This document shows, piece after piece, positions 1 through 58,421 of a stretch of 58,421 bases of DNA. Source of the stretch: Clostridia bacterium (GTDB lineage: Bacteria; Bacillota; Clostridia; Christensenellales; UBA1242). The DNA lies in contig JAZLKE010000018.1 in assembly GCA_045597505.1 (NCBI GenBank), positions 1 through 58,421 on the forward strand, read 5' to 3'. The notes beneath the pieces were generated by a model. It was not told the origin of the DNA. It made no database searches and was given only the letters and a program-made list of their open reading frames with translations. Position 1 is the stretch's first letter. Each line of letters opens with the position of its first letter. The translations under genes were made by a program, and so were the position numbers.

Positions 1-390
1 AGTATTACCCAAGGTACAACTTTTGGTGTCACAGGTTGTCTTACCCCAGATAGTGAAATTTTAGCGGACGCCGACACTACCATGCCGGTTGCCACCCGCT
101 ACTACGTTCACCCAGGTAAAGCCACCATTCGCACATCTTTGGACGGCGTTACAGTGGAAGAATTTGACTGTGAAATTTTGAAAACGCGCTACCAAGAACG
201 ACGTCGCAACAAATCCATGGTGATACGCATTACCGACCCGCGTTTATTAGAAGCCACTGGTGGCATTATCCACGGTATGAGTGGCAGTCCAATTATCCAA
301 GACGGTCACTTGGTCGGCGCCTTAACGCACGCCCTGACCCACGACCCCGCCAAAGGTTACGCCCTGTACATCGATTTCATCGCACACTAA
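1..390 (+). CDS. spoIVB: SpoIVB-type S55 serine peptidase, C-terminal part (5' end outside window)
   Basis: Frame 1 is open from base 1. The motif GGIIHGMSGSPIIQDGHLVGALTH...DPAKGY matches the catalytic-Ser region of SpoIVB peptidases. Confidence 0.7.
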   Translation, partial: SITQGTTFGVTGCLTPDSEILADADTTMPVATRYYVHPGKATIRTSLDGVTVEEFDCEILKTRYQERRRNKSMVIRITDPRLLEATGGIIHGMSGSPIIQDGHLVGALTHALTHDPAKGYALYIDFIAH

Positions 391-455
391 AAAAAACCGT
401 CACGTAATAACACCACACTGAGAAAATAAAAACTGCCTTGCGGGCAGTTTCATTA

Positions 456-1652
456 TTACTTTTTACTACGGCGCGCGATTTCCGCATCTAACGCCAAACC
501 AATTGATTCCAACGAAAAGTCGTCTTCGGCAGGGGTCTGTATTTCTTCGACTGGTTCTTCGGGTTTACTAATTTCGACTGGCTCTTCGGGTTCTTCTTCG
601 GGTTCGCCCAACCTTTCTTTGCGGGCTTTTTCTTCCAGTTTCTGCACTTCGCCGTCCATAATGTCGGCAACCAAACTGTCAATCACGCGTTCTTTGTCAA
701 TTTCCAAAAAGTCGTCATCTTCTTCATTTTCCACGGGAGCAACTTTTTCCTCTACTTCTTTTTTGGGTTCAGGTTGATGATTTTCGATTGGGGCAGGTAT
801 AACCTGTTCAAATTGAGCGACTTGTTCCGCTTGAACTTCTTGTTCTGCAACCAAATCTGAAACATTGATTGTGTCAGGTTGCGGTGTCGTTTTTTCGGTC
901 AAACGTGCAATTTCGCGTTCGTTATCTACCCCGCTCATTACAACTTTGGTTTCCGCTTCCTTTTGACGAATGATGAAGTCGCGTACTTCAATAATTTGTT
1001 CTTCTGGCAATTCGCCGATTGTGGCATACAGCGGTTTTTTGTTTTTACCAAATTTATTTGGATAAGCATCAACAATGATAAATGGTTTAGTCACACTTAA
1101 AAATGCAACGCTATTTTCTTTCAACGCCTTGAACAAACCGTCACGGTAATTGTTTTTTTCTCGATTAAAACGATGAACAAAAATTGCCAACACGATTTGC
1201 AAAAGTGGCATAATCGCCCCCAAGCCCAAACCTAACCATAAGTTTTTCGCTTCGATTACAAACAAGTTAATACAAACTGAACCCACCGCTAAAATCAAAG
1301 TCATTGCCAAAATTAACGGCGAAACAGAAGGAATGTTTTTTTGACCAACCAAGTTGTCGTATTCTTTACGGCTCATGCAACGCACTTTGCCGTCTTTTAC
1401 CATGATTGGATATTGTCCCCCGTCTTCATCAAATTTGCGCAAAAAATCACGATACAAATATAAAGATTCACGTTCTTTCGCATCTTCTGGCACGAATTTA
1501 GCTTTGTGCCACAACTTAGCAATACTGGTTAATTGAACGGCAGCATAATTTTTTTGGTTATCAATTCGGCGAATTGTATTAAAAGTCCACCACAGCGCAA
1601 GAATCGCAGCTGCGGCAATAAAACCAACAATAATGAGATTGTACATATCCAT
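456..1652 (-). CDS. Hypothetical membrane protein with a highly acidic Glu/Pro-rich C-terminal tail
   Basis: Long ORF with N-terminal and central hydrophobic helices. The start is placed at the ATG preceded by GGGGGA; the ORF track begins at a TTG at 1667. Confidence 0.5.
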   Translation of the reverse strand: MDMYNLIIVGFIAAAAILALWWTFNTIRRIDNQKNYAAVQLTSIAKLWHKAKFVPEDAKERESLYLYRDFLRKFDEDGGQYPIMVKDGKVRCMSRKEYDNLVGQKNIPSVSPLILAMTLILAVGSVCINLFVIEAKNLWLGLGLGAIMPLLQIVLAIFVHRFNREKNNYRDGLFKALKENSVAFLSVTKPFIIVDAYPNKFGKNKKPLYATIGELPEEQIIEVRDFIIRQKEAETKVVMSGVDNEREIARLTEKTTPQPDTINVSDLVAEQEVQAEQVAQFEQVIPAPIENHQPEPKKEVEEKVAPVENEEDDDFLEIDKERVIDSLVADIMDGEVQKLEEKARKERLGEPEEEPEEPVEISKPEEPVEEIQTPAEDDFSLESIGLALDAEIARRSKK

Positions 1653-1805
1653 GACAAGTTCCCCCAAACTTTACATAGTAATTTTACCGAAAAAATCCAA
1701 ATTTGGCAAATCATTATAAAGTGTTTACAAAACACTAATTTTTGCGACACGTCTTGCGATTTTTGCGGTTTTTTGCAATTTTTACTACGCAGATTTACTT
1801 ATTAT

Positions 1806-2669
1806 ATGATAAACTTTTTACGCATGGAAAAAGAGTTTGCCACCAAAGCCGAACAAGTTGAAAACAGTATTCGCAAAGGTTTTCACAAAACAATCTTTGC
1901 TAAATTTTGCCGTGCAATTAACGAATACAATTTAATTCAACCCAACGACAAAATTGCGGTTTGTATTTCGGGTGGCAAAGATAGTATGTTGATGGCAAAA
2001 CTTTTTCAAGAACTTAAACGCCACAATAAAATTCCATTTGAATTGGTCTATATGATTATGGACCCAGGTTACAATTCCGAAAACCGCGCACTGATTGAAA
2101 ACAACGCCAAATTATTGGAAATTCCCGCAACAATTTTTGAAACCGACATTTTTGAAAATGTTTACAAAATTGAAAAGTCCCCCTGCTACCTGTGCGCGCG
2201 TATGCGCCGTGGTCATTTATACCACCAAGCCCAATTACTGGGTTGCAACAAAATTGCACTTGGACACCATTACGATGATGTCATCGAAACCATTTTGATG
2301 GGCATGCTTTACGGCGGACAAATTCAAACCATGATGCCCAAACTGTACAGTAAAAACTTCCCTAATATGCAACTGATTCGCCCAATGTATTTGGTGCGCG
2401 AACAAGATATTTTACGTTGGCGTGATGCTAACCAATTAACTTTCATTCAATGCGCTTGCAAGTTTACCGCCCAAAATGCACACGACGAACACAACTCCAA
2501 ACGCCAAAGTGTCAAACGACTAATTGCCCAATTGAAACAAAACGACCCCCAAATTGAACGCAATATTTTCCGCAGTCTGGAAAACGTCAACCTTGCCACC
2601 GTAATTACTTATAAAGATAAAGCTGGCAATTATCACAATTTCCAAGACGACTATCGCCCGAAAGCGTAA
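1806..2669 (+). CDS. ttcA: PP-loop ATPase of the TtcA family (tRNA 2-thiocytidine biosynthesis-like)
   Basis: Has the SGGKDS PP-loop, CYLCARMRRG, and GHHYDDVIETILMGMLYGG motifs. The start is trimmed to the ATG at 1806 (alternative 1824) because the track's N-terminal extension overlaps the divergent gene and promoter. Confidence 0.65.
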   Translation: MINFLRMEKEFATKAEQVENSIRKGFHKTIFAKFCRAINEYNLIQPNDKIAVCISGGKDSMLMAKLFQELKRHNKIPFELVYMIMDPGYNSENRALIENNAKLLEIPATIFETDIFENVYKIEKSPCYLCARMRRGHLYHQAQLLGCNKIALGHHYDDVIETILMGMLYGGQIQTMMPKLYSKNFPNMQLIRPMYLVREQDILRWRDANQLTFIQCACKFTAQNAHDEHNSKRQSVKRLIAQLKQNDPQIERNIFRSLENVNLATVITYKDKAGNYHNFQDDYRPKA

Positions 2670-2712
2670 TTTTTTGGTCGCGTTTATTTTTTAACTATGT
2701 TATAATCATAAC

Positions 2713-3138
2713 ATGAAAAAAATTTGGAATATTGTTTTGTACGTTGTAGCCGCGGGCGCTATCGGTTTAGCGGTCGGTGCATACTTGGGTAACTTGGGTC
2801 AAATTTGGTATTTATCCGCGGGTGCCGTTGCGGGACTATCTTTGTTTGCAGCATTAGTTTTGACCACCAGCCTTCGTCACGAAGCCATCGAAGCCCAAAA
2901 CGCGGGCGTATCTTTGAAACGTAAAGACATCATTTTACAAGCGGGCGAAGAATACACCGTCGCGAAACACGGCAAAGTCCGTCCTGGCGAATACCAAGTT
3001 ATGGCGGTCAACGAAAACGAAAAAACTTTCAACTTGCGCGTCAATGATTACGTCAAAGAATACAAACACAATACTACCATTGTTTTGGCCGAAGGCGACA
3101 CGATTTCCCCACGTTCAGCCAATGTCATTTTGCGCTAA
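2713..3138 (+). CDS. Hypothetical membrane-anchored protein
   Basis: ORF with two N-terminal hydrophobic helices. An extended -10 (TGtTATAAT) ends 6 nt before the ATG. Confidence 0.5.
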   Translation: MKKIWNIVLYVVAAGAIGLAVGAYLGNLGQIWYLSAGAVAGLSLFAALVLTTSLRHEAIEAQNAGVSLKRKDIILQAGEEYTVAKHGKVRPGEYQVMAVNENEKTFNLRVNDYVKEYKHNTTIVLAEGDTISPRSANVILR

Positions 3139-3162
3139 GCAAAATCGTATTTATAGTAAGAA

Positions 3163-3804
3163 ATGAAAAAAATCAGTGCCTTTTTGTGTATTATTTTGGT
3201 TGCAGTCGCTATGTCGGCATGCAGTACTTTTTATGACGATACAACTAAAAACTACCCACAAAGCAATCCAATGCAAACCACAATTTTTTTACAAATCAAA
3301 GCAATTCCCGTGGGTTCAACTTTGGATATTGAATTAACTAATTGGAAAGCCGCAGTTTTAACACAACAACCAACCCAAGAAACCGCAACCAAAATTATTG
3401 ACATCAACTACGCCACAGAAACTTCCACGGTTTACCGCGCCGAATTAACTTTGCAAAACGTTCCCGACTCTACCGCGGAAAAAACCGTACGACCCTTCCA
3501 AATTTTTTACACCCAAAAAATCTACAACCCTTTGGCGTTATTACCCGACAGCGATGTTTTCCAATATAACATTTTGTTCGGCGCCGAACATCGCCACAGT
3601 TCGGCTTCTACCCAAGATATTACCTACGATAACGGCGAATACGTCTACTATTGGACCGACGCAACTCCGATAGAATTTACCGACGTCTACCCCAACCGAC
3701 CATTGTATATTATCATTATTATTGCTTCTGCCGTAGTTATTGGCGTAATAACCTACCTTATCAGCCGATATTATGATTGTAAAAAACGCAAACACCAGTT
3801 ATAA
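3163..3804 (+). CDS. Putative lipoprotein with a C-terminal transmembrane anchor
   Basis: Signal peptide with the lipobox-like sequence VAMSAC, and a hydrophobic C-terminal helix. Confidence 0.5.
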   Translation: MKKISAFLCIILVAVAMSACSTFYDDTTKNYPQSNPMQTTIFLQIKAIPVGSTLDIELTNWKAAVLTQQPTQETATKIIDINYATETSTVYRAELTLQNVPDSTAEKTVRPFQIFYTQKIYNPLALLPDSDVFQYNILFGAEHRHSSASTQDITYDNGEYVYYWTDATPIEFTDVYPNRPLYIIIIIASAVVIGVITYLISRYYDCKKRKHQL

Positions 3805-3812
3805 TACTGATT

Positions 3813-4562
3813 ATGGCAATTGCAGTATTTGGTGACATTCATGGCAACCTAGAAGCCTTGGAAGCCATTTTGAAACATATCCAACGCAACCGTAAAATTA
3901 CCGCAACCTATTATTTGGGTGACGCGATTGTTTTTGGTCCTGACAGTGCGGCATGCTTGCGTTTATTACAAAAATATAAAGTTAATTGTGTTTTAGGTAA
4001 TCACGAACAACGCGTAACAAAATACGACGAATCGGCAACCGCGATGACCTATGCCAACAAAGATTTAATTGAAACCACGTTCGCCTCACTTAGCCGTGAA
4101 GATTTGGCGTTCATTTCTAAAATGCCTTTGGAATTAAAAATCAATTACAAAGACACCAATATTTTGTTTACCCACTACTGCCACGACAACACGGGCAAAG
4201 TAATTGACACGCAAATCGAATTTAACGAAAAAGAACTGCAAAAGTATTTCAAAGATAAAAAATGCGATGTAGTATTTTTTGGTCATTTACACAAACGCAA
4301 AATTCTTATCGACGAAGAAAAACACTCATATATTTTGCAAGGCAGTTCGGGTTGCGTCAAAACGGATACAACTTTTTACACATTATTTGATGTGGTGGAT
4401 AACTATGGCGATGGCAAAAATTATGACATCTATCGTGTCGATGTTAAATACAACCGCAAACGCTTTGTAACCAAAATGCAAACCGCCAATTTACCTGGTA
4501 AAGAAATTTATGCGCCATTTTGCTTTGGGATTGAATTTAACCAACAAGGAGAACAACAATGA
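3813..4562 (+). CDS. Calcineurin-like metallophosphoesterase
   Basis: Has GDIHGN, GD..VFGPD, GNHE and GHLH motifs in the canonical order. Confidence 0.7.
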   Translation: MAIAVFGDIHGNLEALEAILKHIQRNRKITATYYLGDAIVFGPDSAACLRLLQKYKVNCVLGNHEQRVTKYDESATAMTYANKDLIETTFASLSREDLAFISKMPLELKINYKDTNILFTHYCHDNTGKVIDTQIEFNEKELQKYFKDKKCDVVFFGHLHKRKILIDEEKHSYILQGSSGCVKTDTTFYTLFDVVDNYGDGKNYDIYRVDVKYNRKRFVTKMQTANLPGKEIYAPFCFGIEFNQQGEQQ

Positions 4563-5029
4563 ACGACGAAATTAAACGTATTGCCGAAAACTTTTTAACC
4601 GAAGAAAAGGTTTCCCCGAAAACCGCCATTTTAATGGCCAGTTTAGGTTTGAACAAAAGTGCGGGCGATATTGCGGATATCGCTTACGGAGTGAATTTCA
4701 GCCAACACGCCTATAACGAAGAACGTCGCCAACAAATGGTCGAATACTTGGGTTACACCATGCTAAATTGGCAGATTTTAGCACTCAGTACGGGAATTTC
4801 GGCGGACGAAATTGCTAAACAATTTGCCAATGAATGGGAAACCAAACGCAACGGCAAAGCTTCAATTAAAGCGTTACTTAAACATTTGAAACCCGCGGCG
4901 CGCACCATTGAAAACCCAATTGAACACCAAGCTCCCACACCGATTGCTCCCACCCGTCCGACACCTACCACCACGGCAGCGTCCACCGCAACCAAAACCA
5001 CCAACCAAGGTTATTTTCGTTCATTTTAA
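4559..5029 (+). CDS. Hypothetical protein with a Pro/Thr-rich C-terminus
   Basis: ORF with a 4-nt ATGA overlap with the upstream gene. No recognisable motif. Confidence 0.4.
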   Translation: MNDEIKRIAENFLTEEKVSPKTAILMASLGLNKSAGDIADIAYGVNFSQHAYNEERRQQMVEYLGYTMLNWQILALSTGISADEIAKQFANEWETKRNGKASIKALLKHLKPAARTIENPIEHQAPTPIAPTRPTPTTTAASTATKTTNQGYFRSF

Positions 5030-5806
5030 TTAAAACCAACTGGCGACCATTAAACCGCCACCCAAAATTAACAAATAGATAGCAAACCACCGCAAATCAA
5101 TTTTGCGGACTAAACTTAACATACATTTAATCGCAACCACACCCGCCACAAATGCCGCGACAAAAGCCAACACAATGTTACCCGCACCCAAACTTTGTAC
5201 ATTGCCCCCACGTAAAATTTCGTAAACCAACGAACCCAAAATAATGGGTATCGACATCAAAAATGAAAAGTCCGTTGCACTTTGGGTCGTCATACCAACC
5301 AACCGCCCAGTTGTAATCGTTAAACCACTACGCGATAAACCAGGCACCACCGCTACACCTTGCGCCAAACCCACTACCGCCGCTTGCCACCAAGGGCGTT
5401 TTTCTTTGTCCGCCGTTTTGGTTAAGTACTTTTTCAATACAGTCGGCAACAACAAATACAAACCACAAATCATAAACGCATACGGCAATGCCGCCACGGT
5501 AAATAAACTTTCAATCAGATCATGGAATATTAACACGACCGCACATGTGACCACGGTCGCAATTCCCAAACACAATGTTTCCCGATTCCACGGGTGACGC
5601 AACAATTGCCACAATTTTTGGCGGTACACTACGACCACGGCAAACAGTGTCGCCAAATGCAACAAGATTGTCAGCAACAATCCACCGTCACTGATACCAA
5701 ACCAAGTTTCAAACAATAATAAATGTCCGCTGGACGAAATTGGCAAAAATTCTGCCAGTCCTTGAACTAAACCTAAAAACACTGCGGTGTACCAAGCCAT
5801 AACCAT
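5030..5806 (-). CDS. uppP: Undecaprenyl-diphosphate phosphatase
   Basis: Has the VQGLAEFLPISSSGHL and PGLSRSG motifs and is polytopic. The start is trimmed to the MVMAWYT methionine. Confidence 0.85.
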   Translation of the reverse strand: MVMAWYTAVFLGLVQGLAEFLPISSSGHLLLFETWFGISDGGLLLTILLHLATLFAVVVVYRQKLWQLLRHPWNRETLCLGIATVVTCAVVLIFHDLIESLFTVAALPYAFMICGLYLLLPTVLKKYLTKTADKEKRPWWQAAVVGLAQGVAVVPGLSRSGLTITTGRLVGMTTQSATDFSFLMSIPIILGSLVYEILRGGNVQSLGAGNIVLAFVAAFVAGVVAIKCMLSLVRKIDLRWFAIYLLILGGGLMVASWF

Positions 5807-5858
5807 ATCTATGTTTTCGTTTGGCGAAAAATGGTACTCAGTGTTATCATTTAATATC

Positions 5859-6116
5859 ATGCAAAAAGAAGATTTAATCAAACGTTTGCGCTTATTTGCT
5901 GTGATTACCACCACAGTTTTTGTTGTGTTGGTGGTGGCTTTGTTAGTGCAGTTTGGTTTTATTGCCTACTATCACGCCGAAATTCGCGAATTGAACGACC
6001 GCAACCAAGCTTTGACCGAGCAAATTGACGGCTTAGAAAAAGATATTAAACAAATTGAAGAAACCTACGCTCACGATAAACAAATTCAAAAAGCCGGAGA
6101 ACAACAGCAAGGTTAA
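5859..6116 (+). CDS. Septum formation initiator (FtsB/DivIC-like) protein
   Basis: Single N-terminal TM helix followed by a coiled-coil (EIRELNDRNQALTEQIDGLEKDIKQIEE). The start is set at the ATG at 5859. Confidence 0.5.
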   Translation: MQKEDLIKRLRLFAVITTTVFVVLVVALLVQFGFIAYYHAEIRELNDRNQALTEQIDGLEKDIKQIEETYAHDKQIQKAGEQQQG

Positions 6117-6119
6117 ACT

Positions 6120-6842
6120 ATGTCCACCAAAGAAGAATTGAACGCTAACATTCACGCAGGTCGCCGTCAAAAATTACGTGACCGCTTTTTGCAAAACGGC
6201 TTAGACAATTTCAACGAATGTGAAGTTTTAGAATTTGCGTTAGGTTATTGTATTCCGCGCCAAGACACTAACCCCGCCGCACACAGTTTAATTGAACGCT
6301 TTGGTTCTTTGGAAAAAGTCATGGACGCAGAACCCAACGCGCTTACTCATGCTTACGGCATCGGCGAACAAGCCAGCACCTTTTTACATTTCTTAAAAGA
6401 ATTTTCCGTTTATTTGGCAAAACATCGCCTGCATAAAATTAAAATCATCACACCACAAAATGCGATTGACTATTTACAACCGTTAATGCGCGCCTATTCC
6501 GTCGAACAGTTTGTGGTCGTTTGTATTGATAGCGCGGGTAACGTGATTAAAATTCATGATATTACTAACCAAGAATTGGACATGGTACACGTCAGCGTAC
6601 GCGAAATTATTTCCATTGTTACTTCGGTAAAAACTGCCCAAGTTGTTTTAGCCCATAACCATTTGAACGAAGACCCGAAACCATCACTCAGCGATATGCA
6701 GTTTACCCGCCGCTTGTGGTTGACCTTTGACAATTTGGGCATTAAGTTTTTGGACCATTTAATTTTTGCCGACGAAAAAGTCTACTCTTTCCATTGTACG
6801 GGTATGTTAGAAGTTTTGAAAAACAGTATTCCCAAAGAATAA
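6120..6842 (+). CDS. radC: RadC-like JAB-domain protein
   Basis: N-terminal HhH-like region and a C-terminal JAMM-type HNH...PS..D motif (LAHNHLNEDPKPSLSD). Confidence 0.75.
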   Translation: MSTKEELNANIHAGRRQKLRDRFLQNGLDNFNECEVLEFALGYCIPRQDTNPAAHSLIERFGSLEKVMDAEPNALTHAYGIGEQASTFLHFLKEFSVYLAKHRLHKIKIITPQNAIDYLQPLMRAYSVEQFVVVCIDSAGNVIKIHDITNQELDMVHVSVREIISIVTSVKTAQVVLAHNHLNEDPKPSLSDMQFTRRLWLTFDNLGIKFLDHLIFADEKVYSFHCTGMLEVLKNSIPKE

Positions 6843-6981
6843 TTACCAATAACGATAAATTAACAAAGAAAGACAAATTGATAAATAGATATAGAAATAG
6901 AACATAGTTAAAATATTGACAAAAAAACCAAACACGATAATAATAAAGACAGTGGAAAAAAAGTTTGTCGGTCAAGAATAT

Positions 6982-7920
6982 ATGGCGGCAACCAGCGGTA
7001 AAGGCCTGCAACAGGAATCCAAAGGTAGCCGTTTTTTGGCGCGCACAACGATTACATTTTCAATTATTATCACTTTAATTTCAGTTTTCATTGTCGCATT
7101 TTGCGTGTTTTTTCAACTTTGCCCAATTAACGGTACTTCCATGATGACCGCCTTAAACGCGACTGGTCGTGACACCGACAGCGCGCTTACCTGCACCGTG
7201 GGCGAACCCGAACACGGCGACATTGTGGTCATGAAACTTTATATTCAAGATTCCTACCGTCGGGATAAATACTTGGCATCAAAAGGTGACCAAGGTGCGC
7301 TTAACCGTTTGCGTTTACAAAATCCACGCTACACCCAACAAGACGCGATTAACGCGGTCAAAAGTTACATTCAAAACGACGGCTACACCGAATCCGATAG
7401 CAACGGTAATTATAAACTGGTGGTCAAACGCTTAATTGGTAAACCAGGTGACCGTATCAGCATGCGTGCCATTGGTAACAAATATTACATTTACTTAAAC
7501 GGTCAAGAATTACAAGAACCCTATCTTGACCCATTAGTGGCTGACCATGATGCACCGAACTTCGCGCAATTGTGGTCGGTTTTGAATACTCCAAATACTG
7601 CCGACTTGGACGACTGGGTGGCTACCGATTATCAAAAATTATTGGAATACAACATTGACAAAGCCAAGGACGGCAACGGTACGCCCAGTACTTATATGTT
7701 TATTGTACCTGACAACTATTATTTTTTAATGGGTGACAACCGTGGTGGCGCAGCAACCGAATATTCAAAAAGTTGGGATTCAACGTACTTTGGACCTTTA
7801 CCGACCAGCAGTTATTACAGTTGCTGTGTCGACGTTTTATCCAATCAAACCAGTATGCCCGAATACCTATGGAGTAAATTTGTCTATTATGTTTGTTTTG
7901 GTTGGGCGTGGCAAAAATGA
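6982..7920 (+). CDS. lepB: Signal peptidase I (unusually long, with a large insertion)
   Basis: TM helix, then NGTSM (catalytic Ser box), GDIVV, VKRLIGKPGDRI (Lys box) and GDNRG..S.DS. The start is uncertain: TTG at 6916 or ATG at 6982. Confidence 0.7.
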   Translation: MAATSGKGLQQESKGSRFLARTTITFSIIITLISVFIVAFCVFFQLCPINGTSMMTALNATGRDTDSALTCTVGEPEHGDIVVMKLYIQDSYRRDKYLASKGDQGALNRLRLQNPRYTQQDAINAVKSYIQNDGYTESDSNGNYKLVVKRLIGKPGDRISMRAIGNKYYIYLNGQELQEPYLDPLVADHDAPNFAQLWSVLNTPNTADLDDWVATDYQKLLEYNIDKAKDGNGTPSTYMFIVPDNYYFLMGDNRGGAATEYSKSWDSTYFGPLPTSSYYSCCVDVLSNQTSMPEYLWSKFVYYVCFGWAWQK

Positions 7921-8660
7921 AATCCAAGATTGTCATTCTTAGTGGCTTAACCGCCAGCGGTAAAACTGCACTTTCCATTGAACTGGCTAAACAATTTAAT
8001 GCGGAAATTATTTCGGCTGACAGCCGTCAAGTCTACCAAGGTTTGGACGTCGGCTCCGCCAAAATTACCTCTGCCGAAATGCAAGGTATTCCCCACCATT
8101 GTTTGGACATTGTAAACCCCGCGCAAAACACCCGTTATTCGGTCGGTGATTTTCAACGCGACGCCTATCGCATAATTGATGAAATCATCGCCCGCGGTAA
8201 ATTGCCGCTTTTGGTTGGCGGTACTGGACTGTATACCCGCTCGGTCGCGGAAGGTTACGGCTTTGATAACCAACCAAACAATCCACATTACGATGTTTTA
8301 CAAATTTGTTTGATACCACCGAACACGCTTCTAGCACCCAAGGTCGACCAACGCAACCACGAACGCGTCGAACAACAAGGCATGTTTGACGAAACCCGCA
8401 ATCTGTTAAACAAAGGCGTACCAAGTGATTTTTTGTATAAACTAGGTTTGGAATACCGTTTGAATGTACGCTATCTGAACGGCGAAATTGATTTGCCGAC
8501 CTATTATTACGAACTATACCACCAAACCATGCAATTCATTAAACGCCAACGTACATGGTACCGCAAAGAAAACCCCGCGTATACACACTACCTAACCGAC
8601 CCCAAAACTTATCTATCTGACGTTACAAACTTAATAAACCAGTTTTTAACGACAAAATAA
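7917..8660 (+). CDS. miaA: tRNA dimethylallyltransferase
   Basis: Has the GLTASGKT P-loop, ISADSRQVYQGLDVGSAK and GGTGLY. ATGA overlap with the lepB stop. The protein is shorter than typical MiaA. Confidence 0.85.
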   Translation: MKSKIVILSGLTASGKTALSIELAKQFNAEIISADSRQVYQGLDVGSAKITSAEMQGIPHHCLDIVNPAQNTRYSVGDFQRDAYRIIDEIIARGKLPLLVGGTGLYTRSVAEGYGFDNQPNNPHYDVLQICLIPPNTLLAPKVDQRNHERVEQQGMFDETRNLLNKGVPSDFLYKLGLEYRLNVRYLNGEIDLPTYYYELYHQTMQFIKRQRTWYRKENPAYTHYLTDPKTYLSDVTNLINQFLTTK

Positions 8661-8700
8661 TACAACTTTTTTTACATAAGTCTTGATTTGATAAATTTCA

Positions 8701-9141
8701 ATGTGTTATCATTCACTCATGAAAAAAAGAACTTTACGCCCGACCAATAAAAATGCACTTAAAACGGCATTGCTGATTACAGCGACCGCAGGTACAATTG
8801 GTTATCAAGCCCATCTTCATTATCAATATCAATCTTCAAAAGAAGAACAAATCGACAATTTCAAAAATGAATTGATACAATATGAAGAAAAAATTGCCAC
8901 CACTGAACCAACAAAAGTCACCAGCGATGACAACGGCGAAAAAATTGACATTTCGGAAAAAATGCCCACAATTGCAATTATCTATCACAAAGATGGCAAT
9001 GTTTCCTTAATGATTAACCGTGAATATTTGTCCCTAGAAGCAGCTTTGGAAAAATATCCAGCCTTAACTGCGGATATCAAAAAATACATTGAAGTTAGCC
9101 ACGAAGAAACAATTAAAACAACGGAATCATTGGAGCGATAA
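8701..9141 (+). CDS. Hypothetical membrane-anchored protein
   Basis: ORF with one hydrophobic helix. TAATG overlap with the next ORF. Confidence 0.4.
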   Translation: MCYHSLMKKRTLRPTNKNALKTALLITATAGTIGYQAHLHYQYQSSKEEQIDNFKNELIQYEEKIATTEPTKVTSDDNGEKIDISEKMPTIAIIYHKDGNVSLMINREYLSLEAALEKYPALTADIKKYIEVSHEETIKTTESLER

Positions 9142-10316
9142 TGGACCACGAATTTAGCTATTGCTATACCGAACTGATTAAGCGCGACCGTAAAGCCGAA
9201 CGCCATTATTATACCCGTCTTCCAGAACAAATCGACTTTAACAATAACAAGGCAATCATCATTAGTATATCTGGTAACGGTGCCACCAACCTAAAATCTG
9301 CCAACGGTTTTGCCAAAATAGTTCAAACCAATTTGGATTTAATGTTCAAAAACAAAGACGGCAAAGACGCGTTAGACTTTGTCGATATATTCAGTGTCAA
9401 ATATGCGACCCGAACTAAAAACTACGGCACCGGTTACATAACCACAGATTTTGCTAACAAACTGACCGACACCTTGGTTAAATTTTTGACCGACAAAAAC
9501 GGAAAACCGCTACCACTCGACCAAGCACAACGCAATTTTTCACGTATTACTTTTTTCACTTACTGCCAAGGCAATTTCTCTTTGAACGACATCATCGACA
9601 TGTTGAACGAAAAATTGGTCGAACTCGGCTATACCAACGAAGAAGTTATCGCAATTAACAATGCCAGTATGGAAATTTCTTTTGCCGCACCAAATTCAGC
9701 GGAAAACAAAATTCCCAGTGTCCGCATTTTAAGTGCTAATGACCCTGTTGTCGGTGAAGACATCAATTACTTACTTGAACACGATGAAAAATTGAAAAAT
9801 TTGGACGGCATCGCCCTGCACCAAGACCAACCAGGTCACCTTTACGGCAAAGAACGTTTTGGCGCCACTGCCCCTTGCCTGCAAGTCATTTCCAATAATT
9901 TTCTCAACGCCCTTCATGGCTTCCATTTAGTTTATACCGACCACAACATTAAATGCGTCAGTTTTAACAAAAAATGGGAATTAAACCCTTGCATAATCGA
10001 CCACGAAAATTTGGTTTCACCGAATGCCAAATGTGCTGCCGAATCAATCGCGCTGGCAACCTGTTTTGCGGTACAACACAGTTTTAATAACATGTGCGCG
10101 GAAACTTATCAATCCCAAGATTGGAATCAATTGATTGACGATTTGCAATTTAATATCGACAGTTATAAACCCAAAAAATTAACCAAATTAAATGCTGATT
10201 TTGCACCAGGTTTTCGCATGAATGACGGTTTAGCCATTACCAATGAAGAAGCCGCCTTAAAAACCAACATTGATGCAGCACCACTAGCTCACAATAACGA
10301 AAACATTAAAGACTAA
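9141..10316 (+). CDS. Hypothetical protein (391 aa), no recognised domain
   Basis: Long ORF coupled to the upstream ORF and followed by a strong hairpin terminator. Confidence 0.45.
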   Translation: MDHEFSYCYTELIKRDRKAERHYYTRLPEQIDFNNNKAIIISISGNGATNLKSANGFAKIVQTNLDLMFKNKDGKDALDFVDIFSVKYATRTKNYGTGYITTDFANKLTDTLVKFLTDKNGKPLPLDQAQRNFSRITFFTYCQGNFSLNDIIDMLNEKLVELGYTNEEVIAINNASMEISFAAPNSAENKIPSVRILSANDPVVGEDINYLLEHDEKLKNLDGIALHQDQPGHLYGKERFGATAPCLQVISNNFLNALHGFHLVYTDHNIKCVSFNKKWELNPCIIDHENLVSPNAKCAAESIALATCFAVQHSFNNMCAETYQSQDWNQLIDDLQFNIDSYKPKKLTKLNADFAPGFRMNDGLAITNEEAALKTNIDAAPLAHNNENIKD

Positions 10317-10344
10317 CAAAAAAGCGGGACAGCCCCGCTTTTTT
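10317..10344. terminator. Bidirectional rho-independent terminator
   Basis: The sequence AAAAAAGCGGG-ACAG-CCCCGCTTTTTT sits between convergent genes. Confidence 0.65.
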
Positions 10345-10346
10345 CA

Positions 10347-12734
10347 TTACTTTGTAACTATAAAATTGATTAGTTTATTTTTGACATAAATTGTCTTTTT
10401 GATATTGTCAGGCAATTTGACTTTGGCATGACATTTAGCCACAACCGTAGCTTCGTCGTCCGCAGTACCAATTTCCAAACGAGCAACAATTTTCGCGTTG
10501 ACCTGTACCACAATTTCCACAGTGTCTTGAATTAACGCTTTTTCGTCGACTTTGGGCCAAGTTATATTTTTAATTTCTGGCCAAAGTTCTTCGGTAATGT
10601 GTGGCGCAAACGGGTTCAACAAAGTCAACAAAGTGTGATATTCGTAACGGTTAATTTGCCCTTGCTTTTCAATCGCGTTCATCAAAATCATAATTTGCGA
10701 AACTGCGGTGTTGTATTTCATAGCTTCCATATCCGCAGTAATTTTTTGAATTGAATAGTTGAAAATATAGTTTAACGCTGGACTGTATTTGTCGCCGTCC
10801 ACCACTTTATCTTGCAACGCCCAAACGCGTTGTAACAAACGGTGACAAGCTTTGACGCCGTCGTTACTCCACACCGCAACTTCTTGATAATCGCCAATGA
10901 ACAACACCCACAAACGTAAAGCATCAGTACCGTATTGGTCAGCCACGTCACGCGGGTCCACCGTATTCCCCAAACTCTTACTCATTTTCACGCCGCCTTC
11001 ACCCAAGATGATACCTTGCGAAATACGGGCTTTACAAAATTCGTTCATTGGGAATAAACCTTGGTCATACAAAAATTTTGTCCAAAAGCGCGCATACAGT
11101 AAGTGGCGGGTCGTGTGTTCATTACCACCGTTATACAAAGTAATCGGCAACCAAGCTTTCATTTTTTCTGGGTCGGCAAAACATTGATGATTGTGTGGGT
11201 CGCAATAACGGATAAAGTACCAGCAACTACCCGCCCAACCAGGCATTGTGTCGGTTTCACGTTTCGCGTCCGCGCCACATTGTGGACATTTAACATTAAC
11301 CCAGTCGGTAATCTTGGCTAACGGACTTTGCCCGTCTTTGGTGGCTTCGTAACTTTGTGTTTCTGGTAACAAAACTGGTAAATCTTTTTCAGGTACTGGC
11401 ACCATACCACAATGCGGACAATTAATAATTGGAATGGGTTCTCCCCAATAACGTTGACGCGCAAACACCCAATCATGCATTTTGTAGTTTTTGGTTGTGC
11501 GTGCCACGCCTTTTTGAATTAACCAGTCCGCAATTTTTTGCTTAGCTTCTTTAACGGTTTGTCCCGTAAATTGTTCCGAGTTAATCAAATTGGAATTGGC
11601 GGCCAAGTACACGTCTTTTTCAATTGCTGCACCGTCCAATTTACCATCAATTACTTGAATCATTGGAATGTGGTGTTTTTGTGCGAATTCGTAATCGCGT
11701 TGGTCATGAGTTGGCACCGCCATCACGGCGCCCGTACCGTAATTGCACAATACAAAATCCGCAATGTAAACTGGTACTTCTTTTCCGTTGACAGGATTAA
11801 TCACAGTCACACCCTTCAATTCGCAACCCGATTTGTCTTTCGTCATTTGGCTACGTTCAAATTCACTTTTGCGCGCCGCCGTTTGACGATATTTTTGTAC
11901 TTCGTCCCAATTATTAATTTGCGATTTCAATTGTTCGACTAACGGGTGTTCAGGCGCCAAAACGACAAAGGTCACACCAAAAATCGTTTCAATACAAGTA
12001 GTAAAGATTTTAATCGCGCCACCTTGTTTAATTTGGAAATCAACTTCGGTGCCGTAACTGCGTCCCACATAATTGATTTGGCTGGTTTTAATGTGTGGCA
12101 AATAATTGGTTTCCGCTAAATCATCAATCAAACGATCCGCGTAAGCCGTCATCTTCATCATCCATTGCGGAATCGTTTTTTGCGTCGTTTCCGCGTGACA
12201 TTGACAACATGTGCCGTTTTCCACTTCTTCGTTCGCCAAAATTCCGCAGTTTGGACAGTAATTCACATTGGCAGTGCCTTTGTAAGCAATCCCTTTTTTG
12301 AAAAATTGTAAAAACTGCCATTGCGTCCACTTGTAATATTCTGGGTCACAAGTAGTGATAAAGCGCGACCAATCGACCGATAAACCCACGCGCTCCAATT
12401 GTTCACGGAATGTTGCAGTATTACGCGCAACCACCTGTTGTGGCGGAATATGTTCACGAATCGCCGTGCGTTCTGCTTCCAATCCAAACGCATCAATTCC
12501 CATCGGGAACAAAACATTTTTTCCTTGCAAGCGTAAACGCCTTGCCATTGCGTCCAAAGCGGTATAACTGCGCATGTGTCCGATGTGCAGACCTTTACCG
12601 CTTGGATACGGGAATTCAATCAAAATGTAAGCATTTTCTTTTCCTGCAATATGGTCTTTAGTTTCAAAGCGTTTGTCTTTGCGCCAGACTTCTTGCCATT
12701 TTTTCTCAATAGCACGGAAATCGTAGTCTTTCAT
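10347..12734 (-). CDS. leuS: Leucyl-tRNA synthetase
   Basis: Has PYPSGKGLHIGH (HIGH), KMSKS (VKMSKSLGN) and a CP1 editing domain. 795 aa. Confidence 0.95.
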   Translation of the reverse strand: MKDYDFRAIEKKWQEVWRKDKRFETKDHIAGKENAYILIEFPYPSGKGLHIGHMRSYTALDAMARRLRLQGKNVLFPMGIDAFGLEAERTAIREHIPPQQVVARNTATFREQLERVGLSVDWSRFITTCDPEYYKWTQWQFLQFFKKGIAYKGTANVNYCPNCGILANEEVENGTCCQCHAETTQKTIPQWMMKMTAYADRLIDDLAETNYLPHIKTSQINYVGRSYGTEVDFQIKQGGAIKIFTTCIETIFGVTFVVLAPEHPLVEQLKSQINNWDEVQKYRQTAARKSEFERSQMTKDKSGCELKGVTVINPVNGKEVPVYIADFVLCNYGTGAVMAVPTHDQRDYEFAQKHHIPMIQVIDGKLDGAAIEKDVYLAANSNLINSEQFTGQTVKEAKQKIADWLIQKGVARTTKNYKMHDWVFARQRYWGEPIPIINCPHCGMVPVPEKDLPVLLPETQSYEATKDGQSPLAKITDWVNVKCPQCGADAKRETDTMPGWAGSCWYFIRYCDPHNHQCFADPEKMKAWLPITLYNGGNEHTTRHLLYARFWTKFLYDQGLFPMNEFCKARISQGIILGEGGVKMSKSLGNTVDPRDVADQYGTDALRLWVLFIGDYQEVAVWSNDGVKACHRLLQRVWALQDKVVDGDKYSPALNYIFNYSIQKITADMEAMKYNTAVSQIMILMNAIEKQGQINRYEYHTLLTLLNPFAPHITEELWPEIKNITWPKVDEKALIQDTVEIVVQVNAKIVARLEIGTADDEATVVAKCHAKVKLPDNIKKTIYVKNKLINFIVTK

Positions 12735-12742
12735 AAAACTCC

Positions 12743-15226
12743 TTATTCAGCAGATTCGCCGTCTTCTTCGTCTTCTTGTGGTTCAGCTACCGCGACCGCG
12801 ACAATTTTCGCGCCTTCGCCGATACGCATAATGCGTACACCTTGGGTATCACGGCTAATTTTAGAAATGTAACTTGCCTTGGTACGAATCATAGTACCGT
12901 TATCACTAATCAACATAATATCTTGTTCCGCACGAACTTGTTTCAAGTTGACCAATGGTCCAGTTTTTTCGTTAAAGATACCAGCTTTGATACCTTTACC
13001 CGCACGTGATTGCAAACGATAGTCGTCTGGGTCACTGCGTTTACCATAACCATTTGCGGAAACCGTCAAGATTTCACAACCCGGTTCAATGACACTCATA
13101 TCCACGATAGATTCGTTTTCGCGGTCAATGTTCATACTCTTAACACCGGCTGCCCCACGACCCATCGGACGGACATCTTCTTCACTGAAACGAATACATT
13201 TACCCGAGCTGGACGCCATAATGATTTCGTCCGCACCCGTAGTATGCGCCGCACCAATCAATTGGTCGCCTTCGTTCAAACCGATTGCAATTTTACCAGT
13301 ACGCGCAATACGTGCAAATTCTTCACACTTAGTTTTCTTAATCATGCCGAACTTCGTCGCCAACATAATATGACCCATATCGTAATCTTCCATTGGAATG
13401 ACCGCCGCCACATTTTCGCCGTTTTCCAACGACAGCAAGTTGACAATCGCACGACCTTTGGAGCCTTTTGTGGCTTCTGGCACTTCAAATGCTTTAATGC
13501 GGTACACTTTACCCATATTAGTAAAGAACAACAAGTCATGGTGCGTGTTAGTTACAAACATGCGTTCGACAAAGTCTTCTTCCTTCGTGGTGTGCGTGTT
13601 TGAACCTTTACCGCCACGGCGTTGCGACTTGTATTCAGTCAACGGTAAGCGTTTGATATAACCACAGTGGGTCATCGAAACAGCCACGTCTTCTTTTTCA
13701 ATCAAGTCCCCGATATCGATGTCACCATAATCAGTCGTCAATTCCGTAACACGTTCCACCGCATATTTTTCTTTAATTTCCAACAATTCTTGTTTAATAA
13801 TATTCAACAATTTAGGTTGGCTGGCGATAATGGATTTCAATTCAATAATCAAAGCGCGCAATTCTTCCAATTCGGCTTTTAATTTTTCAACTTCCAAACT
13901 GGTCAAACGTTGCAAACGCATTTCCAAAATCGCGTTAGCTTGACGGTCGGTCAAAATAAAGCGTTTCATCAATTTGGCTGCCGCATCAATCTTATCTTTG
14001 GAAGCTTTGATAATTGCAACAACTTCGTCGATATTAGCTAATGCTTTAACCAAACCTTCCAAGATGTGGGCGCGTTCTTCCGCTTTTTCCAAATCAAACT
14101 TGGTACGACGCAAAACAACTTCTTTTTGGTGTTCCAAGTAGTAATACAACATTTCTTTCAAGTTCAACACTTTTGGTTCGTTGCCAACCAACGCCAAGAA
14201 GTTGATACCCATCGAAATTTGCATTTGGCTAAGTTTGAACAAATTGGTCAAAACAACTTGCGGTTGCGCTTCTTTTTTCAAAGTAATTACAATGCGCATA
14301 CCATGACGGTCGGATTCTTCGTCTACACTGGTAATACCTTCGATTCGTTTATCACGGACCAACAAAGCAATACTTTCAACCAATTTTGCTTTGTTAACTT
14401 GGTAAGGAATTTCAGTTACAATAATGCGGTTACGACCGTTATGTTCTTCAATTTCGGTTGTCGCACGCAAAACAATGTTACCATGACCAGTTTTGTAAGC
14501 GTGACGCAAAGCCGCACGACCCATAATAATACCACCGGTCGGATAATCTGGCGCAGGAATAATGCGCATCAATTGTTCAATTTCGATGTCTGGATTTTCA
14601 ATCAAAGCAACGACACCGTCGATAACTTCGCCCAAGTTGTGTGGCGGAATGTTAGTTGCCATACCAACCGCGATACCATCACTGCCGTTAACCAACAGAT
14701 TCGGGAAGCGGGACGGCAAAACAATTGGTTCTTGTTCGGTTTCATCGAAGTTCGGACGGAAGTCAACCGTGTTTTTGTCAATGTCGCGCAACATTTCGCT
14801 GGCAACAGCCGACAAACGGGCTTCGGTATAACGCATCGCAGCCGGCGGGTCCGCATCGACCGAACCAAAGTTACCATGACCATCAATCAATGGCATGTTA
14901 ATAGTAAAAGGTTGCGCCAAACGAACCAACGCATCATAAACCGAGCTGTCGCCGTGCGGGTGATATTTACCCAAACATTCACCAACGATACGCGCGCATT
15001 TTTTATACGGTTTATCATGGGTCAAGCCCAATTCGCTCATTGCGTACAAAATACGACGATGAACAGGTTTCAAACCATCGCGCACATCGGGAATCGCACG
15101 ACTCATATTAACCATCATGGCATAAGACATGAACGATTTATGAATTTCGTCTTCGATTTTAACTTTGACGTATTTCGTATTATCTACGATTTCTTGTAAT
15201 TCTTCGCTATAATCTTTCTTTCTCAT
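12743..15226 (-). CDS. gyrA: DNA gyrase subunit A
   Basis: Has the AMRYTE active-site Tyr region, the QRDR-like motif [14 protein letters not shown], and C-terminal beta-pinwheel repeats. Confidence 0.95.
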
Positions 15227-15236
15227 GGTTCACTCC

Positions 15237-17174
15237 TTAAATATCCAAATCCTGTGTGAAGTTTGCCGCGTTGCGTTCAATGTATTCACGACGCAATTCG
15301 GCTTTTTCACCCATCAATGTTGAGAAAATTTCGTCTGCGGCAAACGCATCTTCCAAGGTAACTTGAACCAAAGTACGATGCGCTGGATTCATTGTGGTAT
15401 CCCACAATTGTTCCGCGTTCATTTCGCCCAAACCTTTGTAACGTTGTACGTTAGCTTTACCACGCGCACCCTTGCCCATAATTTGTTCCAACTCAGCATC
15501 ACTGTACGCGTAAAGTTCTTCGCCACCTTTGGTAATTTTATACAACGGCGGTTGCGCGGCATAAACATAACCGCCCTCAATCAATGGACGCATGAAACGA
15601 TACAAGAAAGTCAACAACAAGATACGAATGTGACTACCATCGACATCAGCATCGGACATGGTAATAATTTTGTGATAACGTAAACGGTTAATATCAAAAT
15701 CTTCTTGAATACCACAACCGAAAGCCGTAATCATGTTCTTAATGGTTTCACTTTCCAAAACACGAGCCAAGCGCGCTTTTTCAACGTTCAAAATTTTACC
15801 ACGTAACGGCAAAATTGCTTGGAAACGACGGTCACGACCCTGCTTCGCTGTACCACCCGCACTATCACCCTCGACAATAAAGATTTCACAGAATTTCGGG
15901 TCACGTTCAGTACAATCCGCCAATTTACCTGGCAAAGTAGTATTTTCCAAAACACCTTTACGGTGTACCAAATCTTTGGCACGACGCGCGGCTTCACGAG
16001 CATTGCGCGCAGTTTGGCATTTCAAAATCAATTCTTTGGCTTCTTTCGGATTTTCTTCCAAGAATTCACCAAACTTTTCTTGGACAACTTTTTCAACTTC
16101 ACCACGCATGAAAGCGTTACCCAACTTGGTCTTGGTTTGACCTTCAAATTGAGGGTTTTCCAATTTAACCGAAACAATCGCGACCACACCTTCCAAAACA
16201 TCTTCGATAGAAAGTTTATCGCTTTCTTTCAACAAGTTGACTTTTTTACCATAATCGTTAATCGCTTTCGCCAACGCGTTACGGAACCCAATCAAATGCA
16301 CACCACCTTCTTCGGTGTTAATGTTGTTCGCATAAGCATGGATATTTTCGCTGTAACCATCATTCCATTGGAAAGCTACGTCAACTTCGCTGTTTTTGTT
16401 TTTCTTGGTAATGTGGATAATTTCTGGAATAATCAAGTCCTTACCTTTGTTCAAACTTTCGACGAACTCTTTAATACCACCTTTATAACAGAAAGTATCT
16501 TTATGTTCGCGACCAGGACGCATATCCGCACATTTAATCACCAAACCTTTATTCAAGAACGCCAATTCGCGTAAACGAACTTTCATGGTTTCATAGTTAA
16601 ATTCAATGGTATCAAAAATTTCAGCATCAGGATAGAAAGTAACCTTGGTACCTGTTTTGGTCGCTTTACCAGTTTCGCGCAACGGTGCTTGCGGTACACC
16701 ACGGTTATAACTTTGATGGAATGTTTTACCATTTTGGTAAACTTCGACTTCCAACCATTCGGACAAAGCATTAACAACCGAAACACCAACCCCGTGCAAA
16801 CCACCAGAAATTGTGTAACCGCCTTTGCCAAACTTACCACCCGCGTGCAGTTTGGTCAAAACCAATTCGACCGCAGAAATTTTTTCGGTCGGGTGAATAC
16901 CGGTCGGAATACCACGACCATTATCCAAAACCGAAACCGAACCATCGCGTTCAATTGTAACGCTGATTTCGGTACAATAACCAGCCAACGCTTCATCAAC
17001 ACTGTTATCGACAACCTCGGTAATCAAATGGTGCAAACCACGTGTATCCGTCGAACCGATATACATACCAGGACGCTTACGAACGGGGTCCAACCCTTCC
17101 AAGACCGTAATGTCTTTGGCGTCATAATGTGAAACTTTTTCAGCCGTTTTTGGCTCTTTTTTCTCCGTACTCAT
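15237..17174 (-). CDS. gyrB: DNA gyrase subunit B
   Basis: Has a GHKL ATPase (LEGLDPVRKRPGMYIG), TOPRIM EGDSAGG, and PLRGKILNVE. The start is trimmed to MSTEKK. Confidence 0.95.
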   Translation of the reverse strand: MSTEKKEPKTAEKVSHYDAKDITVLEGLDPVRKRPGMYIGSTDTRGLHHLITEVVDNSVDEALAGYCTEISVTIERDGSVSVLDNGRGIPTGIHPTEKISAVELVLTKLHAGGKFGKGGYTISGGLHGVGVSVVNALSEWLEVEVYQNGKTFHQSYNRGVPQAPLRETGKATKTGTKVTFYPDAEIFDTIEFNYETMKVRLRELAFLNKGLVIKCADMRPGREHKDTFCYKGGIKEFVESLNKGKDLIIPEIIHITKKNKNSEVDVAFQWNDGYSENIHAYANNINTEEGGVHLIGFRNALAKAINDYGKKVNLLKESDKLSIEDVLEGVVAIVSVKLENPQFEGQTKTKLGNAFMRGEVEKVVQEKFGEFLEENPKEAKELILKCQTARNAREAARRAKDLVHRKGVLENTTLPGKLADCTERDPKFCEIFIVEGDSAGGTAKQGRDRRFQAILPLRGKILNVEKARLARVLESETIKNMITAFGCGIQEDFDINRLRYHKIITMSDADVDGSHIRILLLTFLYRFMRPLIEGGYVYAAQPPLYKITKGGEELYAYSDAELEQIMGKGARGKANVQRYKGLGEMNAEQLWDTTMNPAHRTLVQVTLEDAFAADEIFSTLMGEKAELRREYIERNAANFTQDLDI

Positions 17175-17314
17175 AATGTATAAATTATACCAGAAACGTG
17201 TCAAAAAAGCAACGTATTTAGGGCATTTCTTATATATATTATCCCCCGTGCAATTTTTCGTTTTGGCACTATTTTTCGGCGTTTCGGCGACATTTTTTCA
17301 GTCCAAAACCACAA

Positions 17315-17337
17315 AAGGACGCCACTCCGACGTCCTT
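17315..17337 (-). terminator. Rho-independent terminator downstream of tRNA-Gln(CTG)
   Basis: An AAGGACG/CGTCCTT stem followed by a U-run on the minus strand. Confidence 0.5.
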
Positions 17338-17344
17338 GTTTTAT

Positions 17345-17418
17345 TGGCAGGGGTGGCAGGGTTCGAACCTACGATGAATGGGTCAGAGCCATTTGCCTTA
17401 CCGCTTGGCGACACCCCT
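17345..17418 (-). tRNA. tRNA-Gln (anticodon CTG), CCA encoded
   Basis: Hand-folded cloverleaf: acceptor AGGGGTG/CACCCCT, anticodon stem AATGG/CCATT, loop CTCTGAC, T-arm GTAGG-TTCGAAC-CCTGC. Confidence 0.9.
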
Positions 17419-17492
17419 TGAAACAATTTTATTATAACACAAATTTCCCAAACACCACCACAAAAAAAATGACCACATGGGTCATTTTTCAA

Positions 17493-17765
17493 TTACATGG
17501 TAGCGTCATCTTTAATCGCATCTTCGTTGTTCAAACCGTTAATTAAATAATGGCGTGCAACACGTTCTTGCATCATGTCTACATACGGAGTATACGATAC
17601 AGCGACCGATGGCTCCAATCTTGCGATTAAACCTTTTATTTCGTTCAATAATTCAGCCGCCGCCGCAAAAGGCAAATCACCAGCCGAAATTTTGTCCATA
17701 CGTATTTCGATATTTTTTGCAATGATGTCATCGTTCCAACGCGTCTTTTTTTCTTCCATCATCAC
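17493..17765 (-). CDS. Hypothetical small protein (90 aa)
   Basis: ORF only; no motif recognised. Confidence 0.35.
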   Translation of the reverse strand: MMMEEKKTRWNDDIIAKNIEIRMDKISAGDLPFAAAAELLNEIKGLIARLEPSVAVSYTPYVDMMQERVARHYLINGLNNEDAIKDDATM

Positions 17766-17883
17766 CCCCTCCTTTCATTGTCGATACCTTATCATATTCA
17801 CTAAGTTAAATCAAGAGTCAAATATTTTAAGACATTAAACAAAAAGTCCGCACATGGCGGACTTCTCATAATTTTATCAATGC

Positions 17884-18699
17884 TTATCTTGCGCCTGGTT
17901 TAATTACTAAGTAACGGTGCGGTTCCACTCCCTCACTTTCCGTAATAATGCCTTCGACATCTTGCAAAGTCAAATGCACAACCACGCGTTCACGCGCCGG
18001 CATCGGGTCCAAACGAACTGAGCGTCCCGTGCGTTTAACTTGTTCAGCTTTGCGTTTTGCTAAATCGACCAAATAATCTTTACGTTTTTCGCGATAATTA
18101 CCAATATCCAAAATTACACGACGCGGTTCGTCGCAGTGCGTGTTAATCGCAATTGAACTGATAATTGTATTAATTGCCGCCATCGTGCGACCATTTTTAC
18201 CGATCAAACGTCCCACATCGTCACCGCTAACCGAAATGATAAATCCGTCGTCCGTATGTGAACTAACCACTACCAAATTGTCGCCAATCAATTTGAAAAA
18301 CTCTTCCGCAAAAGCCATCGTTTTGGCAAATTTTGGACAATTTGCATCAAATTCAGTTACCTTACGTGGTTCTTTTGTTGCTTTTGTTTTTTTCGGTTTA
18401 TCGCTACCAATGACGAATTCTTCGACACTGCCGGCTTCAACCTCAACCTTTGGTTCTGCTTTTGGTGCTTCAACCTTGGCTTTTTCTTTGGTATCTTTTT
18501 TGGCTTCTTCCTTAGTTTCAACTTTTGCTGTTTCGGTAGCAGTATTTTTTACCGTTACTTTAACTTGCATTTTGCGGAACATACCACCTTCGTCGACCAC
18601 TTCAAAATCGACTTCGTCCAAAGCAACGCCCAATTCGGCGCAACCATTGGTAATGGCCTCGTCAATTGACTTGGCGCTGACTGTTACTGATTGATTCAT
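17884..18699 (-). CDS. jag: Jag/KhpB-type RNA-binding protein (KH + R3H)
   Basis: Lies downstream of yidC with a 4-nt overlap. Has the Jag N-domain, a Lys/Glu-rich linker, KH-like GKNGRTMAAINTI, and a C-terminal R3H-like region. Confidence 0.8.
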   Translation of the reverse strand: MNQSVTVSAKSIDEAITNGCAELGVALDEVDFEVVDEGGMFRKMQVKVTVKNTATETAKVETKEEAKKDTKEKAKVEAPKAEPKVEVEAGSVEEFVIGSDKPKKTKATKEPRKVTEFDANCPKFAKTMAFAEEFFKLIGDNLVVVSSHTDDGFIISVSGDDVGRLIGKNGRTMAAINTIISSIAINTHCDEPRRVILDIGNYREKRKDYLVDLAKRKAEQVKRTGRSVRLDPMPARERVVVHLTLQDVEGIITESEGVEPHRYLVIKPGAR

Positions 18700-19805
18700 T
18701 TTCTTCCTCCTTTGAAATACTTCGCATGCGGGTTAATCACCGTAGCATCGAAATCTTTTTTAATTTCCGGCTGTTTCATGTGGCGCATAATTAAGTCAAT
18801 CAACAGCGCGAACACGACCGACAACAAAGTCGACACCACCGAAGACGCAATCATATAAATTGCGAAAGCCGAAGTTTGCATAGTTGCAAACAACACATAC
18901 ACGACAGGCATCGTCCACATCATAACTTTTGACATTTGTGCGGGGTCAATCATAGGTTGTTCTTGACCGTTTTGTTGTTTTGCATCACGCATTGAATAAG
19001 TAATGACAGGTTCCGCTTTCTTTTCCTCTGGTTTTTTCGGGGCTTGGCGTTTAGTAATGATAGCGTTAATTTTCATTGATAAGAACACAGTCACCGCCGA
19101 CATTACTGCCAACAAGAAATAACCATTGGTTTGTTTTTCCGTATGGATATGTTCAAAAATTGCGTTGTACTCTGCTTTTTGTTCGTCCGTTTTTAATTTG
19201 TCCGCATCGACTTGTTTACTGTTGTATTCATCAACCGTCATCACAGGTTGCGCCATTGGGCTGTCTGGTTGCCAAATATTTTTAATCCAACCCGCTCGGA
19301 TATTGGTTTCTTGGTATTTTGCGTTCAAATCTTCGGTCAACTTTTCTTCGGTAATGTTACCATTTTGGTATTCTTGGTAAACCGTTTGCAACTCTTGATA
19401 TTGCATACGGATATTATAGTTAGAAATATCGGTCAAAGCACCCATGACCTGAAAGAAGATGACCATGGTCAAAATAACACTACCCAATGCCACCAAACTG
19501 CTACCTAAGCCACCTACGCCATTTTTTTGGAACAAAGCCTGACGTGCGCGGGCGAAAGCCATTGGGTCATTGCCGTAAGTACGTTGTAAATCCGCCAACT
19601 CACCAGACAAAGCTTGCTGTTTAATTTGAGTACGGCGCGTTAAAAAGCGGTTCAAGAAATCTAACGGCGCCATAATTAATTTAATTAAAACTGTAAAAAA
19701 GACAATCGCAAAAGCATAGGACACCCAACCCCAACTCATGATTTGCGATAATAACCAATAAACAAAACCTTGAATGCCACTGCCGGACGGAAACTGAATA
19801 TTCAT
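18696..19805 (-). CDS. yidC: Membrane protein insertase YidC/Oxa1 family
   Basis: Polytopic protein with a 60 kDa-IMP-like core (PLDFLNRFLTRRTQIKQQ...), in the rnpA-yidC-jag context. Confidence 0.85.
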   Translation of the reverse strand: MNIQFPSGSGIQGFVYWLLSQIMSWGWVSYAFAIVFFTVLIKLIMAPLDFLNRFLTRRTQIKQQALSGELADLQRTYGNDPMAFARARQALFQKNGVGGLGSSLVALGSVILTMVIFFQVMGALTDISNYNIRMQYQELQTVYQEYQNGNITEEKLTEDLNAKYQETNIRAGWIKNIWQPDSPMAQPVMTVDEYNSKQVDADKLKTDEQKAEYNAIFEHIHTEKQTNGYFLLAVMSAVTVFLSMKINAIITKRQAPKKPEEKKAEPVITYSMRDAKQQNGQEQPMIDPAQMSKVMMWTMPVVYVLFATMQTSAFAIYMIASSVVSTLLSVVFALLIDLIMRHMKQPEIKKDFDATVINPHAKYFKGGRK

Positions 19806-19816
19806 GATAAGAAAGA

Positions 19817-20149
19817 TTATAACATAAGCCCAGCTTTTTTCAAAGTGTTTTCCAAATCCAAAGTAATATACAGCAAATGTTGTTTGGGCAATTCGGGCTT
19901 AGCCACAATAATCATATTTGTATGTGCATTGACTTTATGTAACAACGGACGCATAGCTTCGCGCATTAAACGTGCCGAACGGTGACGCACCACACTATTT
20001 CCCACTTTCTTACTGGCGCTGAAACCGATTTTCAAATTGCTTGCAGTACAAAAATACACCACCACGAATTCGCCATTTTGGCGTTTACCGCGTTGATGTA
20101 AGTAGTTAAATGTCTTTCGCTTCTTTAAGCGATACCTTAAAGGTAACAT
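19817..20149 (-). CDS. rnpA: Ribonuclease P protein component
   Basis: Small basic protein immediately downstream of rpmH, with an RNR-like motif (KKVGNSVVRHRSARLMRE). Confidence 0.85.
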   Translation of the reverse strand: MLPLRYRLKKRKTFNYLHQRGKRQNGEFVVVYFCTASNLKIGFSASKKVGNSVVRHRSARLMREAMRPLLHKVNAHTNMIIVAKPELPKQHLLYITLDLENTLKKAGLML

Positions 20150-20286
20150 TATTTGGTGGTCAAGCGTTTGCGACCGCGTGCACGACGACGACGGATAACA
20201 TTACGACCGCCAACGGTTTTCATACGTTTACGGAAACCGACAGAGCGACGACGCTTTACTTTACTAGGTTGCCAAGTTCTTTTCAT
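20149..20286 (-). CDS. rpmH: 50S ribosomal protein L34
   Basis: Hand translation gives [45 protein letters not shown]. The ORF is too short for the ORF track. Confidence 0.9.
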
Positions 20287-20394
20287 AAAGTGAATTTTAA
20301 CATATCCACCCCACCGCCGTCAACAGTTACTTTTCAAACTCGCCAATAACAGTTATTTACAAAATGGCGCAGTCTGTGGTAAGATAACTTTATC

Positions 20395-21756
20395 ATGGAT
20401 GTGAATGAAGTTTGGAAGCAAGCAAAACCAATTATTGAAAACAATGTCAGCAGTATTTCTTATGACTTATATATCCAACCATTAATCCCAGAAAGTTTTG
20501 AAGACGGAACTTTTGTTTTGTCCGCTCCGTCCACACATGATGCCAATTATGCCCGCAACGAACGCCACTTTCCACACATTGAACACGCGATTAAAAACGT
20601 GGCGCCATTAGTTGAAAAAATCGAAATTATTGATGCGGTCGAAAAAGAACGACGCGAAGCCCGTAACTTACCACAACCCGAAACAACTGTTACTGAACCA
20701 TTTACTTACAAAAATAACATCAACCCACAACAAACTTTTGCAAATTTTATCGTGGGTAAATCTAACCAAGAAGTTGCCGCCATGGCAGAATTTGTTTCCA
20801 AACACCCTGGCAAAAAAATCAATCCCTTATTCATTTATGGTCGTTCAGGTTTGGGCAAGACACATTTGTTAAATGCTATTGCCAACCAAATTTTGGAAGA
20901 CAAACCCTCGACCAAATTGGTTTTAACTTCAATTGAAAAGTTTACCGACGACTATGTCAGCGTCATTAAACAAAAGGGTGACTTTGGTGCATTCCGTGAA
21001 AAATACCGTAATGTTGATGTTTTGTTGATTGACGATGTACAAGAATTGGCCAGCAAACAAGCCACGCAGGAAGAATTTTTCCACACTTTTAATGATTTGT
21101 TTGAACACCAACGCCAAATTGTTTTAACCAGTGACCGCCACCCGAACGAAATCGCAACCTTGTCCGAACGTTTACAATCGCGTTTGAAAAGTGGTATTTT
21201 CCAAGATATTCGCAACCCCGACATTGAAATGCGCACCGCAATTTTGCAAAAGAAAGCCGCGTTGGAAGATAAATTCTTACCCAACGAAGTTGCTGCGCAC
21301 ATTGCGGAATATTCCAACAAAGTCAACGAAAACATTCGTGACATGGAAGGTCACTTAGTAAAAATAATTGTTTACGCCGAATTGCGTGGTCACACCATTC
21401 CGACAATTGAAGATTGCGACACTGCATTAGCGGATAATTCTGGCGACGCAGAAACCGCTCGCGTGGGCGACATTGCTGCACGTGTAATTGCGACCACTGC
21501 GGCATACTTTGATGTTACTCCAGACGAAATTACGGGCAAACGTCGTACTGATAAATTAGCCAGTGCACGTTCAGTCGCCGCTTACTTATTAACCCAACAT
21601 TTGGAAGACGTGCCTTTAACCGAAATTGGTGAAATTCTTGGCGGGCGCACCCATGCTTCGGTCATTTTCTCACGCAACAAAATTGCGGAACAAATGAAAA
21701 CTGACCCCAAACTCAAAGCCGCGATCGATGACCTTTTGGCACAATTGGCAAAATAA
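20395..21756 (+). CDS. dnaA: Chromosomal replication initiator protein DnaA
   Basis: Has the AAA+ Walker A GRSGLGKTHL, Walker B LLIDDVQ, and the domain IV HTH (HASVIFSRNKI). Confidence 0.95.
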   Translation: MDVNEVWKQAKPIIENNVSSISYDLYIQPLIPESFEDGTFVLSAPSTHDANYARNERHFPHIEHAIKNVAPLVEKIEIIDAVEKERREARNLPQPETTVTEPFTYKNNINPQQTFANFIVGKSNQEVAAMAEFVSKHPGKKINPLFIYGRSGLGKTHLLNAIANQILEDKPSTKLVLTSIEKFTDDYVSVIKQKGDFGAFREKYRNVDVLLIDDVQELASKQATQEEFFHTFNDLFEHQRQIVLTSDRHPNEIATLSERLQSRLKSGIFQDIRNPDIEMRTAILQKKAALEDKFLPNEVAAHIAEYSNKVNENIRDMEGHLVKIIVYAELRGHTIPTIEDCDTALADNSGDAETARVGDIAARVIATTAAYFDVTPDEITGKRRTDKLASARSVAAYLLTQHLEDVPLTEIGEILGGRTHASVIFSRNKIAEQMKTDPKLKAAIDDLLAQLAK

Positions 21757-21782
21757 ACTTAACATTATCATTCAGAAGTCGG

Positions 21783-22700
21783 TCAATCGCCGACTTTTTT
21801 TGTATCAACTTTTCCCAAAAAGATGATTTCAGTTTCCAAACAAACGCCAGTATGTTTTTCGACCTCGTCTTGCAAATGATAGATAACCTGCAAAATATCC
21901 TCACAAGTAGCGCCACCCGTGTTCACAATAAAATTGCAATGTTGCGGACTGACCATTGCGCCGCCGACACGGTACCCCGCCAAGCCCAATTCTTCCACAA
22001 CCTTACCCACATAAAAGCCGTCTTTGGGACGCTTGAAGACACTACCCGCGCTGGGTTCGTGCGGATGACGCGCGCGTTTTTGTAAAACTTCGTGCATTTG
22101 CTGTTTAATTGTGTCGGGTTCGCCGTGTTCTAAACGAAAGTAAGCGCCTAAAATAACCGCAGGTTCATCCATAAAAACCGAATGGCGGTAGCCAAATTCC
22201 AACTGCTTACCGGTCAAAGTTTTAATTTCGCCGTGTGTAAAAATATCAACCATCATAACGACTTCGCCCAGGTTATAACCGAAGGCTCCGCAATTCATAA
22301 ACACACCACCGCCCACGGTCGCTGGAATTCCTGTCGCCCACTCCAATCCCGACAAACCACGTTCCGCGGCATAATTGATTACCGCGCCCAACTTAGCACC
22401 AGCATCGGCATAGACAAAAACATCGTTTTGTTCGATTTTTTTGAAATTCAATTTAATCACTACGCCGTCGTAACCAATGTCACTTGCCAACACATTGGCA
22501 CCCATACCCAAAATAAAATAAGGACACTCGATATATTCCAACCCCCGCACCAGTCGTACCAAACTTTGCTTATTATTGACAATTACAAAATATTTGGCTG
22601 GACCACCAACACGAAAAGTCGTCCAATTAGCTAATGGTTCGTCCAATTTAACATTTTCCGCCCCGCACAAATGAATCAAGTAGTTTTTCAAAATATCCAT
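21783..22700 (-). CDS. murB: UDP-N-acetylenolpyruvoylglucosamine reductase
   Basis: Has the FAD-binding domain (FRVGGPAKYF, GMGANVL) and the C-terminal PSAGSVFKRP motif. Confidence 0.9.
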   Translation of the reverse strand: MDILKNYLIHLCGAENVKLDEPLANWTTFRVGGPAKYFVIVNNKQSLVRLVRGLEYIECPYFILGMGANVLASDIGYDGVVIKLNFKKIEQNDVFVYADAGAKLGAVINYAAERGLSGLEWATGIPATVGGGVFMNCGAFGYNLGEVVMMVDIFTHGEIKTLTGKQLEFGYRHSVFMDEPAVILGAYFRLEHGEPDTIKQQMHEVLQKRARHPHEPSAGSVFKRPKDGFYVGKVVEELGLAGYRVGGAMVSPQHCNFIVNTGGATCEDILQVIYHLQDEVEKHTGVCLETEIIFLGKVDTKKVGD

Positions 22701-22776
22701 TAACCATGGATATGCAATTGGTTTTATATTTCACACTTAATAAAAAAAACGCCGTAGCGTTTTTTAATTTATGATA

Positions 22777-23109
22777 TTATCTAATACTATCAATAAAGTA
22801 ACCGATGTTAGACGATTGTTTAGCATTAAATGTAAAGTTACACAATGAAGCAACTAAATCATAAATACCAAAAGTTATCATGCCCAAGAAGAAATATGCC
22901 AAAGTTCTTGATTTCCAACCATTGGGTTTAAGGCTAGTATGGTTAATGATAAAACTACCAATAAAACCGAGGAAAAATGTCAAAATAAAACGAACAGCAT
23001 TTTTCCCATCATTTTCACTTAAAAGCGGTGCATTTTTTACTCGACAACCACAATGAACACAAATCTCTGCTTCATCGTGAATTTCTTGACCACATTTTGA
23101 ACAATACAT
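22777..23109 (-). CDS. Zinc-ribbon plus two-TM small membrane protein
   Basis: N-terminal CSKCG...CVHCG zinc ribbon followed by two hydrophobic helices. Confidence 0.5.
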   Translation of the reverse strand: MYCSKCGQEIHDEAEICVHCGCRVKNAPLLSENDGKNAVRFILTFFLGFIGSFIINHTSLKPNGWKSRTLAYFFLGMITFGIYDLVASLCNFTFNAKQSSNIGYFIDSIR

Positions 23110-23150
23110 TTTCTATTCTCCTTTGTTTCAAACAACTAACATGAGTATAT

Positions 23151-23194
23151 TCTTACAAAAGTAAGAAGTCAACTATTTTCTTACATTTGTAAGA
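23151..23194. promoter_or_regulatory. Two palindromic operator-like sites in a divergent promoter region
   Basis: TTCTTAC-AAA-GTAAGAA (23151-23167) and TCTTAC-ATTT-GTAAGA (23179-23194) lie between the zinc-ribbon gene and the XRE regulator. Confidence 0.4.
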
Positions 23195-23204
23195 CACTAA
23201 GAAA

Positions 23205-23423
23205 GTGACCTATCAAAATAAATTCAAAGACAATTTGAAAATTCTCAGGCAAGAAAGAAAAATCGGACAAGTTGAACTTGCCAAAATTATCGGAGTTAGC
23301 AAAGGAATTATCAGTTTATGGGAAAACGGTTTACGTGAACCCAATTTATATTCATTGATTATGTTAGCAAAATTTTTCAATGTATCAATTGATGAACTTG
23401 TCGGACTTAATCAAATCAATTAA
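23205..23423 (+). CDS. XRE-family helix-turn-helix transcriptional regulator
   Basis: Typical HTH_3 sequence (LRQERKIGQVELAKIIGVSKGIISLWENG). GTG start. Confidence 0.7.
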   Translation: MTYQNKFKDNLKILRQERKIGQVELAKIIGVSKGIISLWENGLREPNLYSLIMLAKFFNVSIDELVGLNQIN

Positions 23424-23973
23424 CACTTTTCACTGCTCCACTGCCAGCGCGCAAAACATTAACTTTGGGCGGGTTGGCGGTATTATCCACCACAACCAAA
23501 GTACTGGGCGTGTGTTGGTAAATTTTGCGACCACGTACCACCGCATCGGTTTTTCCATCAAACAGTCGGGTGGCTTGGCGCCAAGATGTAATCACTGGTT
23601 GACCGTGTAAGTTCGCACTGGTACCAACGACGGGTACAGCACACGCGGTTAAAAACCGATTCACCCAACCACTACGCACCATGCGCACGGCTTGACCATG
23701 TACAATGACCGAAGTATGTTTTTTGCGCAGTAATCTTTTTTCGGTCGGCGTGATTACACCGCAAAATTTTTCTACCGCTTGCACACTGGGTAACAGCCAA
23801 ATCAGACTGGCATCGGCGGGTTTACCTTTTAAGGACTTCAATTTCTTGGTAGCGTTTTCGTCCAAAGCGTTACAGCCCAAGCCCCAAATTGTATCGGTCG
23901 GATAAATGACAATTCCGCCATGTTTAACCACATCAGCCAATTTATCAATTTCATTATGACGGAAAATTTCCAT
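23416..23973 (-). CDS. tsaC: L-threonylcarbamoyladenylate synthase (TsaC/YwlC family)
   Basis: Has the YPTDTIWGLGCNA and VGTSANLHGQP motifs. Confidence 0.8.
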   Translation of the reverse strand: MEIFRHNEIDKLADVVKHGGIVIYPTDTIWGLGCNALDENATKKLKSLKGKPADASLIWLLPSVQAVEKFCGVITPTEKRLLRKKHTSVIVHGQAVRMVRSGWVNRFLTACAVPVVGTSANLHGQPVITSWRQATRLFDGKTDAVVRGRKIYQHTPSTLVVVDNTANPPKVNVLRAGSGAVKSVN

Positions 23974-23994
23974 AATCTCAATTATAGTGACAAA

Positions 23995-25437
23995 TTACCA
24001 ACGGGTCAATCGTGCTTTAACAATCTCGTTGCCCAAAATTTTACTAATTGCCCACAAATCTGGAGTATTGGTTTTACCAGTAATCGCCAAACGCATTTGC
24101 GCAGTCAAGGTTTTCAAAGTCGGTTTATCTGGTGCCATGTTTTTAACTTTTTGCCACCAAGAATCTTTATCGTCGTTGGCATCATAAACTGCCGCATACT
24201 TTTTTAATAAATCTCCGTCCAAAGCGGTACCATCAACTTGGATTTCGTCCCACATGTAACTATACAAAGTTGGGATATCTTCAAATTTAATTAAATCCTT
24301 ACGCGGACGTTCGCCACCGCGCTCAACCCCCAACATTTTTTCGATACGGTCTTTAATTGCGGGCGTAATATTGGGCAAACTTTGCCAATTCCACACATTG
24401 AACGCTTTAACAATTTCCGCATGACTTTGGCGCGCCCAAACATTTTTGGCAATATCATTTAATTTAGGTAAATCAAACAACGGATTATTTGTACCAATTT
24501 TTTGAATACTAAATTGGAAATCGGTTAATGGTGCGGTCGGATTCGCGGTACGCCAAATTTCAAAATCACTGTTATAAATTGTCAACAGATATTCAAAAAT
24601 TGCATCGCGCGGATATCCCGCATCGACCAAGTTCATAACCAACGCTTGTGGGTCTTTACGTTTGGAAAGTTTACGCTTCTTGCCATTATCTTCAATGTTA
24701 ATGGTCGGCATGTGTAAATAATGCAAACGCGGAAAACCTAACAAATCACACAACTGGATATGTTCCGCGGTCGAAATCAACCACTCTTCTCCACGTACCA
24801 CCAAAGCCGTACCCATTAAAGTATCATCAATGACATGGGCAAAGTTATATGGCGGTAAACCATTTGATTTCAAAATAATCGGGTCATTGATTTGCGGACG
24901 CAAGGAAATTTCGCCACGCGCGGCATCGGTAAAGGTAATTCGTTCGCCCCAATCTTGGTAACCAAAGTTTGCACGAATGACATATTTTTCACCAGCAGCC
25001 ACACGGCGCGCAACTTCTTCCTGACTTAAATGACGGCACTTGGCGTACTTACCATAGTAACCAGTTGGTTCATTATTTTTTAATTGCGTTTCGCGCATTT
25101 GGTTCAAATTTTCTTCCGTACAGAAACAATAATAGGCTTTACCTTGTTTAACCAAGTCTTCCGCAGATTGTTGGTAAATTTTGGCGCGTTCACTTTGGAC
25201 ATAAGTTTCCGCAAAATGAATATCAAAATAATTAAAGGTGGTCATCATCTTTTCCACCGCGTCCGCGACATAGCGTTTACTGTCGGTATCTTCAATCCGC
25301 AGGTAAAAACGACCGTGATTTTGTCGGGCTAAGTACGAATTGACCAATGCCATTGCGACCGTACCTAAATGTACATATCCTGTTGGACTGGGCGCGATGC
25401 GGTAACCGTCTGGTTTTTCAGAGAGGTAATTTTTCAT
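23995..25437 (-). CDS. gltX: Glutamyl-tRNA synthetase
   Basis: Has RIAPSPTGYVHLG (HIGH class I) and KLSKRK (KMSKS). Confidence 0.9.
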   Translation of the reverse strand: MKNYLSEKPDGYRIAPSPTGYVHLGTVAMALVNSYLARQNHGRFYLRIEDTDSKRYVADAVEKMMTTFNYFDIHFAETYVQSERAKIYQQSAEDLVKQGKAYYCFCTEENLNQMRETQLKNNEPTGYYGKYAKCRHLSQEEVARRVAAGEKYVIRANFGYQDWGERITFTDAARGEISLRPQINDPIILKSNGLPPYNFAHVIDDTLMGTALVVRGEEWLISTAEHIQLCDLLGFPRLHYLHMPTINIEDNGKKRKLSKRKDPQALVMNLVDAGYPRDAIFEYLLTIYNSDFEIWRTANPTAPLTDFQFSIQKIGTNNPLFDLPKLNDIAKNVWARQSHAEIVKAFNVWNWQSLPNITPAIKDRIEKMLGVERGGERPRKDLIKFEDIPTLYSYMWDEIQVDGTALDGDLLKKYAAVYDANDDKDSWWQKVKNMAPDKPTLKTLTAQMRLAITGKTNTPDLWAISKILGNEIVKARLTRW

Positions 25438-25720
25438 TGCGTAACTCCGTCACTTGGCGTAAACATTCGTTAATTACCGCGATCACCAAGTCTTCTGTGG
25501 TTTCGACATCATCGGGATCCACGGCTTCGGGTTTAATGTGTAAATCCAACAATTCATAAGCACCCGACATAGAAGCGGTAACCATACCACCGCCAACCGT
25601 TGCTTCGACCGCCGTTTCCGCCAATTCTTCTTTGGTTTTTTCTAATTGCTTTTGCATGGCTTCCGCCTGTTTCATCAGATTAGCCATTTGTCCATTGTTG
25701 CCCATTGCAAAATTTCTCAT
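25418..25720 (-). CDS. ybaB: Nucleoid-associated protein YbaB/EbfC
   Basis: Matches the YbaB family pattern (MKQAEAMQKQLEKTKEELAE...GGGMVT). Confidence 0.85.
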   Translation of the reverse strand: MRNFAMGNNGQMANLMKQAEAMQKQLEKTKEELAETAVEATVGGGMVTASMSGAYELLDLHIKPEAVDPDDVETTEDLVIAVINECLRQVTELRNEKLPL

Positions 25721-25729
25721 ACTTACAGT

Positions 25730-26041
25730 TTACACGATTTCGACTTTATCGCCAAACAAATCCTTCAACCGTGCCACGTAATCGCGGTTTTCATCGTAAA
25801 CCAACGCGGTATCGTCTTGCAAAGTTACCGTTACATTTTCACCCGCCAACTCCTGCAATTGTGACAAATGCTGTTTCAGCATTACTTTTTCGGTATCATT
25901 ATGTACGTGAACAAAAATTTTATCGTCCGCAAATTCGACGTCGTTCATATTCGACAACAAGCCGAACAAAGAAAAATATTTGTCGTTACGTAATCCACGT
26001 AAAACTTTAACCCAAACACCTTCCAGTTCGTGCTCTGTCAT
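25730..26041 (-). CDS. Small protein (104 aa) between dnaX and ybaB, possibly a detached DnaX C-terminal module
   Basis: The ATG lies 1 nt after the dnaX stop (TAA-C-ATG). There is no recognisable motif, and the position is normally occupied by the tau C-terminus. Confidence 0.4.
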   Translation of the reverse strand: MTEHELEGVWVKVLRGLRNDKYFSLFGLLSNMNDVEFADDKIFVHVHNDTEKVMLKQHLSQLQELAGENVTVTLQDDTALVYDENRDYVARLKDLFGDKVEIV

Positions 26042-26042
26042 G

Positions 26043-27053
26043 TTATGCTCCACAAGCAACCAAAGCGGCCGTTTCAAAATAGCCGTGCGGGTCCGTTGCA
26101 TATTTCAAAGTAGTTTCCAAATTAGCAAACATACGGAGCGCACTTGCTAAACGCGGACTGGGTTGTGCGACATAAGCATCTTTAATTGCTTCCAATGTTC
26201 CATTCAAAATACGCGCCGTGCCAGTTGCGGAATCAAAAATTTGTTTTACGGTCGCGCGTACTGCCTTAGCATCACCCGCCGAAATTTGTTTAACCAGTTC
26301 ATTAAATACTTTGACGTCGACCCCTCCAACTACGCGGTTAATCGCTTCCACTGTAATCGGGTCATTACCACAATAAGCCGCGACTGTATCCGCAAACGAT
26401 AAAGCATCGCGCACACTGCCTTGACCTTCTTTGGCAATCGCCGTAATTGCTGCTGGTTCTGCGGTAATTTTTTCTTTTTCGAAAACACCCGCCACCACTT
26501 TTTCCAAATTGGCAAGTCCGACATTTTGGAAATTAAAACGCAAACAACGACTTTGTACAGTCGGTAAAAGTTTATGTGGTTCAGTTGTCGCTAAAATAAA
26601 AATCACATGTGCTGGTGGTTCTTCCAAAGTTTTCAACAACGCGTTAAAAGCCGCACTGGAAAACATATGCACTTCATCAATAATGTAAACTTTATATTTA
26701 CCAACAACTGGCGGATATTTCACACTTTCAATCAAATCGCGCACCGCATCAACACCATTGTTACTGGCAGCATCGATTTCAAAAATATCCATACTTTTGT
26801 TGGTACTTTGACACCAAGCACATTTGCCACAAACTTTACCGTCTTTGAAATTTTCACAGTTGACGGCGTTCGCCATAATTTTCGCGACCGAAGTTTTACC
26901 TGTACCACGCGTACCACAAAACAAATACGCATGACCAACTTTACCAGCCACAATTTGGTTACTTAAAGTTTTAGTAATAAAATCTTGTCCCACAACTTCG
27001 CTGAAAGATTTAGGACGATACACTCGGTAAAAAGATTTTACTTCCGCGTTCAT
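26043..27053 (-). CDS. dnaX: DNA polymerase III subunit gamma/tau (short, domains I-III only)
   Basis: Has GTRGTGKTS Walker A, a Zn module CGKCAWC, and the DEVHM and SRC motifs. Only 336 aa. Confidence 0.9.
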   Translation of the reverse strand: MNAEVKSFYRVYRPKSFSEVVGQDFITKTLSNQIVAGKVGHAYLFCGTRGTGKTSVAKIMANAVNCENFKDGKVCGKCAWCQSTNKSMDIFEIDAASNNGVDAVRDLIESVKYPPVVGKYKVYIIDEVHMFSSAAFNALLKTLEEPPAHVIFILATTEPHKLLPTVQSRCLRFNFQNVGLANLEKVVAGVFEKEKITAEPAAITAIAKEGQGSVRDALSFADTVAAYCGNDPITVEAINRVVGGVDVKVFNELVKQISAGDAKAVRATVKQIFDSATGTARILNGTLEAIKDAYVAQPSPRLASALRMFANLETTLKYATDPHGYFETAALVACGA

Positions 27054-27862
27054 TCGGCTTGTCCCTCGTTTACGCTTGGTTGTTTTTCTTCTTTTTTGTC
27101 TGGTTGGCGTTTCATAAATTCAAAAGCCAATTCACGGTACGCTTTGGCACCCGGACATTTATTATCGTAAATACAAATTGGTTTGCCAAAACCTGGAGCT
27201 TCCGCCAAACGCACGTTACGTGGAATACGCGTATGGTAAACTTTACGACCAAAGAACTTGGTCAATTCGGCTTCCACTTGGGCGTTCAAAGCATTACGGG
27301 TAAACATTGTCATTAACACACCTTCAATATCAATTTTCGGGTTGAAGCCTTGACTCTTAATTAAACGAATCGCGCGCACCAATTGGGTCATACCTTCCAA
27401 TGCGAAATATTCACACAATACTGGAATAATTACCGAATCAGCAGCGGTCATTGCGTTGACCGTCAACAAAGTCAAAGTCGGCGGACAATCAATAAAAATA
27501 TAATCATAACTGTCGCGAATTTTTTCCAAGCAGTTACGCAAAATTTGTTCGCGGTTACGCATACGTACCATTTCAATTTCCGCACCAACCAAGTTTTCGT
27601 TACTTGGCAAAATTTCCAAACCTTTAACTGCGGTCAATTGAATTGCATCGGTCGGATCAATTTGGTCACACATTACATTATAAACCGACGGCATCTTGTC
27701 GGTAACTTTAACACCCACCCCACTGCTGGCGTTATGTTGCGGATCAAAGTCCACAATCAAAACTTTTTTACCTAACTGCGCCAAATACGCCGCCAAGTTA
27801 ATGCAGGTCGTAGTTTTACCGACCCCGCCTTTTTGTAACGCAATTGCAACAATTTTTCCCAT
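27050..27862 (-). CDS. parA: Chromosome partitioning ATPase ParA/Soj
   Basis: Has the deviant Walker A KGGVGKTTT. 4-nt overlap with the dnaX start. Confidence 0.9.
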   Translation of the reverse strand: MGKIVAIALQKGGVGKTTTCINLAAYLAQLGKKVLIVDFDPQHNASSGVGVKVTDKMPSVYNVMCDQIDPTDAIQLTAVKGLEILPSNENLVGAEIEMVRMRNREQILRNCLEKIRDSYDYIFIDCPPTLTLLTVNAMTAADSVIIPVLCEYFALEGMTQLVRAIRLIKSQGFNPKIDIEGVLMTMFTRNALNAQVEAELTKFFGRKVYHTRIPRNVRLAEAPGFGKPICIYDNKCPGAKAYRELAFEFMKRQPDKKEEKQPSVNEGQAE

Positions 27863-27984
27863 ATTTGTTTTCCTTTTTGCTCCTTTCCTCGTAATAACAT
27901 AACATACTTTGCGTAAAATTACCAGTTTTCTGCCAATTTTCGCAATTTTCTACCATATATAGTGGTGTACGGTTGGATGATATG

Positions 27985-28923
27985 CTATATCTTGTGGTTT
28001 TTGAGATAATTAACAATTCTTTCCAGCTCTTCCGCCGAATAATAGCCAATCACGACCTTACCATGATCCAAGCTGCCGTCAATTTTGACTTTGGTGCCAA
28101 TCGCACGGGACAAGATTTTTTCTTGTTCGCGAATTTCGGGTGCCTTTGCCGGTTTAACTTTGTTCGATACCAAGGTCGGCATTTTGCCATCAATCAATTC
28201 GCCCAATGCACGTACCGACAAGTTTTCGTCTACCGCACGACGCGCATAGTCAATTTGTTTTTGCGCATCGCTCAGACCTAACAAACGAATTGCATGTCCC
28301 GAAGTCAATTGTTTACGCGCAATAAATTGTTGAACCTCAGCAGGCAAACTTAACAAGCGTAACATATTGGCAATTGTACTGCGCGGCTTAGACAAACGTT
28401 CCGCAACTTTTTCTTGCGTCAATTTATGTTCGTCCATCAATTTTTGAATACCTTGCGCCAATTCCATATCGTTCAAATCCGCGCGTTGCAAGTTTTCAAT
28501 AATTGCAATTTCCGCAATTTGTTTTTGATTGAACTTTTTAATAATGGCTGGAATTTCCACCAAACCCGCCATACGTGCCGCACGCCAACGACGTTCGCCC
28601 GCCACAATCATAAAACGGTTACCAACTGGTGTAATTAAAATTGGTTGAATTACTCCATAAGTACGGATACTTTCCGCCAATTCATGTAAATCATCTTGGT
28701 CAAATACTTTACGTGGTTGGTTAATGTTGTTATCAATCATCGCAATCGCAATTTGTTGAACTTCACTTTCCACTGGTGTTGATACCGCTTCCTCGTTTTT
28801 ATTGTTTGGTTTCGTAGTTTGTTTTGCTGGTTTTACTGGTTCATCAATTGGTGTTAATTCGTCGTCCAAGGTAAAATTGCCAAATAATGCTCCTAAACCT
28901 CTACCTAATTTATTTTCTGCCAT
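27985..28923 (-). CDS. parB: Chromosome partitioning protein ParB/Spo0J
   Basis: Has the N-terminal LGRGLGALF, the arginine patch GERRWRAA, and an HTH region. Confidence 0.9.
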   Translation of the reverse strand: MAENKLGRGLGALFGNFTLDDELTPIDEPVKPAKQTTKPNNKNEEAVSTPVESEVQQIAIAMIDNNINQPRKVFDQDDLHELAESIRTYGVIQPILITPVGNRFMIVAGERRWRAARMAGLVEIPAIIKKFNQKQIAEIAIIENLQRADLNDMELAQGIQKLMDEHKLTQEKVAERLSKPRSTIANMLRLLSLPAEVQQFIARKQLTSGHAIRLLGLSDAQKQIDYARRAVDENLSVRALGELIDGKMPTLVSNKVKPAKAPEIREQEKILSRAIGTKVKIDGSLDHGKVVIGYYSAEELERIVNYLKNHKI

Positions 28924-28989
28924 GTTTTAATTTTAATAATTTTTATTCAAAAAAGCAACCACTAATTCACATTGTCAGTTTTTCCTAAT

Positions 28990-29005
28990 TGTTTAACGTT
29001 AAACA
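28990..29005. promoter_or_regulatory. parS-like palindrome, copy 1 (TGTTTAACGTTAAACA)
   Basis: Perfect 16-bp palindrome that differs from the canonical parS only at the symmetric central positions. Confidence 0.65.
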
Positions 29006-29225
29006 TTTATAAGGATTAATTACCGATTGACAATTAACTCAACCATTTTGTCAGTAACTTACACCAACATTGTTAATAACTTAACCATTTAACAACAAAT
29101 TTACACACTAATCCAGTTATCAACAAAGCAATTGTTAATAAGCACTATATCAGTCACGCGCGACCAAAATTACGTTGGTTAATTTACAGTCCCTATGTAA
29201 ACAACTAAGGTACGCCGACCGTAAT

Positions 29226-29241
29226 TGTTTAACGTTAAACA
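29226..29241. promoter_or_regulatory. parS-like palindrome, copy 2
   Basis: Identical 16-mer, extended to the 22-bp palindrome AATTGTTTAACGTTAAACAATT. Confidence 0.65.
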
Positions 29242-29353
29242 ATTATCAAGTGAGTAAAACTTGGGCTAAAACGCGCTCAGACAGAATCGGCAAAAACTTT
29301 TGATAAATTACACAAATAAAATTCAACCTCAACAATTACGCGAAACACAAAAA

Positions 29354-29369
29354 TGTTTAACGTTAAACA
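29354..29369. promoter_or_regulatory. parS-like palindrome, copy 3
   Basis: Identical 16-mer, extended to AAATGTTTAACGTTAAACATTT. Confidence 0.65.
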
Positions 29370-29439
29370 TTTTCAAGCGTAGACAACTTTATCCAGTTAT
29401 TGTCTAACCAACACACGGCAAGGTGGGTCGTGGTTAAAT

Positions 29440-29455
29440 TGTTTAACGTTAAACA
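29440..29455. promoter_or_regulatory. parS-like palindrome, copy 4
   Basis: Identical 16-mer, extended to AATTGTTTAACGTTAAACAATT. Confidence 0.65.
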
Positions 29456-29482
29456 ATTACGCAAGGAAAATCATGTTTACTG

Positions 29483-29512
29483 TTGACAAGAAAAGTTTAA
29501 GCGGGATATAAT
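29483..29512 (+). promoter_or_regulatory. Sigma-70-type promoter of the cvpA-like gene
   Basis: TTGACA, an 18-nt spacer, then TATAAT. The ATG begins 6 nt after the -10 element. Confidence 0.5.
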
Positions 29513-29518
29513 ACTAAT

Positions 29519-30091
29519 ATGAAAGCGGGACTGATTGCAGATATTGTCATCGCAATTTTGATTATCATCAATTTAGTCGTATGTACACACAAAGGTTTTG
29601 TCCGTTGTGTATTATCTAGCTTATCTAACATTTTGGCATTTATCGTAGCCATTCTGGCTGCCGCGCCATTGGCAAACGTATGTGAAAGCAACTTCGGCTG
29701 GGAGACCGCCATTGCAGGTTGGCATGTACCGTTTATCAGCGCGCACACCTTACTATGTTTATTTACTGGCATTGCCGTATTTATTGCGGTGCGCTTAATC
29801 TGTTTATTGTTAGACCGACTGTTACAAATTGTTAAGAAAAAATTAAAAGCGGTCAACATTATCGACCGCATCTTAGGAACAGTATTTGGTGCTTTTGCTG
29901 CTTTGGTGGAATTGACATTTATCTTCTTACTGATTGACCAATTTGGTTGGGCAGAAGGATTATCTTTAACTCAAGATGGCGGTGGCTTCTTGGCATGGCG
30001 CATTTTCGATTTCTGCAAAAACTATTTGTTCGATCTATTGAACCAAGTCACTTCCGCGGCTGCCGACACTTTACCCAAAGTCGAACTCTAA
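29519..30091 (+). CDS. cvpA: CvpA-family membrane protein
   Basis: Four hydrophobic helices and a CvpA-like N-terminus (DIVIAILIIINLVVCTHKGFVR). Confidence 0.6.
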   Translation: MKAGLIADIVIAILIIINLVVCTHKGFVRCVLSSLSNILAFIVAILAAAPLANVCESNFGWETAIAGWHVPFISAHTLLCLFTGIAVFIAVRLICLLLDRLLQIVKKKLKAVNIIDRILGTVFGAFAALVELTFIFLLIDQFGWAEGLSLTQDGGGFLAWRIFDFCKNYLFDLLNQVTSAAADTLPKVEL

Positions 30092-30148
30092 AAAAGTTAC
30101 TAACAAATATTGGAAAGTTATTTACAATTAAAATGTAAATAACTTTTT

Positions 30149-31186
30149 TTATTCCTTGACCGTACCTTTGATAACAGTAAAAATTTTACCACTGGTTGGG
30201 ATGTCGGTTGCCGTAATAATGGCTTGCGTATTGGCAATCGCAATTAGCAGTCTCGTACGACGACTGCTATCTAACTCACTGAAAACATCGTCCAACAATA
30301 AAATTGGTCGTTCGCCCGTAATGTCCGTAAACAAATCCAACTCTGCCAATTTGATTGATAGCGCAACGGTGCGCTGTTGACCTTGGCTGCCAAACACACG
30401 GACGTCCTGACCATTAATCATAATTGCAATATCGTCACGATGTGGTCCAACCGTAGTAGTGCGCAAACGCAAATCGCGTTCCCGCGCGGATATCAATTCT
30501 TGCGCAAAATTCTGGCACGTCTCATATTTGAGGGTGATTTCTTCTTGACCACCGGTCAATTCCCGATGTTTTGCCACCACATATGGTGTCAATTTTTGAA
30601 CGAACGCTTCGCGTTTGGCGATGATAATTTTGCCTTGCTTAATTAGTTGGTCGTCCCAAATTGCCAATTCACGCGGGTCGGTATTATCTTTCAAATAAGC
30701 ATTACGCTGTTGCAAAATTTTATTATAGCGGGCGAGTGCATAAAAATAACTTTTATCAATTTGGGATAAATCAATATTCAAAAAACGACGACGGTCAGCG
30801 GGCGCTTCTTTAACCAATTTCAGTTCGTCTGGCGAAAAGAAAATGCAGTTAATTTGTCCCATTAGTTCCGCCACTTTGGCAATCGGAACTCGGTTAATCG
30901 AAATCGATTTTTTCAAACCCGTACCCAACTGAATAGCAATATCTACGGAGCCAAATTTTTTCAGGGCAGTGACTTGAACCAATGCTTGGTTTTGACCGAA
31001 CTGAACCATTTCGCTGTCACGACTGGTACGCCAACCGCGACCCACACAAGACAAATAGATTGCTTCCAATAAATTGGTTTTACCTTGACCGTTCGGACCT
31101 ACCAAAACATTAACCCCAGCATCTAGATGCAGGGTAGTGTGCATATGATTCCGGAAATTATCTACGGTCAATTCTGTAATTTGCAT
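30149..31186 (-). CDS. recF: DNA replication and repair protein RecF
   Basis: Has FRNH..., GPNGQGKTNLLEAI Walker A, the signature GQQRT, and Walker B LLLDDV. The start is trimmed to MQITEL. Confidence 0.9.
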   Translation of the reverse strand: MQITELTVDNFRNHMHTTLHLDAGVNVLVGPNGQGKTNLLEAIYLSCVGRGWRTSRDSEMVQFGQNQALVQVTALKKFGSVDIAIQLGTGLKKSISINRVPIAKVAELMGQINCIFFSPDELKLVKEAPADRRRFLNIDLSQIDKSYFYALARYNKILQQRNAYLKDNTDPRELAIWDDQLIKQGKIIIAKREAFVQKLTPYVVAKHRELTGGQEEITLKYETCQNFAQELISARERDLRLRTTTVGPHRDDIAIMINGQDVRVFGSQGQQRTVALSIKLAELDLFTDITGERPILLLDDVFSELDSSRRTRLLIAIANTQAIITATDIPTSGKIFTVIKGTVKE

Positions 31187-31249
31187 TGATATATAATACA
31201 AAAAAAACCGCAGCAAAGCCACGGTTTTTTTCAATTTGACGCGTCCAGA

Positions 31250-31783
31250 TTATTTAGCCGCTTTCTTCGGAGCCGCTTTCTTCGCAGCAGGTTTTTCTGC
31301 TACAACGGTTTCCGCTACTGGAGCTGCAGCCGGTTTTACTTGAGCCGGAACCATTTCAGCTTCAATAAAGCGAGTCGCTCCTTTAACTAACGGATGCAAT
31401 CCGAAAACAAAGAACGGAACCCACAATTGATAGAAAGCAACTAAAGCATTGCTACCACTGATTGACGCAAGTTCACTGTTATTGAATCCAGTTACAACAA
31501 TCAAAACCAACAACATAACAGTAATCAAACCACCAACAACCATGTAAAGTGCGCTAACGATTTTTTTGCTGTTGTTCAAGGTTTTAACGATCGTAACACC
31601 AACCATACCGAAGAAGAACAACATGGTCGAAATTAACAACATAATGTTGTACATTTGATTCAACCAGTTACCATCGGTAATACGACTACCAAAATTTACC
31701 CATGCAATAATAGCAAAGATACCACCCAAAGCATAGAACAAAGCTAATGAAAGTCGTGACCAGTTTTTACGAATAAAATCCAT
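31250..31783 (-). CDS. Hypothetical polytopic membrane protein with an Ala/Lys/Pro-rich tail
   Basis: ORF preceded by AAGGAGA, with four or five hydrophobic helices. Confidence 0.5.
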   Translation of the reverse strand: MDFIRKNWSRLSLALFYALGGIFAIIAWVNFGSRITDGNWLNQMYNIMLLISTMLFFFGMVGVTIVKTLNNSKKIVSALYMVVGGLITVMLLVLIVVTGFNNSELASISGSNALVAFYQLWVPFFVFGLHPLVKGATRFIEAEMVPAQVKPAAAPVAETVVAEKPAAKKAAPKKAAK

Positions 31784-32013
31784 GACTTCGTCTCCTTTTA
31801 ATTTGGGCGCATCCCAAAAAATTTTTACTTTACGTAAATCTACCTTTAGTATACCGAGTTTTGATTATTCTAACAAATCATTTTTGGCATTTTCTCCCAT
31901 CAGACAGCAAAAAAACGCGTTTTTTATTAACACTGGGGCAATGAGTCTTGTTTTATATTTGTAATAATATGATTTACAGTTGGTGCAAATTATAACAGGG
32001 GAATAGTATCTAG

Positions 32014-32047
32014 TAAAAAAACTTTCACCCCTTGGAAAAGGGGTGAA
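32014..32047 (-). terminator. Rho-independent terminator
   Basis: Perfect TTCACCCCTT/AAGGGGTGAA stem followed by a U-run on the minus strand. Confidence 0.65.
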
Positions 32048-32057
32048 TGCCAATTAA

Positions 32058-33194
32058 TTAAATTTGTTTATCATCGTTTTGTTTTCGTTGCAAATCGGCT
32101 TTAATTTTTAAGCCCGCCTGATAATCACTGACCATTTTGTTGAAGCGACTTTCCCAATTGTTGCGTTTTAACAACGCAGCATAGTAATCTTTTTCTGGAA
32201 TAGGATTTTGGTAACCCATATCAAAACAAACATCTTTATGGTCTTCGTAAAAATCGTGCGTCAAAACACGTTCTTCGTTTTCAAATAACATGGCTTCATA
32301 GGCTTGCGTATACCAATCAAGGTAGTTCATTGCTTCCATAGCTTCGGGTTCAACTACATATTTATTCATAATTGCATCTTTAATTCTTTGTTGTAACCAC
32401 ATCGGAGCATATTTCACCATGGCTTTTTTTACTGTGTAATGGTTCAAACCAGTGTGGGTTAAGCCGTCTACTAAACCATTAAAATATTTGTTGTGGCAAT
32501 CTTTTTCCAAAGTCGTCACGCATGGATCATAGAATGTTTTTACACTGTATAATTGTGTGCGATCACTGTAATCATGATGACGCAAAACTTCGTTCGGAGT
32601 ATTCAAACCATTACTGTAAACAATTTGCGCACGAGTGATATCAAATTGATATTGTTCACGAGCCTTGTTAAAATCGGCATCGGTTTCAACAAATTTTTTG
32701 TAAGTATTCAACGGAATTTTGGTAAATTTATTCAAATCGCACAAAACAACTGTTTTTTTCACGGAATCAACATCCAAGTTTTTATCATTTTCGCTGAAAA
32801 TGTATTTTTCTTTCGCGATTTTGGCGATTTTGTTCATTTCTTTGTTCAAAACGTTATCTTCACTAATTAAATCGTAAACATGTTTGTCTACCATCTTTTT
32901 GAAATATTTGGCTACCCAATTGTTGTTGTCAATGTTGTACAACATGTTTTCTTCTTCAAGTCTGTTGCGCGAATGGTCGTAATCACATTTCGCGTTAGCA
33001 ACAAGAAAGTCATTGACTTCTTGAATAATGTGCAAGTCGCCTTTTTCTAATTTTCCCGCCAAAGGGAAAATAAGCGAAAGGTGTTTACGCAAAAATTCGA
33101 AGTTTGCTTCCTCTTCTTGTTGTTGTAATTTTGCTTTTTCTTCTTTTGTTAAATGATTAAAATTGAAACGATTCTTTAATTCTTTTAATTTCAT
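32058..33194 (-). CDS. Hypothetical protein (378 aa)
   Basis: Long ORF; no motif recognised. Confidence 0.45.
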   Translation of the reverse strand: MKLKELKNRFNFNHLTKEEKAKLQQQEEEANFEFLRKHLSLIFPLAGKLEKGDLHIIQEVNDFLVANAKCDYDHSRNRLEEENMLYNIDNNNWVAKYFKKMVDKHVYDLISEDNVLNKEMNKIAKIAKEKYIFSENDKNLDVDSVKKTVVLCDLNKFTKIPLNTYKKFVETDADFNKAREQYQFDITRAQIVYSNGLNTPNEVLRHHDYSDRTQLYSVKTFYDPCVTTLEKDCHNKYFNGLVDGLTHTGLNHYTVKKAMVKYAPMWLQQRIKDAIMNKYVVEPEAMEAMNYLDWYTQAYEAMLFENEERVLTHDFYEDHKDVCFDMGYQNPIPEKDYYAALLKRNNWESRFNKMVSDYQAGLKIKADLQRKQNDDKQI

Positions 33195-33356
33195 GACGAC
33201 TATTCTACACTAATGGCCAAGCAAAGTCAATATGACCAATCAAAAATTTCGGGAGATTTTGACATTTCCGCGGTCAAAAATGATTCATGACTTAGGTTTA
33301 ATTTTTCATCCCCACATATTACCCGATACCCCCTGAAAAGTTAACGCCCCCAACAC

Positions 33357-33389
33357 AAAAAAACACCCTAACCAAATCGGTTAGAGTGT
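33357..33389 (-). terminator. Rho-independent terminator of the redox operon
   Basis: ACACTCTAACC/GGTTAGGGTGT stem followed by U7 on the minus strand. Confidence 0.55.
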
Positions 33390-33434
33390 TGATTATTCCG
33401 CTAGTTTCAAAAGTCAGTGACTATGCGCCATTTT

Positions 33435-34343
33435 TTATTTAACGGTATTTAAATACTGAATTGCATGCGTGGCTGCGACAGCACCGTCACTGGTGGCAGT
33501 GACTAATTGACGGAGGTCCTTGACACGATTGTCACCCGCCGCAAAAATTCCCGGAACATTGGTACGACAATCTTCGCCAGCTTGGATATAACCGAATTGA
33601 TCTAATTGGATTAGTTTGGCAAAATTTTGGTTTTCCGGAATTCTGCCGACCGCAATGAATAAGCCAGCAACCGCTAAAGTTTCTTTGGTATTGTCATTAT
33701 GTGTAATTTCAATACTATCCAAACGTTGGTCGGCGTTTAATTGCGTGACATTGCTGTTATAGATGAACTCAATATTATTTTTTTGTTTTAGTTGTGCAAT
33801 GGTAACTTCTTCGCCGTTAAGTTCACTGCGGCGGTGGATTAAATAAACTTTTGCGGCTAAATCGGTCAGGTAGAGTGCGTCTTCAATAGCAGCATTTCCG
33901 CCGCCAACTACGGCAACATTTTTACCTCTGTAAAAGGCACCATCACAAGTTGCGCAGTAAGACACACCTTTACCAACTAATTCCGCCTCGTTGGGTAAAC
34001 CTAGACAGCGGTTTTCAGAACCAGTGGCGATGATGACCGCTTTTGCCAAATATGTATTGCGAACGGTGATGACTTCTTTTTGACTACCATGGTCATTAAT
34101 GTTGACCACTTTTTCATAAATAATTTCGGCACCTAAATCTTTGGCTTGTTGAAATGTTTTCGTGGCAAAATCAACTCCGGAAATATGTGCCGCGGCAGGG
34201 TAATTTTCAATTTCCAAAGTATTGATGATTTGTCCGCCATAGTTTTTAGCTTCTAAAAGTAAAACTTTTTTCATGGCGCGTCGTGCATAGATTGCAGCAG
34301 TTAATCCGGCGGGACCAGCGCCAATAATAATGATGTCGTACAT
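33435..34343 (-). CDS. trxB: Thioredoxin-disulfide reductase
   Basis: Has the GAGPAG FAD site, the CATCDG redox-active disulfide, and the GGGNAA NADPH site. Confidence 0.9.
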   Translation of the reverse strand: MYDIIIIGAGPAGLTAAIYARRAMKKVLLLEAKNYGGQIINTLEIENYPAAAHISGVDFATKTFQQAKDLGAEIIYEKVVNINDHGSQKEVITVRNTYLAKAVIIATGSENRCLGLPNEAELVGKGVSYCATCDGAFYRGKNVAVVGGGNAAIEDALYLTDLAAKVYLIHRRSELNGEEVTIAQLKQKNNIEFIYNSNVTQLNADQRLDSIEITHNDNTKETLAVAGLFIAVGRIPENQNFAKLIQLDQFGYIQAGEDCRTNVPGIFAAGDNRVKDLRQLVTATSDGAVAATHAIQYLNTVK

Positions 34344-34657
34344 TAATTGTCACCAATCATATCGTTAATGGCGCTTTGTGACACCAAGCCAATATTCCTT
34401 TTAATTTCGCTTCCTTTGTTAAAAAGCACTAAGCAGGGAATTGATGAGACGTTGTATTGTTCAGCCAATTCTGGCTCGTTGTCAACGTTTACCGAAACGA
34501 TTTTGACTTGGTTGTTTTCTGCGGCAACCGCTTCAATAATGGGTTTTAACATTTGGCATGGGCCACACCAACTAGCGTTAAAATCCACCAAGACTTTTTG
34601 GTCGCTGTTCAATACTTCTTTTGCAAAATTTTTTTGATTAATTTCCAAGATTGCCAT
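34343..34657 (-). CDS. trxA: Thioredoxin
   Basis: Has the WCGPC active site. 104 aa. Confidence 0.9.
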   Translation of the reverse strand: MAILEINQKNFAKEVLNSDQKVLVDFNASWCGPCQMLKPIIEAVAAENNQVKIVSVNVDNEPELAEQYNVSSIPCLVLFNKGSEIKRNIGLVSQSAINDMIGDN

Positions 34658-35111
34658 TTGTTTTTTTCTCCTTTTGTATTTGTGTGTTGGTTAAAACTTT
34701 GTTAATCAATTTGTGTAATGTCATTGCTTCTTCTGGTAAAAGGTTGATGCATTGGCACATTTGTGCCGGAATGGAGAGCGCTTGGTCTCTTAACGCTAGC
34801 CCTTTAGGGGTGATGTTAATTTCAAGGTTTCTTTCATCATCAAAGGACCGAACTCTGGTAATAAAACCTTTCGCTTCAAGTTTTTTTAATAACGGCGTTA
34901 AAGTACTGGAATCCAATAGCAGGGTATTGCCAATTTCTTTAACATTGCTTTTTCTTTTTTCCCAAAAATACATCATGACAATATATTGTGTGTAAGTTAA
35001 ATCAATTTTTTCCAACATTGGTGTATAATTACGAATAATTTCTTTGGCGCATAAGTAGATTGGAAAGCATAATTGATTTTTTAGGGATAATGGTGCGTAC
35101 TTAGATTCCAT
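34638..35111 (-). CDS. ohrR: MarR-family regulator of the OhrR type
   Basis: Has an N-terminal NQLCFPIY motif (OhrR sensing-Cys context) and a winged-helix core. Confidence 0.7.
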   Translation of the reverse strand: MESKYAPLSLKNQLCFPIYLCAKEIIRNYTPMLEKIDLTYTQYIVMMYFWEKRKSNVKEIGNTLLLDSSTLTPLLKKLEAKGFITRVRSFDDERNLEINITPKGLALRDQALSIPAQMCQCINLLPEEAMTLHKLINKVLTNTQIQKEKKTNGNLGN

Positions 35112-35664
35112 TGACCGATTCCCCGTTAATCAAGGCCAATAAATCGTCTTCCATTTTAATGGGATCAAAGGTTGGAGCATATCTTTTGATTACATTGCCT
35201 TTTTGATCAATTAAAAATTTAGTAAAGTTCCAAACAATATCACCGTCTTTTTTGCATGTTTTACTGATTTTTTTAATTGCCGCCATTGCCAATTTGTTTT
35301 TAAAGCCTTTGACGGCTTCGTGTGGTTGCTGTTGTTTCAATAAAGTAAAGACGGGACTTTCGTTTTCCCCATTGACATCAATTTTAGCTAACTGATCAAA
35401 TTGTGTTTTATATTTCGCGGTACAGAAATTGTGAATTTCTTCGTTTGTTCCTGGCGCTTGATGACCAAATTGGTCACAAGGAAAATCCAGAATTTCTAAA
35501 CCTTGGTTGTGATACTTTTCATAAAGCGCCTCAAGCCCTTTGTATTGTGGTGTAAAACCACAGCCGGTGGCGGTATTAACCACAATGATAACCTTGCCTT
35601 TGAGTGTGGCTAGGTCAAATTCTTCATTGTTTCTTGTTTTGACTTTTATGTCGTAGATACTCAT
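35101..35664 (-). CDS. gpx: Glutathione peroxidase family protein (Cys type)
   Basis: Has NTATGCGFT, FPCDQFGHQAPG and WNFTKFLI motifs. Confidence 0.85.
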   Translation of the reverse strand: MSIYDIKVKTRNNEEFDLATLKGKVIIVVNTATGCGFTPQYKGLEALYEKYHNQGLEILDFPCDQFGHQAPGTNEEIHNFCTAKYKTQFDQLAKIDVNGENESPVFTLLKQQQPHEAVKGFKNKLAMAAIKKISKTCKKDGDIVWNFTKFLIDQKGNVIKRYAPTFDPIKMEDDLLALINGESVNGI

Positions 35665-35686
35665 AATTAATGTCTCCTTTTTTAAT

Positions 35687-35708
35687 ATTAATTTGTATGC
35701 AAATTAAT
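35687..35708. promoter_or_regulatory. Inverted-repeat candidate OhrR/MarR operator upstream of gpx
   Basis: ATTAATTTG-N4-CAAATTAAT sits 23 nt upstream of the gpx start. Confidence 0.4.
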
Positions 35709-35875
35709 CGTATCAAAACTATTTCCTATTGTCAACAATAATTTTTTAACTAATATGTAAATCAAAAATACCATGTACTGGTATTGGTGCGTCGGTGCTT
35801 TGTGTGCTTGTCCACGGCAGGGCGAACCGCCGCCACTTGTATATTTAGACAAGCACACGTTTAACTGCCAAATAA

Positions 35876-37429
35876 TCATTTATTTATCGGTTGCAAAATA
35901 AATACATTTTCGGTATATGTTTTATCATTTAACTTATTAAGTTTAAGAGTATCACCATCCCTAACAAGTTGATAATAAGTCGTACCAGTCGTGGTTGCGG
36001 AATAATAGACATTTTTAATTAAAATTTTATCATTATCAATCTGTAAATAATAATCAGTTGCATTATATGATGACGCAAAGGTTGTAAACTGTTCCAATGT
36101 AATATGCAACATCGGGTTTTCTATGCAAGCATCGATATCAAAAATGATATAACGAAGTTTATTATCAACCAAAGAAACCATCGTTTCATGATCAAACCAA
36201 AAAGCAGTTCCTAAATTATCCCAGAAAGAAATACAATTTTCTATTTCATAATCTCTACCAGAATCCCACATTCTGATTCCCTGATAATAACCTCTAAGGC
36301 TTGAACCAAATGATATACCATCAAAGGTAGTAATAAAGTACAAATCATAAACAGTTAAATCGTTTTGTACAGGCAGCTCAATGCCATTAAGCATTTCGCA
36401 GTCAATTTGCGGTATTAAGGTATTTGGCACATACGACCAAGTAAAAACTCTTTTTTCTTTACTACAAATATACTTTTTCAAATCTGTATAATAGATAATG
36501 TTATTCTGTTCATCTTTATCATTAATGATATTATTCAATACATAAACATAATCATAATTATCGGTAAACACAGCTCTTAATTGGACATCTTTATTTGGCA
36601 AAACATCTGTAAATGACAATGTACCATTTGAATTAATGGCAACTTTATAATAATTATCATTTAAATCAGACACCAAATTACCAGCCAATATTTGATTAAT
36701 TCTAATTCCTTCTATGCGATAAATATAGCCAGTAACATTATCAATAATAAAACTTTGAACTAATGCACTAGAATAATAATCTGTTTTATCAAAATTCGAA
36801 ATACCATATTCGTCATAAACCAAACCTACTGGTCTAATTGTAACATATTCATTTTTAACCTGTTCTTCATCAACATAATCATAATAGCCAGATTTTTCCA
36901 CCGGAATAACAAATTGCAGATATGTTAATTTTTCAGCCACATATACTTTATTAATTTGTGCAGGTATTTCATCTTGAGTAATTTCGGTTTGATCAGTAAT
37001 TAAATTCCCTTTAGAATCGTAAACACTAGTTGTTTTTGCTGTATTTTTAATAAAAGTTACTTTTTCAATGGAATCATTATTATATTCAACATTTCCATTC
37101 TCGTAATTAGCAGTTGTTTTATAAAGATAATATTTGTTTTCTACATTTTCATCGAGCATAATATCTGCTGGGAAAAGATTTGCCATTGGTGTAATATTTT
37201 CTGTCTTAATATTTTTCACAGCTTTTTCTTTCTTAATACCGAAAGCAGTTACCCCCGAGACATCAACTGCCAAATCCTCAATATAATTTATTTTTAAGGG
37301 CTGCATATGATTTTCATTTTCCTGTGTGGGATTTTTAGTTTCAATATTACCACCATTACTGCAGGCAACTATTGTAAACATTAACAAACAGCAAAACAGT
37401 AAGGCCACTATTGAGTGTATTTTTTTCAT
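35876..37429 (-). CDS. Putative lipoprotein (517 aa), AT-rich gene
   Basis: Signal peptide with the lipobox IVAC. Composition is visibly more AT-rich than neighbouring genes. Confidence 0.55.
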   Translation of the reverse strand: MKKIHSIVALLFCCLLMFTIVACSNGGNIETKNPTQENENHMQPLKINYIEDLAVDVSGVTAFGIKKEKAVKNIKTENITPMANLFPADIMLDENVENKYYLYKTTANYENGNVEYNNDSIEKVTFIKNTAKTTSVYDSKGNLITDQTEITQDEIPAQINKVYVAEKLTYLQFVIPVEKSGYYDYVDEEQVKNEYVTIRPVGLVYDEYGISNFDKTDYYSSALVQSFIIDNVTGYIYRIEGIRINQILAGNLVSDLNDNYYKVAINSNGTLSFTDVLPNKDVQLRAVFTDNYDYVYVLNNIINDKDEQNNIIYYTDLKKYICSKEKRVFTWSYVPNTLIPQIDCEMLNGIELPVQNDLTVYDLYFITTFDGISFGSSLRGYYQGIRMWDSGRDYEIENCISFWDNLGTAFWFDHETMVSLVDNKLRYIIFDIDACIENPMLHITLEQFTTFASSYNATDYYLQIDNDKILIKNVYYSATTTGTTYYQLVRDGDTLKLNKLNDKTYTENVFILQPINK

Positions 37430-37694
37430 ATTACTCCTTAAATTTTAATATTTTAAGTATATTTATAAGAATTTTTTATGTCAATAAAAACCTAAATTGA
37501 AACGTCAATTTAAGATATGATTGGTGGGTAATGTGTGACTTAAATCCACAACTTCTCCACATAAAAGGGACACTATTCCACCTAGGTTAATTGTTTATCG
37601 ATGTTAAATCTGTTATGTCTATTTTAATGCCCAAAAAATCTCTGGCAAAGAATATGTCAGTTAGCGCAAATTTTCCGTTCGTATTATTTACCTG

Positions 37695-37771
37695 TGGTGC
37701 ACCGCGGGCGATTCGAACGCTCGACCTTCTGTTCCGTAGACAGACGCTCTATCCAGCTGAGCTAGCGGTGC
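37695..37771 (-). tRNA. tRNA-Arg (anticodon ACG), CCA encoded
   Basis: Hand-folded cloverleaf: acceptor GCACCGC/GCGGTGC, anticodon stem TCTGT/ACAGA, loop CTACGGA. Confidence 0.9.
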
Positions 37772-37847
37772 ATATCTTGCGAACAAAAGTATTATAACAT
37801 AGTTCTTGACAAATGGCTACACTTTTTATAAAATATTTTTTGTTCAT

Positions 37848-37923
37848 GGGGGTGTAGCTCAGTGGCTAGAGCACCTGCCCTGCAAGCAGGGGGTCAGCGG
37901 TTCAAATCCGCTCACCTCCACCA
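37848..37923 (+). tRNA. tRNA-Ala (anticodon TGC), CCA encoded, C at position 33
   Basis: Hand-folded cloverleaf with a G3:U70 wobble, anticodon stem CCTGC/GCAGG and loop CCTGCAA. A TTGACA-17-TAAAAT promoter lies upstream. Confidence 0.85.
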
Positions 37924-37929
37924 AGAACC

Positions 37930-37955
37930 AAAAGACGCGATTGGCGTCTTTTTTT
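37930..37955 (+). terminator. Rho-independent terminator after tRNA-Ala
   Basis: AAAGACGC-GATTG-GCGTCTTT followed by a T-run. Confidence 0.55.
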
Positions 37956-38013
37956 GTACAAAAATTTTTGGATACCCATTGCATTCGGGGCAGTGGTTCA
38001 CTATAATAAAAAC

Positions 38014-39063
38014 ATGGGGTTCGTCACTGATTATTTCAAATCAAAAACCATGGCAGAAGATTTACAAAAAGCCGCCCATGGTAACCAAAACAACATTGAA
38101 TATTTGAACCAAGAAATGGTGTGCGCGATGTTGCGTTGGCAACAATGGTTTGAAAATCCGTATGTCGACCATAAAGCCATAAAATTACGTCAACCAACCA
38201 AAACCGATTTTGATCATTACCGCCAAGCAGTTTTACAACTGCTTTCCCAGTGTGAACAGCACCAAGGCGTAATGATACCGAAAATTAACGAACTTTTAAT
38301 TACTAACGCTAACAATTTAATTGCACCAGGACCAGACTTTAATGAACGCTTGATTACGTTAATCACCATGGGTGCGTGTGAATACCATGGTTTTAACGCT
38401 GCCTTCACCGATAGTATTAAACAACACGGATTAAACCCGCAAGCCAAATTTCTAACGCAGAAGCAACTTGAGCCCATCCAAAACATTCTTCATCGTATCG
38501 GTCAAAAGCAGGGCTTAGGTCTAACAGAACGCGACCAAAATGTGGTTTACGTTACCACAAATCCTTATGCGGCGTATCTGCATGCCAAAACATCACCCGA
38601 ATGGTTTTATTATCTTTGCGCTGGGTACATGCATGATTATGAACAATCCCGCGCGCATATCTTAAATTTTAGTGGCCAAGAAAAACTGACACCGCATGAC
38701 CGTACGATACTGGTTGAATTTTTCGAAAAATGGTGGGCCAAATTAAACAACGACAAATTAAAAATTGCCATGATGCCGATGTTCCGCGATAAAACCATGT
38801 TACAAAACCGATTGAATTTTAACCTGCGTTTTTTACACAAATTTGGTTACGAAAAATCAATCAAGAAATTTCTGGACTGCGATATGTATTTTGAATACGA
38901 ACATATTTACGACCAACCCATCCAACCGAAATGGTTGCAAATTATTGACATTCCTAACCAAGCCACCCACCAACAAAAATTAACACAACTGCAAAATTCT
39001 TTTGCCAATACCAATTTGAAAAAATCAATCCAAACAGTGGATACCCAAGTTACCATTGCTTAA
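38014..39063 (+). CDS. Hypothetical protein (349 aa)
   Basis: Long ORF. The start is trimmed to the ATG at 38014, 6 nt after a TATAAT. Confidence 0.45.
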   Translation: MGFVTDYFKSKTMAEDLQKAAHGNQNNIEYLNQEMVCAMLRWQQWFENPYVDHKAIKLRQPTKTDFDHYRQAVLQLLSQCEQHQGVMIPKINELLITNANNLIAPGPDFNERLITLITMGACEYHGFNAAFTDSIKQHGLNPQAKFLTQKQLEPIQNILHRIGQKQGLGLTERDQNVVYVTTNPYAAYLHAKTSPEWFYYLCAGYMHDYEQSRAHILNFSGQEKLTPHDRTILVEFFEKWWAKLNNDKLKIAMMPMFRDKTMLQNRLNFNLRFLHKFGYEKSIKKFLDCDMYFEYEHIYDQPIQPKWLQIIDIPNQATHQQKLTQLQNSFANTNLKKSIQTVDTQVTIA

Positions 39064-39130
39064 ATCATAGAGTAGGGCATAAAAAAAGCACCCCGCGTTG
39101 GAGTGCTTTTTGTTTGCGTGTTTGTACGGC

Positions 39131-40156
39131 TTATTTACCGTATTTTTGTTGCCAAGCTTCATTGGTAATTTTACGCATATACTTGATGGTTTCAACAGGG
39201 AATTGACCCATTGCGGTTTCTTCCGAAGTCATAACTGCATCAGTACCATCGTAAACAGCGTTCGCTACGTCAGTAGTTTCAGCACGGCTTGGACGTGGTT
39301 TTTGCATCATGTTCAACATCATTTCAGTAGCAACGATAACAAATTTATTTGCTTCGTTACATTTTTTAATCATTGATTTTTGAACAGTTGGCAATTTTTC
39401 GATTGGATATTCAACACCCAAATCGCCACGAGCGACCATTAAACCATCAGCTTCGGCAATAATTTCGTCCAAGTTTTGAACAGCTTGCACACTTTCAATT
39501 TTGGCGATAATTTTAATATCCTTACCAACGATTTCGCGCATTTCTTTAATATCTTGCGCACGATTAACAAAAGAAGCGAAAACGAAGTCAACTTTTTGTT
39601 CAACACCGAATTTCAAATCTTCAATGTCTTCTGGGCGTAAGAATTGTAAATGAACATCAACACCAGGGACAGCCATACTCTTATGGTTAGCCATTTTTCC
39701 ACCAACTTCAACATCCAAGACAATTTCTTTGTCTTTAACTTCTTTAACTTTGGTTACAATTAAACCATTGCAGATTAAAACAGTGTCACCTTTCTTAACA
39801 TATTTGTACAAATCATGATGAGAAATAGAAACACCTTGTTGGTTACCCATACGTTCATCGCAATACAACGAGAATGTATCACCAGCGTTAACGGTAATTT
39901 CACCGTTTTCAAAATCGCGCAAACGAATATCTGGGCCTTTGGTATCCAAAGCGATTTTAATATCCTTATTGTATTTTTTGTTTACTTCGCGAACTAATGC
40001 GAATTTGCGTCCATGTTCTTCATGGGTGCCATGGCTGAAATTACAACGGGCAATCGACATGCCAGCGTCAGCCAATGCTTTGATTGTTTCTTCTGTTTCG
40101 GAAGCAGGTCCGATAGTACAGACAATCTTGATTTCTTTTTGATGATTGCTTTCCAT
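39131..40156 (-). CDS. pyk: Pyruvate kinase (A and B domains only; no C-terminal domain)
   Basis: Has KIVCTIGPAS, NFSHG, DTKGPDIR, MVARGDLGVE and ATEMM motifs. The ORF ends right after the A-domain helix, at 341 aa. Confidence 0.85.
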   Translation of the reverse strand: MESNHQKEIKIVCTIGPASETEETIKALADAGMSIARCNFSHGTHEEHGRKFALVREVNKKYNKDIKIALDTKGPDIRLRDFENGEITVNAGDTFSLYCDERMGNQQGVSISHHDLYKYVKKGDTVLICNGLIVTKVKEVKDKEIVLDVEVGGKMANHKSMAVPGVDVHLQFLRPEDIEDLKFGVEQKVDFVFASFVNRAQDIKEMREIVGKDIKIIAKIESVQAVQNLDEIIAEADGLMVARGDLGVEYPIEKLPTVQKSMIKKCNEANKFVIVATEMMLNMMQKPRPSRAETTDVANAVYDGTDAVMTSEETAMGQFPVETIKYMRKITNEAWQQKYGK

Positions 40157-40164
40157 AAGTCAAA

Positions 40165-40719
40165 TTATAAAATAATTTGCATAATTTGGTCAATCGTTTT
40201 CTCTAAATCAACATTGTTAATCACATAATCATAATACTTAGCATCTAAAATACATTTATCATAATCATGTAAGCGTCTTTCGATATCTTCCGGTTTATCA
40301 CCACGGCCGATTAAACGCTTTTCAATTTCTTTTTTATCCGCGGTAATAAAAATTGTTGTAACATTTTCAAAACGCGATTTCAAGGCACGTACACCCACGA
40401 TATCACAATCTTTCAACGGAATTTTATTGGCGTTAAAAAGTTCCAAAATGTAGCGTTCACTCATGCCGCGTTTTTCGCCGTGGCGCACAGTGTGTTCAAA
40501 AATATCACCACTTGCTACCATACGGTCAAATTCATCATTACTTACAAAGTGGTAGGGGTTACCTTCACTTTCATACGGGCGCATCGCACGCGTTGCCACA
40601 GAAACCAATTTTCCAAAACGTTCAGGGTAGCGTTGCATCAAAGTTTTAATAATTGTATCTTTGCCCGCACCACTGGGACCTTCAATCACGACAATACGGT
40701 TGGCTGTTGTTTTTTCCAT
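40165..40719 (-). CDS. gmk: Guanylate kinase
   Basis: Has the GPSGAGK P-loop, TRAMRPYESEG..YHFV, and typical size. Confidence 0.8.
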   Translation of the reverse strand: MEKTTANRIVVIEGPSGAGKDTIIKTLMQRYPERFGKLVSVATRAMRPYESEGNPYHFVSNDEFDRMVASGDIFEHTVRHGEKRGMSERYILELFNANKIPLKDCDIVGVRALKSRFENVTTIFITADKKEIEKRLIGRGDKPEDIERRLHDYDKCILDAKYYDYVINNVDLEKTIDQIMQIIL

Positions 40720-40899
40720 AACCTAGCTTATATCAACAAAACAAAATAGTCAAAATGATTGAAACCCAATTTTCTTGGCTAAAATAAGAATACAATTTTA
40801 ACGCGGAGTAAAAAAAATATTTTACGCTAACAACCACACTAGTTATTATCATAAAATATTTTTTGTCTTATTATAGGCTGTAAGTATGTAAATAACTTT

Positions 40900-42288
40900 T
40901 TAATAGTTTCTACTTAACATTTCGTGAATTTTGGTTGGTAAATCCGCAATTTTGACACGGACTTGTTCCATAGCGTCACGGTCACGAATGGTCACACTGT
41001 TATCTTCCAAACTGTCATAGTCCACGGTAATGCAAAGTGGGGTACCGATTTCGTCTTGACGGCGGTAGCGTTTACCAATAGAACCCGCGTCATCGTAAGT
41101 AGCCGTGAATGTTTGTTGTAAGTCGCGGTATAACTTGGTCGCGGTTTCGGTTAAGCCTTTCTTTTGTAATGGCAAAACGCAAATTTGATACGGTGCCAAG
41201 TTGGATTTTAATTTCAAAACTACACGGGTGTCGCCGTCCGCCAAAGTTTCGGTACGGTAAGCATCGCACAAAATCGCCAAAAACAAACGTTCCACGCCTT
41301 GTGAACTTTCCACGACCGTGGGAATGTATTTTTCGTTGGTCATCGGGTCCAAATATTCCATTGATTTTTTGGACAAGTTTTGGTGGTTGGTTAAATCGTG
41401 TACACCGCGGTGGTGGGTACCGTTCAATTCGCCCCAACCAAACGGGAATTTATATTCCATATCACAGGCGGCTTTCGCATAGAAAACCAATTTTTCATGG
41501 TCATGGAAGCGTAAATTTTCCGCACGTACGCCCAAAACTTTGGTAATAAAATTCCAAATTTTTTGTTTGTATTTTTCGTACAGTGCCATGGATTGTTCCG
41601 CGTGACAGAACAATTGGTGTTCCATTTGCTCAAATTCGACGGTACGGAAAATAAAGTTACCTGGGGTGATTTCATTACGGAACGCTTTACCAATTTGACC
41701 AATACCGAAAGGTACTTTCAAACGCATACTGCGTTGGACGTTTTGAAAGTTGATGTATTCGCTTTGCGCGGTTTCTGGACGTAAGAAAATTTGGTCGGAG
41801 TTGTCTTTTGTAACACCGCGGTGGGTTTCAAACATTAAGTTAAATTGACGAATTGGCGTCCAATTGCACTTACCGCAATTCGGGCATACCAAGTGGTGTT
41901 GGTTGATATAATCTTCCAATGCTTGGTTTGTCCAGCCGTCCGCGTTAATGTTGGCGTCGCTGCTTTCAATTAATTTGTCGGCGCGGGTACGCGTTTTACA
42001 TTCTTTGCAATCCATTAACGGGTCGGAAAATCCGCTGACGTGACCACTGGCCACCCAAACATTGCGGTTCATTAAAATACCGCCGTCCAAACCAACACTG
42101 TTGTCATTAGTAGTAACAAATTCGCGCCACCATAATTGTTTAATGTGGTTCTTTAATTCCACACCTAATGGACCATAGTCCCAAGTGTTGGCTAAGCCGT
42201 CGTAAATATCTGAACCGGGGAAAACAAAGCCACGGCTTTTGCAAAGTGTAATAATATTTTCAATTGATGGGGTAGTTGATTCTGCCAT
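40900..42288 (-). CDS. glyQS: Glycyl-tRNA synthetase (alpha2 type)
   Basis: Has class II motifs (FRNEITPGNFIFRTVEFEQME, GVERL) and an anticodon-binding C-terminus. Confidence 0.9.
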   Translation of the reverse strand: MAESTTPSIENIITLCKSRGFVFPGSDIYDGLANTWDYGPLGVELKNHIKQLWWREFVTTNDNSVGLDGGILMNRNVWVASGHVSGFSDPLMDCKECKTRTRADKLIESSDANINADGWTNQALEDYINQHHLVCPNCGKCNWTPIRQFNLMFETHRGVTKDNSDQIFLRPETAQSEYINFQNVQRSMRLKVPFGIGQIGKAFRNEITPGNFIFRTVEFEQMEHQLFCHAEQSMALYEKYKQKIWNFITKVLGVRAENLRFHDHEKLVFYAKAACDMEYKFPFGWGELNGTHHRGVHDLTNHQNLSKKSMEYLDPMTNEKYIPTVVESSQGVERLFLAILCDAYRTETLADGDTRVVLKLKSNLAPYQICVLPLQKKGLTETATKLYRDLQQTFTATYDDAGSIGKRYRRQDEIGTPLCITVDYDSLEDNSVTIRDRDAMEQVRVKIADLPTKIHEMLSRNY

Positions 42289-42298
42289 AATTTGCTCC

Positions 42299-43582
42299 TT
42301 ATTTTTTCTTCAAAACGGTAATACCGTGCATATATTTGTGTAAAGCCACTGGAATGTTGACACTGCCGTCTGGGTTTTGGTATTGTTCCAAAATCGCAGG
42401 CAACACTCGTGAAGTGGCTAAGCCTGAACCGTTCAAGGTGTGTAACAATACAGTTTTGCCGTCCGCATCTTTGGTACGAATATTCGCGCGGCGGGCTTGA
42501 TAGTCGGTCGCATTAGAAACAGACGAAACTTCTTTATAACCTTTCATTGATGGAATGTAAACTTCCAAATCGTAGGTTTTTGCCATACTAGCGGAACAGT
42601 CACCTGCCGCCAAAGCCGTGGTTTGGAAATGCAAACCCAAACCTTCCAACAATTTTTGACCGTTGCGTACCAATTCTTCAAAGATTTGCGTGCTTTGGTC
42701 CGCAAAGCAGTACGCGAACATTTCTACTTTGTTGAATTGGTAACCACGAATCATGCCACGTTCGTCCGTACGATACGAACCCGCTTCTTTACGGTAGCAG
42801 GGGGTATAACTGAAATAACGAATTGGCAATTGTTTGGGGTCAATAATTTCGTCGCGATGTAAGTTTAACAAAGCCGTTTCCGCGGTCGGCAACATGAATT
42901 TGCTTTTCTTCGGGTCTTTGTCAAAGTCGGTGACGAACACGTCGTTAATAAACTTCGGGAATTGACCCGCGGCAAAACCGCTTTGATAGTTCAACAAATG
43001 CGGTGGCAAAATAAATTTGTAGCCGTTCGCAATGTGAAAGTCGATGAAATAATTTAACAACGCCCATTCCAACAATGCACCCGCGCCAGTATAAACCCAA
43101 GTCTTGGCTCCGCTTAATTTTGCGCCACGTTCATAATCAATCAAGCCCAAATTAGTTGCCAAAGTGACATGGTCTTGCCATTTGAAATCGAATTCTGGCT
43201 TTTTACCAAAAGTCGCAATCACGCGGTTGTTTTCTTTACCGCCCTCCACAACTTCGGGCAGTGGAATGTTCGGTAATGGTGCCAACACATCAAAAATCTT
43301 TTGTTCCAAAGTGGCCAGTTCTTGGTCGCCATGGGTAATCTTATCGCCAATGGCTTTCATTTCGGCGATTTGTTTAGAAGCGTCTTTACCTTCTTTTTTT
43401 AATTTTGCAATCATCGCACTGTTTTCGTTACGTTTTTGGCGACGGGCTTCATTGTTTTGAATTAAGTTGCGACGCGTATTATCTAACGCAATGACCGCAC
43501 TAAAATCAACTTGGCAACCTCTTTTCGCCAATTGTGCTTTGACCCAATCAGGGTTACTACGGATTAAGTTAATATCTAGCAT
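42299..43582 (-). CDS. serS: Seryl-tRNA synthetase
   Basis: Has an N-terminal coiled-coil arm and class II motifs (CYRKEAGS, TLNGSGLATSR). Confidence 0.95.
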   Translation of the reverse strand: MLDINLIRSNPDWVKAQLAKRGCQVDFSAVIALDNTRRNLIQNNEARRQKRNENSAMIAKLKKEGKDASKQIAEMKAIGDKITHGDQELATLEQKIFDVLAPLPNIPLPEVVEGGKENNRVIATFGKKPEFDFKWQDHVTLATNLGLIDYERGAKLSGAKTWVYTGAGALLEWALLNYFIDFHIANGYKFILPPHLLNYQSGFAAGQFPKFINDVFVTDFDKDPKKSKFMLPTAETALLNLHRDEIIDPKQLPIRYFSYTPCYRKEAGSYRTDERGMIRGYQFNKVEMFAYCFADQSTQIFEELVRNGQKLLEGLGLHFQTTALAAGDCSASMAKTYDLEVYIPSMKGYKEVSSVSNATDYQARRANIRTKDADGKTVLLHTLNGSGLATSRVLPAILEQYQNPDGSVNIPVALHKYMHGITVLKKK

Positions 43583-43626
43583 AACCCTATTATAATGAGT
43601 TTTGCTTTTGACTGCAATGTTTTTAG

Positions 43627-44340
43627 TTAGAATGTCGGAGTTTCGGAATCTTCGCTGTTACCAGCAATAATGGTTTTAATTTGGTCTTTTAATTCTTCTT
43701 CGTTAAATTCTGCGCGTTCGTTTGACCATGTGTACGTGATTTTATATGCTGGCGAAATTTCAAATTGGTCAAACTTCAAACCGTCCATATAAGCTAACAT
43801 TTTAATGGTGGGTTTCAAAAAACGACGACAACGATCTGGCAGGTTAGTGACGTATTTTTCGGACAACGAAATTTCGTACGGTTTGCCTTTATTGTCTTGG
43901 GTAATAATTAACGCTTTTTTGAACTTAAATATTTCAGTGTTACAAATTGACAAATGAATTTGGTCAATATCTTTTTGTTCTGCGCGGGAAAGTTGTAACA
44001 TCATAGTGGGCTTAACTTTGGCAAGTTCCAATTTAATTAATGGGTCCAAAGAATTGTTGCCGATTTCGGTCGTAAAACGTGCCGAAATATTAGGAAACAA
44101 ATGGTCAACATCGTCTGGTTCAAATTCCGAAGAGCCAATCACGACTTCGTAAGTTTTACGAATTTTATTACTTAACTTTGCCATTTCGCGTTGCGTAATG
44201 TCATAAAAAAACAAATTAGTAAAAATGTAAGCGCGTTGCAAACTGTTACGCACAATGGTGTGATTAGTTTCACAAACAATTTTTCCGTCTTCTAAAACAG
44301 TAAAGCAACGGTTAATTGCTTCGGCGCTGGCATAATTCAT
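43627..44340 (-). CDS. Hypothetical protein (237 aa) translationally coupled to dnaN
   Basis: TAATG stop/start overlap with dnaN. No motif recognised. Confidence 0.45.
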   Translation of the reverse strand: MNYASAEAINRCFTVLEDGKIVCETNHTIVRNSLQRAYIFTNLFFYDITQREMAKLSNKIRKTYEVVIGSSEFEPDDVDHLFPNISARFTTEIGNNSLDPLIKLELAKVKPTMMLQLSRAEQKDIDQIHLSICNTEIFKFKKALIITQDNKGKPYEISLSEKYVTNLPDRCRRFLKPTIKMLAYMDGLKFDQFEISPAYKITYTWSNERAEFNEEELKDQIKTIIAGNSEDSETPTF

Positions 44341-45446
44341 TATCCCAACCTCACTGGTAAGACTAAGAACAAATAGTCGCCACGTTTAGCACTGGTTACT
44401 ACGCAAGGTGCCAACGGAGTAGTGAACGATAATTTTACAAACTCGTCAGTAATGGTATTCAAAGCATCAAACATATATTTGCTGTTAAAAGCAATTTTAA
44501 TACTGGTTCCGTCCAAATTGGCAGGTACGCGTTCGTTGATTTGACCCATGTCGTTGTTAGCGTATAATTCCAAACTCTTATCGCCTGTGGTCAATGTTAA
44601 TAAGTTAATTTTGTTAGAACCTGATAACAAACCCGCACGACCCACGGCCGCCAATAATGGTGCTGTTTCTACAACCACGTTGCAATTAAATTCGGTCGGA
44701 ATAATTTGACGATAGTTGACGAAATCACCGTCAATCAAACGTGAAGCAAACACGGTACTGCCAAAAGCAATTTGTACAAACTTTTTGTCAACAACTAAAC
44801 CGATTTCTTCTTTGTCATCGGTCAACATACGACGCATTTCTTCCAAAGCACGGCCAGGGATAATCAACTTTGCCGAACCAGCTGGACGAACCAACGGTTT
44901 TACGATTTTAGCCAAACGGTAACCGTCCAACGCCACCGCGGTCAAAGTGTTACTGCTTTCGTCAACATCAAACAAAGCACCGCGCAAAACTGGACGCGCG
45001 TTGTCTTGGGCGGTAAATGGCGTCGTTTTGTTAATTACTTCGCGTAAGTCCGCGCCTTTCAAAAAGAACAATGGTTTCGCATCAAGGTTAATTAAATCTG
45101 GATATTCATTGATTGGCATGCAAGAAAAGTTACCGTCGTTGCCTTCGCCGTGTTCAATGACAGCGGCAATTTCCGAACTGGTAAAAGTAATTTGTCCTTG
45201 TCCAATTTTAGCAATATATTCGCCAAACAATTTACCCGGTAATAAAACCGCGCCTTCTTGTTTAACATCGGCATGAATTGTTTTACGAATATACAATTCC
45301 AAATCTGTCGCGAAGAAAGTTACTTCATTTCCTTTGGCTTCAATTTTAATACCTTCCAAAATCGGATTGACCGTTTTGCTGTTCGTACCGTGGGCAACAA
45401 TGGCAACCGCGGCCTTTAAATCTTCTCCATCACAAATAAATTTCAT
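44340..45446 (-). CDS. dnaN: DNA polymerase III beta sliding clamp
   Basis: Three-domain clamp pattern (NPILEGIKIEA..., ATDLELYI, ALDGYRLA, LPVRL C-terminus). Confidence 0.9.
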   Translation of the reverse strand: MKFICDGEDLKAAVAIVAHGTNSKTVNPILEGIKIEAKGNEVTFFATDLELYIRKTIHADVKQEGAVLLPGKLFGEYIAKIGQGQITFTSSEIAAVIEHGEGNDGNFSCMPINEYPDLINLDAKPLFFLKGADLREVINKTTPFTAQDNARPVLRGALFDVDESSNTLTAVALDGYRLAKIVKPLVRPAGSAKLIIPGRALEEMRRMLTDDKEEIGLVVDKKFVQIAFGSTVFASRLIDGDFVNYRQIIPTEFNCNVVVETAPLLAAVGRAGLLSGSNKINLLTLTTGDKSLELYANNDMGQINERVPANLDGTSIKIAFNSKYMFDALNTITDEFVKLSFTTPLAPCVVTSAKRGDYLFLVLPVRLG

Positions 45447-45502
45447 ACTAATATTATACCGAAATTAGCGGGTACTGTCTAATATTTTAATGAATTTCAA
45501 AA

Positions 45503-45531
45503 TTTACAAATTGCGCGTGGCGGGGTATAAT
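45503..45531 (+). promoter_or_regulatory. Sigma-70-type promoter of mnmA
   Basis: TTTACA, a 17-nt spacer, then TATAAT. The ATG at 45538 begins 6 nt after the -10 element. Confidence 0.5.
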
Positions 45532-45537
45532 ATCGCG

Positions 45538-46605
45538 ATGAAAGCCTTAATTGCAATGAGTGGTGGTGTCGATTCCAGTGTGTCGGCTTTGTTGACCAAA
45601 GAAAAAGGTTTGGATTGTATCGGCTGTACCATGAAACTGTATCATAATGAAGACGCCAATGTCAGCAGTGAAAAAACTTGTTGCAGTTTAGACGATGTCA
45701 ACGACGCGCGCAGTGTGGCAAACCGTTTGGGAATGCCTTATTACGTGTTTAATTTTACCGATGATTTCCGCGAGAAAGTCATTAACAAATTTATTGCTTG
45801 TTATGAACGTGGCATTACTCCGAACCCGTGCATTGACTGTAATCGTTACATGAAATTTGATAAACTTTATGAACGTGCCAAAGTTTTGGGGTGCGATTAC
45901 ATAGTAACGGGTCATTATGCGCGCATCGAAAAAATTGGCGAACAATATTATTTGAAAAAAGCGTTGGATTTGACCAAAGACCAAAGTTACGTTTTGTACA
46001 ATTTAACCGCCGAACAATTAGCGCATACCATGTTTCCGTTGGGTGAATTAAAGAAAACCCAAGTTCGCGAAATTGCGCGTGCGCATGGTTTTGTCAACGC
46101 GGACAAACACGAAAGCCAAGATATCTGTTTTGTGCCGAACGGCGATTATGCCCAAGTTATACAGCACCATACGGGTAAAACATATCCTACGGGAAACTTT
46201 GTGGATAAAAACGGTAAAGTTTTAGGTCAACATCGTGGCATTATTCATTATACCGTAGGTCAGCGTAAAGGGCTGGCGATTTCCGCGGATAAGCGTTTAT
46301 ATGTTTGTTCCATTTGTCCAGAAAATAACACGGTTTGCTTGTGTGATCGTGACGAATTATTGCAACCCGAAGCCCGCGCTGTTGAGTTCCATTGGATTAA
46401 CGGGACACCCGCGCAAAGCAAATTTGCTTGTAGTGTGAAAATTCGTTATAACCAAAAGGAACAACCCGCGACCGTGGAAGTCATCAAACCCGATGAAATT
46501 CGGATTGTTTTTGACCAACCGCAACGCGCGATTACCCCAGGGCAAGCGGCGGTTTTATACCAAGGCGACATTGTGTTAGGTGGCGGAATTTTGGTAAGGG
46601 GTTAA
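45538..46605 (+). CDS. mnmA: tRNA-specific 2-thiouridylase
   Basis: Has the AMSGGVDSS PP-loop, NPCIDCN and KDQSY motifs. The start is trimmed to MKALIAMSGG. Confidence 0.9.
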   Translation: MKALIAMSGGVDSSVSALLTKEKGLDCIGCTMKLYHNEDANVSSEKTCCSLDDVNDARSVANRLGMPYYVFNFTDDFREKVINKFIACYERGITPNPCIDCNRYMKFDKLYERAKVLGCDYIVTGHYARIEKIGEQYYLKKALDLTKDQSYVLYNLTAEQLAHTMFPLGELKKTQVREIARAHGFVNADKHESQDICFVPNGDYAQVIQHHTGKTYPTGNFVDKNGKVLGQHRGIIHYTVGQRKGLAISADKRLYVCSICPENNTVCLCDRDELLQPEARAVEFHWINGTPAQSKFACSVKIRYNQKEQPATVEVIKPDEIRIVFDQPQRAITPGQAAVLYQGDIVLGGGILVRG

Positions 46606-46905
46606 TTATTTGATAAATTCAAGGAGGGCCTTTTTCTTGTCGTCGGACAGGGATTTGAATTTTTCAAGGATGGCCATGTCGCTTTCGTAATTGGCAGGGG
46701 CGGGATAAAAGAACTTGGCGGCGGAACAGTTGCATTCTTCTAAAATGCGGAAAAAGACTTCCATGCTGGGTAGGAAATCTTTTTTAGTTTCTAAACGGTT
46801 GATATAACTTTCGTGCATGTCAATGTTGAGCGATAACTTACGGGCGGACAGTTTGGCGTCATTGCGAATCGTGTTAATTTTGCGGATAATTTCTGCTTTG
46901 TCCAT
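46606..46905 (-). CDS. XRE-family helix-turn-helix protein
   Basis: HTH-like sequence LSARKLSLNIDMHESYINRLE. The start is trimmed to MDKAEII. Confidence 0.55.
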   Translation of the reverse strand: MDKAEIIRKINTIRNDAKLSARKLSLNIDMHESYINRLETKKDFLPSMEVFFRILEECNCSAAKFFYPAPANYESDMAILEKFKSLSDDKKKALLEFIK

Positions 46906-46968
46906 CACTTTATTATAAATTATCGACCAGACAAATATCATTGAACCCTCGGTGGCAATCTTTAATAG

Positions 46969-47034
46969 ATTTCAATATTATATTGAAATATACTCAATAT
47001 TTTGTTGCTTTTATCGAATTGTATGTGTACAATT
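46969..47034. promoter_or_regulatory. Two palindromic operator-like sites in a divergent promoter region
   Basis: ATTTCAATAT-T-ATATTGAAAT (46969-46989) and AATTGTA-TGTG-TACAATT (47017-47034). Confidence 0.35.
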
Positions 47035-47066
47035 TTAGCAGATTTTAACAATTACAAAGGAGAAAT

Positions 47067-49013
47067 ATGTCACAGGGGTTTATTTATTTGATGTTAACCG
47101 TAACTGCAACGGTTTTAGTTTTGAGTTTGGCATTATTTTTTAGGTCAAGGCGCAAAGGTAATAGTTTTTTTGTTTATTTTTTGGTACCGATTTGCTTTGC
47201 ATTGGCAGTGGTATGTTATACATATTTTGGTTTGATGGATTTATTGGCGTACCAAGAAAAGGCCAATGAAGCGCGTAAAGAATTGTTTAACTTTGTAAAT
47301 GATTACGAATATTATTTGGAATGCTATGGTAATGCTTTAGAACAATATGACGCCTTAGACGACAGTGTAAAAAATGGCTATGGTTCTGGCTGGAACTTAG
47401 AACCAACTTTGAATGCAAAACGTTTAACACATCCAACGTATGCGCGTGATACCTTTATCAGTTACTTTCAAAGAGCATACATTAATTATTCGGGGTATTC
47501 GAGTGGTGGGTCTCCGTATGAATTTAATTATCGTGATGCACCCCACAGCGCGTTTAATAGAATTTATATTTACGTTTATTCTTTTAGTAAATCTAGTGGT
47601 TATTATGGTGGTGAAAATAAACCCGCTGACTTTGAAACAACTACTGAATACGATAATTGTACGACGAATTTAGAAATTTTGAAGAAACACCTTGCGTTAG
47701 ACGACCTTAACGCCTTGTTTGGTAGAAGTAATAATATTGGTGAATATTACGGAACATTCGGTAGTGTAGTGGAATGCATAATTGCATTCGTTTATGCGGG
47801 TGGTATTTGCTTGTTTGATTGGATTGTGATGATTTATGTCGGCGTAAGAAAAAATAAAAATGAACCCGAACAAGCGACCACAAACTCAGTTCAGGAAATT
47901 GCTGTACAACCAACACCGGTACAGGCGGTAACAGTTGATGTTGAACCTGAACCAGTTGTTGAGCCGGAACCTGTGGATTATTTTGCCGTTTGGCAAGATA
48001 AAATGAGTGACGAAGAAAAGCAACCATATATTACTGCAGCAATTAAATTTTGGTATCAATCTTGGCTGAAAGAACCGAACATGCCGCGTCAAGAGCGAAT
48101 TTTGAAACAATATGCGTTGAGCAACAATGAGTTTTATTTAACCGATTTGACCGAAGAGGAAAAACAAGTTGTTTTGAAGCAAGCTTGTTTGGATTTTGTT
48201 AAAGAGAAAGAAAACCCGAACAGCACGACTATGAATACAACGCAAGAGCATGTTACCGAGAGCCAAAATTCACAGACGTCGGAAAGCAACGACCAAGCCC
48301 CCAAAGCACGCAAGCGTGGTAAATATTTTTATATTGATTTGCGCGGAGCGAATGACTACATGCCGGAACGTTTTTGGCAATGTAAATTGTGTGATGAGTT
48401 TTTAAGGTTACCCCAAAAATTACAATCCAAATACATGAAAAAGGTTGTGAAAAACATGGTAGACGACTTGAAAGATAAACCGGATGTTTCAATCGCGTAT
48501 CTAGATAAGATTATGTCGAGTGGTTATTCTGTTGCGCAATTAAATGATGAAGACAAGAGAAAAGCCATCGTTGAAGTTAATATGTTAACATATAAACGTC
48601 ATGTCAGAGATATTGAATATAACAAATCGCCACGCCATCGTGTTGAAGTTATCGAAAAATTGTTGTGGTGGTTGGGATTGGCTTGTCTTTTAATCCTCCC
48701 GGTTGGCATTGTGTTGAAAATTGAAAGTATCGGGTATGCGGCAGGTGCCGCACCTGTTTTCGCGATACTTGCATTTACCGTAAACGGCTTTAAGTTCAAA
48801 TGGTGTAAAAAATGTGGACATAAAATGTTGTTGACTAGGACAGATTCGGCTAATGAAAGGCTTGGCTTTAATCGTGAAATGTTGGCGGACGCAACATCTT
48901 ATGCGGATGTAGCGAATTCAGTGCAAACCATTCACGACGAAACAGCACACTTTGTCTGTACGCGCTGTGGTTATCGCAGTGAAGTAACTTTTAAGGGTGT
49001 TAAAAAATATTAG
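47067..49013 (+). CDS. Large multi-TM protein with a Pro/Glu linker, internal repeat and C-terminal zinc ribbon
   Basis: Preceded by AAAGGAG. Has hydrophobic helices at the N-terminus, the middle and near the C-terminus, plus CKKCG...CTRCG. Confidence 0.5.
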   Translation: MSQGFIYLMLTVTATVLVLSLALFFRSRRKGNSFFVYFLVPICFALAVVCYTYFGLMDLLAYQEKANEARKELFNFVNDYEYYLECYGNALEQYDALDDSVKNGYGSGWNLEPTLNAKRLTHPTYARDTFISYFQRAYINYSGYSSGGSPYEFNYRDAPHSAFNRIYIYVYSFSKSSGYYGGENKPADFETTTEYDNCTTNLEILKKHLALDDLNALFGRSNNIGEYYGTFGSVVECIIAFVYAGGICLFDWIVMIYVGVRKNKNEPEQATTNSVQEIAVQPTPVQAVTVDVEPEPVVEPEPVDYFAVWQDKMSDEEKQPYITAAIKFWYQSWLKEPNMPRQERILKQYALSNNEFYLTDLTEEEKQVVLKQACLDFVKEKENPNSTTMNTTQEHVTESQNSQTSESNDQAPKARKRGKYFYIDLRGANDYMPERFWQCKLCDEFLRLPQKLQSKYMKKVVKNMVDDLKDKPDVSIAYLDKIMSSGYSVAQLNDEDKRKAIVEVNMLTYKRHVRDIEYNKSPRHRVEVIEKLLWWLGLACLLILPVGIVLKIESIGYAAGAAPVFAILAFTVNGFKFKWCKKCGHKMLLTRTDSANERLGFNREMLADATSYADVANSVQTIHDETAHFVCTRCGYRSEVTFKGVKKY

Positions 49014-51178
49014 TCCGGAATTATTTCGCGCTTGGCGCGGTTTTCCGCGGCGATTTCGTTCAAAATTTGTGCGAAGGCTTCAATCCCAATTTCTTCAATG
49101 TGACCACTTTGGTTGGCACCTAAAACTTCGCCCGAACCACGAATTTCCAAATCACGCATGGCAATGTTAAACCCAGCGCCGGTGGAATAGAAATTTTTAA
49201 TCGCGTTGATGCGTTCCATGGCTTCGTCCGCCACATAATCTGCATGCGGGTAAGTTAAGTACGCATAGGCTTGGGTAGTGCTGCGACCGACACGACCGCG
49301 TAATTGGTGCATTTGGGCTAAACCTAATTTATCCGCGCCAATCACAAACAAAGTATTTGCGGTGGTCAAATCAATGCCATTTTCCAAAATTGTCGAAGCC
49401 ACAATGATATCAATTTCATGTTCGTAAACCGCAGTAATTGTGCGTTCAATTTGGGTGGTCGGCATTTGACCATGCACATAGCCAACTTTGTTTGGATAGC
49501 GGACCGCAATTTTGGCGGCAAATTCTGCCATGTCGCGTACCGTATTATATATAATGATGACTTGTCCGCCACGTTCAAGTTCGTTGTCAATGGCTTCCCA
49601 TAATAATTCCCAACTAAATTCACCCACTTTGGTTATGACGGGTAAACGGTCTTTGGGCGGAGTTGTAATGACCGAAATGTCGCGCAGTCCCATTAACGAC
49701 AAATTTAAGGTGCGCGGAATTGGTGTGGCTGACAAAGTAAGCACATCAATATTGGGTGTCAGTTTTTTGATTTTTTCTTTGGCTTCCACGCCGAAGCGTT
49801 GCTCCTCGTCCAAAATTAACAAACCCAAATGATGAAAGTTTTCTTTGGTTAAAGATAACAATTTGTGCGTGCCAATGATGATGTCAATTTTGCCGTCGCG
49901 TAAATCTTGCAGCGTTTGGGCTTGCTGTTTGGCGGTCACAAAGCGGTTAAAAACTGCAACACGAATGCCAAATTGTTCAAAACGGGTTTTGGCGTTTTTG
50001 TAATGTTGTACTGATAAAATTGTGGTCGGACAAAGCAGTACCACTTGATAACCATTCATGACCGCGGCAAATGCCGTGCGGAAAGCGACTTCGGTTTTAC
50101 CGTAACCTACATCGCCACAAACCAATCTGTCCATTAACTTGGGACTGGTTAAGTCCGCGTAAATGTCGTTCAAAACTTTGGTTTGGTCTTTGGTTAATTG
50201 GTGGTGAAAACTGTCCGCGAAAGCCTTGTTGTTGTCTTCAAAGATTTCGTATGGTGGACGCTTAATGGCCGCGCGTTGACGGTATAAATCGCTTAATTTG
50301 AACGAGAGTTCTTGTAATCGTCGCCGAACCCGTTGCTTCGCATTGGCGAAGTCTTGCCCTCCAATTTTGTGTAAACGGGTTGGTTCGCCCACATAGTTGG
50401 ACAGCATGTCTACTTTATCTTTGGCAAGATAGACCATTGTGCCACCGTCATATTGCAAAGCAAAATATTCGGCAATGTGACCATCACCCAACAAGTCCAA
50501 CTGTTTCATGCCCATGAAACGACCAATTCCGTGTAAAGAGTGTACGACACATTCGCCAACCAATGGCATGATAAATTCTTTTTTAGTTTTGGTTAAAAGT
50601 GTGCTGACGTCCGCGGTTTTACCCGGGTTAGCATCCGTCAAACTGTAAATTAACAAATCATCAATTTGGCAAGACAACGGAAAAGTTGACGGGATAATGT
50701 TGATATAACCTGGGAACGCCACACCTTTGGTAATGACAAAATCAATTTTTTTACTGCGTAAATAATTTTCTGCGGTTTTGGTGTTACCCACAAATAACAA
50801 AACAGTTTGATTTTTTACTGTGGCTAATTCGTCCGCAAGCAATGAAATCGCGCTGTTATAGTTGGGCAAAATGGCGGTCGGTGCGGTAACTTTGCTCCAA
50901 TCGCGATCTGGACAAACTTTTTTCAAAATGTCTAACGCCAAAGAAAAACTTAAATCCGTTCCCAAATTGACCAAGGGTAATTTTTTAACAAACGCGCGAG
51001 TGTTGGCATCAATCAGACGTAAATCTTCAATCGTGTCGCCGTCAAACATGATACGCACAATTTGAGTTTGGTCGGCTAAGGTTACATCAATAATGTCGCC
51101 ATGTGTAGTAACTTCCAAATCTTTGATGGCGGCTTTGACCGCGTCCATGGAAATATTTTGTCCAACGGTTAAAGTCAT
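49010..51178 (-). CDS. mfd: Transcription-repair coupling factor (compact form)
   Basis: Has the CarD/RID motif GECVVHSLHGIGRF, SF2 motifs GDVGYGKTEVA, DEEQRFG and QLRGRVGRS, and lies in the pth-mfd context. Only 722 aa. Confidence 0.85.
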   Translation of the reverse strand: MTLTVGQNISMDAVKAAIKDLEVTTHGDIIDVTLADQTQIVRIMFDGDTIEDLRLIDANTRAFVKKLPLVNLGTDLSFSLALDILKKVCPDRDWSKVTAPTAILPNYNSAISLLADELATVKNQTVLLFVGNTKTAENYLRSKKIDFVITKGVAFPGYINIIPSTFPLSCQIDDLLIYSLTDANPGKTADVSTLLTKTKKEFIMPLVGECVVHSLHGIGRFMGMKQLDLLGDGHIAEYFALQYDGGTMVYLAKDKVDMLSNYVGEPTRLHKIGGQDFANAKQRVRRRLQELSFKLSDLYRQRAAIKRPPYEIFEDNNKAFADSFHHQLTKDQTKVLNDIYADLTSPKLMDRLVCGDVGYGKTEVAFRTAFAAVMNGYQVVLLCPTTILSVQHYKNAKTRFEQFGIRVAVFNRFVTAKQQAQTLQDLRDGKIDIIIGTHKLLSLTKENFHHLGLLILDEEQRFGVEAKEKIKKLTPNIDVLTLSATPIPRTLNLSLMGLRDISVITTPPKDRLPVITKVGEFSWELLWEAIDNELERGGQVIIIYNTVRDMAEFAAKIAVRYPNKVGYVHGQMPTTQIERTITAVYEHEIDIIVASTILENGIDLTTANTLFVIGADKLGLAQMHQLRGRVGRSTTQAYAYLTYPHADYVADEAMERINAIKNFYSTGAGFNIAMRDLEIRGSGEVLGANQSGHIEEIGIEAFAQILNEIAAENRAKREIIPD

Positions 51179-51708
51179 TTCACACCTGCGATGACGTCGT
51201 GTGCAATAGCAACCGCTTGGTCAATGGCGGTGTCAATAGTGGGGCGCACTGCGTCGGGAATTTTGGATAAAACATAGTTGGCGGTGTTGCCTTTGATGTC
51301 GGTCTGTGGTTTGGCGCCAATTTTAATTTTGACATAAGTTGTACTTTGCAAAAGTTCGCTGACCGATTTCAGCCCGTTATGTCCGCCCGCGCTACCGCTT
51401 TTTTTCAAACGTACCGTGCCGATGTCCAAATAAATGTCGTCCACAAAGACAATTACTTGTTCGGCGGGAATTTTGTATTTACGTGCTACCGCGACCACGG
51501 CTTGTCCAGATAAGTTCATGTAAGTCAAAGGTTTCAAGATAATAATCTTATTGCCATTTTCGTGGGTCATTGCCAACATCTGGTTGCCTTTCTTGGTAAA
51601 AGGTTGGGGGTCAGCAAAACGTTCGGCAGCCTTGAAACCCAAGTTGTGCCAAGTTTCAAAATACTTACCTTCGGGGTTGCCTAAACCAACGACCAAAAAA
51701 GTTTTCAT
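51175..51708 (-). CDS. pth: Peptidyl-tRNA hydrolase
   Basis: Has the VGLGNPEGKY...TWHNLGF and GGHNGLKS motifs. The start is trimmed to MKTFLVVGLGNP. Confidence 0.9.
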   Translation of the reverse strand: MKTFLVVGLGNPEGKYFETWHNLGFKAAERFADPQPFTKKGNQMLAMTHENGNKIIILKPLTYMNLSGQAVVAVARKYKIPAEQVIVFVDDIYLDIGTVRLKKSGSAGGHNGLKSVSELLQSTTYVKIKIGAKPQTDIKGNTANYVLSKIPDAVRPTIDTAIDQAVAIAHDVIAGVK

Positions 51709-51831
51709 GATAAAAAATAAATTACCACGCCAAGCGATTTTTTTCAAGTAATTTGGGCGGGTGGAGTAAAATTGGTCAAAAATTTTGTGTTGGGGTCTTG
51801 AAATTGTAAACAACCTTAATATATATTAGAA

Positions 51832-52881
51832 ATGAAAATGTGGAAGAAAAAGTATCTTGTTAAAATTAAAGCGCCATACCGTTTTAATCCAGTAGGAAAT
51901 CGTGACGGTCAACCTTCTAAACTGCACAATCTATATATAGACAGTCATGATTTCACAATCAATCCAGTTTTAATGCAACAAATTGGTTTTGAAAATTGTT
52001 CTGAAACCACACCCGAAGGCAAAGCGTTATGGCTTTATATGCGCTTGTGTCAATTATTAAAGTTCGACGAAAAGACTTTCTTTAACGAAGAAGAGCACAA
52101 CCCAAATGTAGACTTGGAAGACAGTTTCAAAATCGTGGATAAAGTAACCGCGGAAACTCCGGTTAGTTGTTTCAACTTTACCCGTATCGCTACCAAACTG
52201 TTAAACCAAATCACTGGTGTTAAAGCCGTTATGATTATGGTGGGTAATATTAAAGGTCATCTGCGTTTTGGCTTTTATACTGACAACATTACAGTGGACT
52301 GTGAAGCGACCACGACCATTAATCATATGAACGATATGGCGCGGGTGAAATTAGGCCTTATGCCACAGGGGCTACTCTTCTTACATGGCAAATGTCACGA
52401 AGCCGACCTGATGCAAAAAGTCATCGGTCCTATGTTGGCTCCACAACGCGAATTACAACAATATTTGACTAAGTTGCGTCAAATACCAACAAACGCGCAA
52501 ATGTCGTATTTACCAACTACGATTAAATATTTCAAACAATACGGAGTAGACGGCAATTCCGCGGTACAGGCTTTATTAGATAATAACCGCAACCATGTTG
52601 AAATAGCTTATCAATTATTGCGTGTCGGTATGGTACAAAACAACAAAGTTGACCCGCAATTGTTAGTTCGTTCTTGCCAAGATATTCGTCGCATTGATTT
52701 GAACCAAATGCAAATTTACCCGTTACCTGCGGACGAACTCATGCTGAATTTGCAAAGTGGTAAAATGGTTTTTGTTGATGAAACCAACGCGGATTCGCAA
52801 GAGGAATTGGCATACAAGCGCCATTTATGTGAAAGTTTTGTGTACGGACTTAAAGCACCAACGCAAGAGTTGGAACGCTAA
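51832..52881 (+). CDS. Hypothetical protein (349 aa)
   Basis: Long ORF; no motif recognised. Confidence 0.45.
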   Translation: MKMWKKKYLVKIKAPYRFNPVGNRDGQPSKLHNLYIDSHDFTINPVLMQQIGFENCSETTPEGKALWLYMRLCQLLKFDEKTFFNEEEHNPNVDLEDSFKIVDKVTAETPVSCFNFTRIATKLLNQITGVKAVMIMVGNIKGHLRFGFYTDNITVDCEATTTINHMNDMARVKLGLMPQGLLFLHGKCHEADLMQKVIGPMLAPQRELQQYLTKLRQIPTNAQMSYLPTTIKYFKQYGVDGNSAVQALLDNNRNHVEIAYQLLRVGMVQNNKVDPQLLVRSCQDIRRIDLNQMQIYPLPADELMLNLQSGKMVFVDETNADSQEELAYKRHLCESFVYGLKAPTQELER

Positions 52882-52899
52882 ATAAAACACACGGAACCG

Positions 52900-53037
52900 T
52901 TGACAAAGCGGCGGGGGGTATGTTATCTTAATGCTAAGAATTTAATAGCCGAAGAAAGCAAGTGGCGCACGCGTAAATCTTGCCGAGGTGAATTATCAAA
53001 CCGTAATCTGCTATTATGTTCCTTAAAAGGAGGTTTA
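52900..53037 (+). promoter_or_regulatory. rplJ promoter plus 5' leader (candidate L10 autoregulatory leader)
   Basis: TTGACA at 52900, a TGtTATCTT-like extended -10, then about 100 nt of GC-rich structured leader (GCAAG...CTTGC helix) before the AAAGGAGG SD. Confidence 0.35.
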
Positions 53038-53568
53038 ATGGCAGTTAAAGCAAAACAAAGTAATTCCAATTTCCAAAGCAAAATTGCAACGGTTAAGGAA
53101 ATTGAAGGTAAACTGAAAAATGCGAAGAGTGTCGTGTTCGTGAACTATCAAGGTTTGAACACCCAAGAAGATGCGGACTTGCGCCGTAAATTCCGTGACG
53201 CTGATGTGCAATATCATGTTTACAAAAATAACTTAGTGCGCATCGCTTTGAACAATTTAGGAATTACGGAATTGGACGACAAATTGAATGGTACTTTGTC
53301 AATCGCTTTCTCAAATGGCGATGAAGTCAGTGCCGCCAAAATTATCAAAGAAGAAAAATTCAAAGATAAAATGGCGTTCCAATTCGGTTTGATTGGCAAC
53401 CAAGTCTTGTCGAAAGACGAAGTTGTTCGTTTGGCAACAATGCCGAACAAGGAAACTTTGATCGCTCAATTGATGGGCTTGATCAACAGTGGTGCACGTG
53501 GAATTGCTACCGTTATCAATGCGGTGCCGCGTAACTTGGCAATGGTAATTAACGCTGCAAATAAATAA
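53038..53568 (+). CDS. rplJ: 50S ribosomal protein L10
   Basis: Typical L10 sequence, strong SD, upstream of rplL. The track's N-terminal extension is rejected. Confidence 0.9.
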   Translation: MAVKAKQSNSNFQSKIATVKEIEGKLKNAKSVVFVNYQGLNTQEDADLRRKFRDADVQYHVYKNNLVRIALNNLGITELDDKLNGTLSIAFSNGDEVSAAKIIKEEKFKDKMAFQFGLIGNQVLSKDEVVRLATMPNKETLIAQLMGLINSGARGIATVINAVPRNLAMVINAANK

Positions 53569-53642
53569 GCGTTACCAACCAGTTCAAATGCAAAAAACAA
53601 AAATCAAAAAAAATAAAAAATTAAAAGGAAAATTAAAAAATT

Positions 53643-54020
53643 ATGAATACTCAAGAATTAGTAGAAGAAATCGCAAAATTAACATTAACTGAAGCTGCCG
53701 ACTTGGTTAAAGCTTTGGAAGAAAAATTCGGCGTTAGCGCAGCCGCAATGAGCGTTGCTGCTGCTCCTGTCGCTGGTGCTGCTGCCGCTGCTGATGCTCC
53801 GGCTGCTAAGACCGACTATGAAATCTTCTTGAAAGACGCTGGTGCGAACAAAATCAACGTTATCAAGGTTGTTAAAGAAATCACTGGTTTGGGCTTGGGC
53901 GATGCTAAAGCAATCGTTGATGGCGCTCCAAAAACCATCAAGGACAAAGTTCCAGCTGAAGATGCTAAGAAATTCGAAGCTCAATTGAAAGAAGCTGGCG
54001 CTACCGTTGAATTGAAATAA
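53643..54020 (+). CDS. rplL: 50S ribosomal protein L7/L12
   Basis: Has an Ala-rich hinge and the C-terminal domain [28 protein letters not shown]. Confidence 0.95.
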
Positions 54021-54044
54021 TTTCAACTACGCTTGAAACAAAAA

Positions 54045-54070
54045 AGACTGCCTGCGGGCGGTCTTTTTTT
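54045..54070 (+). terminator. Rho-independent terminator after rplL
   Basis: AGACTGCC-TGCG-GGCGGTCT followed by a T-run. Confidence 0.65.
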
Positions 54071-54186
54071 TATGTCATTTTTATTAATACAGTATTATAA
54101 CATCATATCAACAAATTACCTAATTTTTCTTGTAAACGTTGGCGGGCTATGTTAAAATGTAATGATAACAAAAGGAGGTTTATCAA

Positions 54187-54489
54187 ATGAAAAAATCAAC
54201 ACAGGTTTTGGAAAAAGTTTTCGACATTTTGGGCGAAATCATGGCAATCTTGACAATCCTACTTTATGCCGTATTGTACATTAACGCTAATTGGAGTTTT
54301 ATTCCAGAAAATGTCTTGAATGTATTAAATGTGATTAAGGAATACGCGGCTTTGGCGGTCGTTGCCGTTGTTGGTTTTGAAGCTATGGTTAAACGCGGAT
54401 TTATTTTCAAATTCTTGTTTTTAATCGTTTTAGGCTTCATCGTTGTAATGCAATTCTTCCCAGGAACAATCGAAAGCATTATTCACTAA
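54187..54489 (+). CDS. Small three-TM membrane protein
   Basis: Preceded by AAAGGAGG, hydrophobic throughout, and followed by a terminator. Confidence 0.5.
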   Translation: MKKSTQVLEKVFDILGEIMAILTILLYAVLYINANWSFIPENVLNVLNVIKEYAALAVVAVVGFEAMVKRGFIFKFLFLIVLGFIVVMQFFPGTIESIIH

Positions 54490-54505
54490 GACAAGAAAGT
54501 TTTAC

Positions 54506-54530
54506 AGCCCGCTTCGTGCGGGCTTTTTGT
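54506..54530 (+). terminator. Rho-independent terminator
   Basis: AGCCCGC-TTCGT-GCGGGCT followed by a T-run. Confidence 0.65.
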
Positions 54531-54545
54531 TGTTTGCAATAATTC

Positions 54546-54574
54546 TTTACAAAAGATAATAACTGTTGTATAAT
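54546..54574 (+). promoter_or_regulatory. Promoter of tRNA-Gln(TTG)
   Basis: TTTACA, a 17-nt spacer, then TATAAT, ending 15 nt before the tRNA 5' end. Confidence 0.5.
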
Positions 54575-54589
54575 CATAAATATTGCCAT

Positions 54590-54664
54590 AGGGGTGTCGC
54601 CAAGTGGTAAGGCAAGAGACTTTGACTCTCTCATTCGTAGGTTCGAATCCTGCTACCCCTTCCA
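54590..54664 (+). tRNA. tRNA-Gln (anticodon TTG), CCA encoded
   Basis: Hand-folded cloverleaf: acceptor AGGGGTG/TACCCCT, anticodon stem AGAGA/TCTCT, loop CTTTGAC, T-arm GTAGG-TTCGAAT-CCTGC. Confidence 0.9.
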
Positions 54665-54883
54665 AGCAATTCTGCATGCACAATAACCCTGTATTCGCCA
54701 GAGTTTTTAATGGTGAGTTGGCTATTGAACCAATTACGGACGATAATCGCCCACGGACGCAGAAAGAACTGCTGTGGCGATTATTTGTCGTCAAGTCGGT
54801 TATTCCTAAGTCCGAACTGATTAACATTAAGTTTATTAAAAAGTCGTGTAAGGTGTATCAAGATTTGAACCTACGAATGCGAG
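54662..54883 (+). repeat. Direct repeat, copy A (about 220 bp)
   Basis: Aligns with 57087-57305. By hand count, the first ~167 nt differ at 23 positions. It starts at the CCA of tRNA-Gln. Confidence 0.8.
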
Positions 54884-54906
54884 GGGCAGAACCAAACAAT
54901 GATTAA
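54676..54906 (+). CDS. Small ORF A (76 aa from the first ATG), paralog of ORF B; may be an N-terminally truncated copy
   Basis: Shares about 51 codons with ORF B. 12 of the 19 differing codons are synonymous in this frame. Confidence 0.4.
   Translation: MHNNPVFARVFNGELAIEPITDDNRPRTQKELLWRLFVVKSVIPKSELINIKFIKKSCKVYQDLNLRMRGAEPNND
54847..54883 (-). pseudogene. Decayed tRNA-Gln(TTG)-type 3' half (variable loop to ACA)
   Basis: The reverse complement CTCGCATTCGTAGGTTCAAATCTTGATACACCTTACA matches the last 37 nt of the tRNA at 54590-54664 at 31 of 37 positions (hand alignment). Confidence 0.55.
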
Positions 54907-54983
54907 TCTCGTGTAAAAATACATTTTTATAATCAGTTAATAGATTGAGTTTAATGTTTACAATTTAATTCTTTGTTAGCAAA

Positions 54984-55751
54984 TTAGTTTTCTTCTATAT
55001 CCAAGATTTGTAGGTCAATTAAAATTTCAATGAATTGACTAATACAATTGAATAGTCTTGTTTTGCTGTATTTTTTGGTTTGAAACTGAAATAATTTAAT
55101 ACCTATTGATTCTGTACTAATGAACACATCTTCATTCTCATCAATAAGCAAATTAGTTTTTAAGAAATTTAAGAACTCCTTCGCAGAGTGAATCAAATGT
55201 GATTCGGTTGCAACCTTAATGTTGTAATTTTTACTATCAAGTAGGTTTTTAGTATCTTTACCTAGCATTTGTTCATTATTATAGGAATTTGATTCAAACA
55301 GGCTTATAACATAGGATTCAATGCTTGGATAACTCAATAGCAATAAACCATTTTGCTCATCAGATGTTGTTTGGGACTGTTTTAATTTTTCAAGTAATTT
55401 TGATACTTCTGATTGCCTATTGTTAATGGGGTCTCTATCGAATAGAATATACACTGGGTTATTTATTAAATCTAAATCTAACTTAACTGCAATTTCACTG
55501 TGCATTTTGTCATAAAAATCATCTATGTTTTTGACATCTATTAAATTGCTTGTTGGAGCACTTACGACCTTGATAATTGAATTCTTATCATAACCATGTA
55601 ATTCACGAACAACTCCCTGATGTCGTGTTTGCTCTTTAATAGTATATCCTAGAATCTTATGGAAGATAGTCTCAACTATTTCTAATTCAGGGTGGTCGCC
55701 TTCTATAACAATTATAATTTCTCCGATGCGTTTTTCTTTTTTCAGTTTCAT
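54984..55751 (-). CDS. RloB/TOPRIM-like protein (AbiLii / AriB-like candidate nuclease)
   Basis: Has N-terminal IIIVIEGDHPE (TOPRIM-type Glu), the ILFDRD acidic motif, and LSYPSIESY resembling the RloB SNPxFE motif. 4-nt overlap with the upstream ATPase gene. Confidence 0.5.
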   Translation of the reverse strand: MKLKKEKRIGEIIIVIEGDHPELEIVETIFHKILGYTIKEQTRHQGVVRELHGYDKNSIIKVVSAPTSNLIDVKNIDDFYDKMHSEIAVKLDLDLINNPVYILFDRDPINNRQSEVSKLLEKLKQSQTTSDEQNGLLLLSYPSIESYVISLFESNSYNNEQMLGKDTKNLLDSKNYNIKVATESHLIHSAKEFLNFLKTNLLIDENEDVFISTESIGIKLFQFQTKKYSKTRLFNCISQFIEILIDLQILDIEEN

Positions 55752-56908
55752 GCTTTATAGTTTGGTATTGCTCCGAATTTTCCACTCAAATACATTTTTT
55801 CGAGATTTTGAGCTTCTCGAGGGTTTTCATCGGAGAATCTTTCAATAAATGAACCCTCATTTGGCTCAAAATCTATTGTATAAATTTGGTCAGGTCTTAA
55901 AATTCTAGAATTCAACAAGTTTGTTGAATGGGAATTAAAAATTAACTGGCTATTCTTACTATTCAGCATAAAGTATTTTACAATAACTTCTTCTAACTTG
56001 TTATGGAAACCACTACTAAATTCGTCAATCAATAATATTGAATGGGTCTTAGTCGCATAAATAATAGAAGGTAATATATTTATCAATGTTTGATTTCCAA
56101 GAGATTCCATCTCTAATGGTAAATTTAAATCCATATCATGTCTTTTTAAGAATATAATAGGCTTGTCTACTTTTAAACCTACGTACAGTGTTCCATTTTT
56201 TTCTTTAACTTTACTAACCAAGTTGTCTTTACTTTTTGATACAAAAAAATCAAAATTTATGTGTTTTAATGTGCTATTAATTTCCTGTATGCTTTTTTCA
56301 TCAAGTTTTTGAATCAGGTGAGAAATATTATTGTAAGAAATCGCTGTTCTTTCAAACGCATTTACATAAACAGAATTTCTTAAAAATTCCATAAATTTAA
56401 TAATTTGTTTATTCTGAGCAAACACATCATTAAAATAACATTTTTTTAATAATAGAACCTTTTCAGTGAATTTTCCATCATAGTCTACACATTTATTTTC
56501 AATCAATATCTTTCCACTACGCAAATGCCTATCTACAAATGGTGTGTCATTTATAATAAGTTGTTCTAGGACAATATCACCATTTTTATCTGATTCGAAT
56601 AAATAGGATATTTTATCCTTTGAAAACTTAAATTGATACTCTAAATGGATGTTTGCCTTTTTATCAAACAAACACCTATCAGAAAAATCCATTTGATAGT
56701 TGTCTTTAAACAGCATATCAAGAAGAGTTTTTATGGCTAAAATAAGAGTTGATTTTCCTGTAGCGTTTGGACCGACAATTAGTCCGCCTTTTAAAACTCC
56801 GTCAAAAGTGTTTGTGTCTTGTAATGATTGATACTTTGTAACTTCTAAATTGAATTCCCTTCGGTTTTTGAATGATTTGTAATTTTCTACAACAACTTTA
56901 GATAGCAT
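55748..56908 (-). CDS. ABC-type AAA ATPase (AAA_21/AAA_15-like; AbiLi / AriA-like)
   Basis: Has Walker A GPNATGKS, Walker B LLIDEF, the downstream FNSHS H-loop-like motif, and the N-terminal VENYKSF typical of SMC/ABC-like defence ATPases. Confidence 0.7.
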   Translation of the reverse strand: MLSKVVVENYKSFKNRREFNLEVTKYQSLQDTNTFDGVLKGGLIVGPNATGKSTLILAIKTLLDMLFKDNYQMDFSDRCLFDKKANIHLEYQFKFSKDKISYLFESDKNGDIVLEQLIINDTPFVDRHLRSGKILIENKCVDYDGKFTEKVLLLKKCYFNDVFAQNKQIIKFMEFLRNSVYVNAFERTAISYNNISHLIQKLDEKSIQEINSTLKHINFDFFVSKSKDNLVSKVKEKNGTLYVGLKVDKPIIFLKRHDMDLNLPLEMESLGNQTLINILPSIIYATKTHSILLIDEFSSGFHNKLEEVIVKYFMLNSKNSQLIFNSHSTNLLNSRILRPDQIYTIDFEPNEGSFIERFSDENPREAQNLEKMYLSGKFGAIPNYKA

Positions 56909-56967
56909 AATTCACCCCTATATATTTATGTACAAATGTAAAAATAATACACAAAGCCCGCGATGTA

Positions 56968-56986
56968 AGTGTAAAAAATTTACACT
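56968..56986. promoter_or_regulatory. Palindrome in the divergent promoter region between the ATPase gene and small ORF B
   Basis: AGTGTAAA-AAA-TTTACACT. Confidence 0.3.
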
Positions 56987-57025
56987 ATATTTTTATCATA
57001 TAGCCATAGCGCTTGTCAAGTATCA

Positions 57026-57292
57026 ATGCCTAAAAATTTATACAAATATGAAGGATTCAAAAATTATTTTTTCAATATAATTAAAGCCAAGCAATTCTGC
57101 ACACACAATAACCCTGTATTCGCCAGAGTTTTGAATGGTGAGTTGGCTATTGAACCAATCACGTCAGATAACTGCCCGCGTTCACAACAAGAACTGCTGT
57201 GGCGATTATTTGTGGTGAAATCCGTTATCCATAAATCCGAACTGATTAACATAAATTCATCAAGAAATCTTGTCAGGCGTACCAGGCTTTGA
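57026..57292 (+). CDS. Small ORF B (88 aa), paralog of ORF A
   Basis: Has an ATG start. The conserved core is HNNPVFARVLNGELAIEPIT...ELLWRLFVVKSVI.KSELINI. The stop codon lies inside the antisense tRNA-half remnant. Confidence 0.45.
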   Translation: MPKNLYKYEGFKNYFFNIIKAKQFCTHNNPVFARVLNGELAIEPITSDNCPRSQQELLWRLFVVKSVIHKSELININSSRNLVRRTRL

Positions 57293-57305
57293 ACCTACGA
57301 TGAAT
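57087..57305 (+). repeat. Direct repeat, copy B (about 220 bp)
   Basis: Aligns with 54662-54883. Confidence 0.8.
57271..57305 (-). pseudogene. Decayed tRNA-Gln(CTG)-type 3' half
   Basis: The reverse complement ATTCATCGTAGGTTCAAAGCCTGGTACGCCTGACA matches the last 35 nt of the tRNA at 17345-17418 at 29 of 35 positions (hand alignment). Confidence 0.55.
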
Positions 57306-57309
57306 TATG

Positions 57310-58158
57310 CTAACTATTATCCTTAGATTTTTCTTTTATGCAATATTGACAAACTCGCAACAATAATTCAATTGGACCAAATAACGTAGAAATTGTGCAC
57401 AAAATCAAATATAACATTTGATTGACTATAGACAAAGAATTCCAAGCATGAACCAAGTAACAAATTAGATAAAATGACATACAAAGCGACATCATCAACA
57501 TATTAAAGAGTGTGCTGTTTTCAATAATTGAATTTTTATATTGTTTTATTTCTTTATATGGAATAAATTTATTGACATAACTTTTATCAAGATTTTTATC
57601 TTTAACAACTTTTATCATCAATTCATCTAAATCTGATTTGTTTTTTGTGCCAAGACCATTAGCATAAATTTGCTCAATAATATAATCAATGCTGTTCTTA
57701 TATTTATTGTTAATTAATTTATAATTATGTTTTTCGCAGCCAATATGGATAGAAATTCCTTTTTCATCAGTAGTTTTTAAAACCCAAAAGTCTTTCTTCT
57801 CACACCTAACTGAACCGTAATATTTAAATAATTTATTAAACATAATGTTTGATTCAGCATAACTTTGTAATTTAATTAGAAATAATTTATTCTTTCGATT
57901 AATAATGAATGTATCATATAAATATTTCACAAATGGATAAAATCCTAAGTAAGTTAATATTAAGTGAAAATGAATATTCGGAGTTATAAAACACCCCAAA
58001 ATTCCAGTAGATTCCACTAGCAGTGAACCAATAAAATCACAAACTGGTTTTATTTTGCTTTTGTATTTATAGCAAAATCCAAGTTCGTACATGCAACAAA
58101 TTTCCATAAGCATATCCAACAGAAACAACAATAATAAAATTATATATACAATATCCAT
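57310..58158 (-). CDS. Hypothetical membrane protein (282 aa), very AT-rich
   Basis: Long ORF with N- and C-terminal hydrophobic helices flanking a Lys/Asn-rich soluble middle. Confidence 0.45.
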   Translation of the reverse strand: MDIVYIILLLLFLLDMLMEICCMYELGFCYKYKSKIKPVCDFIGSLLVESTGILGCFITPNIHFHLILTYLGFYPFVKYLYDTFIINRKNKLFLIKLQSYAESNIMFNKLFKYYGSVRCEKKDFWVLKTTDEKGISIHIGCEKHNYKLINNKYKNSIDYIIEQIYANGLGTKNKSDLDELMIKVVKDKNLDKSYVNKFIPYKEIKQYKNSIIENSTLFNMLMMSLCMSFYLICYLVHAWNSLSIVNQMLYLILCTISTLFGPIELLLRVCQYCIKEKSKDNS

Positions 58159-58249
58159 TAAAAAATTATAATGTAATTAATTACAAAATGGAATATGTCA
58201 TATTTATATTGTGTGTGGATAATTTTGTGATATATTGCTTTATAATTTT

Positions 58250-58421
58250 ATGGATAAAAACATTAACTATACTGAGAAAAAAAACATTGAACTAGTCAAA
58301 AATGAGCCTTTAAAGAGGCTTTCTAAAAAGAGGTATTATATTACGCCTATAATTAGTTTTGTGCTGATGATAGTACTTTCTTTATTTATTTACCATAATG
58401 ATTCTCAATTAATTGTTGATT
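58250..58421 (+). CDS. Hypothetical protein, N-terminal fragment (continues beyond window)
   Basis: The frame is open from the ATG at 58250 to the window end. It contains a hydrophobic helix. Too short for the ORF track. Confidence 0.3.
   Translation, partial: MDKNINYTEKKNIELVKNEPLKRLSKKRYYITPIISFVLMIVLSLFIYHNDSQLIVD

What the first reader, a model, noticed from the sequence alone, without database searches (positions are those of the whole stretch)
54662..57305. About 220-bp diverged direct repeats bracket the ATPase/TOPRIM cassette and begin at the CCA end of tRNA-Gln(TTG)
Copy A (54662-54883) and copy B (57087-57305) align end to end. By my hand count they differ at 23 positions over the first ~167 nt. 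A short divergent stretch follows, and then homologous tRNA-like ends.

Homology starts at CCAAGCAATTCTGCA, which is the terminal CCA of the intact tRNA. The repeats are too long and too diverged to be a simple att duplication from one integration event.

They look like homologous ends of two related elements stacked in tandem, or a module duplicated with its cargo. Recombination between them would delete or mobilise the defence cassette.
Basis: seen in the sequence. Interest (0 to 1): 0.65.

Follow-up and report, generated by a model that had tools for sequence, protein, structure and literature searches.

The report
Split serine-integrase gene ends, stacked at tRNA-Gln
The two ~220-bp repeats are the detached last ~65 codons of a large serine integrase gene that straddles its own attachment site and is cut in two on insertion just after a tRNA gene; two such stubs from related mobile elements are stacked here around a phage-defence cassette.

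Summary
Copy A (54662-54888) and copy B (57087-57305) are direct repeats about 85% identical. Both begin at the CCA of tRNA-Gln(TTG), and there are no other copies in the genome.

They are not non-coding att repeats. They are protein-coding on the + strand: dN/dS is 0.05-0.26 among seven copies, and homology ends at a conserved stop codon. There is no conserved start codon.

Related copies abut tRNA-Gln, -Ile, -Met and -His, and the left end of an element next to tRNA-Glu. In five independent elements a large serine recombinase (LSR) gene at the far end runs into a short repeat of the att core in the same reading frame. One genome carries the LSR C-terminal half and this module as a single continuous ORF.

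The repeat is therefore the C-terminal segment, "Int(C)", of an LSR gene that spans attP and is split by integration. This resembles archaeal SSV-type integrases, but here in a serine recombinase of gut Clostridia.

Single-copy alleles and empty sites exist in relatives. Relative to the single-copy allele, the window has [A + AbiL-like cassette] inserted between the tRNA and B. B is a mosaic of an A-like 5' part and a relative-like 3' part.

No LSR, excision circle or A/B deletion junction was seen for this locus.

The parts
54546..54574 (+). Promoter-like site for tRNA-Gln (TTTACA-17-TATAAT). No terminator lies between the tRNA and copy A.
54590..54664 (+). tRNA-Gln(TTG). It acts as the attB B-arm, and the crossover lies at or just after its encoded CCA (54662-54664). 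Its discriminator base is T, whereas it is G in all relatives.
54665..54876 (+). Copy A, Int(C): the last ~70 codons of a split large-serine-recombinase gene (...KQFCMHNNPVFARVFNGELAIEPI...ELLWRLFVVKSVIPKSELINIKFIKKSCKVYQDLNLR). The family's stop codon is lost here, so the frame runs on to 54906.
54847..54888 (-). Inverted, decayed 3' half of tRNA-Gln of the TTG type (34/42 complementary to 54623-54664). It overlaps the last 10 codons of copy A.
54979..57083 (-). AbiL-like defence module. Contigs from other metagenomes enter and leave the window exactly at these two points, so the module also occurs in other contexts.
   Evidence: loose ends X1 at 54979, X3 at 57083
54984..55751 (-). 255-aa RloB/TOPRIM-like protein. 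The AbiLii match is weak.
55748..56908 (-). 386-aa AAA_21 ATPase. AbiLi E=1.3e-50, AriA E=1.4e-18.
56909..57086 (.). AT-rich spacer upstream of the ATPase. It ends in ...TTAAAG-CCA. No recombinase tail (P arm) is left beyond GCCA.
57087..57303 (+). Copy B, Int(C), a mosaic. The first ~75 nt are 95% identical to A, and the last ~150 nt are 95-97% identical to copies in G123 and L065. A 1-nt deletion after 57251 breaks the frame in this MAG only. The conserved stop is at 57301-57303.
57269..57305 (-). Inverted, decayed tRNA-Gln 3' half of the CTG type.
57310..58158 (-). 282-aa membrane ORF, the first cargo gene of the B element. It is 96% identical to the gene that follows the single Int(C) copy in L061.
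58235..58421 (+). Start of the conserved 225-234-aa membrane protein of the same element, cut by the contig end.

Best explanation
Each repeat is an 'Int(C)' stub: the 3' ~200 nt (about 65-70 codons) of a large serine recombinase (LSR) gene.

Mechanism. In this clade of integrative elements from small-genome gut Clostridia (Candidatus Fimenecus and relatives), attP lies inside a C-terminal extension of the LSR reading frame. The crossover is at or just after the CCA end of a tRNA gene. Integration therefore leaves the tail of the gene next to the tRNA (attL = tRNA + Int(C)). The body of the gene, with the Resolvase, Recombinase and Zn-ribbon/coiled-coil domains, lies several kb to about 12 kb away (about 5 kb in G207, 12 kb in G123) and reads into attR. 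Only the excised circle encodes the full-length protein.

This window. Two such stubs from different lineages are stacked. B with the 282-aa gene and onward is the start of a ~12-kb element also seen as a single copy in relatives. A plus the AbiL-like ATPase/TOPRIM cassette lies between the tRNA and B. I read it as the remnant of a second element whose recombinase body has been lost.

Shown: the coding nature of the repeat, its continuity with the LSR, the in-frame att cores, the element boundaries with matching empty sites, the single-copy alleles, and the mosaicism of B.

Inferred: translation of the fused form, any function of the tail, and the order of events that stacked A and B.
For: Coding signature. 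Seven Gln-type copies show dN/dS of 0.05-0.26 in + frame 0 with no stops. Other frames have stops or dN/dS of 1 or more. Homology ends at a shared stop codon.

No conserved start codon.

Distant homologues. Copies at 25-39% amino-acid identity lie directly 3' of tRNA-Ile, -Met and -His, and the same elements carry an LSR at the far end.

In-frame att-core repeats between the tRNA end and the LSR 3' end, in five elements:
- Ile, 15 nt.
- Met, GCCACCA, in the window's own genome on contigs C29/C31.
- Gln, CTGCCAA, in G123.
- His, CGTCCCAAAA, and Glu, 16 nt.

Continuity. G093:C96 has one continuous ORF from the LSR Zn-ribbon/coiled-coil region into the Int(C) domain. It is colinear with the three reconstructed fusions.

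Domains. The G123 LSR has Resolvase + Recombinase + Zn_ribbon_recom and matches the A118 integrase structure only up to about residue 470.

Boundaries. The G123 attR flank equals the empty-site flank of G050. In other metagenomes, contigs with this LSR break at the same GCCA into tRNA-Gln TTG-type or CTG-type empty-site flanks.

Single-copy alleles occur in L061, L062 and L065.

Mosaic B.
Against: - No full-length fused LSR was found among 1.84 billion representative proteins, in the viral or JGI metagenome scans, or in 400 further genomes of the order.
- The only continuous ORF, in G093, lacks its own N-terminal half.
- No attP (circle) junction was seen. Only low-depth Logan contigs were available.
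- The window and its assembly hold no Gln-type LSR. This locus may therefore be immobile.
- The left edge of B keeps only GCCA of the expected recombinase tail, so the A element's right end is not a clean attR.
- All sequences come from MAGs or metagenomes.
Confidence: 0.8

Rival explanations
1. Int(C) is an autonomous small gene, for example a directionality factor or regulator. It sits at the tRNA-proximal end of the element and only happens to be in frame with the recombinase.
For: Gene callers in public data call it as 47-127-aa ORFs. Copy A has an ATG at 54677. Purifying selection would fit any coding gene.
Against: There is no conserved start codon or ribosome-binding site. In several copies the only upstream frame runs through the tRNA. 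Five of five att cores are in frame. G093 has it continuous with the recombinase.
Confidence: 0.1
2. The two copies arose by local segmental duplication of one repeat together with its cargo.
For: They are direct repeats in the same orientation 2.4 kb apart. Their first ~75 nt are 95% identical.
Against: dS between A and B is about 0.56. The 3' 150 nt of B are 95-97% identical to copies in other genomes but only about 80% identical to A. The gene after B is 96% identical to the gene after the single copy in L061. The AbiLi gene is absent from 200 other genomes of the family.
Confidence: 0.04
3. The repeats are non-coding: integrase arm-binding sites or a structured RNA downstream of the tRNA.
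For: A read-through transcript would fold the tRNA 3' half onto the inverted fragment (minimum free energy -97 kcal/mol, z = -4.4).
Against: There is no Rfam match. Substitutions are concentrated at third codon positions in one frame. Amino-acid similarity persists where DNA similarity is gone.
Confidence: 0.04
4. The two-copy arrangement is an assembly or binning artefact.
For: The genome is a fragmented MAG, and the contig ends 1.1 kb after B.
Against: Both junctions are spanned by contigs from independent samples. The protein P0002 comes from another sample's 1494-nt contig that carries the same spacer-B junction.
Confidence: 0.02

Closest known systems
SSV-type 'suicidal' integrases of archaeal viruses and plasmids (SSV1, pTN3, pT26-2)
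   Same: The att site lies inside the integrase reading frame. Integration at a tRNA gene splits the gene into Int(N) and Int(C). The N and C parts of different origin can be recombined: hybrid genes in Badel et al. 2020 (PMC7253208), and here the mosaic B and stacked copies.
   Different: Those are tyrosine recombinases of hyperthermophilic archaea. The split lies near the 5' end and inactivates the enzyme, and they are described as exclusive to Archaea (PMC8371274). Here the enzyme is a large serine recombinase of gut Clostridia. The split removes only a ~65-aa tail downstream of all canonical domains, and the shared core is only about 7-16 nt.
Large serine recombinase (phiC31, Bxb1, A118, TP901-1 type) integrative elements
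   Same: The G123 recombinase has Resolvase + Recombinase + Zn-ribbon domains. The common core is short, and the recombinase gene sits at one end of the element next to the att site.
   Different: Characterised LSRs have attP outside the gene and target protein-coding genes or intergenic sites. [quoted passage not shown] In this clade attP lies inside the ORF, and the targets are the 3' ends of tRNA-Gln, Ile, Met, His and Glu.
Integration-dependent immunity of mycobacteriophages (BPs, Brujita; Broussard et al. 2013)
   Same: attP lies inside a coding gene at a tRNA attB. The excised and integrated states therefore encode proteins with different C-termini, which acts as a switch coupled to genotype (PMC9262239).
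   Different: There the split gene is the repressor, the integrase is a tyrosine recombinase, and the removed tail is an ssrA-like degradation tag. Here the split gene is the recombinase itself, and the tail is a conserved ~60-aa module of unknown function.
Tandem genomic islands at tRNA genes
   Same: Successive elements pile up at one tRNA. The older one is pushed outward, and defence genes are carried as cargo.
   Different: Classical arrays are separated by direct repeats of the tRNA 3' end. Here the repeated unit is a coding stub. Only CCA is shared with the tRNA, and the tRNA-like piece is inverted.

Membership tests
Large serine recombinase integrative element | Recombinase with Resolvase + Recombinase + zinc-ribbon domains encoded in the element | tested here: not met
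   No such gene lies in the window, and no Gln-type LSR is in the assembly. The feature is met in the homologous element of G123 and in the Ile, Met, His and Glu elements. The window therefore holds only ends or remnants of such elements.
Large serine recombinase integrative element | Defined attL/attR with a short common core, and a matching empty site in relatives | tested here: met
   G123 attL/attR share the core CTGCCAA. The attR flank equals the empty-site flank of G050. Contigs from other metagenomes break at the same GCCA.
Large serine recombinase integrative element | Repeats A and B are homologous to the attL-side end of those elements | tested here: met
   75-92% nucleotide and 70-90% amino-acid identity to the copies in G092, G123, G148, L061 and L065.
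Self-splitting (SSV-type) integrase | The att core lies inside the integrase ORF, so integration partitions the gene | tested here: met
   In-frame core repeats in five elements, plus a continuous ORF in G093.
Self-splitting (SSV-type) integrase | Tyrosine recombinase of the SSV family in an archaeal host | tested here: not met
   The enzyme has serine recombinase domains. The hosts are Clostridia MAGs.
Self-splitting (SSV-type) integrase | The split inactivates the enzyme | not testable with these tools
   The truncated form keeps every domain seen in solved LSR structures. Activity is unknown.
AbiL / PARIS-like two-gene defence system (the cargo) | ABC-type ATPase (AbiLi/AriA) followed by a TOPRIM/RloB partner | tested here: inconclusive
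   The ATPase matches AbiLi at 1.3e-50 and AriA at 1.4e-18. The partner matches only weakly: AbiLii 0.009, RloB 0.07.
Classical tRNA-island att direct repeats | The repeat is a direct copy of the tRNA 3' segment | tested here: not met
   Only CCA is shared in direct orientation. The tRNA-like 3' half inside each repeat is inverted.

The most novel reading that the evidence does not exclude
The split is a directionality or activity switch coupled to genotype. Only the excised circle encodes the full-length recombinase, body plus the conserved ~65-aa tail. The integrated element encodes a tail-less form with a flank-derived C-terminus. The two forms would differ in activity or direction (integration-proficient versus locked or excision-prone), so control would be built into the DNA state rather than into a separate directionality factor. 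Stacking would also fuse an incoming recombinase body to a resident tail and generate hybrid enzymes, as proposed for archaeal suicidal integrases.
Probability: 0.3. Interest if true: 0.85.

Novelty: new variant of a known kind. Interest (0 to 1): 0.68.

Why it matters
- Integrases that carry their attachment site inside their own gene are described in the literature I could search as an exclusively archaeal, tyrosine-recombinase feature. Here the same logic appears in bacterial large serine recombinases, the enzyme class used for genome engineering.
- This clade also targets tRNA 3' ends, which characterised serine integrases are reported not to do.
- If the tail changes activity or direction, it would be a compact, factor-free way to make recombination depend on integration state.
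- For annotation, it explains a recurrent family of "orphan" 50-130-aa ORFs next to tRNAs in gut Clostridia. It also gives a sequence marker for tRNA-linked defence-island hot spots.

Tried and rejected
- **Rfam** on the region found only the tRNA.
- **Pfam** on both strands of the repeat ORFs found nothing.
- **Host guess.** From the genome size I first took the host to be a CPR/Saccharibacteria bacterium. This was wrong: the relatives are Clostridia MAGs.
- **Antisense ORFs in the repeat** were rejected. They mirror the third-position pattern but acquire stops in relatives.
- **Searches for a full-length fused recombinase** all failed to find one:
  - a profile search of 1.84 billion proteins;
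  - the IMG/VR viral scan and the JGI metagenome scan;
  - 400 genomes of the order.
- **AlphaFold2 of the 66-aa tail** gave pLDDT 66, a beta hairpin plus a helix. This was too poor for a fold search.
- **PDB sequence search with the G093 ORF** found nothing.
- **Read laying** used only low-depth Logan contigs and showed no circle junction or A/B deletion junction.
- **The rest of the B element** (Rep, HTH, LSR) is not in this assembly.
- **The 537-aa LSR on contig C26** lies next to a type I restriction-modification system with no tRNA. I set it aside as unrelated.
Full report
**1. Observation**

Copy A (54662-54888) and copy B (57087-57305) are direct repeats. They are 86% identical over the first 169 nt. 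A 1-nt deletion in B follows, and then 78% identity over 49 nt. Homology starts at the CCA that ends tRNA-Gln(TTG) at 54590-54664. The 835-kb assembly holds no other copy. The window is the whole contig, so it cannot be extended to the right.

The "tRNA-like ends" exist but are inverted. 54847-54888 is 81% complementary to the tRNA's own 3' half, and 57269-57300 likewise.

Contigs from independent gut metagenomes span both junctions, so the arrangement is not an artefact.

**2. The repeat is coding**

Five genus-level copies were aligned first, then seven. Their differences fall on third codon positions of one + strand frame. Homology stops at a shared stop codon...LNLR*.

Nei-Gojobori dN/dS is 0.05-0.26 for all 20 pairs where dS could be estimated (dS was saturated in one pair), and none of the seven copies has a stop in that frame. 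The other frames give dN/dS of 1 or more, or contain stops. The antisense frame that shares third positions acquires stops in relatives.

There is no conserved start codon. In several copies the only upstream frame runs back through the tRNA. Rfam and Pfam find nothing.

**3. What it is part of**

Six-frame searches found distant homologues (25-39% amino-acid identity). These also lie directly 3' of tRNA genes:
- tRNA-Ile in G148 and G207;
- tRNA-Met in the window's own genome (contig C29), G263 and G033, with the G384 copy about 150 nt from its tRNA-Met;
- tRNA-His in G148 and G210.

In these elements a large serine recombinase (LSR) gene sits at the far end on the same strand. A short repeat of the tRNA end lies inside the 3' end of the LSR gene, in the same reading frame as the small ORF:

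| Element | Core repeat | Reading across the core |
|---|---|---|
| G207, tRNA-Ile | 15 nt CAACCAATACAAATT | ...QPIQI followed by KLTISD* when integrated, by SPITSKQPCFARLL... in the circle |
| Own genome C31/C29, tRNA-Met | GCCACCA | - |
| G123, tRNA-Gln | CTGCCAA | - |
| G148:C10, tRNA-His | CGTCCCAAAA | VPK |
| G194, tRNA-Glu, opposite orientation | 16 nt | GSPEG |

Five of five in frame has a chance expectation of about 0.4%.

In G093:C96 a single 323-aa open frame runs from the LSR zinc-ribbon and coiled-coil region straight into the module. It aligns colinearly with the three reconstructed fusions.

The G123 enzyme has Resolvase, Recombinase and Zn_ribbon_recom domains. It matches the A118 integrase structure only up to about residue 470. 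The att core therefore lies in a C-terminal extension beyond all canonical domains.

**4. Boundaries**

Right of the G123 attR, the sequence is homologous to the flank that follows an unoccupied tRNA-Gln in G050. In other metagenomes, contigs carrying this LSR leave the reference exactly at GCCA. They continue into the TTG-type flank (X22, X1) or the CTG-type flank (X23). The crossover is therefore at or just after the tRNA's CCA.

The G123 element is about 12 kb. It carries:
- an AAA_14/DUF4143 ATPase;
- a rolling-circle Rep;
- an HTH regulator;
- an EcoRI-like methylase with an HNH nuclease;
- the LSR.

**5. This window**

Single-copy alleles exist:
- L061 and L062: tRNA-Gln(CTG) - Int(C) - 282-aa gene - 225-aa gene - Rep - HTH.
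- L065 and G123: tRNA-Gln - Int(C) - AAA_14 ATPase - 234-aa gene.

The window's 282-aa gene is 96% identical to that of L061. B and everything to its right are thus the start of such an element. The contig ends inside it, and the rest, including any LSR, is not in the assembly.

Relative to the single-copy allele, the segment from A through the ATPase/TOPRIM pair to the 178-bp spacer lies between the tRNA and B. The ATPase matches AbiLi at 1.3e-50, and the partner matches only weakly. The cassette is absent from 200 other genomes of the family. Contigs from other metagenomes enter at 54979 and leave at 57083, so the defence module also occurs in other contexts.

A and B are old relatives (dS 0.56). 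B is a mosaic. Its first ~75 nt are 95% identical to A. Its last ~150 nt are 95-97% identical to G123 and L065 but about 80% identical to A. This shows recombination or gene conversion among copies.

Both copies are slightly damaged here:
- A lacks the family's stop codon.
- B has a 1-nt deletion after 57251. Strains in X1 and X2 do not share it.

Left of B only GCCA resembles the recombinase tail seen in G123 and G148. The A element has therefore lost its recombinase body. Alternatively it was never autonomous.

I found no circle junction or A/B deletion junction.

**6. How it most likely works**

Shown: the repeat is the tail of an LSR gene that spans attP, and integration next to a tRNA detaches it.

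Inferred: the full-length protein is made only from the excised form, and the tail-less form only from the integrated state. Purifying selection on the tail says it matters. The tail could be needed for integration, could block excision, or could control protein stability. None of this is tested. AlphaFold2 gave only a low-confidence hairpin plus helix.

The stacking is best read as successive arrivals at one tRNA followed by decay and gene conversion. The exact order of events is uncertain.

**7. Comparison and novelty**

The closest concept is the SSV-type "suicidal" integrase. Reviews describe it as exclusive to Archaea and to tyrosine recombinases (PMC8371274, PMC7253208). A second analogue is integration-dependent immunity in mycobacteriophages, where attP lies in the repressor gene (PMC9262239). 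The same review notes that mycobacteriophage serine integrases do not use tRNA genes.

Four literature searches, a term search of the Durrant et al. LSR-survey preprint and three further papers found no description of a serine recombinase with attP inside its own ORF. I rate this a new variant of a known kind.

Caveats:
- All data come from MAGs or metagenomes.
- No fused full-length gene was found in very large protein and contig collections.
- The module is largely confined to one family: 21 of 401 genomes there, and 2 of about 380 genomes sampled elsewhere in the order.

Noticed in passing
window 54847-54888 and 57269-57305; L086/L091: The last ~10 codons of Int(C) (CKVYQDLNLR) and the bases after the stop are antisense tRNA-Gln 3' half. 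A follows the TTG isoacceptor (CGAATG), which is why it lacks the TGA stop. B, G148, G092 and L061 follow the CTG type (CGATGAAT). The tRNA-His-linked homologue also keeps AAAGGGGTAGCAAGAT, 14/15 identical to the antisense tRNA-Gln acceptor stem, so the feature looks ancestral to the family. Its origin and role are unexplained. A read-through transcript from the tRNA would pair the two halves (z = -4.4).
   Followed up: partly
L041 5127-6713 (G148:C5 73127-74712): A second, 507-aa serine recombinase family sits next to tRNA-Gln(TTG) on the opposite strand. Its last codons (...AWQG*) are antisense to the tRNA acceptor end, so its ORF also crosses the att site. The same 38 nt (CCAAGCATGTTTATTC...) follow both tRNA-Gln genes in that genome.
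   Followed up: no
L094 6730-8493 (G194:C39): A 587-aa recombinase of the Int(C) clade reads antisense through an entire tRNA-Glu(TTC) gene (8403-8477). The clade therefore uses tRNA 3' ends in either orientation.
   Followed up: partly
window 54661 and 57086: The discriminator base of tRNA-Gln(TTG) is T here but G in every relative and in the window's tRNA-Gln(CTG). A G precedes the CCA at the left edge of B. This may mark the crossover position or be a private mutation.
   Followed up: no
window 17345-17418 and 54590-54664: The two tRNA-Gln genes are divergent neighbours 140-714 bp apart in all relatives but 37 kb apart here, with core genes (dnaN, serS, mfd, pth, rplJL) between them. This looks like a large rearrangement with end points at the two attB-bearing tRNAs. 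In G123 the element's attL is at tRNA-Gln(CTG), while its attR flank is the TTG-type flank.
   Followed up: no
own genome C29:31527-32847 and C31:18063-19912: A tRNA-Met-linked element of the same clade is split across two contig ends of this assembly. Int(C) plus a 147-aa gene lie on C29, and the 615-aa recombinase on C31 reads 57 further codons into the host flank.
   Followed up: partly
L040 5641-7459 (G148:C5): This is another two-copy locus. A full Int(C) and a diverged 66-nt N-terminal fragment bracket a 379-aa gene. RecQ-like genes and the AAA_14 ATPase follow. The slot just after Int(C) is therefore a recurrent cargo hot spot.
   Followed up: no
L063 3216 in run X2: One metagenome contig joins the G123-type recombinase tail at GCCA to an unrelated sequence (AAAGTAAGTGAAATTTGTC...). 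It is neither a tRNA-Gln flank nor Int(C), so it may be an alternative target or a further stacked element.
   Followed up: no

What the first reader, a model, noticed from the sequence alone, without database searches (positions are those of the whole stretch)
54676..54906. The repeats encode paralogous small proteins under apparent purifying selection (partner ORF 57026-57292)
I aligned 51 shared codons in the plus-strand frame. Of the 19 codons that differ, 12 are synonymous. For example, GTC GTC AAG TCG GTT ATT versus GTG GTG AAA TCC GTT ATC both encode VVKSVI.

In the minus-strand frame that also gives ORFs here, every amino-acid difference visible in the supplied translations falls within this aligned block. 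This argues for a real coding sequence rather than a structured RNA or random repeat.

The conserved core is HNNPVFARV(F/L)NGELAIEPIT..DN.PR.Q.ELLWRLFVVKSVI.KSELINI. I do not recognise it.

- Copy B has its own ATG and an AT-rich N-terminus, and is divergent from the ATPase gene across a palindrome-containing promoter region.
- Copy A follows the tRNA directly and may be co-transcribed with it, or may be a truncated copy.
Basis: seen in the sequence. Interest (0 to 1): 0.65.

Follow-up and report, generated by a model that had tools for sequence, protein, structure and literature searches.

The report
Orphan tails of a self-splitting integrase gene
The two repeats are not free-standing small genes: each is the last ~66 codons of a mobile element's serine integrase gene, cut off from the rest of that gene when the element inserts at the end of a tRNA gene. 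The two copies in this window are leftovers with no integrase partner in the assembly.

Summary
There are two 215/214-nt direct repeats (54662-54876 and 57087-57300, 84% identical), and their differences fall mostly on third codon positions (omega about 0.15).

The interpretation needs changing. The same peptide family lies directly after the CCA end of tRNA-Gln, tRNA-Ile and tRNA-Met genes, usually with no start codon.

- **Intact element in relative G008.** A large serine recombinase gene sits 12 kb downstream and runs up to the other junction. It shares the 7-nt core CTGCCAA and joins in frame with the repeat peptide. Genome G002 holds the matching empty site.
- **In-frame joins elsewhere.** The same join is found for the sister family (own genome contigs C29/C31, G001, G012) and in a metagenome contig. 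In G133 the tail is fused directly to a recombinase ORF.

So attP lies inside the integrase gene, and integration detaches a conserved C-terminal tail.

In the window both tails are orphans. No partner gene is in the assembly, copy B carries a C-terminal frameshift, and an AbiL-like defence cassette sits between the copies. The purifying-selection signal comes from integrase function, not from a small protein.

Self-splitting integrases are described for archaeal tyrosine recombinases and for phage Mx8. I found no description for serine integrases.

The parts
54590..54664 (+). tRNA-Gln(ttg), the attB-side (B arm) of the junction. Its terminal ...TTCCA plus the next A form the crossover core region.
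   Evidence: ARAGORN and Rfam tRNA at 60.2 bits. The same junction was dissected in G008 and G002, with core CTGCCAA.
54662..54876 (+). Repeat copy A. It is an orphan int-C: the last ~66 codons (HNNPVFARV...KKSCKVYQDLNLR) of a large serine integrase gene, left at attL next to the tRNA. Its frame is intact, but the family stop codon is lost and the ORF runs on to 54906.
   Evidence: Homologous tails join in frame to integrase genes and are fused to one in G133.
54847..54888 (-). Inverted fragment resembling the 3' half of tRNA-Gln (42 nt, 81% complementary to 54623-54664). It overlaps the last codons of copy A.
   Evidence: Inverted repeat I1. It is conserved in all family-1 copies. Its origin is unexplained.
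54984..55751 (-). Cargo gene: RloB/AbiLii-like putative nuclease (255 aa).
   Evidence: Pfam RloB E=0.069 and PADLOC AbiLii E=0.0094. Both matches are weak.
55748..56908 (-). Cargo gene: AbiLi-like ABC/AAA_21 ATPase (386 aa).
   Evidence: Pfam AAA_21 E=4e-18 and PADLOC AbiLi E=1.3e-50.
57087..57300 (+). Repeat copy B, a second orphan int-C. It is 92% identical to the tail of the intact G008 element. It starts at the core remnant GCCAA and has a 1-nt deletion that frameshifts the last ~16 codons. The family stop TGA lies at 57299-57301, in the shifted frame.
   Evidence: The sister strain L031 has the unshifted version and a gene-conversion patch.
57269..57300 (-). Inverted tRNA-Gln 3'-half-like fragment at the end of copy B (32 nt).
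   Evidence: Inverted repeat I2.
57310..58158 (-). 282-aa AT-rich membrane protein. It is the first cargo gene behind copy B.
   Evidence: ORF list. No Pfam or PADLOC match.
58235..58421 (+). Start of a membrane protein gene, cut by the contig end. It is homologous to the 234-aa backbone gene of the L076 and G008 elements.
   Evidence: tblastn 47% identity over 55 aa. This shows the element backbone continues past the contig end.

Best explanation
The repeats are 3'-terminal fragments ('int-C', about 66 codons) of large serine recombinase (LSR) genes. These genes belong to a family of small integrative elements that encode a rolling-circle-type Rep protein, found in gut Clostridia (Ca. Fimenecus-like MAGs).

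**Shown:**
- In these elements attP lies inside the integrase ORF, about 66 codons before its stop.
- Recombination with attB, which is the CCA end of a tRNA gene, places the tail next to the tRNA at attL.
- The rest of the gene (Resolvase, Recombinase and Zn-ribbon domains) ends up at attR at the far end of the element.
- Excision would rebuild one in-frame ORF.
- The synonymous-biased divergence of A versus B is what two integrase lineages under purifying selection would show. A is closest to the G012 type; B is closest to the G008 type.

**Inferred:**
- In this window both tails are orphans left by successive arrivals at tRNA-Gln(ttg).
- A newer arrival brought tail A and the AbiL-like cassette. 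It joined either at the tRNA or by homologous recombination with the resident tail B.
- Its integrase body was later deleted.
- The copies are therefore probably not expressed as functional small proteins here.
- In active elements, swapping the tail on integration may change integrase activity or stability according to the element's state.
For: 1. **Position.** Family-1 tails follow tRNA-Gln(ttg) or tRNA-Gln(ctg) immediately in the window, G010, G008, G013, G002 and L076. A diverged sister family follows tRNA-Met in the window's own genome and tRNA-Ile in G012 and G001.

2. **Complete attB/attL/attR triad.**
   - G002 empty site: ...CTACCCCTGCCAA|CACAAACTTAATTTGAACC
   - G008 attL: ...CTACCCCTGCCAA|TTCAATCCACATACAC
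   - G008 attR: ...GGCTCTAACTCTGCCAA|CACAAACTTAATTTGAATC

3. **In-frame joins** (int-N | int-C).
   - G008...VSAGSNSAN|SIHIHNYPLFAQ....
   - G001...NHIGQPIQI|SPITSKQPCFAR... G012's integrase diverges from G001's exactly at that point.
   - Own genome C31 + C29...KIQQGPP|FLISPITCFAR....
   - Metagenome L032...NNLGS|LRFSMHIKNKYNLFSRI....

4. **Direct fusion.** In G133 a recombinase ORF carries the tail directly and is followed by rep.

5. **Domains.** The rebuilt G008 integrase (638 aa) has Resolvase, Recombinase and Zn_ribbon_recom domains, and the tail follows them.

6. **No free-standing gene features.**
   - There is no ATG, GTG or TTG between the tRNA and the conserved part in G008, G010 and L076.
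   - G013 and G002 have frameshifts or stops, and copy B has a C-terminal frameshift.
   - The upstream frame of copy B differs in a 97.9%-identical strain.

7. **Rarity.** Only 10 hits appear among 1.84 billion representative proteins. The nine convincing ones are short ORFs with unrelated N-termini.

8. **Orphan status.** The window's genome has only two LSR genes. One is the tRNA-Met partner and the other is unrelated. Neither a family-1 integrase nor a rep gene is present.
Against: - No partner integrase is seen for the window's own copies. Contig C18 ends 1.1 kb after copy B and the MAG is 91% complete, so copy B could still belong to an intact element whose rest was not assembled.
- Copy A has an ATG at 54676, at the same position as the Met of the L032 tail ORF. 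Separate translation of the tail is therefore not excluded.
- Left of copy B's core there is no clear P arm or integrase remnant. The route by which tail A and the cassette arrived is therefore inferred, not shown.
- No circular or excised form was found. A scan of viral contigs was negative.
- The inverted tRNA-Gln-like end of the tail is not explained by the model.
Confidence: 0.85

Rival explanations
1. Free-standing paralogous small proteins. Each repeat would be an expressed ~8-10 kDa gene under purifying selection. It might act with the neighbouring ATPase/TOPRIM cassette as a regulator, antitoxin or trigger mimic.
For: - Omega is about 0.15 for A versus B and has a median of 0.10 across the family.
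- Copy A has an ATG.
- In L032 the tail ORF has its own ATG and ends in the Shine-Dalgarno sequence of the rep gene.
Against: - G008, G010 and L076 have no start codon.
- G013, G002 and window copy B have frame-breaking indels.
- The N-terminal extension is not conserved between near-identical strains.
- Cargo next to the tail differs in every genome: AbiL, AAA_14/DUF4143, SocA/Panacea, or DUF5677 plus a helicase.
- The conservation is fully explained by the in-frame continuity with integrase genes.
Confidence: 0.08
2. Plain att-site direct repeats or a local tandem duplication. On this view the repeats are just duplicated target DNA flanking an inserted cassette, with no coding meaning.
For: - The direct repeats bracket a low-GC cassette: 28% GC against 41-43% in the repeats.
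- Both repeats start at the tRNA CCA core.
Against: - A and B are 16% diverged, and each is closer to copies in other species than to the other. B is 92% identical to G008; A is 83% identical to G012. A recent target duplication would give near-identical copies.
- The differences are codon-structured.
- Serine integrases duplicate only the short crossover core, not 215 nt (established knowledge of the family).
- The empty site in G002 and G005 contains no copy of the block.
Confidence: 0.04
3. A structured RNA or regulatory trailer of tRNA-Gln. The block would be co-transcribed with the tRNA, and its inverted tRNA-like end would pair with the 3' half of the tRNA.
For: - There is 42-nt, 81% complementarity between 54623-54664 and 54847-54888.
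- A conserved internal inverted repeat lies at 54743-54754 / 54774-54784.
Against: - There is no Rfam match.
- The covariation term is only -1.5, and 3 of 40 pairs have compensatory changes.
- The substitution pattern has period 3.
- Copy B and the G012 copy have no tRNA upstream.
- Distant members are conserved at protein level only.
Confidence: 0.03

Closest known systems
Large serine integrases of phages and integrative elements (phiC31, Bxb1, A118/LI, SPbeta SprA)
   Same: - The partner genes have the Resolvase, Recombinase and Zn-ribbon architecture.
- attB and attP share only a short core (7 nt here).
- Integration gives hybrid attL and attR sites.
   Different: - In the canonical systems attP lies outside the int ORF and the gene stays whole on integration (own knowledge; no counter-example found).
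- Here attP sits about 66 codons before the stop, the target is the CCA end of a tRNA gene, and a conserved extra C-terminal tail with no Pfam family is detached.
SSV-type 'suicidal' tyrosine integrases of archaeal viruses and plasmids (SSV1, pTN3, pT26-2)
   Same: attP lies inside the integrase gene, the target is a tRNA gene, and integration partitions int into two fragments at the two ends of the element (PMC8371274).
   Different: - The enzyme class differs (tyrosine versus serine).
- In SSV the split separates a short N-terminal part from the catalytic part and inactivates the gene.
- Here every recognised domain stays in one piece and only a C-terminal tail is removed.
- The review states that such recombinases are found only in Archaea.
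Myxophage Mx8 intP/intX
   Same: This is a bacterial element whose attP lies in the 3' part of int. Integration at a tRNA gene gives the integrase a new C-terminus and altered properties (PMC6070905, citing Tojo 1996 and Magrini 1999).
   Different: Mx8 Int is a tyrosine recombinase, and that work describes a single phage. Here it is a family of serine integrases with a conserved, separately recognisable tail that survives as orphan copies.
Integration-dependent immunity of mycobacteriophages
   Same: attP lies inside a coding sequence, so the integrated and free forms of the element encode products with different C-termini. This acts as a sensor of the element's state (PMC9262239, PMC8092301).
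   Different: There the split gene is the repressor and the integrase is a tyrosine recombinase. Here the split gene is the serine integrase itself.
Accretion of integrative and mobilizable elements at one att site in Firmicutes
   Same: Two element ends stacked in tandem at one tRNA gene with defence cargo between them resembles tandem accretion (comparison from own knowledge; also suggested by scan note e1-4977649).
   Different: The accretion route was not demonstrated here. The second unit lacks an integrase body and a recognisable attR.

Membership tests
C-terminal segment of a large serine recombinase gene (int-C) | Continuous in frame with an LSR ORF when attL and attR are joined, or directly fused to one | tested here: met
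   In-frame joins in G008, G001/G012, own genome C31 + C29 and L032. Direct fusion in G133.
C-terminal segment of a large serine recombinase gene (int-C) | Element boundaries proven by an empty site (attB = left part of attL + right part of attR) | tested here: met
   The tRNA-Gln + flank in G002 and G005 matches G008 attL-left and attR-right around the core CTGCCAA.
C-terminal segment of a large serine recombinase gene (int-C) | Partner gene carries the Resolvase, Recombinase and Zn-ribbon domains | tested here: met
   Pfam on the rebuilt G008 integrase: PF00239 8.6e-30, PF07508 2.1e-23, PF13408 5.3e-15.
C-terminal segment of a large serine recombinase gene (int-C) | The window's own copies A and B have a partner int-N in the same genome | tested here: not met
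   The genome has only two LSR genes, C31 (the tRNA-Met partner) and C26 (another type). No family-1 integrase or rep gene is present. The contig ends 1.1 kb after copy B, so copy B's status is open. Copy A is followed by copy B, not by an integrase.
Free-standing small protein gene | Conserved start codon and ribosome-binding site, and an intact frame in homologs | tested here: not met
   No start codon after the tRNA in G008, G010 and L076. Frameshifts or stops in G013, G002 and window copy B. The upstream frame is not conserved in sister strain L031.
Structured non-coding RNA | Covarying base pairs or a match to a curated RNA family | tested here: not met
   No Rfam match other than the tRNA. 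Covariation term -1.5, with 3 of 40 pairs compensatory.
SSV-type suicidal integrase / Mx8 IntP | Tyrosine recombinase catalytic domain | tested here: not met
   The partner genes are serine recombinases. The resemblance is in design only.
AbiL-type abortive infection pair (the cargo between the repeats) | AbiLi-like ATPase next to an AbiLii/RloB-like protein | tested here: inconclusive
   AbiLi matches strongly (1.3e-50). AbiLii (0.0094) and RloB (0.069) match only weakly.

The most novel reading that the evidence does not exclude
The tail swap may be a built-in state switch for a serine integrase. Only the excised circle would encode the full-length enzyme with its conserved 66-residue tail, while the integrated copy would make a tail-less enzyme with a few host-encoded residues and different activity, directionality or stability.

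In addition, orphan tails left at tRNA genes may serve as homologous landing pads. Through these, related incoming elements could recombine and stack defence cargo such as the AbiL-like cassette. The gene-conversion patch in a sister strain fits this second idea.
Probability: 0.3. Interest if true: 0.8.

Novelty: new variant of a known kind. Interest (0 to 1): 0.6.

Why it matters
- **Annotation.** It explains a class of puzzling 'conserved small ORFs' next to tRNA genes. They are integrase tails and precise markers of element boundaries, not orphan genes. This matters for annotating metagenome-assembled genomes and for delimiting defence islands.

- **Enzymology.** It adds a Clostridial family to the evidence that bacterial serine integrases can carry attP inside their own gene. 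Published reviews ascribe that design to archaeal tyrosine recombinases only. Serine integrases are major genome-engineering tools whose directionality control is under active study. A natural integrase whose C-terminus differs between the free and integrated states is therefore directly testable.

- **Island evolution.** The orphan tails and the gene-conversion patch suggest how defence cassettes accumulate at one tRNA site.

Tried and rejected
- **Tyrosine-integrase att repeats.** I rejected this. The tRNA-like fragments at the block ends are inverted relative to the tRNA, not direct, and the blocks are 16% diverged.
- **Minus-strand ORF (54827 downwards) as the real gene.** On the A/B pair alone it scores as well as the + frame (omega 0.177 versus 0.145). 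I rejected it because that frame has stops in G008, G010, L076, G133 and the sister family.
- **Pfam on the two peptides.** No family matched.
- **HMMER against 1.84 billion representatives.** It gave only 10 hits, and none was a long recombinase. The fused form turned up only through six-frame genome searches.
- **Viral-contig scan for a free or circular form.** Nothing found.
- **Contexts of P0002, P0004 and P0005.** The contigs were too short to help.
- **Exact-protein look-up of the 282-aa neighbour to extend the island.** It is not on record.
- **AlphaFold2 of the tail.** Mean pLDDT was 67.5, with a beta hairpin plus three helices. That is too weak to justify a fold search, so I ran none.
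- **Search for the partner integrase of the window's copies in the own genome.** It is absent.
- **Literature searches for a serine integrase with attP inside int.** No description found. This is a limited library, so absence is not proof.

Full report
**1. What is in the window**

tRNA-Gln(ttg) lies at 54590-54664. From its CCA onward runs a 215-nt block, copy A (54662-54876). It recurs as copy B (57087-57300) at 84% identity with one 1-nt indel. These are the only two copies in the 835-kb, 43-contig genome.

Between the copies lie two minus-strand genes in 28%-GC DNA:
- an AbiLi-like AAA_21 ATPase (PADLOC 1.3e-50);
- a weakly AbiLii/RloB-like protein.

Each block ends in an inverted fragment resembling the 3' half of tRNA-Gln. 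The contig ends 1.1 kb after copy B.

**2.

In the + frame, 54 ungapped codons give 18 differing codons, 11 of them synonymous. Differences by codon position are 4/3/15, and omega is 0.145. So the count is essentially right.

However, the minus-strand ORF that starts at 54827 has its wobble positions on the same bases and scores 0.177. The A/B pair therefore cannot say which strand codes.

Wider homologs decide it. The + frame is open in every copy, while the minus frame has stops in G008, G010, L076, G133 and the sister family. Among six intact family members the median omega is 0.10. RNAalifold finds almost no covariation, and Rfam finds only the tRNA.

**3. Where the family occurs**

- DNA and six-frame searches in the genus found single copies in G012, G010, G008, G013 and G002, and later in L076. 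All except G012 lie directly after tRNA-Gln(ttg) or tRNA-Gln(ctg).
- A diverged sister family (about 35% identity) lies directly after tRNA-Met in the window's own genome (C29) and after tRNA-Ile in G012 and G001.
- In G008, G010 and L076 there is no ATG, GTG or TTG between the tRNA end and the conserved peptide.
- G013 has a 4-nt deletion and G002 has a frameshift plus a stop. Window copy B is frameshifted after ...ELINI.
- A search of 1.84 billion representative proteins gave only ten hits. The nine convincing ones are short ORFs with unrelated N-termini; the weakest (320 aa, E 8e-5) is a repetitive low-complexity protein.

**4. What it is**

A profile search of the family's genomes found, in G133, a 310-codon ORF. 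It is the zinc-ribbon and coiled-coil part of a large serine recombinase and runs without a stop into the tail ...SNFARIV...KELLCKLFVIRFVIDKEELINLKYVKKSCKAYIKI. A rep gene follows it.

Metagenome contig L032 has the tail ORF at one end, then rep (PF23343), and a 611-aa serine recombinase in the same orientation at the other end. That recombinase runs into an antisense tRNA. Joining the two ends at the shared TGGCTC gives ...NNLGS|LRFSMHIKNKYNLFSRI... in frame.

For the sister family:
- The G001 and G012 integrases are co-linear up to ...GGGCAACCAATA and then diverge.
- The G001 attL and attR share CAACCAATACAAATT.
- The join reads ...NHIGQPIQI|SPITSKQPCFAR... in frame.
- In the window's own genome the integrase body on C31 and the tail after tRNA-Met on C29 share CCACCA. 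They join in frame to ...KIQQGPP|FLISPITCFAR....

For family 1 itself, G008 carries an integrase body 12 kb downstream of the tail in the same orientation. Its ORF ends four codons after CTGCCAA, and the join reads ...VSAGSNSAN|SIHIHNYPLFAQ....

The DNA to the right of that junction lies, in G002 and G005, directly against the CCA end of tRNA-Gln(ttg). This gives a clean triad of empty site, attL and attR. The rebuilt 638-aa protein has Resolvase, Recombinase and Zn-ribbon domains, and the tail follows them with no Pfam match.

**5. Reading of the window**

Copy B is 92% identical to the G008 tail. It is followed by backbone-type genes: the ORF at 58235 matches the 234-aa membrane protein of L076. 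Copy A is closest to the G012 type. A and B are therefore tails of two integrase lineages, not a recent duplication.

The genome holds no family-1 integrase body or rep gene. Copy A is certainly an orphan. Copy B is either an orphan or cut off by the contig end.

Cargo just behind the tail varies among genomes:
- AAA_14/DUF4143 in G008 and L076;
- SocA/Panacea in G010;
- DUF5677 plus a helicase in G012;
- the AbiL-like pair here.

G012's copy has a left flank that looks like a P arm (TCTACACTCTGCCAA). It is thus an orphan in the attP order, as in G133.

A sister-strain contig (L031) is nearly identical in both flanks. It is about 17% diverged in the 3' two-thirds of block B, where it looks like G013. 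I read this as gene conversion between tails.

From these facts I infer that successive related elements arrived at this tRNA or recombined with the resident tail. The integrase body of the newer arrival was later lost, leaving tail A, the AbiL cassette and tail B. This last step is inference.

**6. Comparison with what is known**

- attP inside int, with partition on integration, is described for archaeal SSV-type tyrosine integrases. A review says such recombinases occur only in Archaea (PMC8371274).
- Phage Mx8 (a tyrosine integrase) changes the 3' end of int on integration (PMC6070905).
- Mycobacteriophage integration-dependent immunity splits the repressor gene (PMC9262239, PMC8092301).
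- I found no description for serine integrases. My library is limited.
- Earlier notes of this scan report the same design in other phyla. I treat those as leads only. The evidence given here was produced independently.

**7. Open points**

- The origin of the inverted tRNA-Gln-like end of the tail.
- The function of the tail. The AlphaFold2 model had pLDDT 67.5 and was not used.
- Whether tail-less integrated integrases are active.
- Whether copy B belongs to a complete element.

Noticed in passing
54847-54888 and 57269-57300 (minus strand): The last ~12 codons of the tail are antisense to a tRNA-Gln 3' half, covering the stretch from the anticodon loop to the acceptor end. Copy A keeps 42 nt of this and the other copies keep 32-33 nt. 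In L032 the integrase body, not the tail, runs into an antisense tRNA. This suggests the family-1 tail end may have been captured from such a junction, but its origin remains unexplained.
   Followed up: partly
54743-54754 and 54774-54784 (copy B: 57168-57179 and 57199-57209): A conserved 11-12-nt inverted repeat, ATAATCGCC(C)AC ... GTGGCGATTAT, lies inside the tail coding sequence. It shows two compensatory column changes among 7 sequences. It could be a protein-binding site or hairpin, or it could merely reflect coding constraint.
   Followed up: no
window 17345-17418 and 54590-54664; L015, L016, L017, L076, L116: In relatives, tRNA-Gln(ctg) and tRNA-Gln(ttg) are divergent neighbours 140-700 bp apart. 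In this window they are 37 kb apart with core genes (rplJL, mfd, pth) between them.

Also, the same host flank follows ttg in G002 and G005 but follows ctg (after the element) in G008. This suggests inversion by recombination between the near-identical 3' halves of the two tRNA genes.
   Followed up: partly
G000:C29:31527-32847 and G000:C31 (minus strand, contig end): The window's own genome carries a second element with a split integrase, at tRNA-Met. Its tail is followed by a 147-aa protein and a GIY-YIG/T5orf172-like gene, and its integrase body lies on another contig. The join is in frame across the core CCACCA.
   Followed up: yes
L031 (Logan SRR29277963 contig) versus window 56880-57400: A 97.9%-identical strain differs from the window almost only inside block B. 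There is a patch of about 150 nt at about 17% divergence, mostly synonymous and G013-like. This indicates gene conversion or recombination between integrase tails.
   Followed up: partly
L117 (G018:C6, near 73503): The host flank that normally follows tRNA-Gln is preceded in G018 only by ...GACCCCTGCCA, with unrelated DNA upstream. This may be the attR of a different element, or a deleted tRNA.
   Followed up: no
L063 (G133:C96:418-1350, minus strand): A 5'-truncated serine recombinase ORF, fused to the tail and followed by rep, sits next to zur-znuABC. This is an integrase-tail junction in the attP order inside a chromosomal contig. It could come from tandem elements followed by deletion, or from misassembly.
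   Followed up: no

Follow-up and report, generated by a model that had tools for sequence, protein, structure and literature searches.

Organization of the two-gene cassette

The window, which is the whole 58,421-nt stretch analyzed here (contig JAZLKE010000018.1 of the Clostridia bacterium assembly GCA_045597505.1), carries two overlapping genes encoding an ABC-type ATPase of 386 aa and a partner protein of 255 aa (Table 1). The stop codon of gene 1 and the start codon of gene 2 share 4 nt (ATGA; minus strand, ...AAAGCATGAAACTG), and 6 nt ahead of the gene 1 ATG is a ribosome-binding site, GGGGTG. Gene 1 is intact and translationally coupled to gene 2. Both reading frames and their overlap are as described in the earlier note, and the pair can be taken as more than a chance arrangement because both members have many homologues.

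Table 1. Features of the cassette and its surroundings in the window
Feature	Position	Strand	Basis
Gene 1, 386-aa ABC-type ATPase	55748..56908	-	ORF list, Pfam, PADLOC models
Gene 2, 255-aa diverged RloB-like protein	54984..55751	-	ORF list, family links, predicted structure
Presumed promoter region, intergenic, 5′ of the operon	56909..57086	-	Presumed from blastn and promoter scan
tRNA-Gln(TTG), left boundary of the island	54590..54664	+	ARAGORN; Rfam tRNA, 60.2 bits
Repeat copy R1	54662..54888	+	Repeat comparison
Repeat copy R2	57087..57300	+	Repeat comparison
282-aa ORF, next cassette past R2	57310..58158	-	No family match

The GC content of the cassette is 28.9%, compared with 40.4% for the remaining window, and a distance of 320 nt separates the tRNA-Gln(TTG) gene and the end of the 255-aa gene, which bears out the AT-rich island adjoining a tRNA gene that had been proposed from the letters of the DNA. 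The pair is a foreign AT-rich cassette at a variable site next to tRNA-Gln. A 71%-identical cassette at another locus (L013) aligned with the window by blastn up to approximately position 56955, where homology stops. A −35/−10-like site was present upstream of the operon (57090-57063), with the consensus scan showing no enrichment over shuffled sequences, and the promoter scan placed a further promoter-like site near tRNA-Gln (54546-54574). The 282-aa ORF past R2 has a GC content of 25% and hydrophobic N-terminal and C-terminal segments; no family could be found for it, and it is not a component of the two-gene system. As far as the island is visible, no further recognizable defence gene was identified.

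A direct repeat bounds the cassette

A direct repeat of ∼215 nt, here called R, flanks the cassette (54662-54876 and 57087-57300) and had been missed by the earlier note. R1 begins at the CCA end of tRNA-Gln, has a GC content of 41% and terminates in an inverted, degenerate 3′ half of tRNA-Gln (54847-54888). R2 is 78 to 86% identical to R1, has a GC content of 42.5%, carries a 1-nt deletion that disrupts the plus-strand frame and terminates in an inverted 3′ fragment of tRNA-Gln (57269-57300). The GC content of R is host-like, and its substitutions follow a coding-type 3-nt pattern. R begins at the 3′ end of tRNA-Gln of either isoacceptor and bounds unrelated cassettes in this lineage.

Several identities for R were considered and dropped. 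An Rfam scan of 52 to 58.4 kb (E ≤ 1) returned the tRNA and sub-threshold leader matches only, with none to R, and RNAalifold on five copies gave positive (penalizing) covariation terms on both strands, counting against a structured RNA. As a piece of a longer known protein, R was matched only by ORFs of 64 to 100 aa and by no Pfam family; a gene adjoining R at a further locus (L014), tried as the C terminus of a serine recombinase, likewise had no Pfam match. R was not found in the phage or plasmid collections, and an exact 26-mer from it had no match in the genome contigs. Among the same contigs, a codon-degenerate R pattern matched only two, both from metagenome-assembled genomes (MAGs; L016 and L017); the metagenome collection contained the L016 contig again and one other match, on a short contig.

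Tentatively, R may mark a previously undescribed hot spot for cassette exchange in this Clostridia lineage. Small foreign cassettes lacking an integrase, the AbiL-like pair included, would then be stacked and swapped between R copies by site-specific or homologous recombination, in a manner comparable to the accretion of cis-mobilizable elements or to an integron-like array. Such an R-bounded site could serve as a marker when uncultured genomes of this lineage are searched for more small defence cassettes.

The 386-aa protein matches defence-associated ATPases

All ATPase motifs listed in the earlier note were located, namely Walker A (GPNATGKS, residues 46-53), Walker B (LLIDEF, 292-297) and an H-loop (FNSHS, 324-328), along with an ABC-signature-like SLGNQ (269-273). 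Matches to Pfam AAA_21 (E value, 4.3e-18) and AAA_15 (1.3e-9) both exceeded the gathering scores, and weak ones to SMC_N, AAA_23 and AAA_29 were also found; judged by these profiles, the 386-aa protein is an AAA_21/AAA_15, SMC_N-like ABC-type ATPase. The best match to any defence model was to PADLOC AbiLi (PDLC02335; 1.3e-50), followed over full length by PDC-M12A (3.4e-38; profile positions 1-367 of 369). The match to AriA (PDLC02980; 1.4e-18) is real but far weaker than either, and those to HEC-01A (∼1e-11) and GajA (∼1e-6, P-loop regions only) are weak. NCBIfam had a model for neither protein of the pair, barring a weak match to the MAD3 P-loop. Homologues of the ATPase are numerous (>1700 matches), and a single relative accounts for 640 indexed blocks in the assembly collection.

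The 255-aa protein belongs to a diverged RloB-like family

The partner carries IIIVIEGDHPE (residues 12-22), ILFDRD (102-107) and LSYPSIESY (139-147), all placed as in the earlier note. Its own profile matches are weak: Pfam RloB gave an E value of 0.069 and 13.8 bits, short of its 31.5-bit cut-off, AbiLii was matched at 0.0094 over profile positions 25-75 of 170 only, and PDC-M12B yielded nothing at E ≤ 1, in keeping with the divergence that had been suspected. Searches of plasmids by tblastn gave one chance-level match (E value, 0.5), and those of phages gave none.

Relatives of the partner link it to known models. The family comprises 463 clusters at 50% identity (E ≤ 1e-3), all of ∼250 aa. 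Among the 23 closest relatives, 15 matched PDC-M12B (best, 7e-10; coverage, where printed, of approximately profile positions 9-236 of 251), 14 matched AbiLii (best, 4e-10) and 6 matched Pfam RloB (PF13707; best, 1.4e-6). RloB was further matched by 16 of 121 family representatives (best, 6e-12), while DUF4435 (PF14491) and AriB were matched by neither the partner nor any of these 23 and 121 relatives. PDB sequences matching the family profile (troponin and ERp29, for example) were all at chance level and were dropped.

Conservation was assessed over the 121 representatives, which are 23 to 47% identical to the partner. No variation occurs at D105 or D107. E17, G18, E22, R106, N111, G135, S140, Y141, P142, E145 and K168 are conserved in at least 90% of sequences, and the most conserved columns of the family are the motifs quoted above. 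Alignment with hhalign of the family to a single RloB sequence reached a probability of just 22%, and it paired EG with EG, FDRD with IDVD and SYPSIE with SNPCFE, giving the same assignment to a TOPRIM Glu, a DxD and an SNPxFE-like motif that the earlier note had made. The acidic residues of TOPRIM type (Glu17, Asp105-x-Asp107 and Glu145) are all retained in the partner and are candidates for metal binding; the protein can be described as a diverged RloB-like protein and putative TOPRIM-type nuclease and effector.

In the TOPRIM fold as reportedly defined by Aravind, Leipe and Koonin in 1998, Glu ends strand 1 and DxD ends strand 3 of a β-α-β core. An AlphaFold model of the partner (pLDDT 90.9) places E17 directly after strand 11-16, D105-R-D107 where strand 100-105 closes and Glu145 past strand 135-141, with a C-terminal helical domain at approximately residues 160-255. 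In this model E17 and D105/D107 lie at the C-terminal strand ends of a β-α repeat, a TOPRIM-like arrangement. The earlier note had called for a structural comparison with TOPRIM folds, and this yielded no significant match: run with the full model against the PDB, Foldseek identified no OLD, GajA, AriB or other TOPRIM protein as significant (best E value, 4.8e-3), and TOP3B chains ranked 5th, 7th and 13th (8.4e-3 to 1.7e-2). The separately predicted N-terminal domain gave a best E value of 2.4e-2 and no TOPRIM protein among the matches listed. Among viral predicted structures the top match was annotated "RloB-like protein" (E value, 1.2e-3; probability, 1.0; TM, 0.41/0.48), and this comparison between predicted models is the sole meaningful structural match, yet borderline.

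The pair recurs in unrelated genomic contexts

The window's own two proteins were absent from the contig index searched, and the recurrence of the pair was followed through homologous loci. Overlapping or adjacent genes for the two proteins were present in all contexts examined, amounting to at least nine unrelated settings. In L001-4 the pair lies between two integrases and next to Abi_2, and in L011 it adjoins an N6 methyltransferase along with a helicase-PLD protein; it was also present in L005/6, L007, L008-10 and L013-15 and in two IMG/VR viral contigs. The pair travels as a unit among unrelated genomic contexts. The equivalent site in a related MAG (L016) holds a SocA-like cassette in place of the pair. 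With its varying contexts and its absence at this site in a related MAG, the pair is mobile and variable and not the conserved core locus that the earlier note had set out as the alternative.

A candidate anti-phage module

The two genes probably form a candidate anti-phage module of the abortive-infection type and of the AbiL/PDC-M12 kind. This inference of the earlier note gains support from the ATPase matches to AbiLi and PDC-M12A and from those of the partner family to AbiLii, PDC-M12B and RloB. By analogy, the pair probably consists of an ATPase sensor and a TOPRIM nuclease effector. If PARIS and the OLD family are a guide, an ATPase oligomer would sense infection and hold the nuclease inactive; a phage-derived trigger, with ATP binding or hydrolysis, would then release or activate the TOPRIM nuclease, and the freed enzyme would cleave nucleic acid, sacrificing the infected cell to halt phage production. 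It could act on tRNA or other RNA, like AriB, or on DNA, like OLD and GajA. No phage phenotype is on record for any member of this subfamily.

An architecture of two overlapping small genes, carried on a cassette that is AT-rich and mobile, could also be that of a toxin-antitoxin-like addiction module, in which a nuclease toxin and an ATPase neutralizer stabilize the cassette or island and have no dedicated anti-phage role. The Pfam label of AAA_21 ("putative AbiEii toxin, type IV TA system") and the SocA-like antitoxin gene in the L016 cassette at the same site are in line with this reading, and PARIS formally acts like a toxin-antitoxin pair (PMC13064643). It is nevertheless unlikely, given that the nearest models are defence models and that neighbours elsewhere include Abi_2, a methyltransferase and integrases. 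It is moreover compatible with defence, because most such modules prove to be abortive-infection systems.

The name RloB derives from hsd loci, and a role as a restriction-modification accessory, like the Campylobacter RloA/RloB of type I hsd loci and functional only together with restriction-modification genes, could be drawn from that naming. The Iocasia homologue adjoins an N6 methyltransferase, and the PDC models come from genes within BREX, DISARM and type I restriction-modification loci (10.1101/2024.01.29.577857). This role is improbable, however, as neither the visible island nor most other contexts contain a restriction-modification gene and the pair travels alone.

A housekeeping pair for DNA repair or chromosome maintenance, on the model of RecF and RecR (an ABC-type ATPase and a TOPRIM protein, respectively) or of an SMC-like system, is very improbable: the domain pairing superficially resembles RecF/RecR and the ATPase weakly matches SMC_N, AAA_23 and AAA_29, but neither protein matches the RecF or RecR family, the GC content of the cassette is 11 points below that of the genome, the related MAG lacks the pair at the equivalent site, and the distribution is patchy, taking in viral contigs and integrase-flanked islands.

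[quoted passage not shown] Among Clostridia of the gut and rumen the subfamily found in the window is common, and since the window partner has diverged below the Pfam and PADLOC thresholds, the numbers given by current surveys are probably too low. Knowing what phenotype and substrate the subfamily has would tell whether the release mechanism of PARIS extends to RloB-type effectors.

Comparison with known systems

HEC-01 and the class 1/2 OLD family (P2 Old and Gabija GajA) share the combination of ABC ATPase and TOPRIM with the window pair, but in OLD and GajA the two are fused in a single polypeptide of ∼580 to 630 aa, and the TOPRIM_OLD domain had no match in the window pair.

PARIS (AriA and AriB; PDB 8UX9) also combines an ABC ATPase (AAA_15/21) with a separate TOPRIM effector, is often found on mobile elements and acts when the tRNA nuclease AriB is released under the control of AriA (PMC11464382); the mechanistic analogy drawn above comes from it. 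It differs in its effector, as AriB is a DUF4435 TOPRIM protein and the window partner matches neither DUF4435 nor AriB, and in its ATPase, which is 53 to 55 kDa, compared with 386 aa (∼45 kDa) in the window. 8UX9 was not among the best 50 Foldseek matches to the partner models. The comparison with AbiL and PARIS made in the earlier note holds with a qualification: AbiL and PDC-M12 are closer to the pair than PARIS is, given the lack of a DUF4435 match and the much weaker AriA match.

Deng et al. reportedly described AbiL of the Lactococcus lactis plasmid pND861 in 1999. Experiments have shown AbiL (AbiLi and AbiLii; plasmid pND861, PMC13064643) to be an Abi system of lactococci, and it is assigned to the ABC ATPase and TOPRIM class (PMC13064643, PMC11464382). 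Like it, the window has a two-gene operon in which an ABC/Rad50-like ATPase gene is followed by one for a small RloB/TOPRIM-type protein, adjacent and on the same strand, an arrangement kept in every homologous locus examined. The window partner differs in falling below threshold for AbiLii and Pfam RloB and in having SYPSIE where RloB has the SNPxFE-type motif. AbiL is plasmid-borne, whereas the window module occupies a chromosomal, tRNA-linked cassette site, and its host is an uncultured Clostridia bacterium of the gut or rumen.

PDC-M12 is a "phage defence candidate" of PADLOC-DB v2 (Payne et al., bioRxiv 10.1101/2024.01.29.577857). The window ATPase matches PDC-M12A and relatives of the partner match PDC-M12B over approximately full length, and the two are probably of the same broad family. 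The window's own partner lacks a PDC-M12B match at E ≤ 1, and PADLOC therefore probably would not call the system. The "undescribed subtype" entertained in the earlier note is too strong a term, as PADLOC candidate models already capture the family; the system adds a new, diverged member to the already catalogued AbiL/PDC-M12 candidate kind.

The ATPase gene and its operon

Both open reading frames (ORFs) described in the earlier note are present with their 4-nt overlap (ATGA), and all the motifs quoted for the two proteins were located in the sequence. A GGGGTG ribosome-binding site lies upstream of the ATPase start, and the partner gene has none of its own, which fits translational coupling to the ATPase gene.

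The ATPase, an ABC-type protein, matched the Pfam models AAA_21 (4.3e−18) and AAA_15 (1.3e−9) above their gathering scores and, weakly, SMC_N, AAA_23, and AAA_29. The best defence models were AbiLi (1.3e−50), then PDC-M12A (3.4e−38; full length); matches to AriA (1.4e−18), HEC-01A, MADS3, NsnB, GajA, and PtuA were far weaker. More than 1,700 homologues were found, the majority of 375 to 390 aa and from Clostridia.

In all loci examined, an RloB-like gene lay directly 3′ of a 375- to 390-aa ATPase gene of the same clade, usually overlapping it. The neighbors of the pair were different in each locus, which makes it a self-contained mobile module.

Features of the window and of loci or contigs (L numbers) from other genomes or metagenomes carrying a homologous pair or the repeat R
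Feature	Position	Strand	Details
ATPase gene	55748..56908	−	386 aa
ATPase Walker A	residues 46-53		GPNATGKS
ATPase ABC-signature-like motif	residues 269-273		SLGNQ
ATPase Walker B	residues 292-297		LLIDEF
ATPase H-loop	residues 324-328		FNSHS
Partner gene	54984..55751	−	255 aa
Partner motif	residues 12-22		IIIVIEGDHPE
Partner motif	residues 102-107		ILFDRD
Partner motif	residues 139-147		LSYPSIESY
tRNA-Gln(TTG)	54590-54664	+
R1	54662-54888		repeat (54662-54876) plus inverted tRNA fragment; starts exactly at CCA end of tRNA-Gln
R2	57087-57300
Inverted tRNA-Gln fragments	54847-54888; 57269-57300		42 nt; 32 nt
L10 leader match	52931-53048	+	upstream of rplJ
ORF after R2	57310-58158	−	282 aa
ORF after R2	58252-58421	+	runs off contig end
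ORF in second low-GC patch	35876-37429	−	517 aa
tRNA-Arg; tRNA-Ala	37695-37771; 37848-37923		adjoin 517-aa ORF
ORFs without Pfam match	51832-52881; 47067-49013; 37954-39063	+
ORF without Pfam match	32058-33194	−
R copy, L014	1118-1341		L014/15, left: 17-nt tRNA remnant and unrelated gene, no tRNA; after R: window's cassette, 85% identity
R copy, L016	1700-1917		L016/L018 (MAG Tb.RUG.236), left: tRNA-Gln(CTG); after R: SocA-like antitoxin cassette
R copy, L017	1238-1461		left: unrelated genes; after R: different cassette
R copy, L020	1484-1653		left: LRR protein gene; right side truncated
Pair, L001-4			Clostridia MAG; between two phage-type integrases, Abi_2 gene alongside
Pair, L005/6			JGI metagenomes; transposase alongside
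Pair, L007			Logan contig
Pair, L008-10			very abundant ATPase relative P0102, indexed in 640 blocks
Pair, L011			Iocasia chromosome; N6 methyltransferase and helicase-PLD protein alongside
Pair, L013-15			close relatives
Pair, L024, L025			two IMG/VR viral contigs

Family and predicted structure of the partner

Taken alone, the partner stayed below threshold against Pfam RloB (E value, 0.069; 13.8 bits, cut-off 31.5) and against PADLOC AbiLii (E value, 0.0094, with little of the profile covered), and NCBIfam gave no match; by sequence comparison, its link to known models comes through its family. Among 23 close relatives from a word-indexed search, 15 matched PDC-M12B (best, 7e−10), with the profile almost wholly covered in the three for which coverage was printed, 14 matched AbiLii (best, 4e−10), and 6 matched Pfam RloB (best, 1.4e−6). 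A partner HMM searched against 1.84 billion representatives identified 463 clusters at an E value of ≤1e−3 and 158 at ≤1e−30; among the 150 listed, full-length members had 233 to 288 aa and 30 others were shorter fragments.

Pfam RloB was also matched by 16 of 121 diverse representatives (best E value, 6e−12). Conservation extends to the candidate catalytic residues: across these 121 sequences (23 to 47% identity to the query), D105 and D107 were invariant, and E17, G18, E22, R106, N111, G135, L138, S140, Y141, P142, E145, and K168 were at least 90% conserved. The proposed mapping of the motifs onto the Glu, DxD, and SNPxFE-like motifs of RloB was reproduced by hhalign with a bona fide RloB from Clostridium estertheticum plasmid pCF008-A (Pfam RloB, 5e−40; itself 3′ of an ABC ATPase), which paired EG with EG, FDRD with IDVD, and SYPSIE with SNPCFE with weak statistics (E value, 1e−3; probability, 22%).

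AlphaFold2, given the family alignment, modelled the partner with confidence (pLDDT, 90.9; pTM, 0.90). The N-terminal domain runs strand 11-16, helix, hairpin insertion, strand 59-64, helix, strand 100-105, helix, strand 135-141, helix, and the C-terminal domain is helical. In this model E17 and D105/D107 lie at C-terminal ends of strands, a predicted placement that is the TOPRIM arrangement, reportedly established by Aravind, Leipe, and Koonin in 1998. The TOPRIM-containing families of that work reportedly include type IA topoisomerases, of which TOP3B is one; when the full model was compared with the PDB using Foldseek, TOP3B chains ranked no higher than 5th, 7th, and 13th. That search returned nothing significant (best E value, 4.8e−3), and the separately predicted N-terminal domain (pLDDT, 85.6) gave no improvement, its best PDB matches being generic alpha/beta folds (best E value, 2.4e−2). 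Among predicted viral structures, the best match was a myovirus "RloB-like protein" (E value, 1.2e−3; probability, 1.0), aligned over the whole length with TM scores of 0.41/0.48. The suggested TOPRIM fold is favored by residue placement in the model, but not by any significant PDB match.

A proposed repeat-bounded cassette site at tRNA-Gln

As the earlier note had it, the pair lies in an AT-rich island adjoining a tRNA gene: the cassette has a GC content of 28.9% versus 40.4% in the first 54 kb of the window. It is bounded by a direct repeat, R, of ∼215 nt (78 to 86% identity), which has host-like GC (41 to 42.5%) compared with 24 to 29% in the stretches that separate and follow the copies. 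The 3′ end of each copy is an inverted, degenerate tRNA-Gln 3′ half, from anticodon to CCA end, 81% complementary in both cases. Possible origins of this fragment are a recombinase site or a convergent tRNA-Gln gene that left an att-type remnant. Among the subset of window ORFs scanned, none close to the island was recognisable as an integrase.

Beyond the window, R recurred at five other places, and proteins of the R-bounded cassettes showed no similarity when compared among themselves. In L016, three other small genes (223-1526) follow tRNA-Gln and R where the window has the AbiL-like pair; the first matched the SocA antitoxin model weakly (1e−8, well under the model's cut-off), a sequence match which suggests a toxin-antitoxin or defence cassette. 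The window contig ends 1.1 kb beyond R2, and match positions suggest that L016 and L017 likewise end 1 to 2 kb past R. Strain-variable arrays make assemblies break off in such places. In our reading, R delimits a variable site at tRNA-Gln where cassettes may be exchanged by site-specific or homologous recombination; this site is a less expected feature than the gene pair.

Substitutions among R copies fell mostly at every third base (33/11/11 at third/first/second codon positions; 54720-54839), and R therefore has its origin in a coding sequence read in the + frame (...NGELAIEPIT..KELLWRLFVVKSVIPKSELINIKFIKKSCKAYQDLNLR*). Frameshifts are present, however, in R2 and in the copy of L016, and the R peptide matched only ORFs of 64 to 100 aa. 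R had no match in Rfam, Pfam, or phage or plasmid collections, and a conserved RNA structure received no support, with no covariation.

After R2, the 282-aa ORF (25% GC, hydrophobic ends) was matched by no Pfam, PADLOC, or NCBIfam model; together with the further ORF it probably forms the array's next cassette. Comparison of L016/L018 with the window (17345-17418, 45498-46051, and 1844-6427) places tRNA-Gln genes at points of rearrangement: in these relatives, tRNA-Gln(CTG) with R adjoins homologues of window regions 30 to 50 kb apart, and the window's own tRNA-Gln(CTG), at 17345-17418, is without R. A second low-GC patch (28.5% in 36 to 37 kb), whose ORF had no Pfam match, may be another small island. 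Upstream of the cassette island are the housekeeping genes mnmA, mfd, pth, rplJ, and rplL, among which are sizeable ORFs without Pfam matches, one (349 aa) between pth and rplJ. The L10 leader match is sub-threshold (37 bits; gathering score, 44) and plausible from its position.

Comparison with known systems

The ATPase motifs are intact, the partner's acidic residues are conserved, and the genes are strictly paired and mobile. By analogy with PARIS (PMC11464382) and with OLD-family systems, infection would be sensed by the ATPase assembly, which would also control the putative TOPRIM nuclease, whose activity would abort the infection. The mode of action probably resembles that of PARIS or of AbiL, which acts after phage transcription in Ceduovirus (PMC13064643).

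The defence-module interpretation is supported, with the caveat that the PDB comparison gave no significant structural match to TOPRIM. The AbiL/PARIS-like reading needs narrowing, AbiL and PDC-M12 being the nearer relatives: for both, the ATPase and operon agree and the partner agrees at family level only. PDC-M12 is itself a candidate system, put forward by a "guilt-by-embedding" study (10.1101/2024.01.29.577857). The pair departs from PARIS in its effector, because the partner has no DUF4435 match, and it is not a fusion of the OLD/Gabija type. We rate it as a new, diverged representative of an already known kind of system.

Follow-up and report, generated by a model that had tools for sequence, protein, structure and literature searches.

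The two inverted tRNA-Gln-like fragments (T′) in the window, by which we mean the whole 58,421-nucleotide stretch of DNA analysed here, appear to be a conserved landmark of a mobile defence island, not something that regulates tRNA by antisense pairing, because each makes up the last dozen codons of a small conserved gene, X, at the tRNA-side edge of that island. We put the probability at about 0.6 that T′ is the 3′ end of X, that X is the first gene inside the attL of integrative defence islands, and that the tandem in the window came about through accretion or exchange. Two X-T′ units lie in tandem (Table 1): in unit A an intact X is followed by an AbiL-like gene pair, and in unit B a frameshifted, mosaic X is followed by the remaining island. 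We propose that, in one gut Clostridia clade, such islands sit at tRNA-Gln genes, at the extreme 3′ end (..CTGCCA/A, the slash marking the junction here and below), and that they run from the tRNA-Gln through X-T′ and swappable defence cargo transcribed towards T′ to a rolling-circle Rep (PF23343), an HTH gene and further cargo.

Table 1. Positions of the tRNA genes, junctions, X copies, T′ fragments and cargo genes in the window
Feature	Position	Strand	Remarks
tRNA-Gln(CTG), unoccupied	17345-17418	−	ARAGORN; terminator hairpin directly 3′, then gyrB; used for empty-site comparison
Promoter-like site TTTACA-17-TATAAT, upstream of tRNA-Gln(TTG)	54546-54574	+	11/12 consensus positions
tRNA-Gln(TTG), intact; occupied integration target (attL side)	54590-54664	+	ARAGORN; Rfam tRNA, 60.2 bits
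Junction core TCCAAG, left edge of repeat unit at tRNA CCA end	54661-54666	+	D1 begins at 54662
X copy A, intact 76-codon ORF, ATG start	54676-54906	+	homologues in relatives
T′ copy A, inverted tRNA-Gln(TTG)-like 3′ half, anticodon loop to ACA; encodes ...SCKVYQDLNLRMRGA of X	54847-54888	−	
AbiLii/RloB-like cargo gene, 255 aa, weakly identified	54984-55751	−	PADLOC AbiLii, E = 0.0094
AbiLi-like ATPase cargo gene, 386 aa	55748-56908	−	PADLOC AbiLi, E = 1.3e-50
Internal junction AAAGCCAAG, core preceding X copy B, no tRNA upstream	57083-57091	+	
X copy B, decayed mosaic; ACA start codon	57087-57305	+	1-nt deletion near 57253 shifts the frame
T′ copy B, inverted tRNA-Gln(CTG)-like 3′ half	57269-57305	−	I2; 29/35
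Membrane-protein cargo gene, 282 aa, convergent on T′ copy B	57310-58158	−	same gene in L001
Start of homologue of the L001 225-aa membrane protein	58250-58421	+	island runs past the window end

Origin of the fragments

Ungapped matching of 54847-54883 (minus strand) to the last 37 nt of tRNA-Gln(TTG) gave 31 identities out of 37, or 34/42 when copy A was lengthened to 54847-54888, and 57271-57305 (minus strand) matched the last 35 nt of tRNA-Gln(CTG) at 29 positions. In 300 shuffled windows, searched on both strands, the best match averaged 20.6-24.0 and the maximum was 24 (28 for the 42-mer), below the real matches. A repeat search also returned both fragments, listed as inverted repeats I1 (42 nt, 81%) and I2, and placed them within a direct repeat, D1, with copies at 54662-54876 and 57087-57300. 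The sequence-only reading had described the fragments as tRNA-Gln-derived and as lying at the ends of a direct repeat, and both descriptions were reproduced. An Rfam covariance scan of 54000-58421, with E values up to 10, returned no partial tRNA or other match at X or at either T′; only the genuine tRNA scored.

The same reading assigned the two copies to different isoacceptors. Ungapped cross-matches were indeed poor (22/35 for copy A against CTG, 25/37 for copy B against TTG), mostly because the two tRNAs differ by one nucleotide in variable-loop length. When gaps were allowed, copy A favoured TTG (35-36 vs 30-32), and copy B favoured CTG barely (31-32 vs 30-31), so that copy A separates the two isoacceptors clearly and copy B does so marginally. 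The TTCAAA common to both copies, previously seen as a sign of decay, need not be one, because genuine tRNA-Gln(TTG) genes of two relatives (L001 and L004) carry TTCAAAT in the T-loop.

In the comparison of related loci, the type of T′ tracked the island lineage and not the adjoining tRNA, and T′ was independent both of the cargo and of the neighbouring tRNA; copy B differed from the T′ of L001 at a single one of the 28 3′-terminal positions. Gene conversion from the adjacent tRNA was rejected, as the type of T′ varies independently of the isoacceptor beside it. Readings of T′ as a tmRNA-like or primer-binding site were likewise set aside, as T′ starts with TGT and not TGG and has 5-6 mismatches.

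Gene X

X is a small plus-strand gene of about 70 codons that starts 12 nt after the CCA of the tRNA-Gln gene; copy A runs 10 codons beyond the family's usual stop. Variable alignment columns fall at 17/65, 11/64 and 44/64 of the first, second and third codon positions (chi-square p = 9e-10), and pairwise dN/dS is 0.05-0.35; X is a real gene under strong purifying selection. A profile search collected 15 family members, among them proteins of 47-86 aa with ATG starts, sharing the motif ..LWRLFVVKS.I.K.KLI..K.IKKSCxAY. Despite purifying selection, X of the L001, L004-L007 type has a non-canonical ATA or ATC at the aligned start position. An open reading frame on the minus strand, which shares the wobble positions of X, was rejected as the true gene: in relatives it contains stops and has no conserved start.

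Pfam, PADLOC and PHROGs contained no family for X, AlphaFold2 modelled it with low confidence (pLDDT 62), and a Foldseek search of the PDB gave no match below E = 4.7 and was uninformative. X was absent from a viral contig collection, and a scan of JGI metagenomes yielded two X loci only. In L013 an X homologue lies 3 nt 5′ of a PF23343 Rep gene, within an element that also carries an HTH gene and a 611-aa serine recombinase, which ties X to the island machinery. A related element, L019, has a serine recombinase ORF that runs across an intact tRNA-Glu in antisense orientation, and this is a precedent for terminal ORFs that extend into antisense tRNA sequence. The sequence-only reading had missed that each fragment is the coding 3′ end of a conserved, selected small gene, and that this gene belongs to a mobile island adjacent to tRNA-Gln in many relatives.

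The persistence of T′ would follow from its supplying the C-terminal codons and stop of X. Its origin most likely lies in an old junction where a convergent tRNA-Gln gene met, at its 3′ end, the X side of an ancestral element; the 5′ part of that tRNA may have been lost afterwards at the cargo hotspot. The postulated convergent tRNA was seen at no locus. The TTGAACCTACG core of T′ is invariant, three third-codon positions included, and T′ copy A has a 13-nt exact match to a TTG-type anticodon stem and variable loop, which hints at a constraint on T′ beyond coding, or at re-templating from tRNA.

Island architecture and ends

Eight related loci (L001/L002, L004, L005, L006, L007/L009, L008, L012 and L020) contain plus-strand tRNA-Gln followed by X and T′, and share the order tRNA-Gln, X, T′, variable defence cargo on the opposite strand, rolling-circle Rep and HTH regulator. 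The orientation of X relative to the tRNA is identical in 11/11 copies. The cargo varies and the backbone is constant: six different right flanks set in within about 6 nt of CTACG, and the gene next to T′ is a 282-aa membrane protein in L001, an AAA_14/DUF4143 ATPase in L005 and a Cap4-type nuclease locus in L020. The region upstream of Rep together with the Rep 5′ end is 98% identical between L001 and L005, and the wider Rep-HTH segment is 93-94% identical among L001, L005 and L020. Besides the AbiL-like pair and the Cap4-type nuclease seen as island cargo, there is a second cargo site on the far side of the HTH gene, with type III and EcoRI-like restriction-modification genes. Neither a second X copy nor a tRNA-like site was found beside Rep in L001 and L005, and Rep had no match in phage and plasmid collections.

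One of these loci, L020, is a complete island, and it is from this single island that the distal end is defined. After Rep, HTH and further cargo it encodes a 588-aa serine recombinase with Resolvase, Recombinase and Zn_ribbon_recom domains, which matches the phrog_95 integrase at E = 5.5e-114; for this kind of island the enzyme was seen in a relative only, because the window stops before the corresponding part. The distal junction reads ..GCCTCTGCCAAG/CAAAAACTAAAATG.., and the sequence after the slash reproduces the flank of the neighbouring unoccupied tRNA-Gln(CTG): flank F′, at the distal junction, is near-identical to flank F of that gene over the first ~195 nt aligned. With attL as CCCCTGCCAAA/TCAATCC and attR as CCTCTGCCAAG/CAAAAACT, the two share the core TGCCAA. 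Empty tRNA-Gln sites with an immediate terminator occur in the window (CTG), L001 (TTG) and L020 (CTG). L020 has the features of a serine-recombinase integrative island at a tRNA 3′ end: a large serine recombinase, a short core common to both junctions, a native flank that resumes at the far end, and empty sites in the same or related genomes. The serine recombinase would be the enzyme responsible for excision and integration at these sites; no circular junction (attP) was recovered.

T′ itself lies about 180 nt from the tRNA with island cargo beyond it, and the distal boundary of L020, at GCCTCTGCCAAG and flank F′, lies elsewhere. T′ was therefore rejected as an attR relic of the adjacent tRNA-Gln, being on the opposite strand and not at the distal boundary. 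The sequence-only reading had likewise excluded a displaced attR because the fragments are inverted; the short distance, only ~210 nt, speaks against it too.

The tandem in the window

Four tRNA genes were identified in the window by ARAGORN. Next to the occupied one, the core in the window is TCCAAG, and in relatives GCCAA(G/A); the internal X copies (window copy B, L003, L010 and L011) all start at GCCAA. Local alignments found no direct tRNA fragment 5′ of these internal copies, being no better than shuffles (p about 0.12 for L010 and about 1 for window copy B, L003 and L011), and the idea that a displaced tRNA half precedes each X unit was dropped. The internal junctions of L010 and L011 resemble an arm-core-X arrangement in which the tRNA match is not significant.

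The AbiL-like genes of unit A overlap by 4 nt. Their 386-aa product matches Pfam AAA_21 (E = 4.3e-18) and also AAA_15, and the 255-aa product has a weak Pfam RloB match (E = 0.069) that falls under the cut-off. The unit is flanked by TCCAAG and GCCAAG cores, has no recombinase, and shows no recognisable recombinase-type conserved arm at its right end. Beyond it, window positions 57100-58421 are 91% identical to 2002-3317 of L001, where the 282-aa membrane-protein gene directly follows tRNA-Gln(CTG)-X-T′. Relative to L001 the window has one extra X-T′-AbiL unit. The same AbiL/X copy B junction is present in another sample (L003) at 97.9% identity. X copy B is a mosaic, its left 75 nt being ~95% identical to copy A and its right part of the L001/L005 type (identities per 25 nt: 23, 24, 24, 16, 23, 18, 22, 17, 17). 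The best explanation of the tandem would be accretion or, between islands with the X-T′ module in common, homologous exchange; exchange fits as well as accretion because the right end of the AbiL unit is armless and X copy B is a mosaic. The window ends 1.1 kb past copy B, and from the 91% synteny with L001 we infer that the Rep, HTH and recombinase genes of this genome lie beyond 58421.

Alternative explanations

A rather improbable alternative is that T′ works as a site for a recombinase, being a pseudo-attB or a half-site mimic inverted relative to the tRNA end, through which the serine recombinase or Rep could invert the X segment or swap the adjacent cargo cassette. T′ repeats the arm and core of the tRNA in mirrored form, spaced as in a tRNA (GGTTC..CCTGACAAG against GGTTC..CCTGCCAAG), cargo diversity starts exactly at its outer edge, its TTGAACCTACG core is invariant even at third-codon positions, and A- and B-type T′ have isoacceptor-specific outer parts. 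However, X keeps one orientation in all 11 copies, no reciprocal site was found near Rep, T′ varies in step with the coding frame (V/A, synonymous Y and R), and homologous recombination between the two conserved flanks, X-T′ and Rep, would account for cargo swapping just as well. The fuller version, in which T′ works as an inverted mimic of the tRNA-Gln target through which the serine recombinase or Rep would flip or exchange the defence cassette, and X-T′ serves as an integron-style cassette anchor made from a tRNA half with a protein-coding role as well, seems a shade less probable again.

It is also unlikely that T′ is an ordinary att relic, the displaced 3′ half left by an island in a minus-strand tRNA-Gln beyond the right end of the window. 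As is common for att sites in tRNA genes, the identity of copy A does extend from the anticodon loop as far as the 3′ end, and both fragments have the same orientation with islands on their 5′ side. Against this, the far end of the complete L020 island consists of a short GCCAA core in direct orientation followed by the tRNA's native flank, with no intact minus-sense tRNA-Gln or integrase arrangement there; moreover, T′ lies within a selected ORF and travels with X, and simple tandem integration would not duplicate the flank X, as has happened here. The earlier proposal that the fragments are relics of integration into minus-strand tRNA-Gln genes is thus contradicted in its simple form by the L020 far end, and survives as a possible remote origin.

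We consider it very unlikely that T′ belongs to a folded single-strand att site, in which, after rolling-circle replication, a hairpin between the tRNA-like arm and T′ mimics the duplex tRNA-Gln target. The islands do encode a rolling-circle Rep, and the inverted arms, about 180 nt apart, are paired in the predicted ssDNA fold (z = -4.8). The integrase, however, is a serine recombinase, a type that acts on duplex DNA, and not an Xer/IntI tyrosine recombinase; the left arm of the circular form would be the island's own (GGTTCGCTTTGTGTCGTTGCCTCTGCCAAG in L020), which pairs poorly with T′; the 5-6 mismatches are scattered, with no compensatory change; and the loop is selected coding sequence.

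Least credible is the second proposal of the sequence-only reading, that plus-strand X transcripts pair with the 3′ halves of tRNA-Gln and act together with the AbiL-like ATPase/TOPRIM genes. Because no terminator-like site was found between tRNA-Gln(TTG) and X copy A, transcription from the tRNA promoter is likely to continue into X-T′, and in the predicted RNA fold T′ is base-paired with the 3′ half of the tRNA. Yet T′ occurs with unrelated cargo and without AbiL in L001, L005/L006, L020, L010 and L012; complementarity is only about 81% and is not upheld by selection, with 5-6 mismatches in the 28 3′-terminal nt and variable positions (G/A, C/G/T) that never restore pairing and fit the codon frame; the T′ type is independent of the adjacent tRNA; and copy B lies inside a frameshifted pseudogene. 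The proposal is unsupported, because T′ accompanies unrelated cargo and there is no selection for complementarity.

Significance

If T′ is the end of an island-edge gene, tRNA-Gln followed by X and T′ offers a usable landmark by which to recognise the edge of small serine-recombinase/Rep islands, a family not described before, which would shuttle anti-phage systems (the AbiL-like pair, the Cap4-type nuclease and restriction-modification genes) among gut Clostridia. X is a protein gene in which antisense tRNA sequence provides the C-terminal codons, and together with the L019 recombinase it shows that island-terminal genes of this group routinely read into tRNA genes. Should T′ after all be a recombination site, it would represent a new way to organise cassette exchange.

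Comparison with known systems

The attP hairpin of CTX phage and the attC sites of integrons are folded single-strand att sites. The present islands resemble them in having two inverted target-like arms close together in an element with a rolling-circle Rep; they differ in their serine recombinase, in arms that pair poorly in their own circle, and in a spacer that is a selected gene.

In archaeal integrases of the SSV type the att site lies inside an ORF. There is a similar placement here of a tRNA-derived, att-like sequence in the coding frame at the element terminus, as also in the L019 recombinase that runs through an antisense tRNA-Glu. X, in contrast, is no recombinase and is not split by integration, and T′ is antisense to the tRNA and away from the recombining junction.

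Rousset et al. (2022) reportedly described hotspots of defence cargo in phage satellites, P4-like ones for example, and in prophages, as with the P2 hotspots. As in those, conserved flanks (here X-T′ and the Rep 3′ flank) bracket anti-phage genes that are rapidly swapped. Unlike them, the present islands show no capsid, packaging or helper-interaction genes, and no match was found for X in the viral-contig collection or for Rep in the phage and plasmid collections.

The serine-recombinase integrative and mobilizable elements (IMEs) of Firmicutes have very short flanking repeats, form accretions with decayed elements (CIMEs) and usually insert within genes (Guedon et al. 2017, PMC5704250). The present islands differ in sitting at the extreme 3′ end of tRNA genes and not within genes, a relaxase or oriT was not identified in them, and nothing like the X-T′ module, in which a gene contains an inverted tRNA half, is described for IMEs. 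They are alike in being site-specific islands that encode a large serine recombinase and have very short repeats at either junction, in combining a rolling-circle-type Rep with an HTH gene as a replication and regulation module, and, as with CIMEs, in forming tandems that include a unit without a recombinase of its own.

Results

The inverted tRNA-Gln fragments noticed in the sequence-only reading are confirmed as real. By ungapped matching, we reproduced both of its figures: the tRNA-Gln-like 3' half (T') that forms the 3' end of copy A of a small plus-strand gene (X) matches the last 37 nt of tRNA-Gln(TTG) at 31/37, and that of copy B matches the last 35 nt of tRNA-Gln(CTG) at 29/35. When widened to 42 nt, the ungapped TTG match is 34/42 and extends to the anticodon loop. 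Shuffling the window 300 times gave best matches (either strand) that averaged 21-24 and peaked at 24, or at 28 for the 42-mer. A repeat search recovered the inverted pairs, plus an enclosing direct repeat whose left end is exactly the CCA of the intact tRNA-Gln(TTG), one of four tRNA genes in the window (ARAGORN).

Positions and state of the tRNA-Gln genes, their inverted fragments and the X copies in the window
Feature	Position	Strand	Source or state
tRNA-Gln(TTG)	54590-54664	+	ARAGORN
tRNA-Gln(CTG)	17345-17418	-	ARAGORN
T' of copy A	54847-54883	-
T' of copy B	57271-57305	-
Direct repeat	54662-54876 / 57087-57300		encloses the inverted pairs
X copy A	54676-54906	+	intact; ATG at family start position; 10 codons beyond usual stop
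X copy B	direct repeat 57087-57300	+	ACA at start position; 1-nt deletion near 57253

Both window copies were aligned with homologous loci (L numbers below) from metagenomes and Clostridia genome bins. In one plus-strand frame, variable columns at codon positions 1, 2 and 3 numbered 17/65, 11/64 and 44/64 (chi-square p = 9e-10), and pairwise dN/dS for X was 0.05-0.35. A minus-strand ORF, considered as the gene, shares the same wobble positions, but has stops and no conserved start in relatives. The X consensus is HNxPxFA..G...IEPIT.DNRPRSQQELLWRLFVVKSVIHKSELINIKFIKKSCQAYQALNLR*, in which the codons from ..SCQAY through the stop come from T', the usual stop (TGA or TAA) falling within the former tRNA variable loop. 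Among 1.8 billion representative proteins, a profile search picked out 15 family members; some are 47-86 aa proteins that start with a normal ATG and share the core as far as KKSCxAY. The start position is GTG in L010 and L011. In L001-type X copies (L001 1997-2003, with L004-L007, L012 and L020 aligned), it is ATA, preceded by ATC or ATT, with no Shine-Dalgarno sequence; ATA or ATC stands in place of the start codon, yet dN/dS is ~0.1, indicative of purifying selection.

X also contains an 11-bp inverted repeat (window 54744-54789; ATAATCGCC(C)AC ... GTGGCGATTAT, loop ~23 nt), present at the same place in L003, L004, L010, L012 and L020. One paired change, T..A (copy A, L010) versus C..G (L003, L004, L012, L020), is synonymous on both sides, and other loci have 1-3 mismatches; the repeat could be a protein-binding palindrome, an origin hairpin, or due to chance.

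Close relatives have a constant gene order: tRNA-Gln (TTG or CTG) on the plus strand, X-T' beginning immediately 3' of it, opposite-strand cargo (swappable defence genes), Rep and HTH genes on the minus strand, and further cargo. The T'-adjacent cargo varies by lineage and includes a 282-aa membrane protein, an AAA_14/DUF4143 ATPase, the end of a Cap4-nuclease locus and, between copies A and B of the window, an AbiL-like pair (PADLOC; AbiLi E = 1.3e-50, AbiLii match weak). A second cargo site past the HTH gene is used for restriction-modification: type III genes in L001 and an EcoRI-like methylase in L005. Sequences separate within ~6 nt of the T' motif CTACG, with at least six alternative continuations across loci, and L001 and L005 share 98% identity upstream of Rep, the 5' end of Rep included; a cargo hotspot is therefore enclosed by X-T' on one side and the Rep flank on the other. 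Over the wider Rep-HTH segment, L020 matches these two loci at 93-94% identity. The Rep-HTH segments at L001 4705-6691, L005 8583-10645 and L020 6226-8288 are 93-98% identical, while X genes and tRNA contexts in the same bins differ by 15-25%, a sequence pattern that suggests horizontal spread of the island backbone in recent time.

L020, the complete island, continues this order to its far end: tRNA-Gln(TTG), X, T', a 559-aa protein, Cap4 nuclease, a 59-aa protein, Rep, HTH, several small genes, a 588-aa serine recombinase (phrog_95 integrase, E = 5.5e-114), and a 94-aa gene before the distal junction. Unoccupied tRNA-Gln genes have terminators directly downstream. In the more distant L013, the X homologue ends 3 nt ahead of the start of a Rep gene with a rolling-circle domain (PF23343), and the element also encodes an HTH_3 gene and a 611-aa large serine recombinase; its X terminus, KKSCQAYKE*, lacks the tRNA-like extension. 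Another distant homologue (L015) lies in a ~0.9-kb insert between 18-bp direct repeats (5625-5642 / 6565-6582, 16/18) that belong to the terminator just 3' of tRNA-Asn(GTT), and faces that tRNA, opposite to the window arrangement. Genes for LRR_5-domain proteins adjoin X homologues in two unrelated contigs (L011 100-1455, L016 4701-5177).

Discussion

The description that fits the feature best is of a conserved module on the tRNA side of a new family of serine-recombinase/Rep defence islands, with a tRNA-like tail that is now coding. The clearly tRNA-derived part of T' spans the T-arm to the anticodon loop; because X in L013 ends KKSCQAYKE*, the acceptor-like part may for the most part be X's own 3' end. 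In the simplest history, an ancestral element would have had its X end against the 3' end of a convergent tRNA-Gln; loss of the stop would have let X extend into the tRNA, whose 5' part would later have disappeared at the cargo hotspot. The first step has a counterpart in L019, where a related element adjoins the 3' end of tRNA-Glu, and a 575-aa serine recombinase ORF (16436-18163) runs antisense through the whole intact tRNA-Glu(TTC) (18073-18147) to a stop 16 nt past it; terminal ORFs entering an antisense tRNA thus recur in this group. No locus retaining the ancestral X/convergent tRNA-Gln state was found among those examined. The L019 contig also carries a second Rep paralogue, a tyrosine integrase, a HipA toxin gene and, at 11350-11500, another short X-family ORF (..KQILWGFFVVRSVISRTALQVR*) ~550 nt 3' of Rep in the same orientation.

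Alternatively, T' may still be a recombinase site, a reading compatible with its mirror symmetry with the tRNA arm plus core, the invariance of TTGAACCTACG and the position of cargo breakpoints along its edge; however, the orientation of X is constant (11/11 copies). The T' core is invariant across copies.

The earlier proposal that the two copies match different isoacceptors holds in part. In gapped alignments, copy A clearly favours TTG (35-36 versus 30-32 matching positions), but the preference of copy B for CTG is marginal (31-32 versus 30-31). T' type tracks X lineage rather than the adjacent tRNA: L001-type T' lies beside TTG tRNAs in L004, L006 and L020, and beside CTG tRNAs in L001, L005, L007 and L012, and L010 is intermediate (A-type X, T discriminator, CTG-type outer part with a 1-nt insertion). 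TTCAAAT is a natural T-loop in the TTG tRNAs of L001 and L004. All T' copies have in common TGG to TGT, GGG to GCG or GTG, and TAG to TAT, changes that, read in frame, would eliminate a stop codon and retain the family motif SCxAY. It is more economical to suppose one origin, with subsequent drift limited by coding constraint; however, copy A matches a TTG-type anticodon stem and variable loop exactly over 13 nt, which makes one re-templating event in that copy conceivable.

Nothing supports the further suggestion that X transcripts act as antisense to tRNA-Gln in connection with AbiL/TOPRIM defence, which is at most a remote possibility. A strong promoter-like site precedes the occupied window tRNA-Gln(TTG), and no terminator was found between that tRNA and X, making read-through into X-T' plausible. 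However, T' also accompanies cargo that has no relation to AbiL, it mispairs with the tRNA at dispersed positions (5-6 of the 28 3'-terminal nt), its variable positions never bring pairing back, and copy B lies within a pseudogene. The long tRNA/T' stem in predicted folds is uninformative on function, as it is a trivial outcome of an inverted repeat.

In L001, tRNA-Gln(CTG)-X-T' leads directly into the same 282-aa gene that follows window copy B (window 57100-58421 versus L001 2002-3317, 91% identity), the extra unit in the window being copy A with its T' and the AbiL-like pair. Copy B has a mosaic make-up: over the first 75 nt it is ~95% identical to copy A, and the remainder is of L001/L005 type, where 25-nt bins show ~70-90% identity with copy A. 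The junction between the AbiL-like pair and copy B recurs in L003, from a different sample, at 97.9% identity. Internal X copies of L010 and L011 start at GCCAA as well, with unrelated DNA upstream; a tRNA remnant was looked for upstream of internal copies, and none was demonstrated at any. The window tandem arose either by accretion of a unit that lacks a recombinase or by homologous exchange inside X. In window 17345-17765, a 90-aa ORF precedes the unoccupied tRNA-Gln(CTG), which is followed by gyrB; the ORF has a 64-aa homologue upstream of the occupied L001 tRNA-Gln(CTG). Around the two tRNA-Gln genes, the window genome is therefore rearranged compared with L001; their spacing is 37 kb in the window versus about 390 nt in L001.

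The flanks 3' of two divergent tRNA-Gln genes in L020 (1-290 and 11624-11916) are inverted duplicates, near-identical over the first ~195 nt aligned (one 1-nt indel, one substitution); farther out, each encodes a small HTH-like protein, the two differing by a 12-nt indel. This locus would therefore reflect a chromosomal inverted duplication of tRNA-Gln and its flank, or a second element type at both sites. At the distal junction (..GTCGTTGCCTCTGCCAAG|CAAAAACTAAAATG..), sequence past the bar matches the flank of the neighbouring unoccupied tRNA-Gln(CTG); because native-type flank resumes there, the island sits at the extreme 3' end of tRNA-Gln. Only a TGCCAA core is common to both junctions, and in this the island resembles integrative elements of the serine-recombinase IME type, which have very short direct repeats (PMC5704250).
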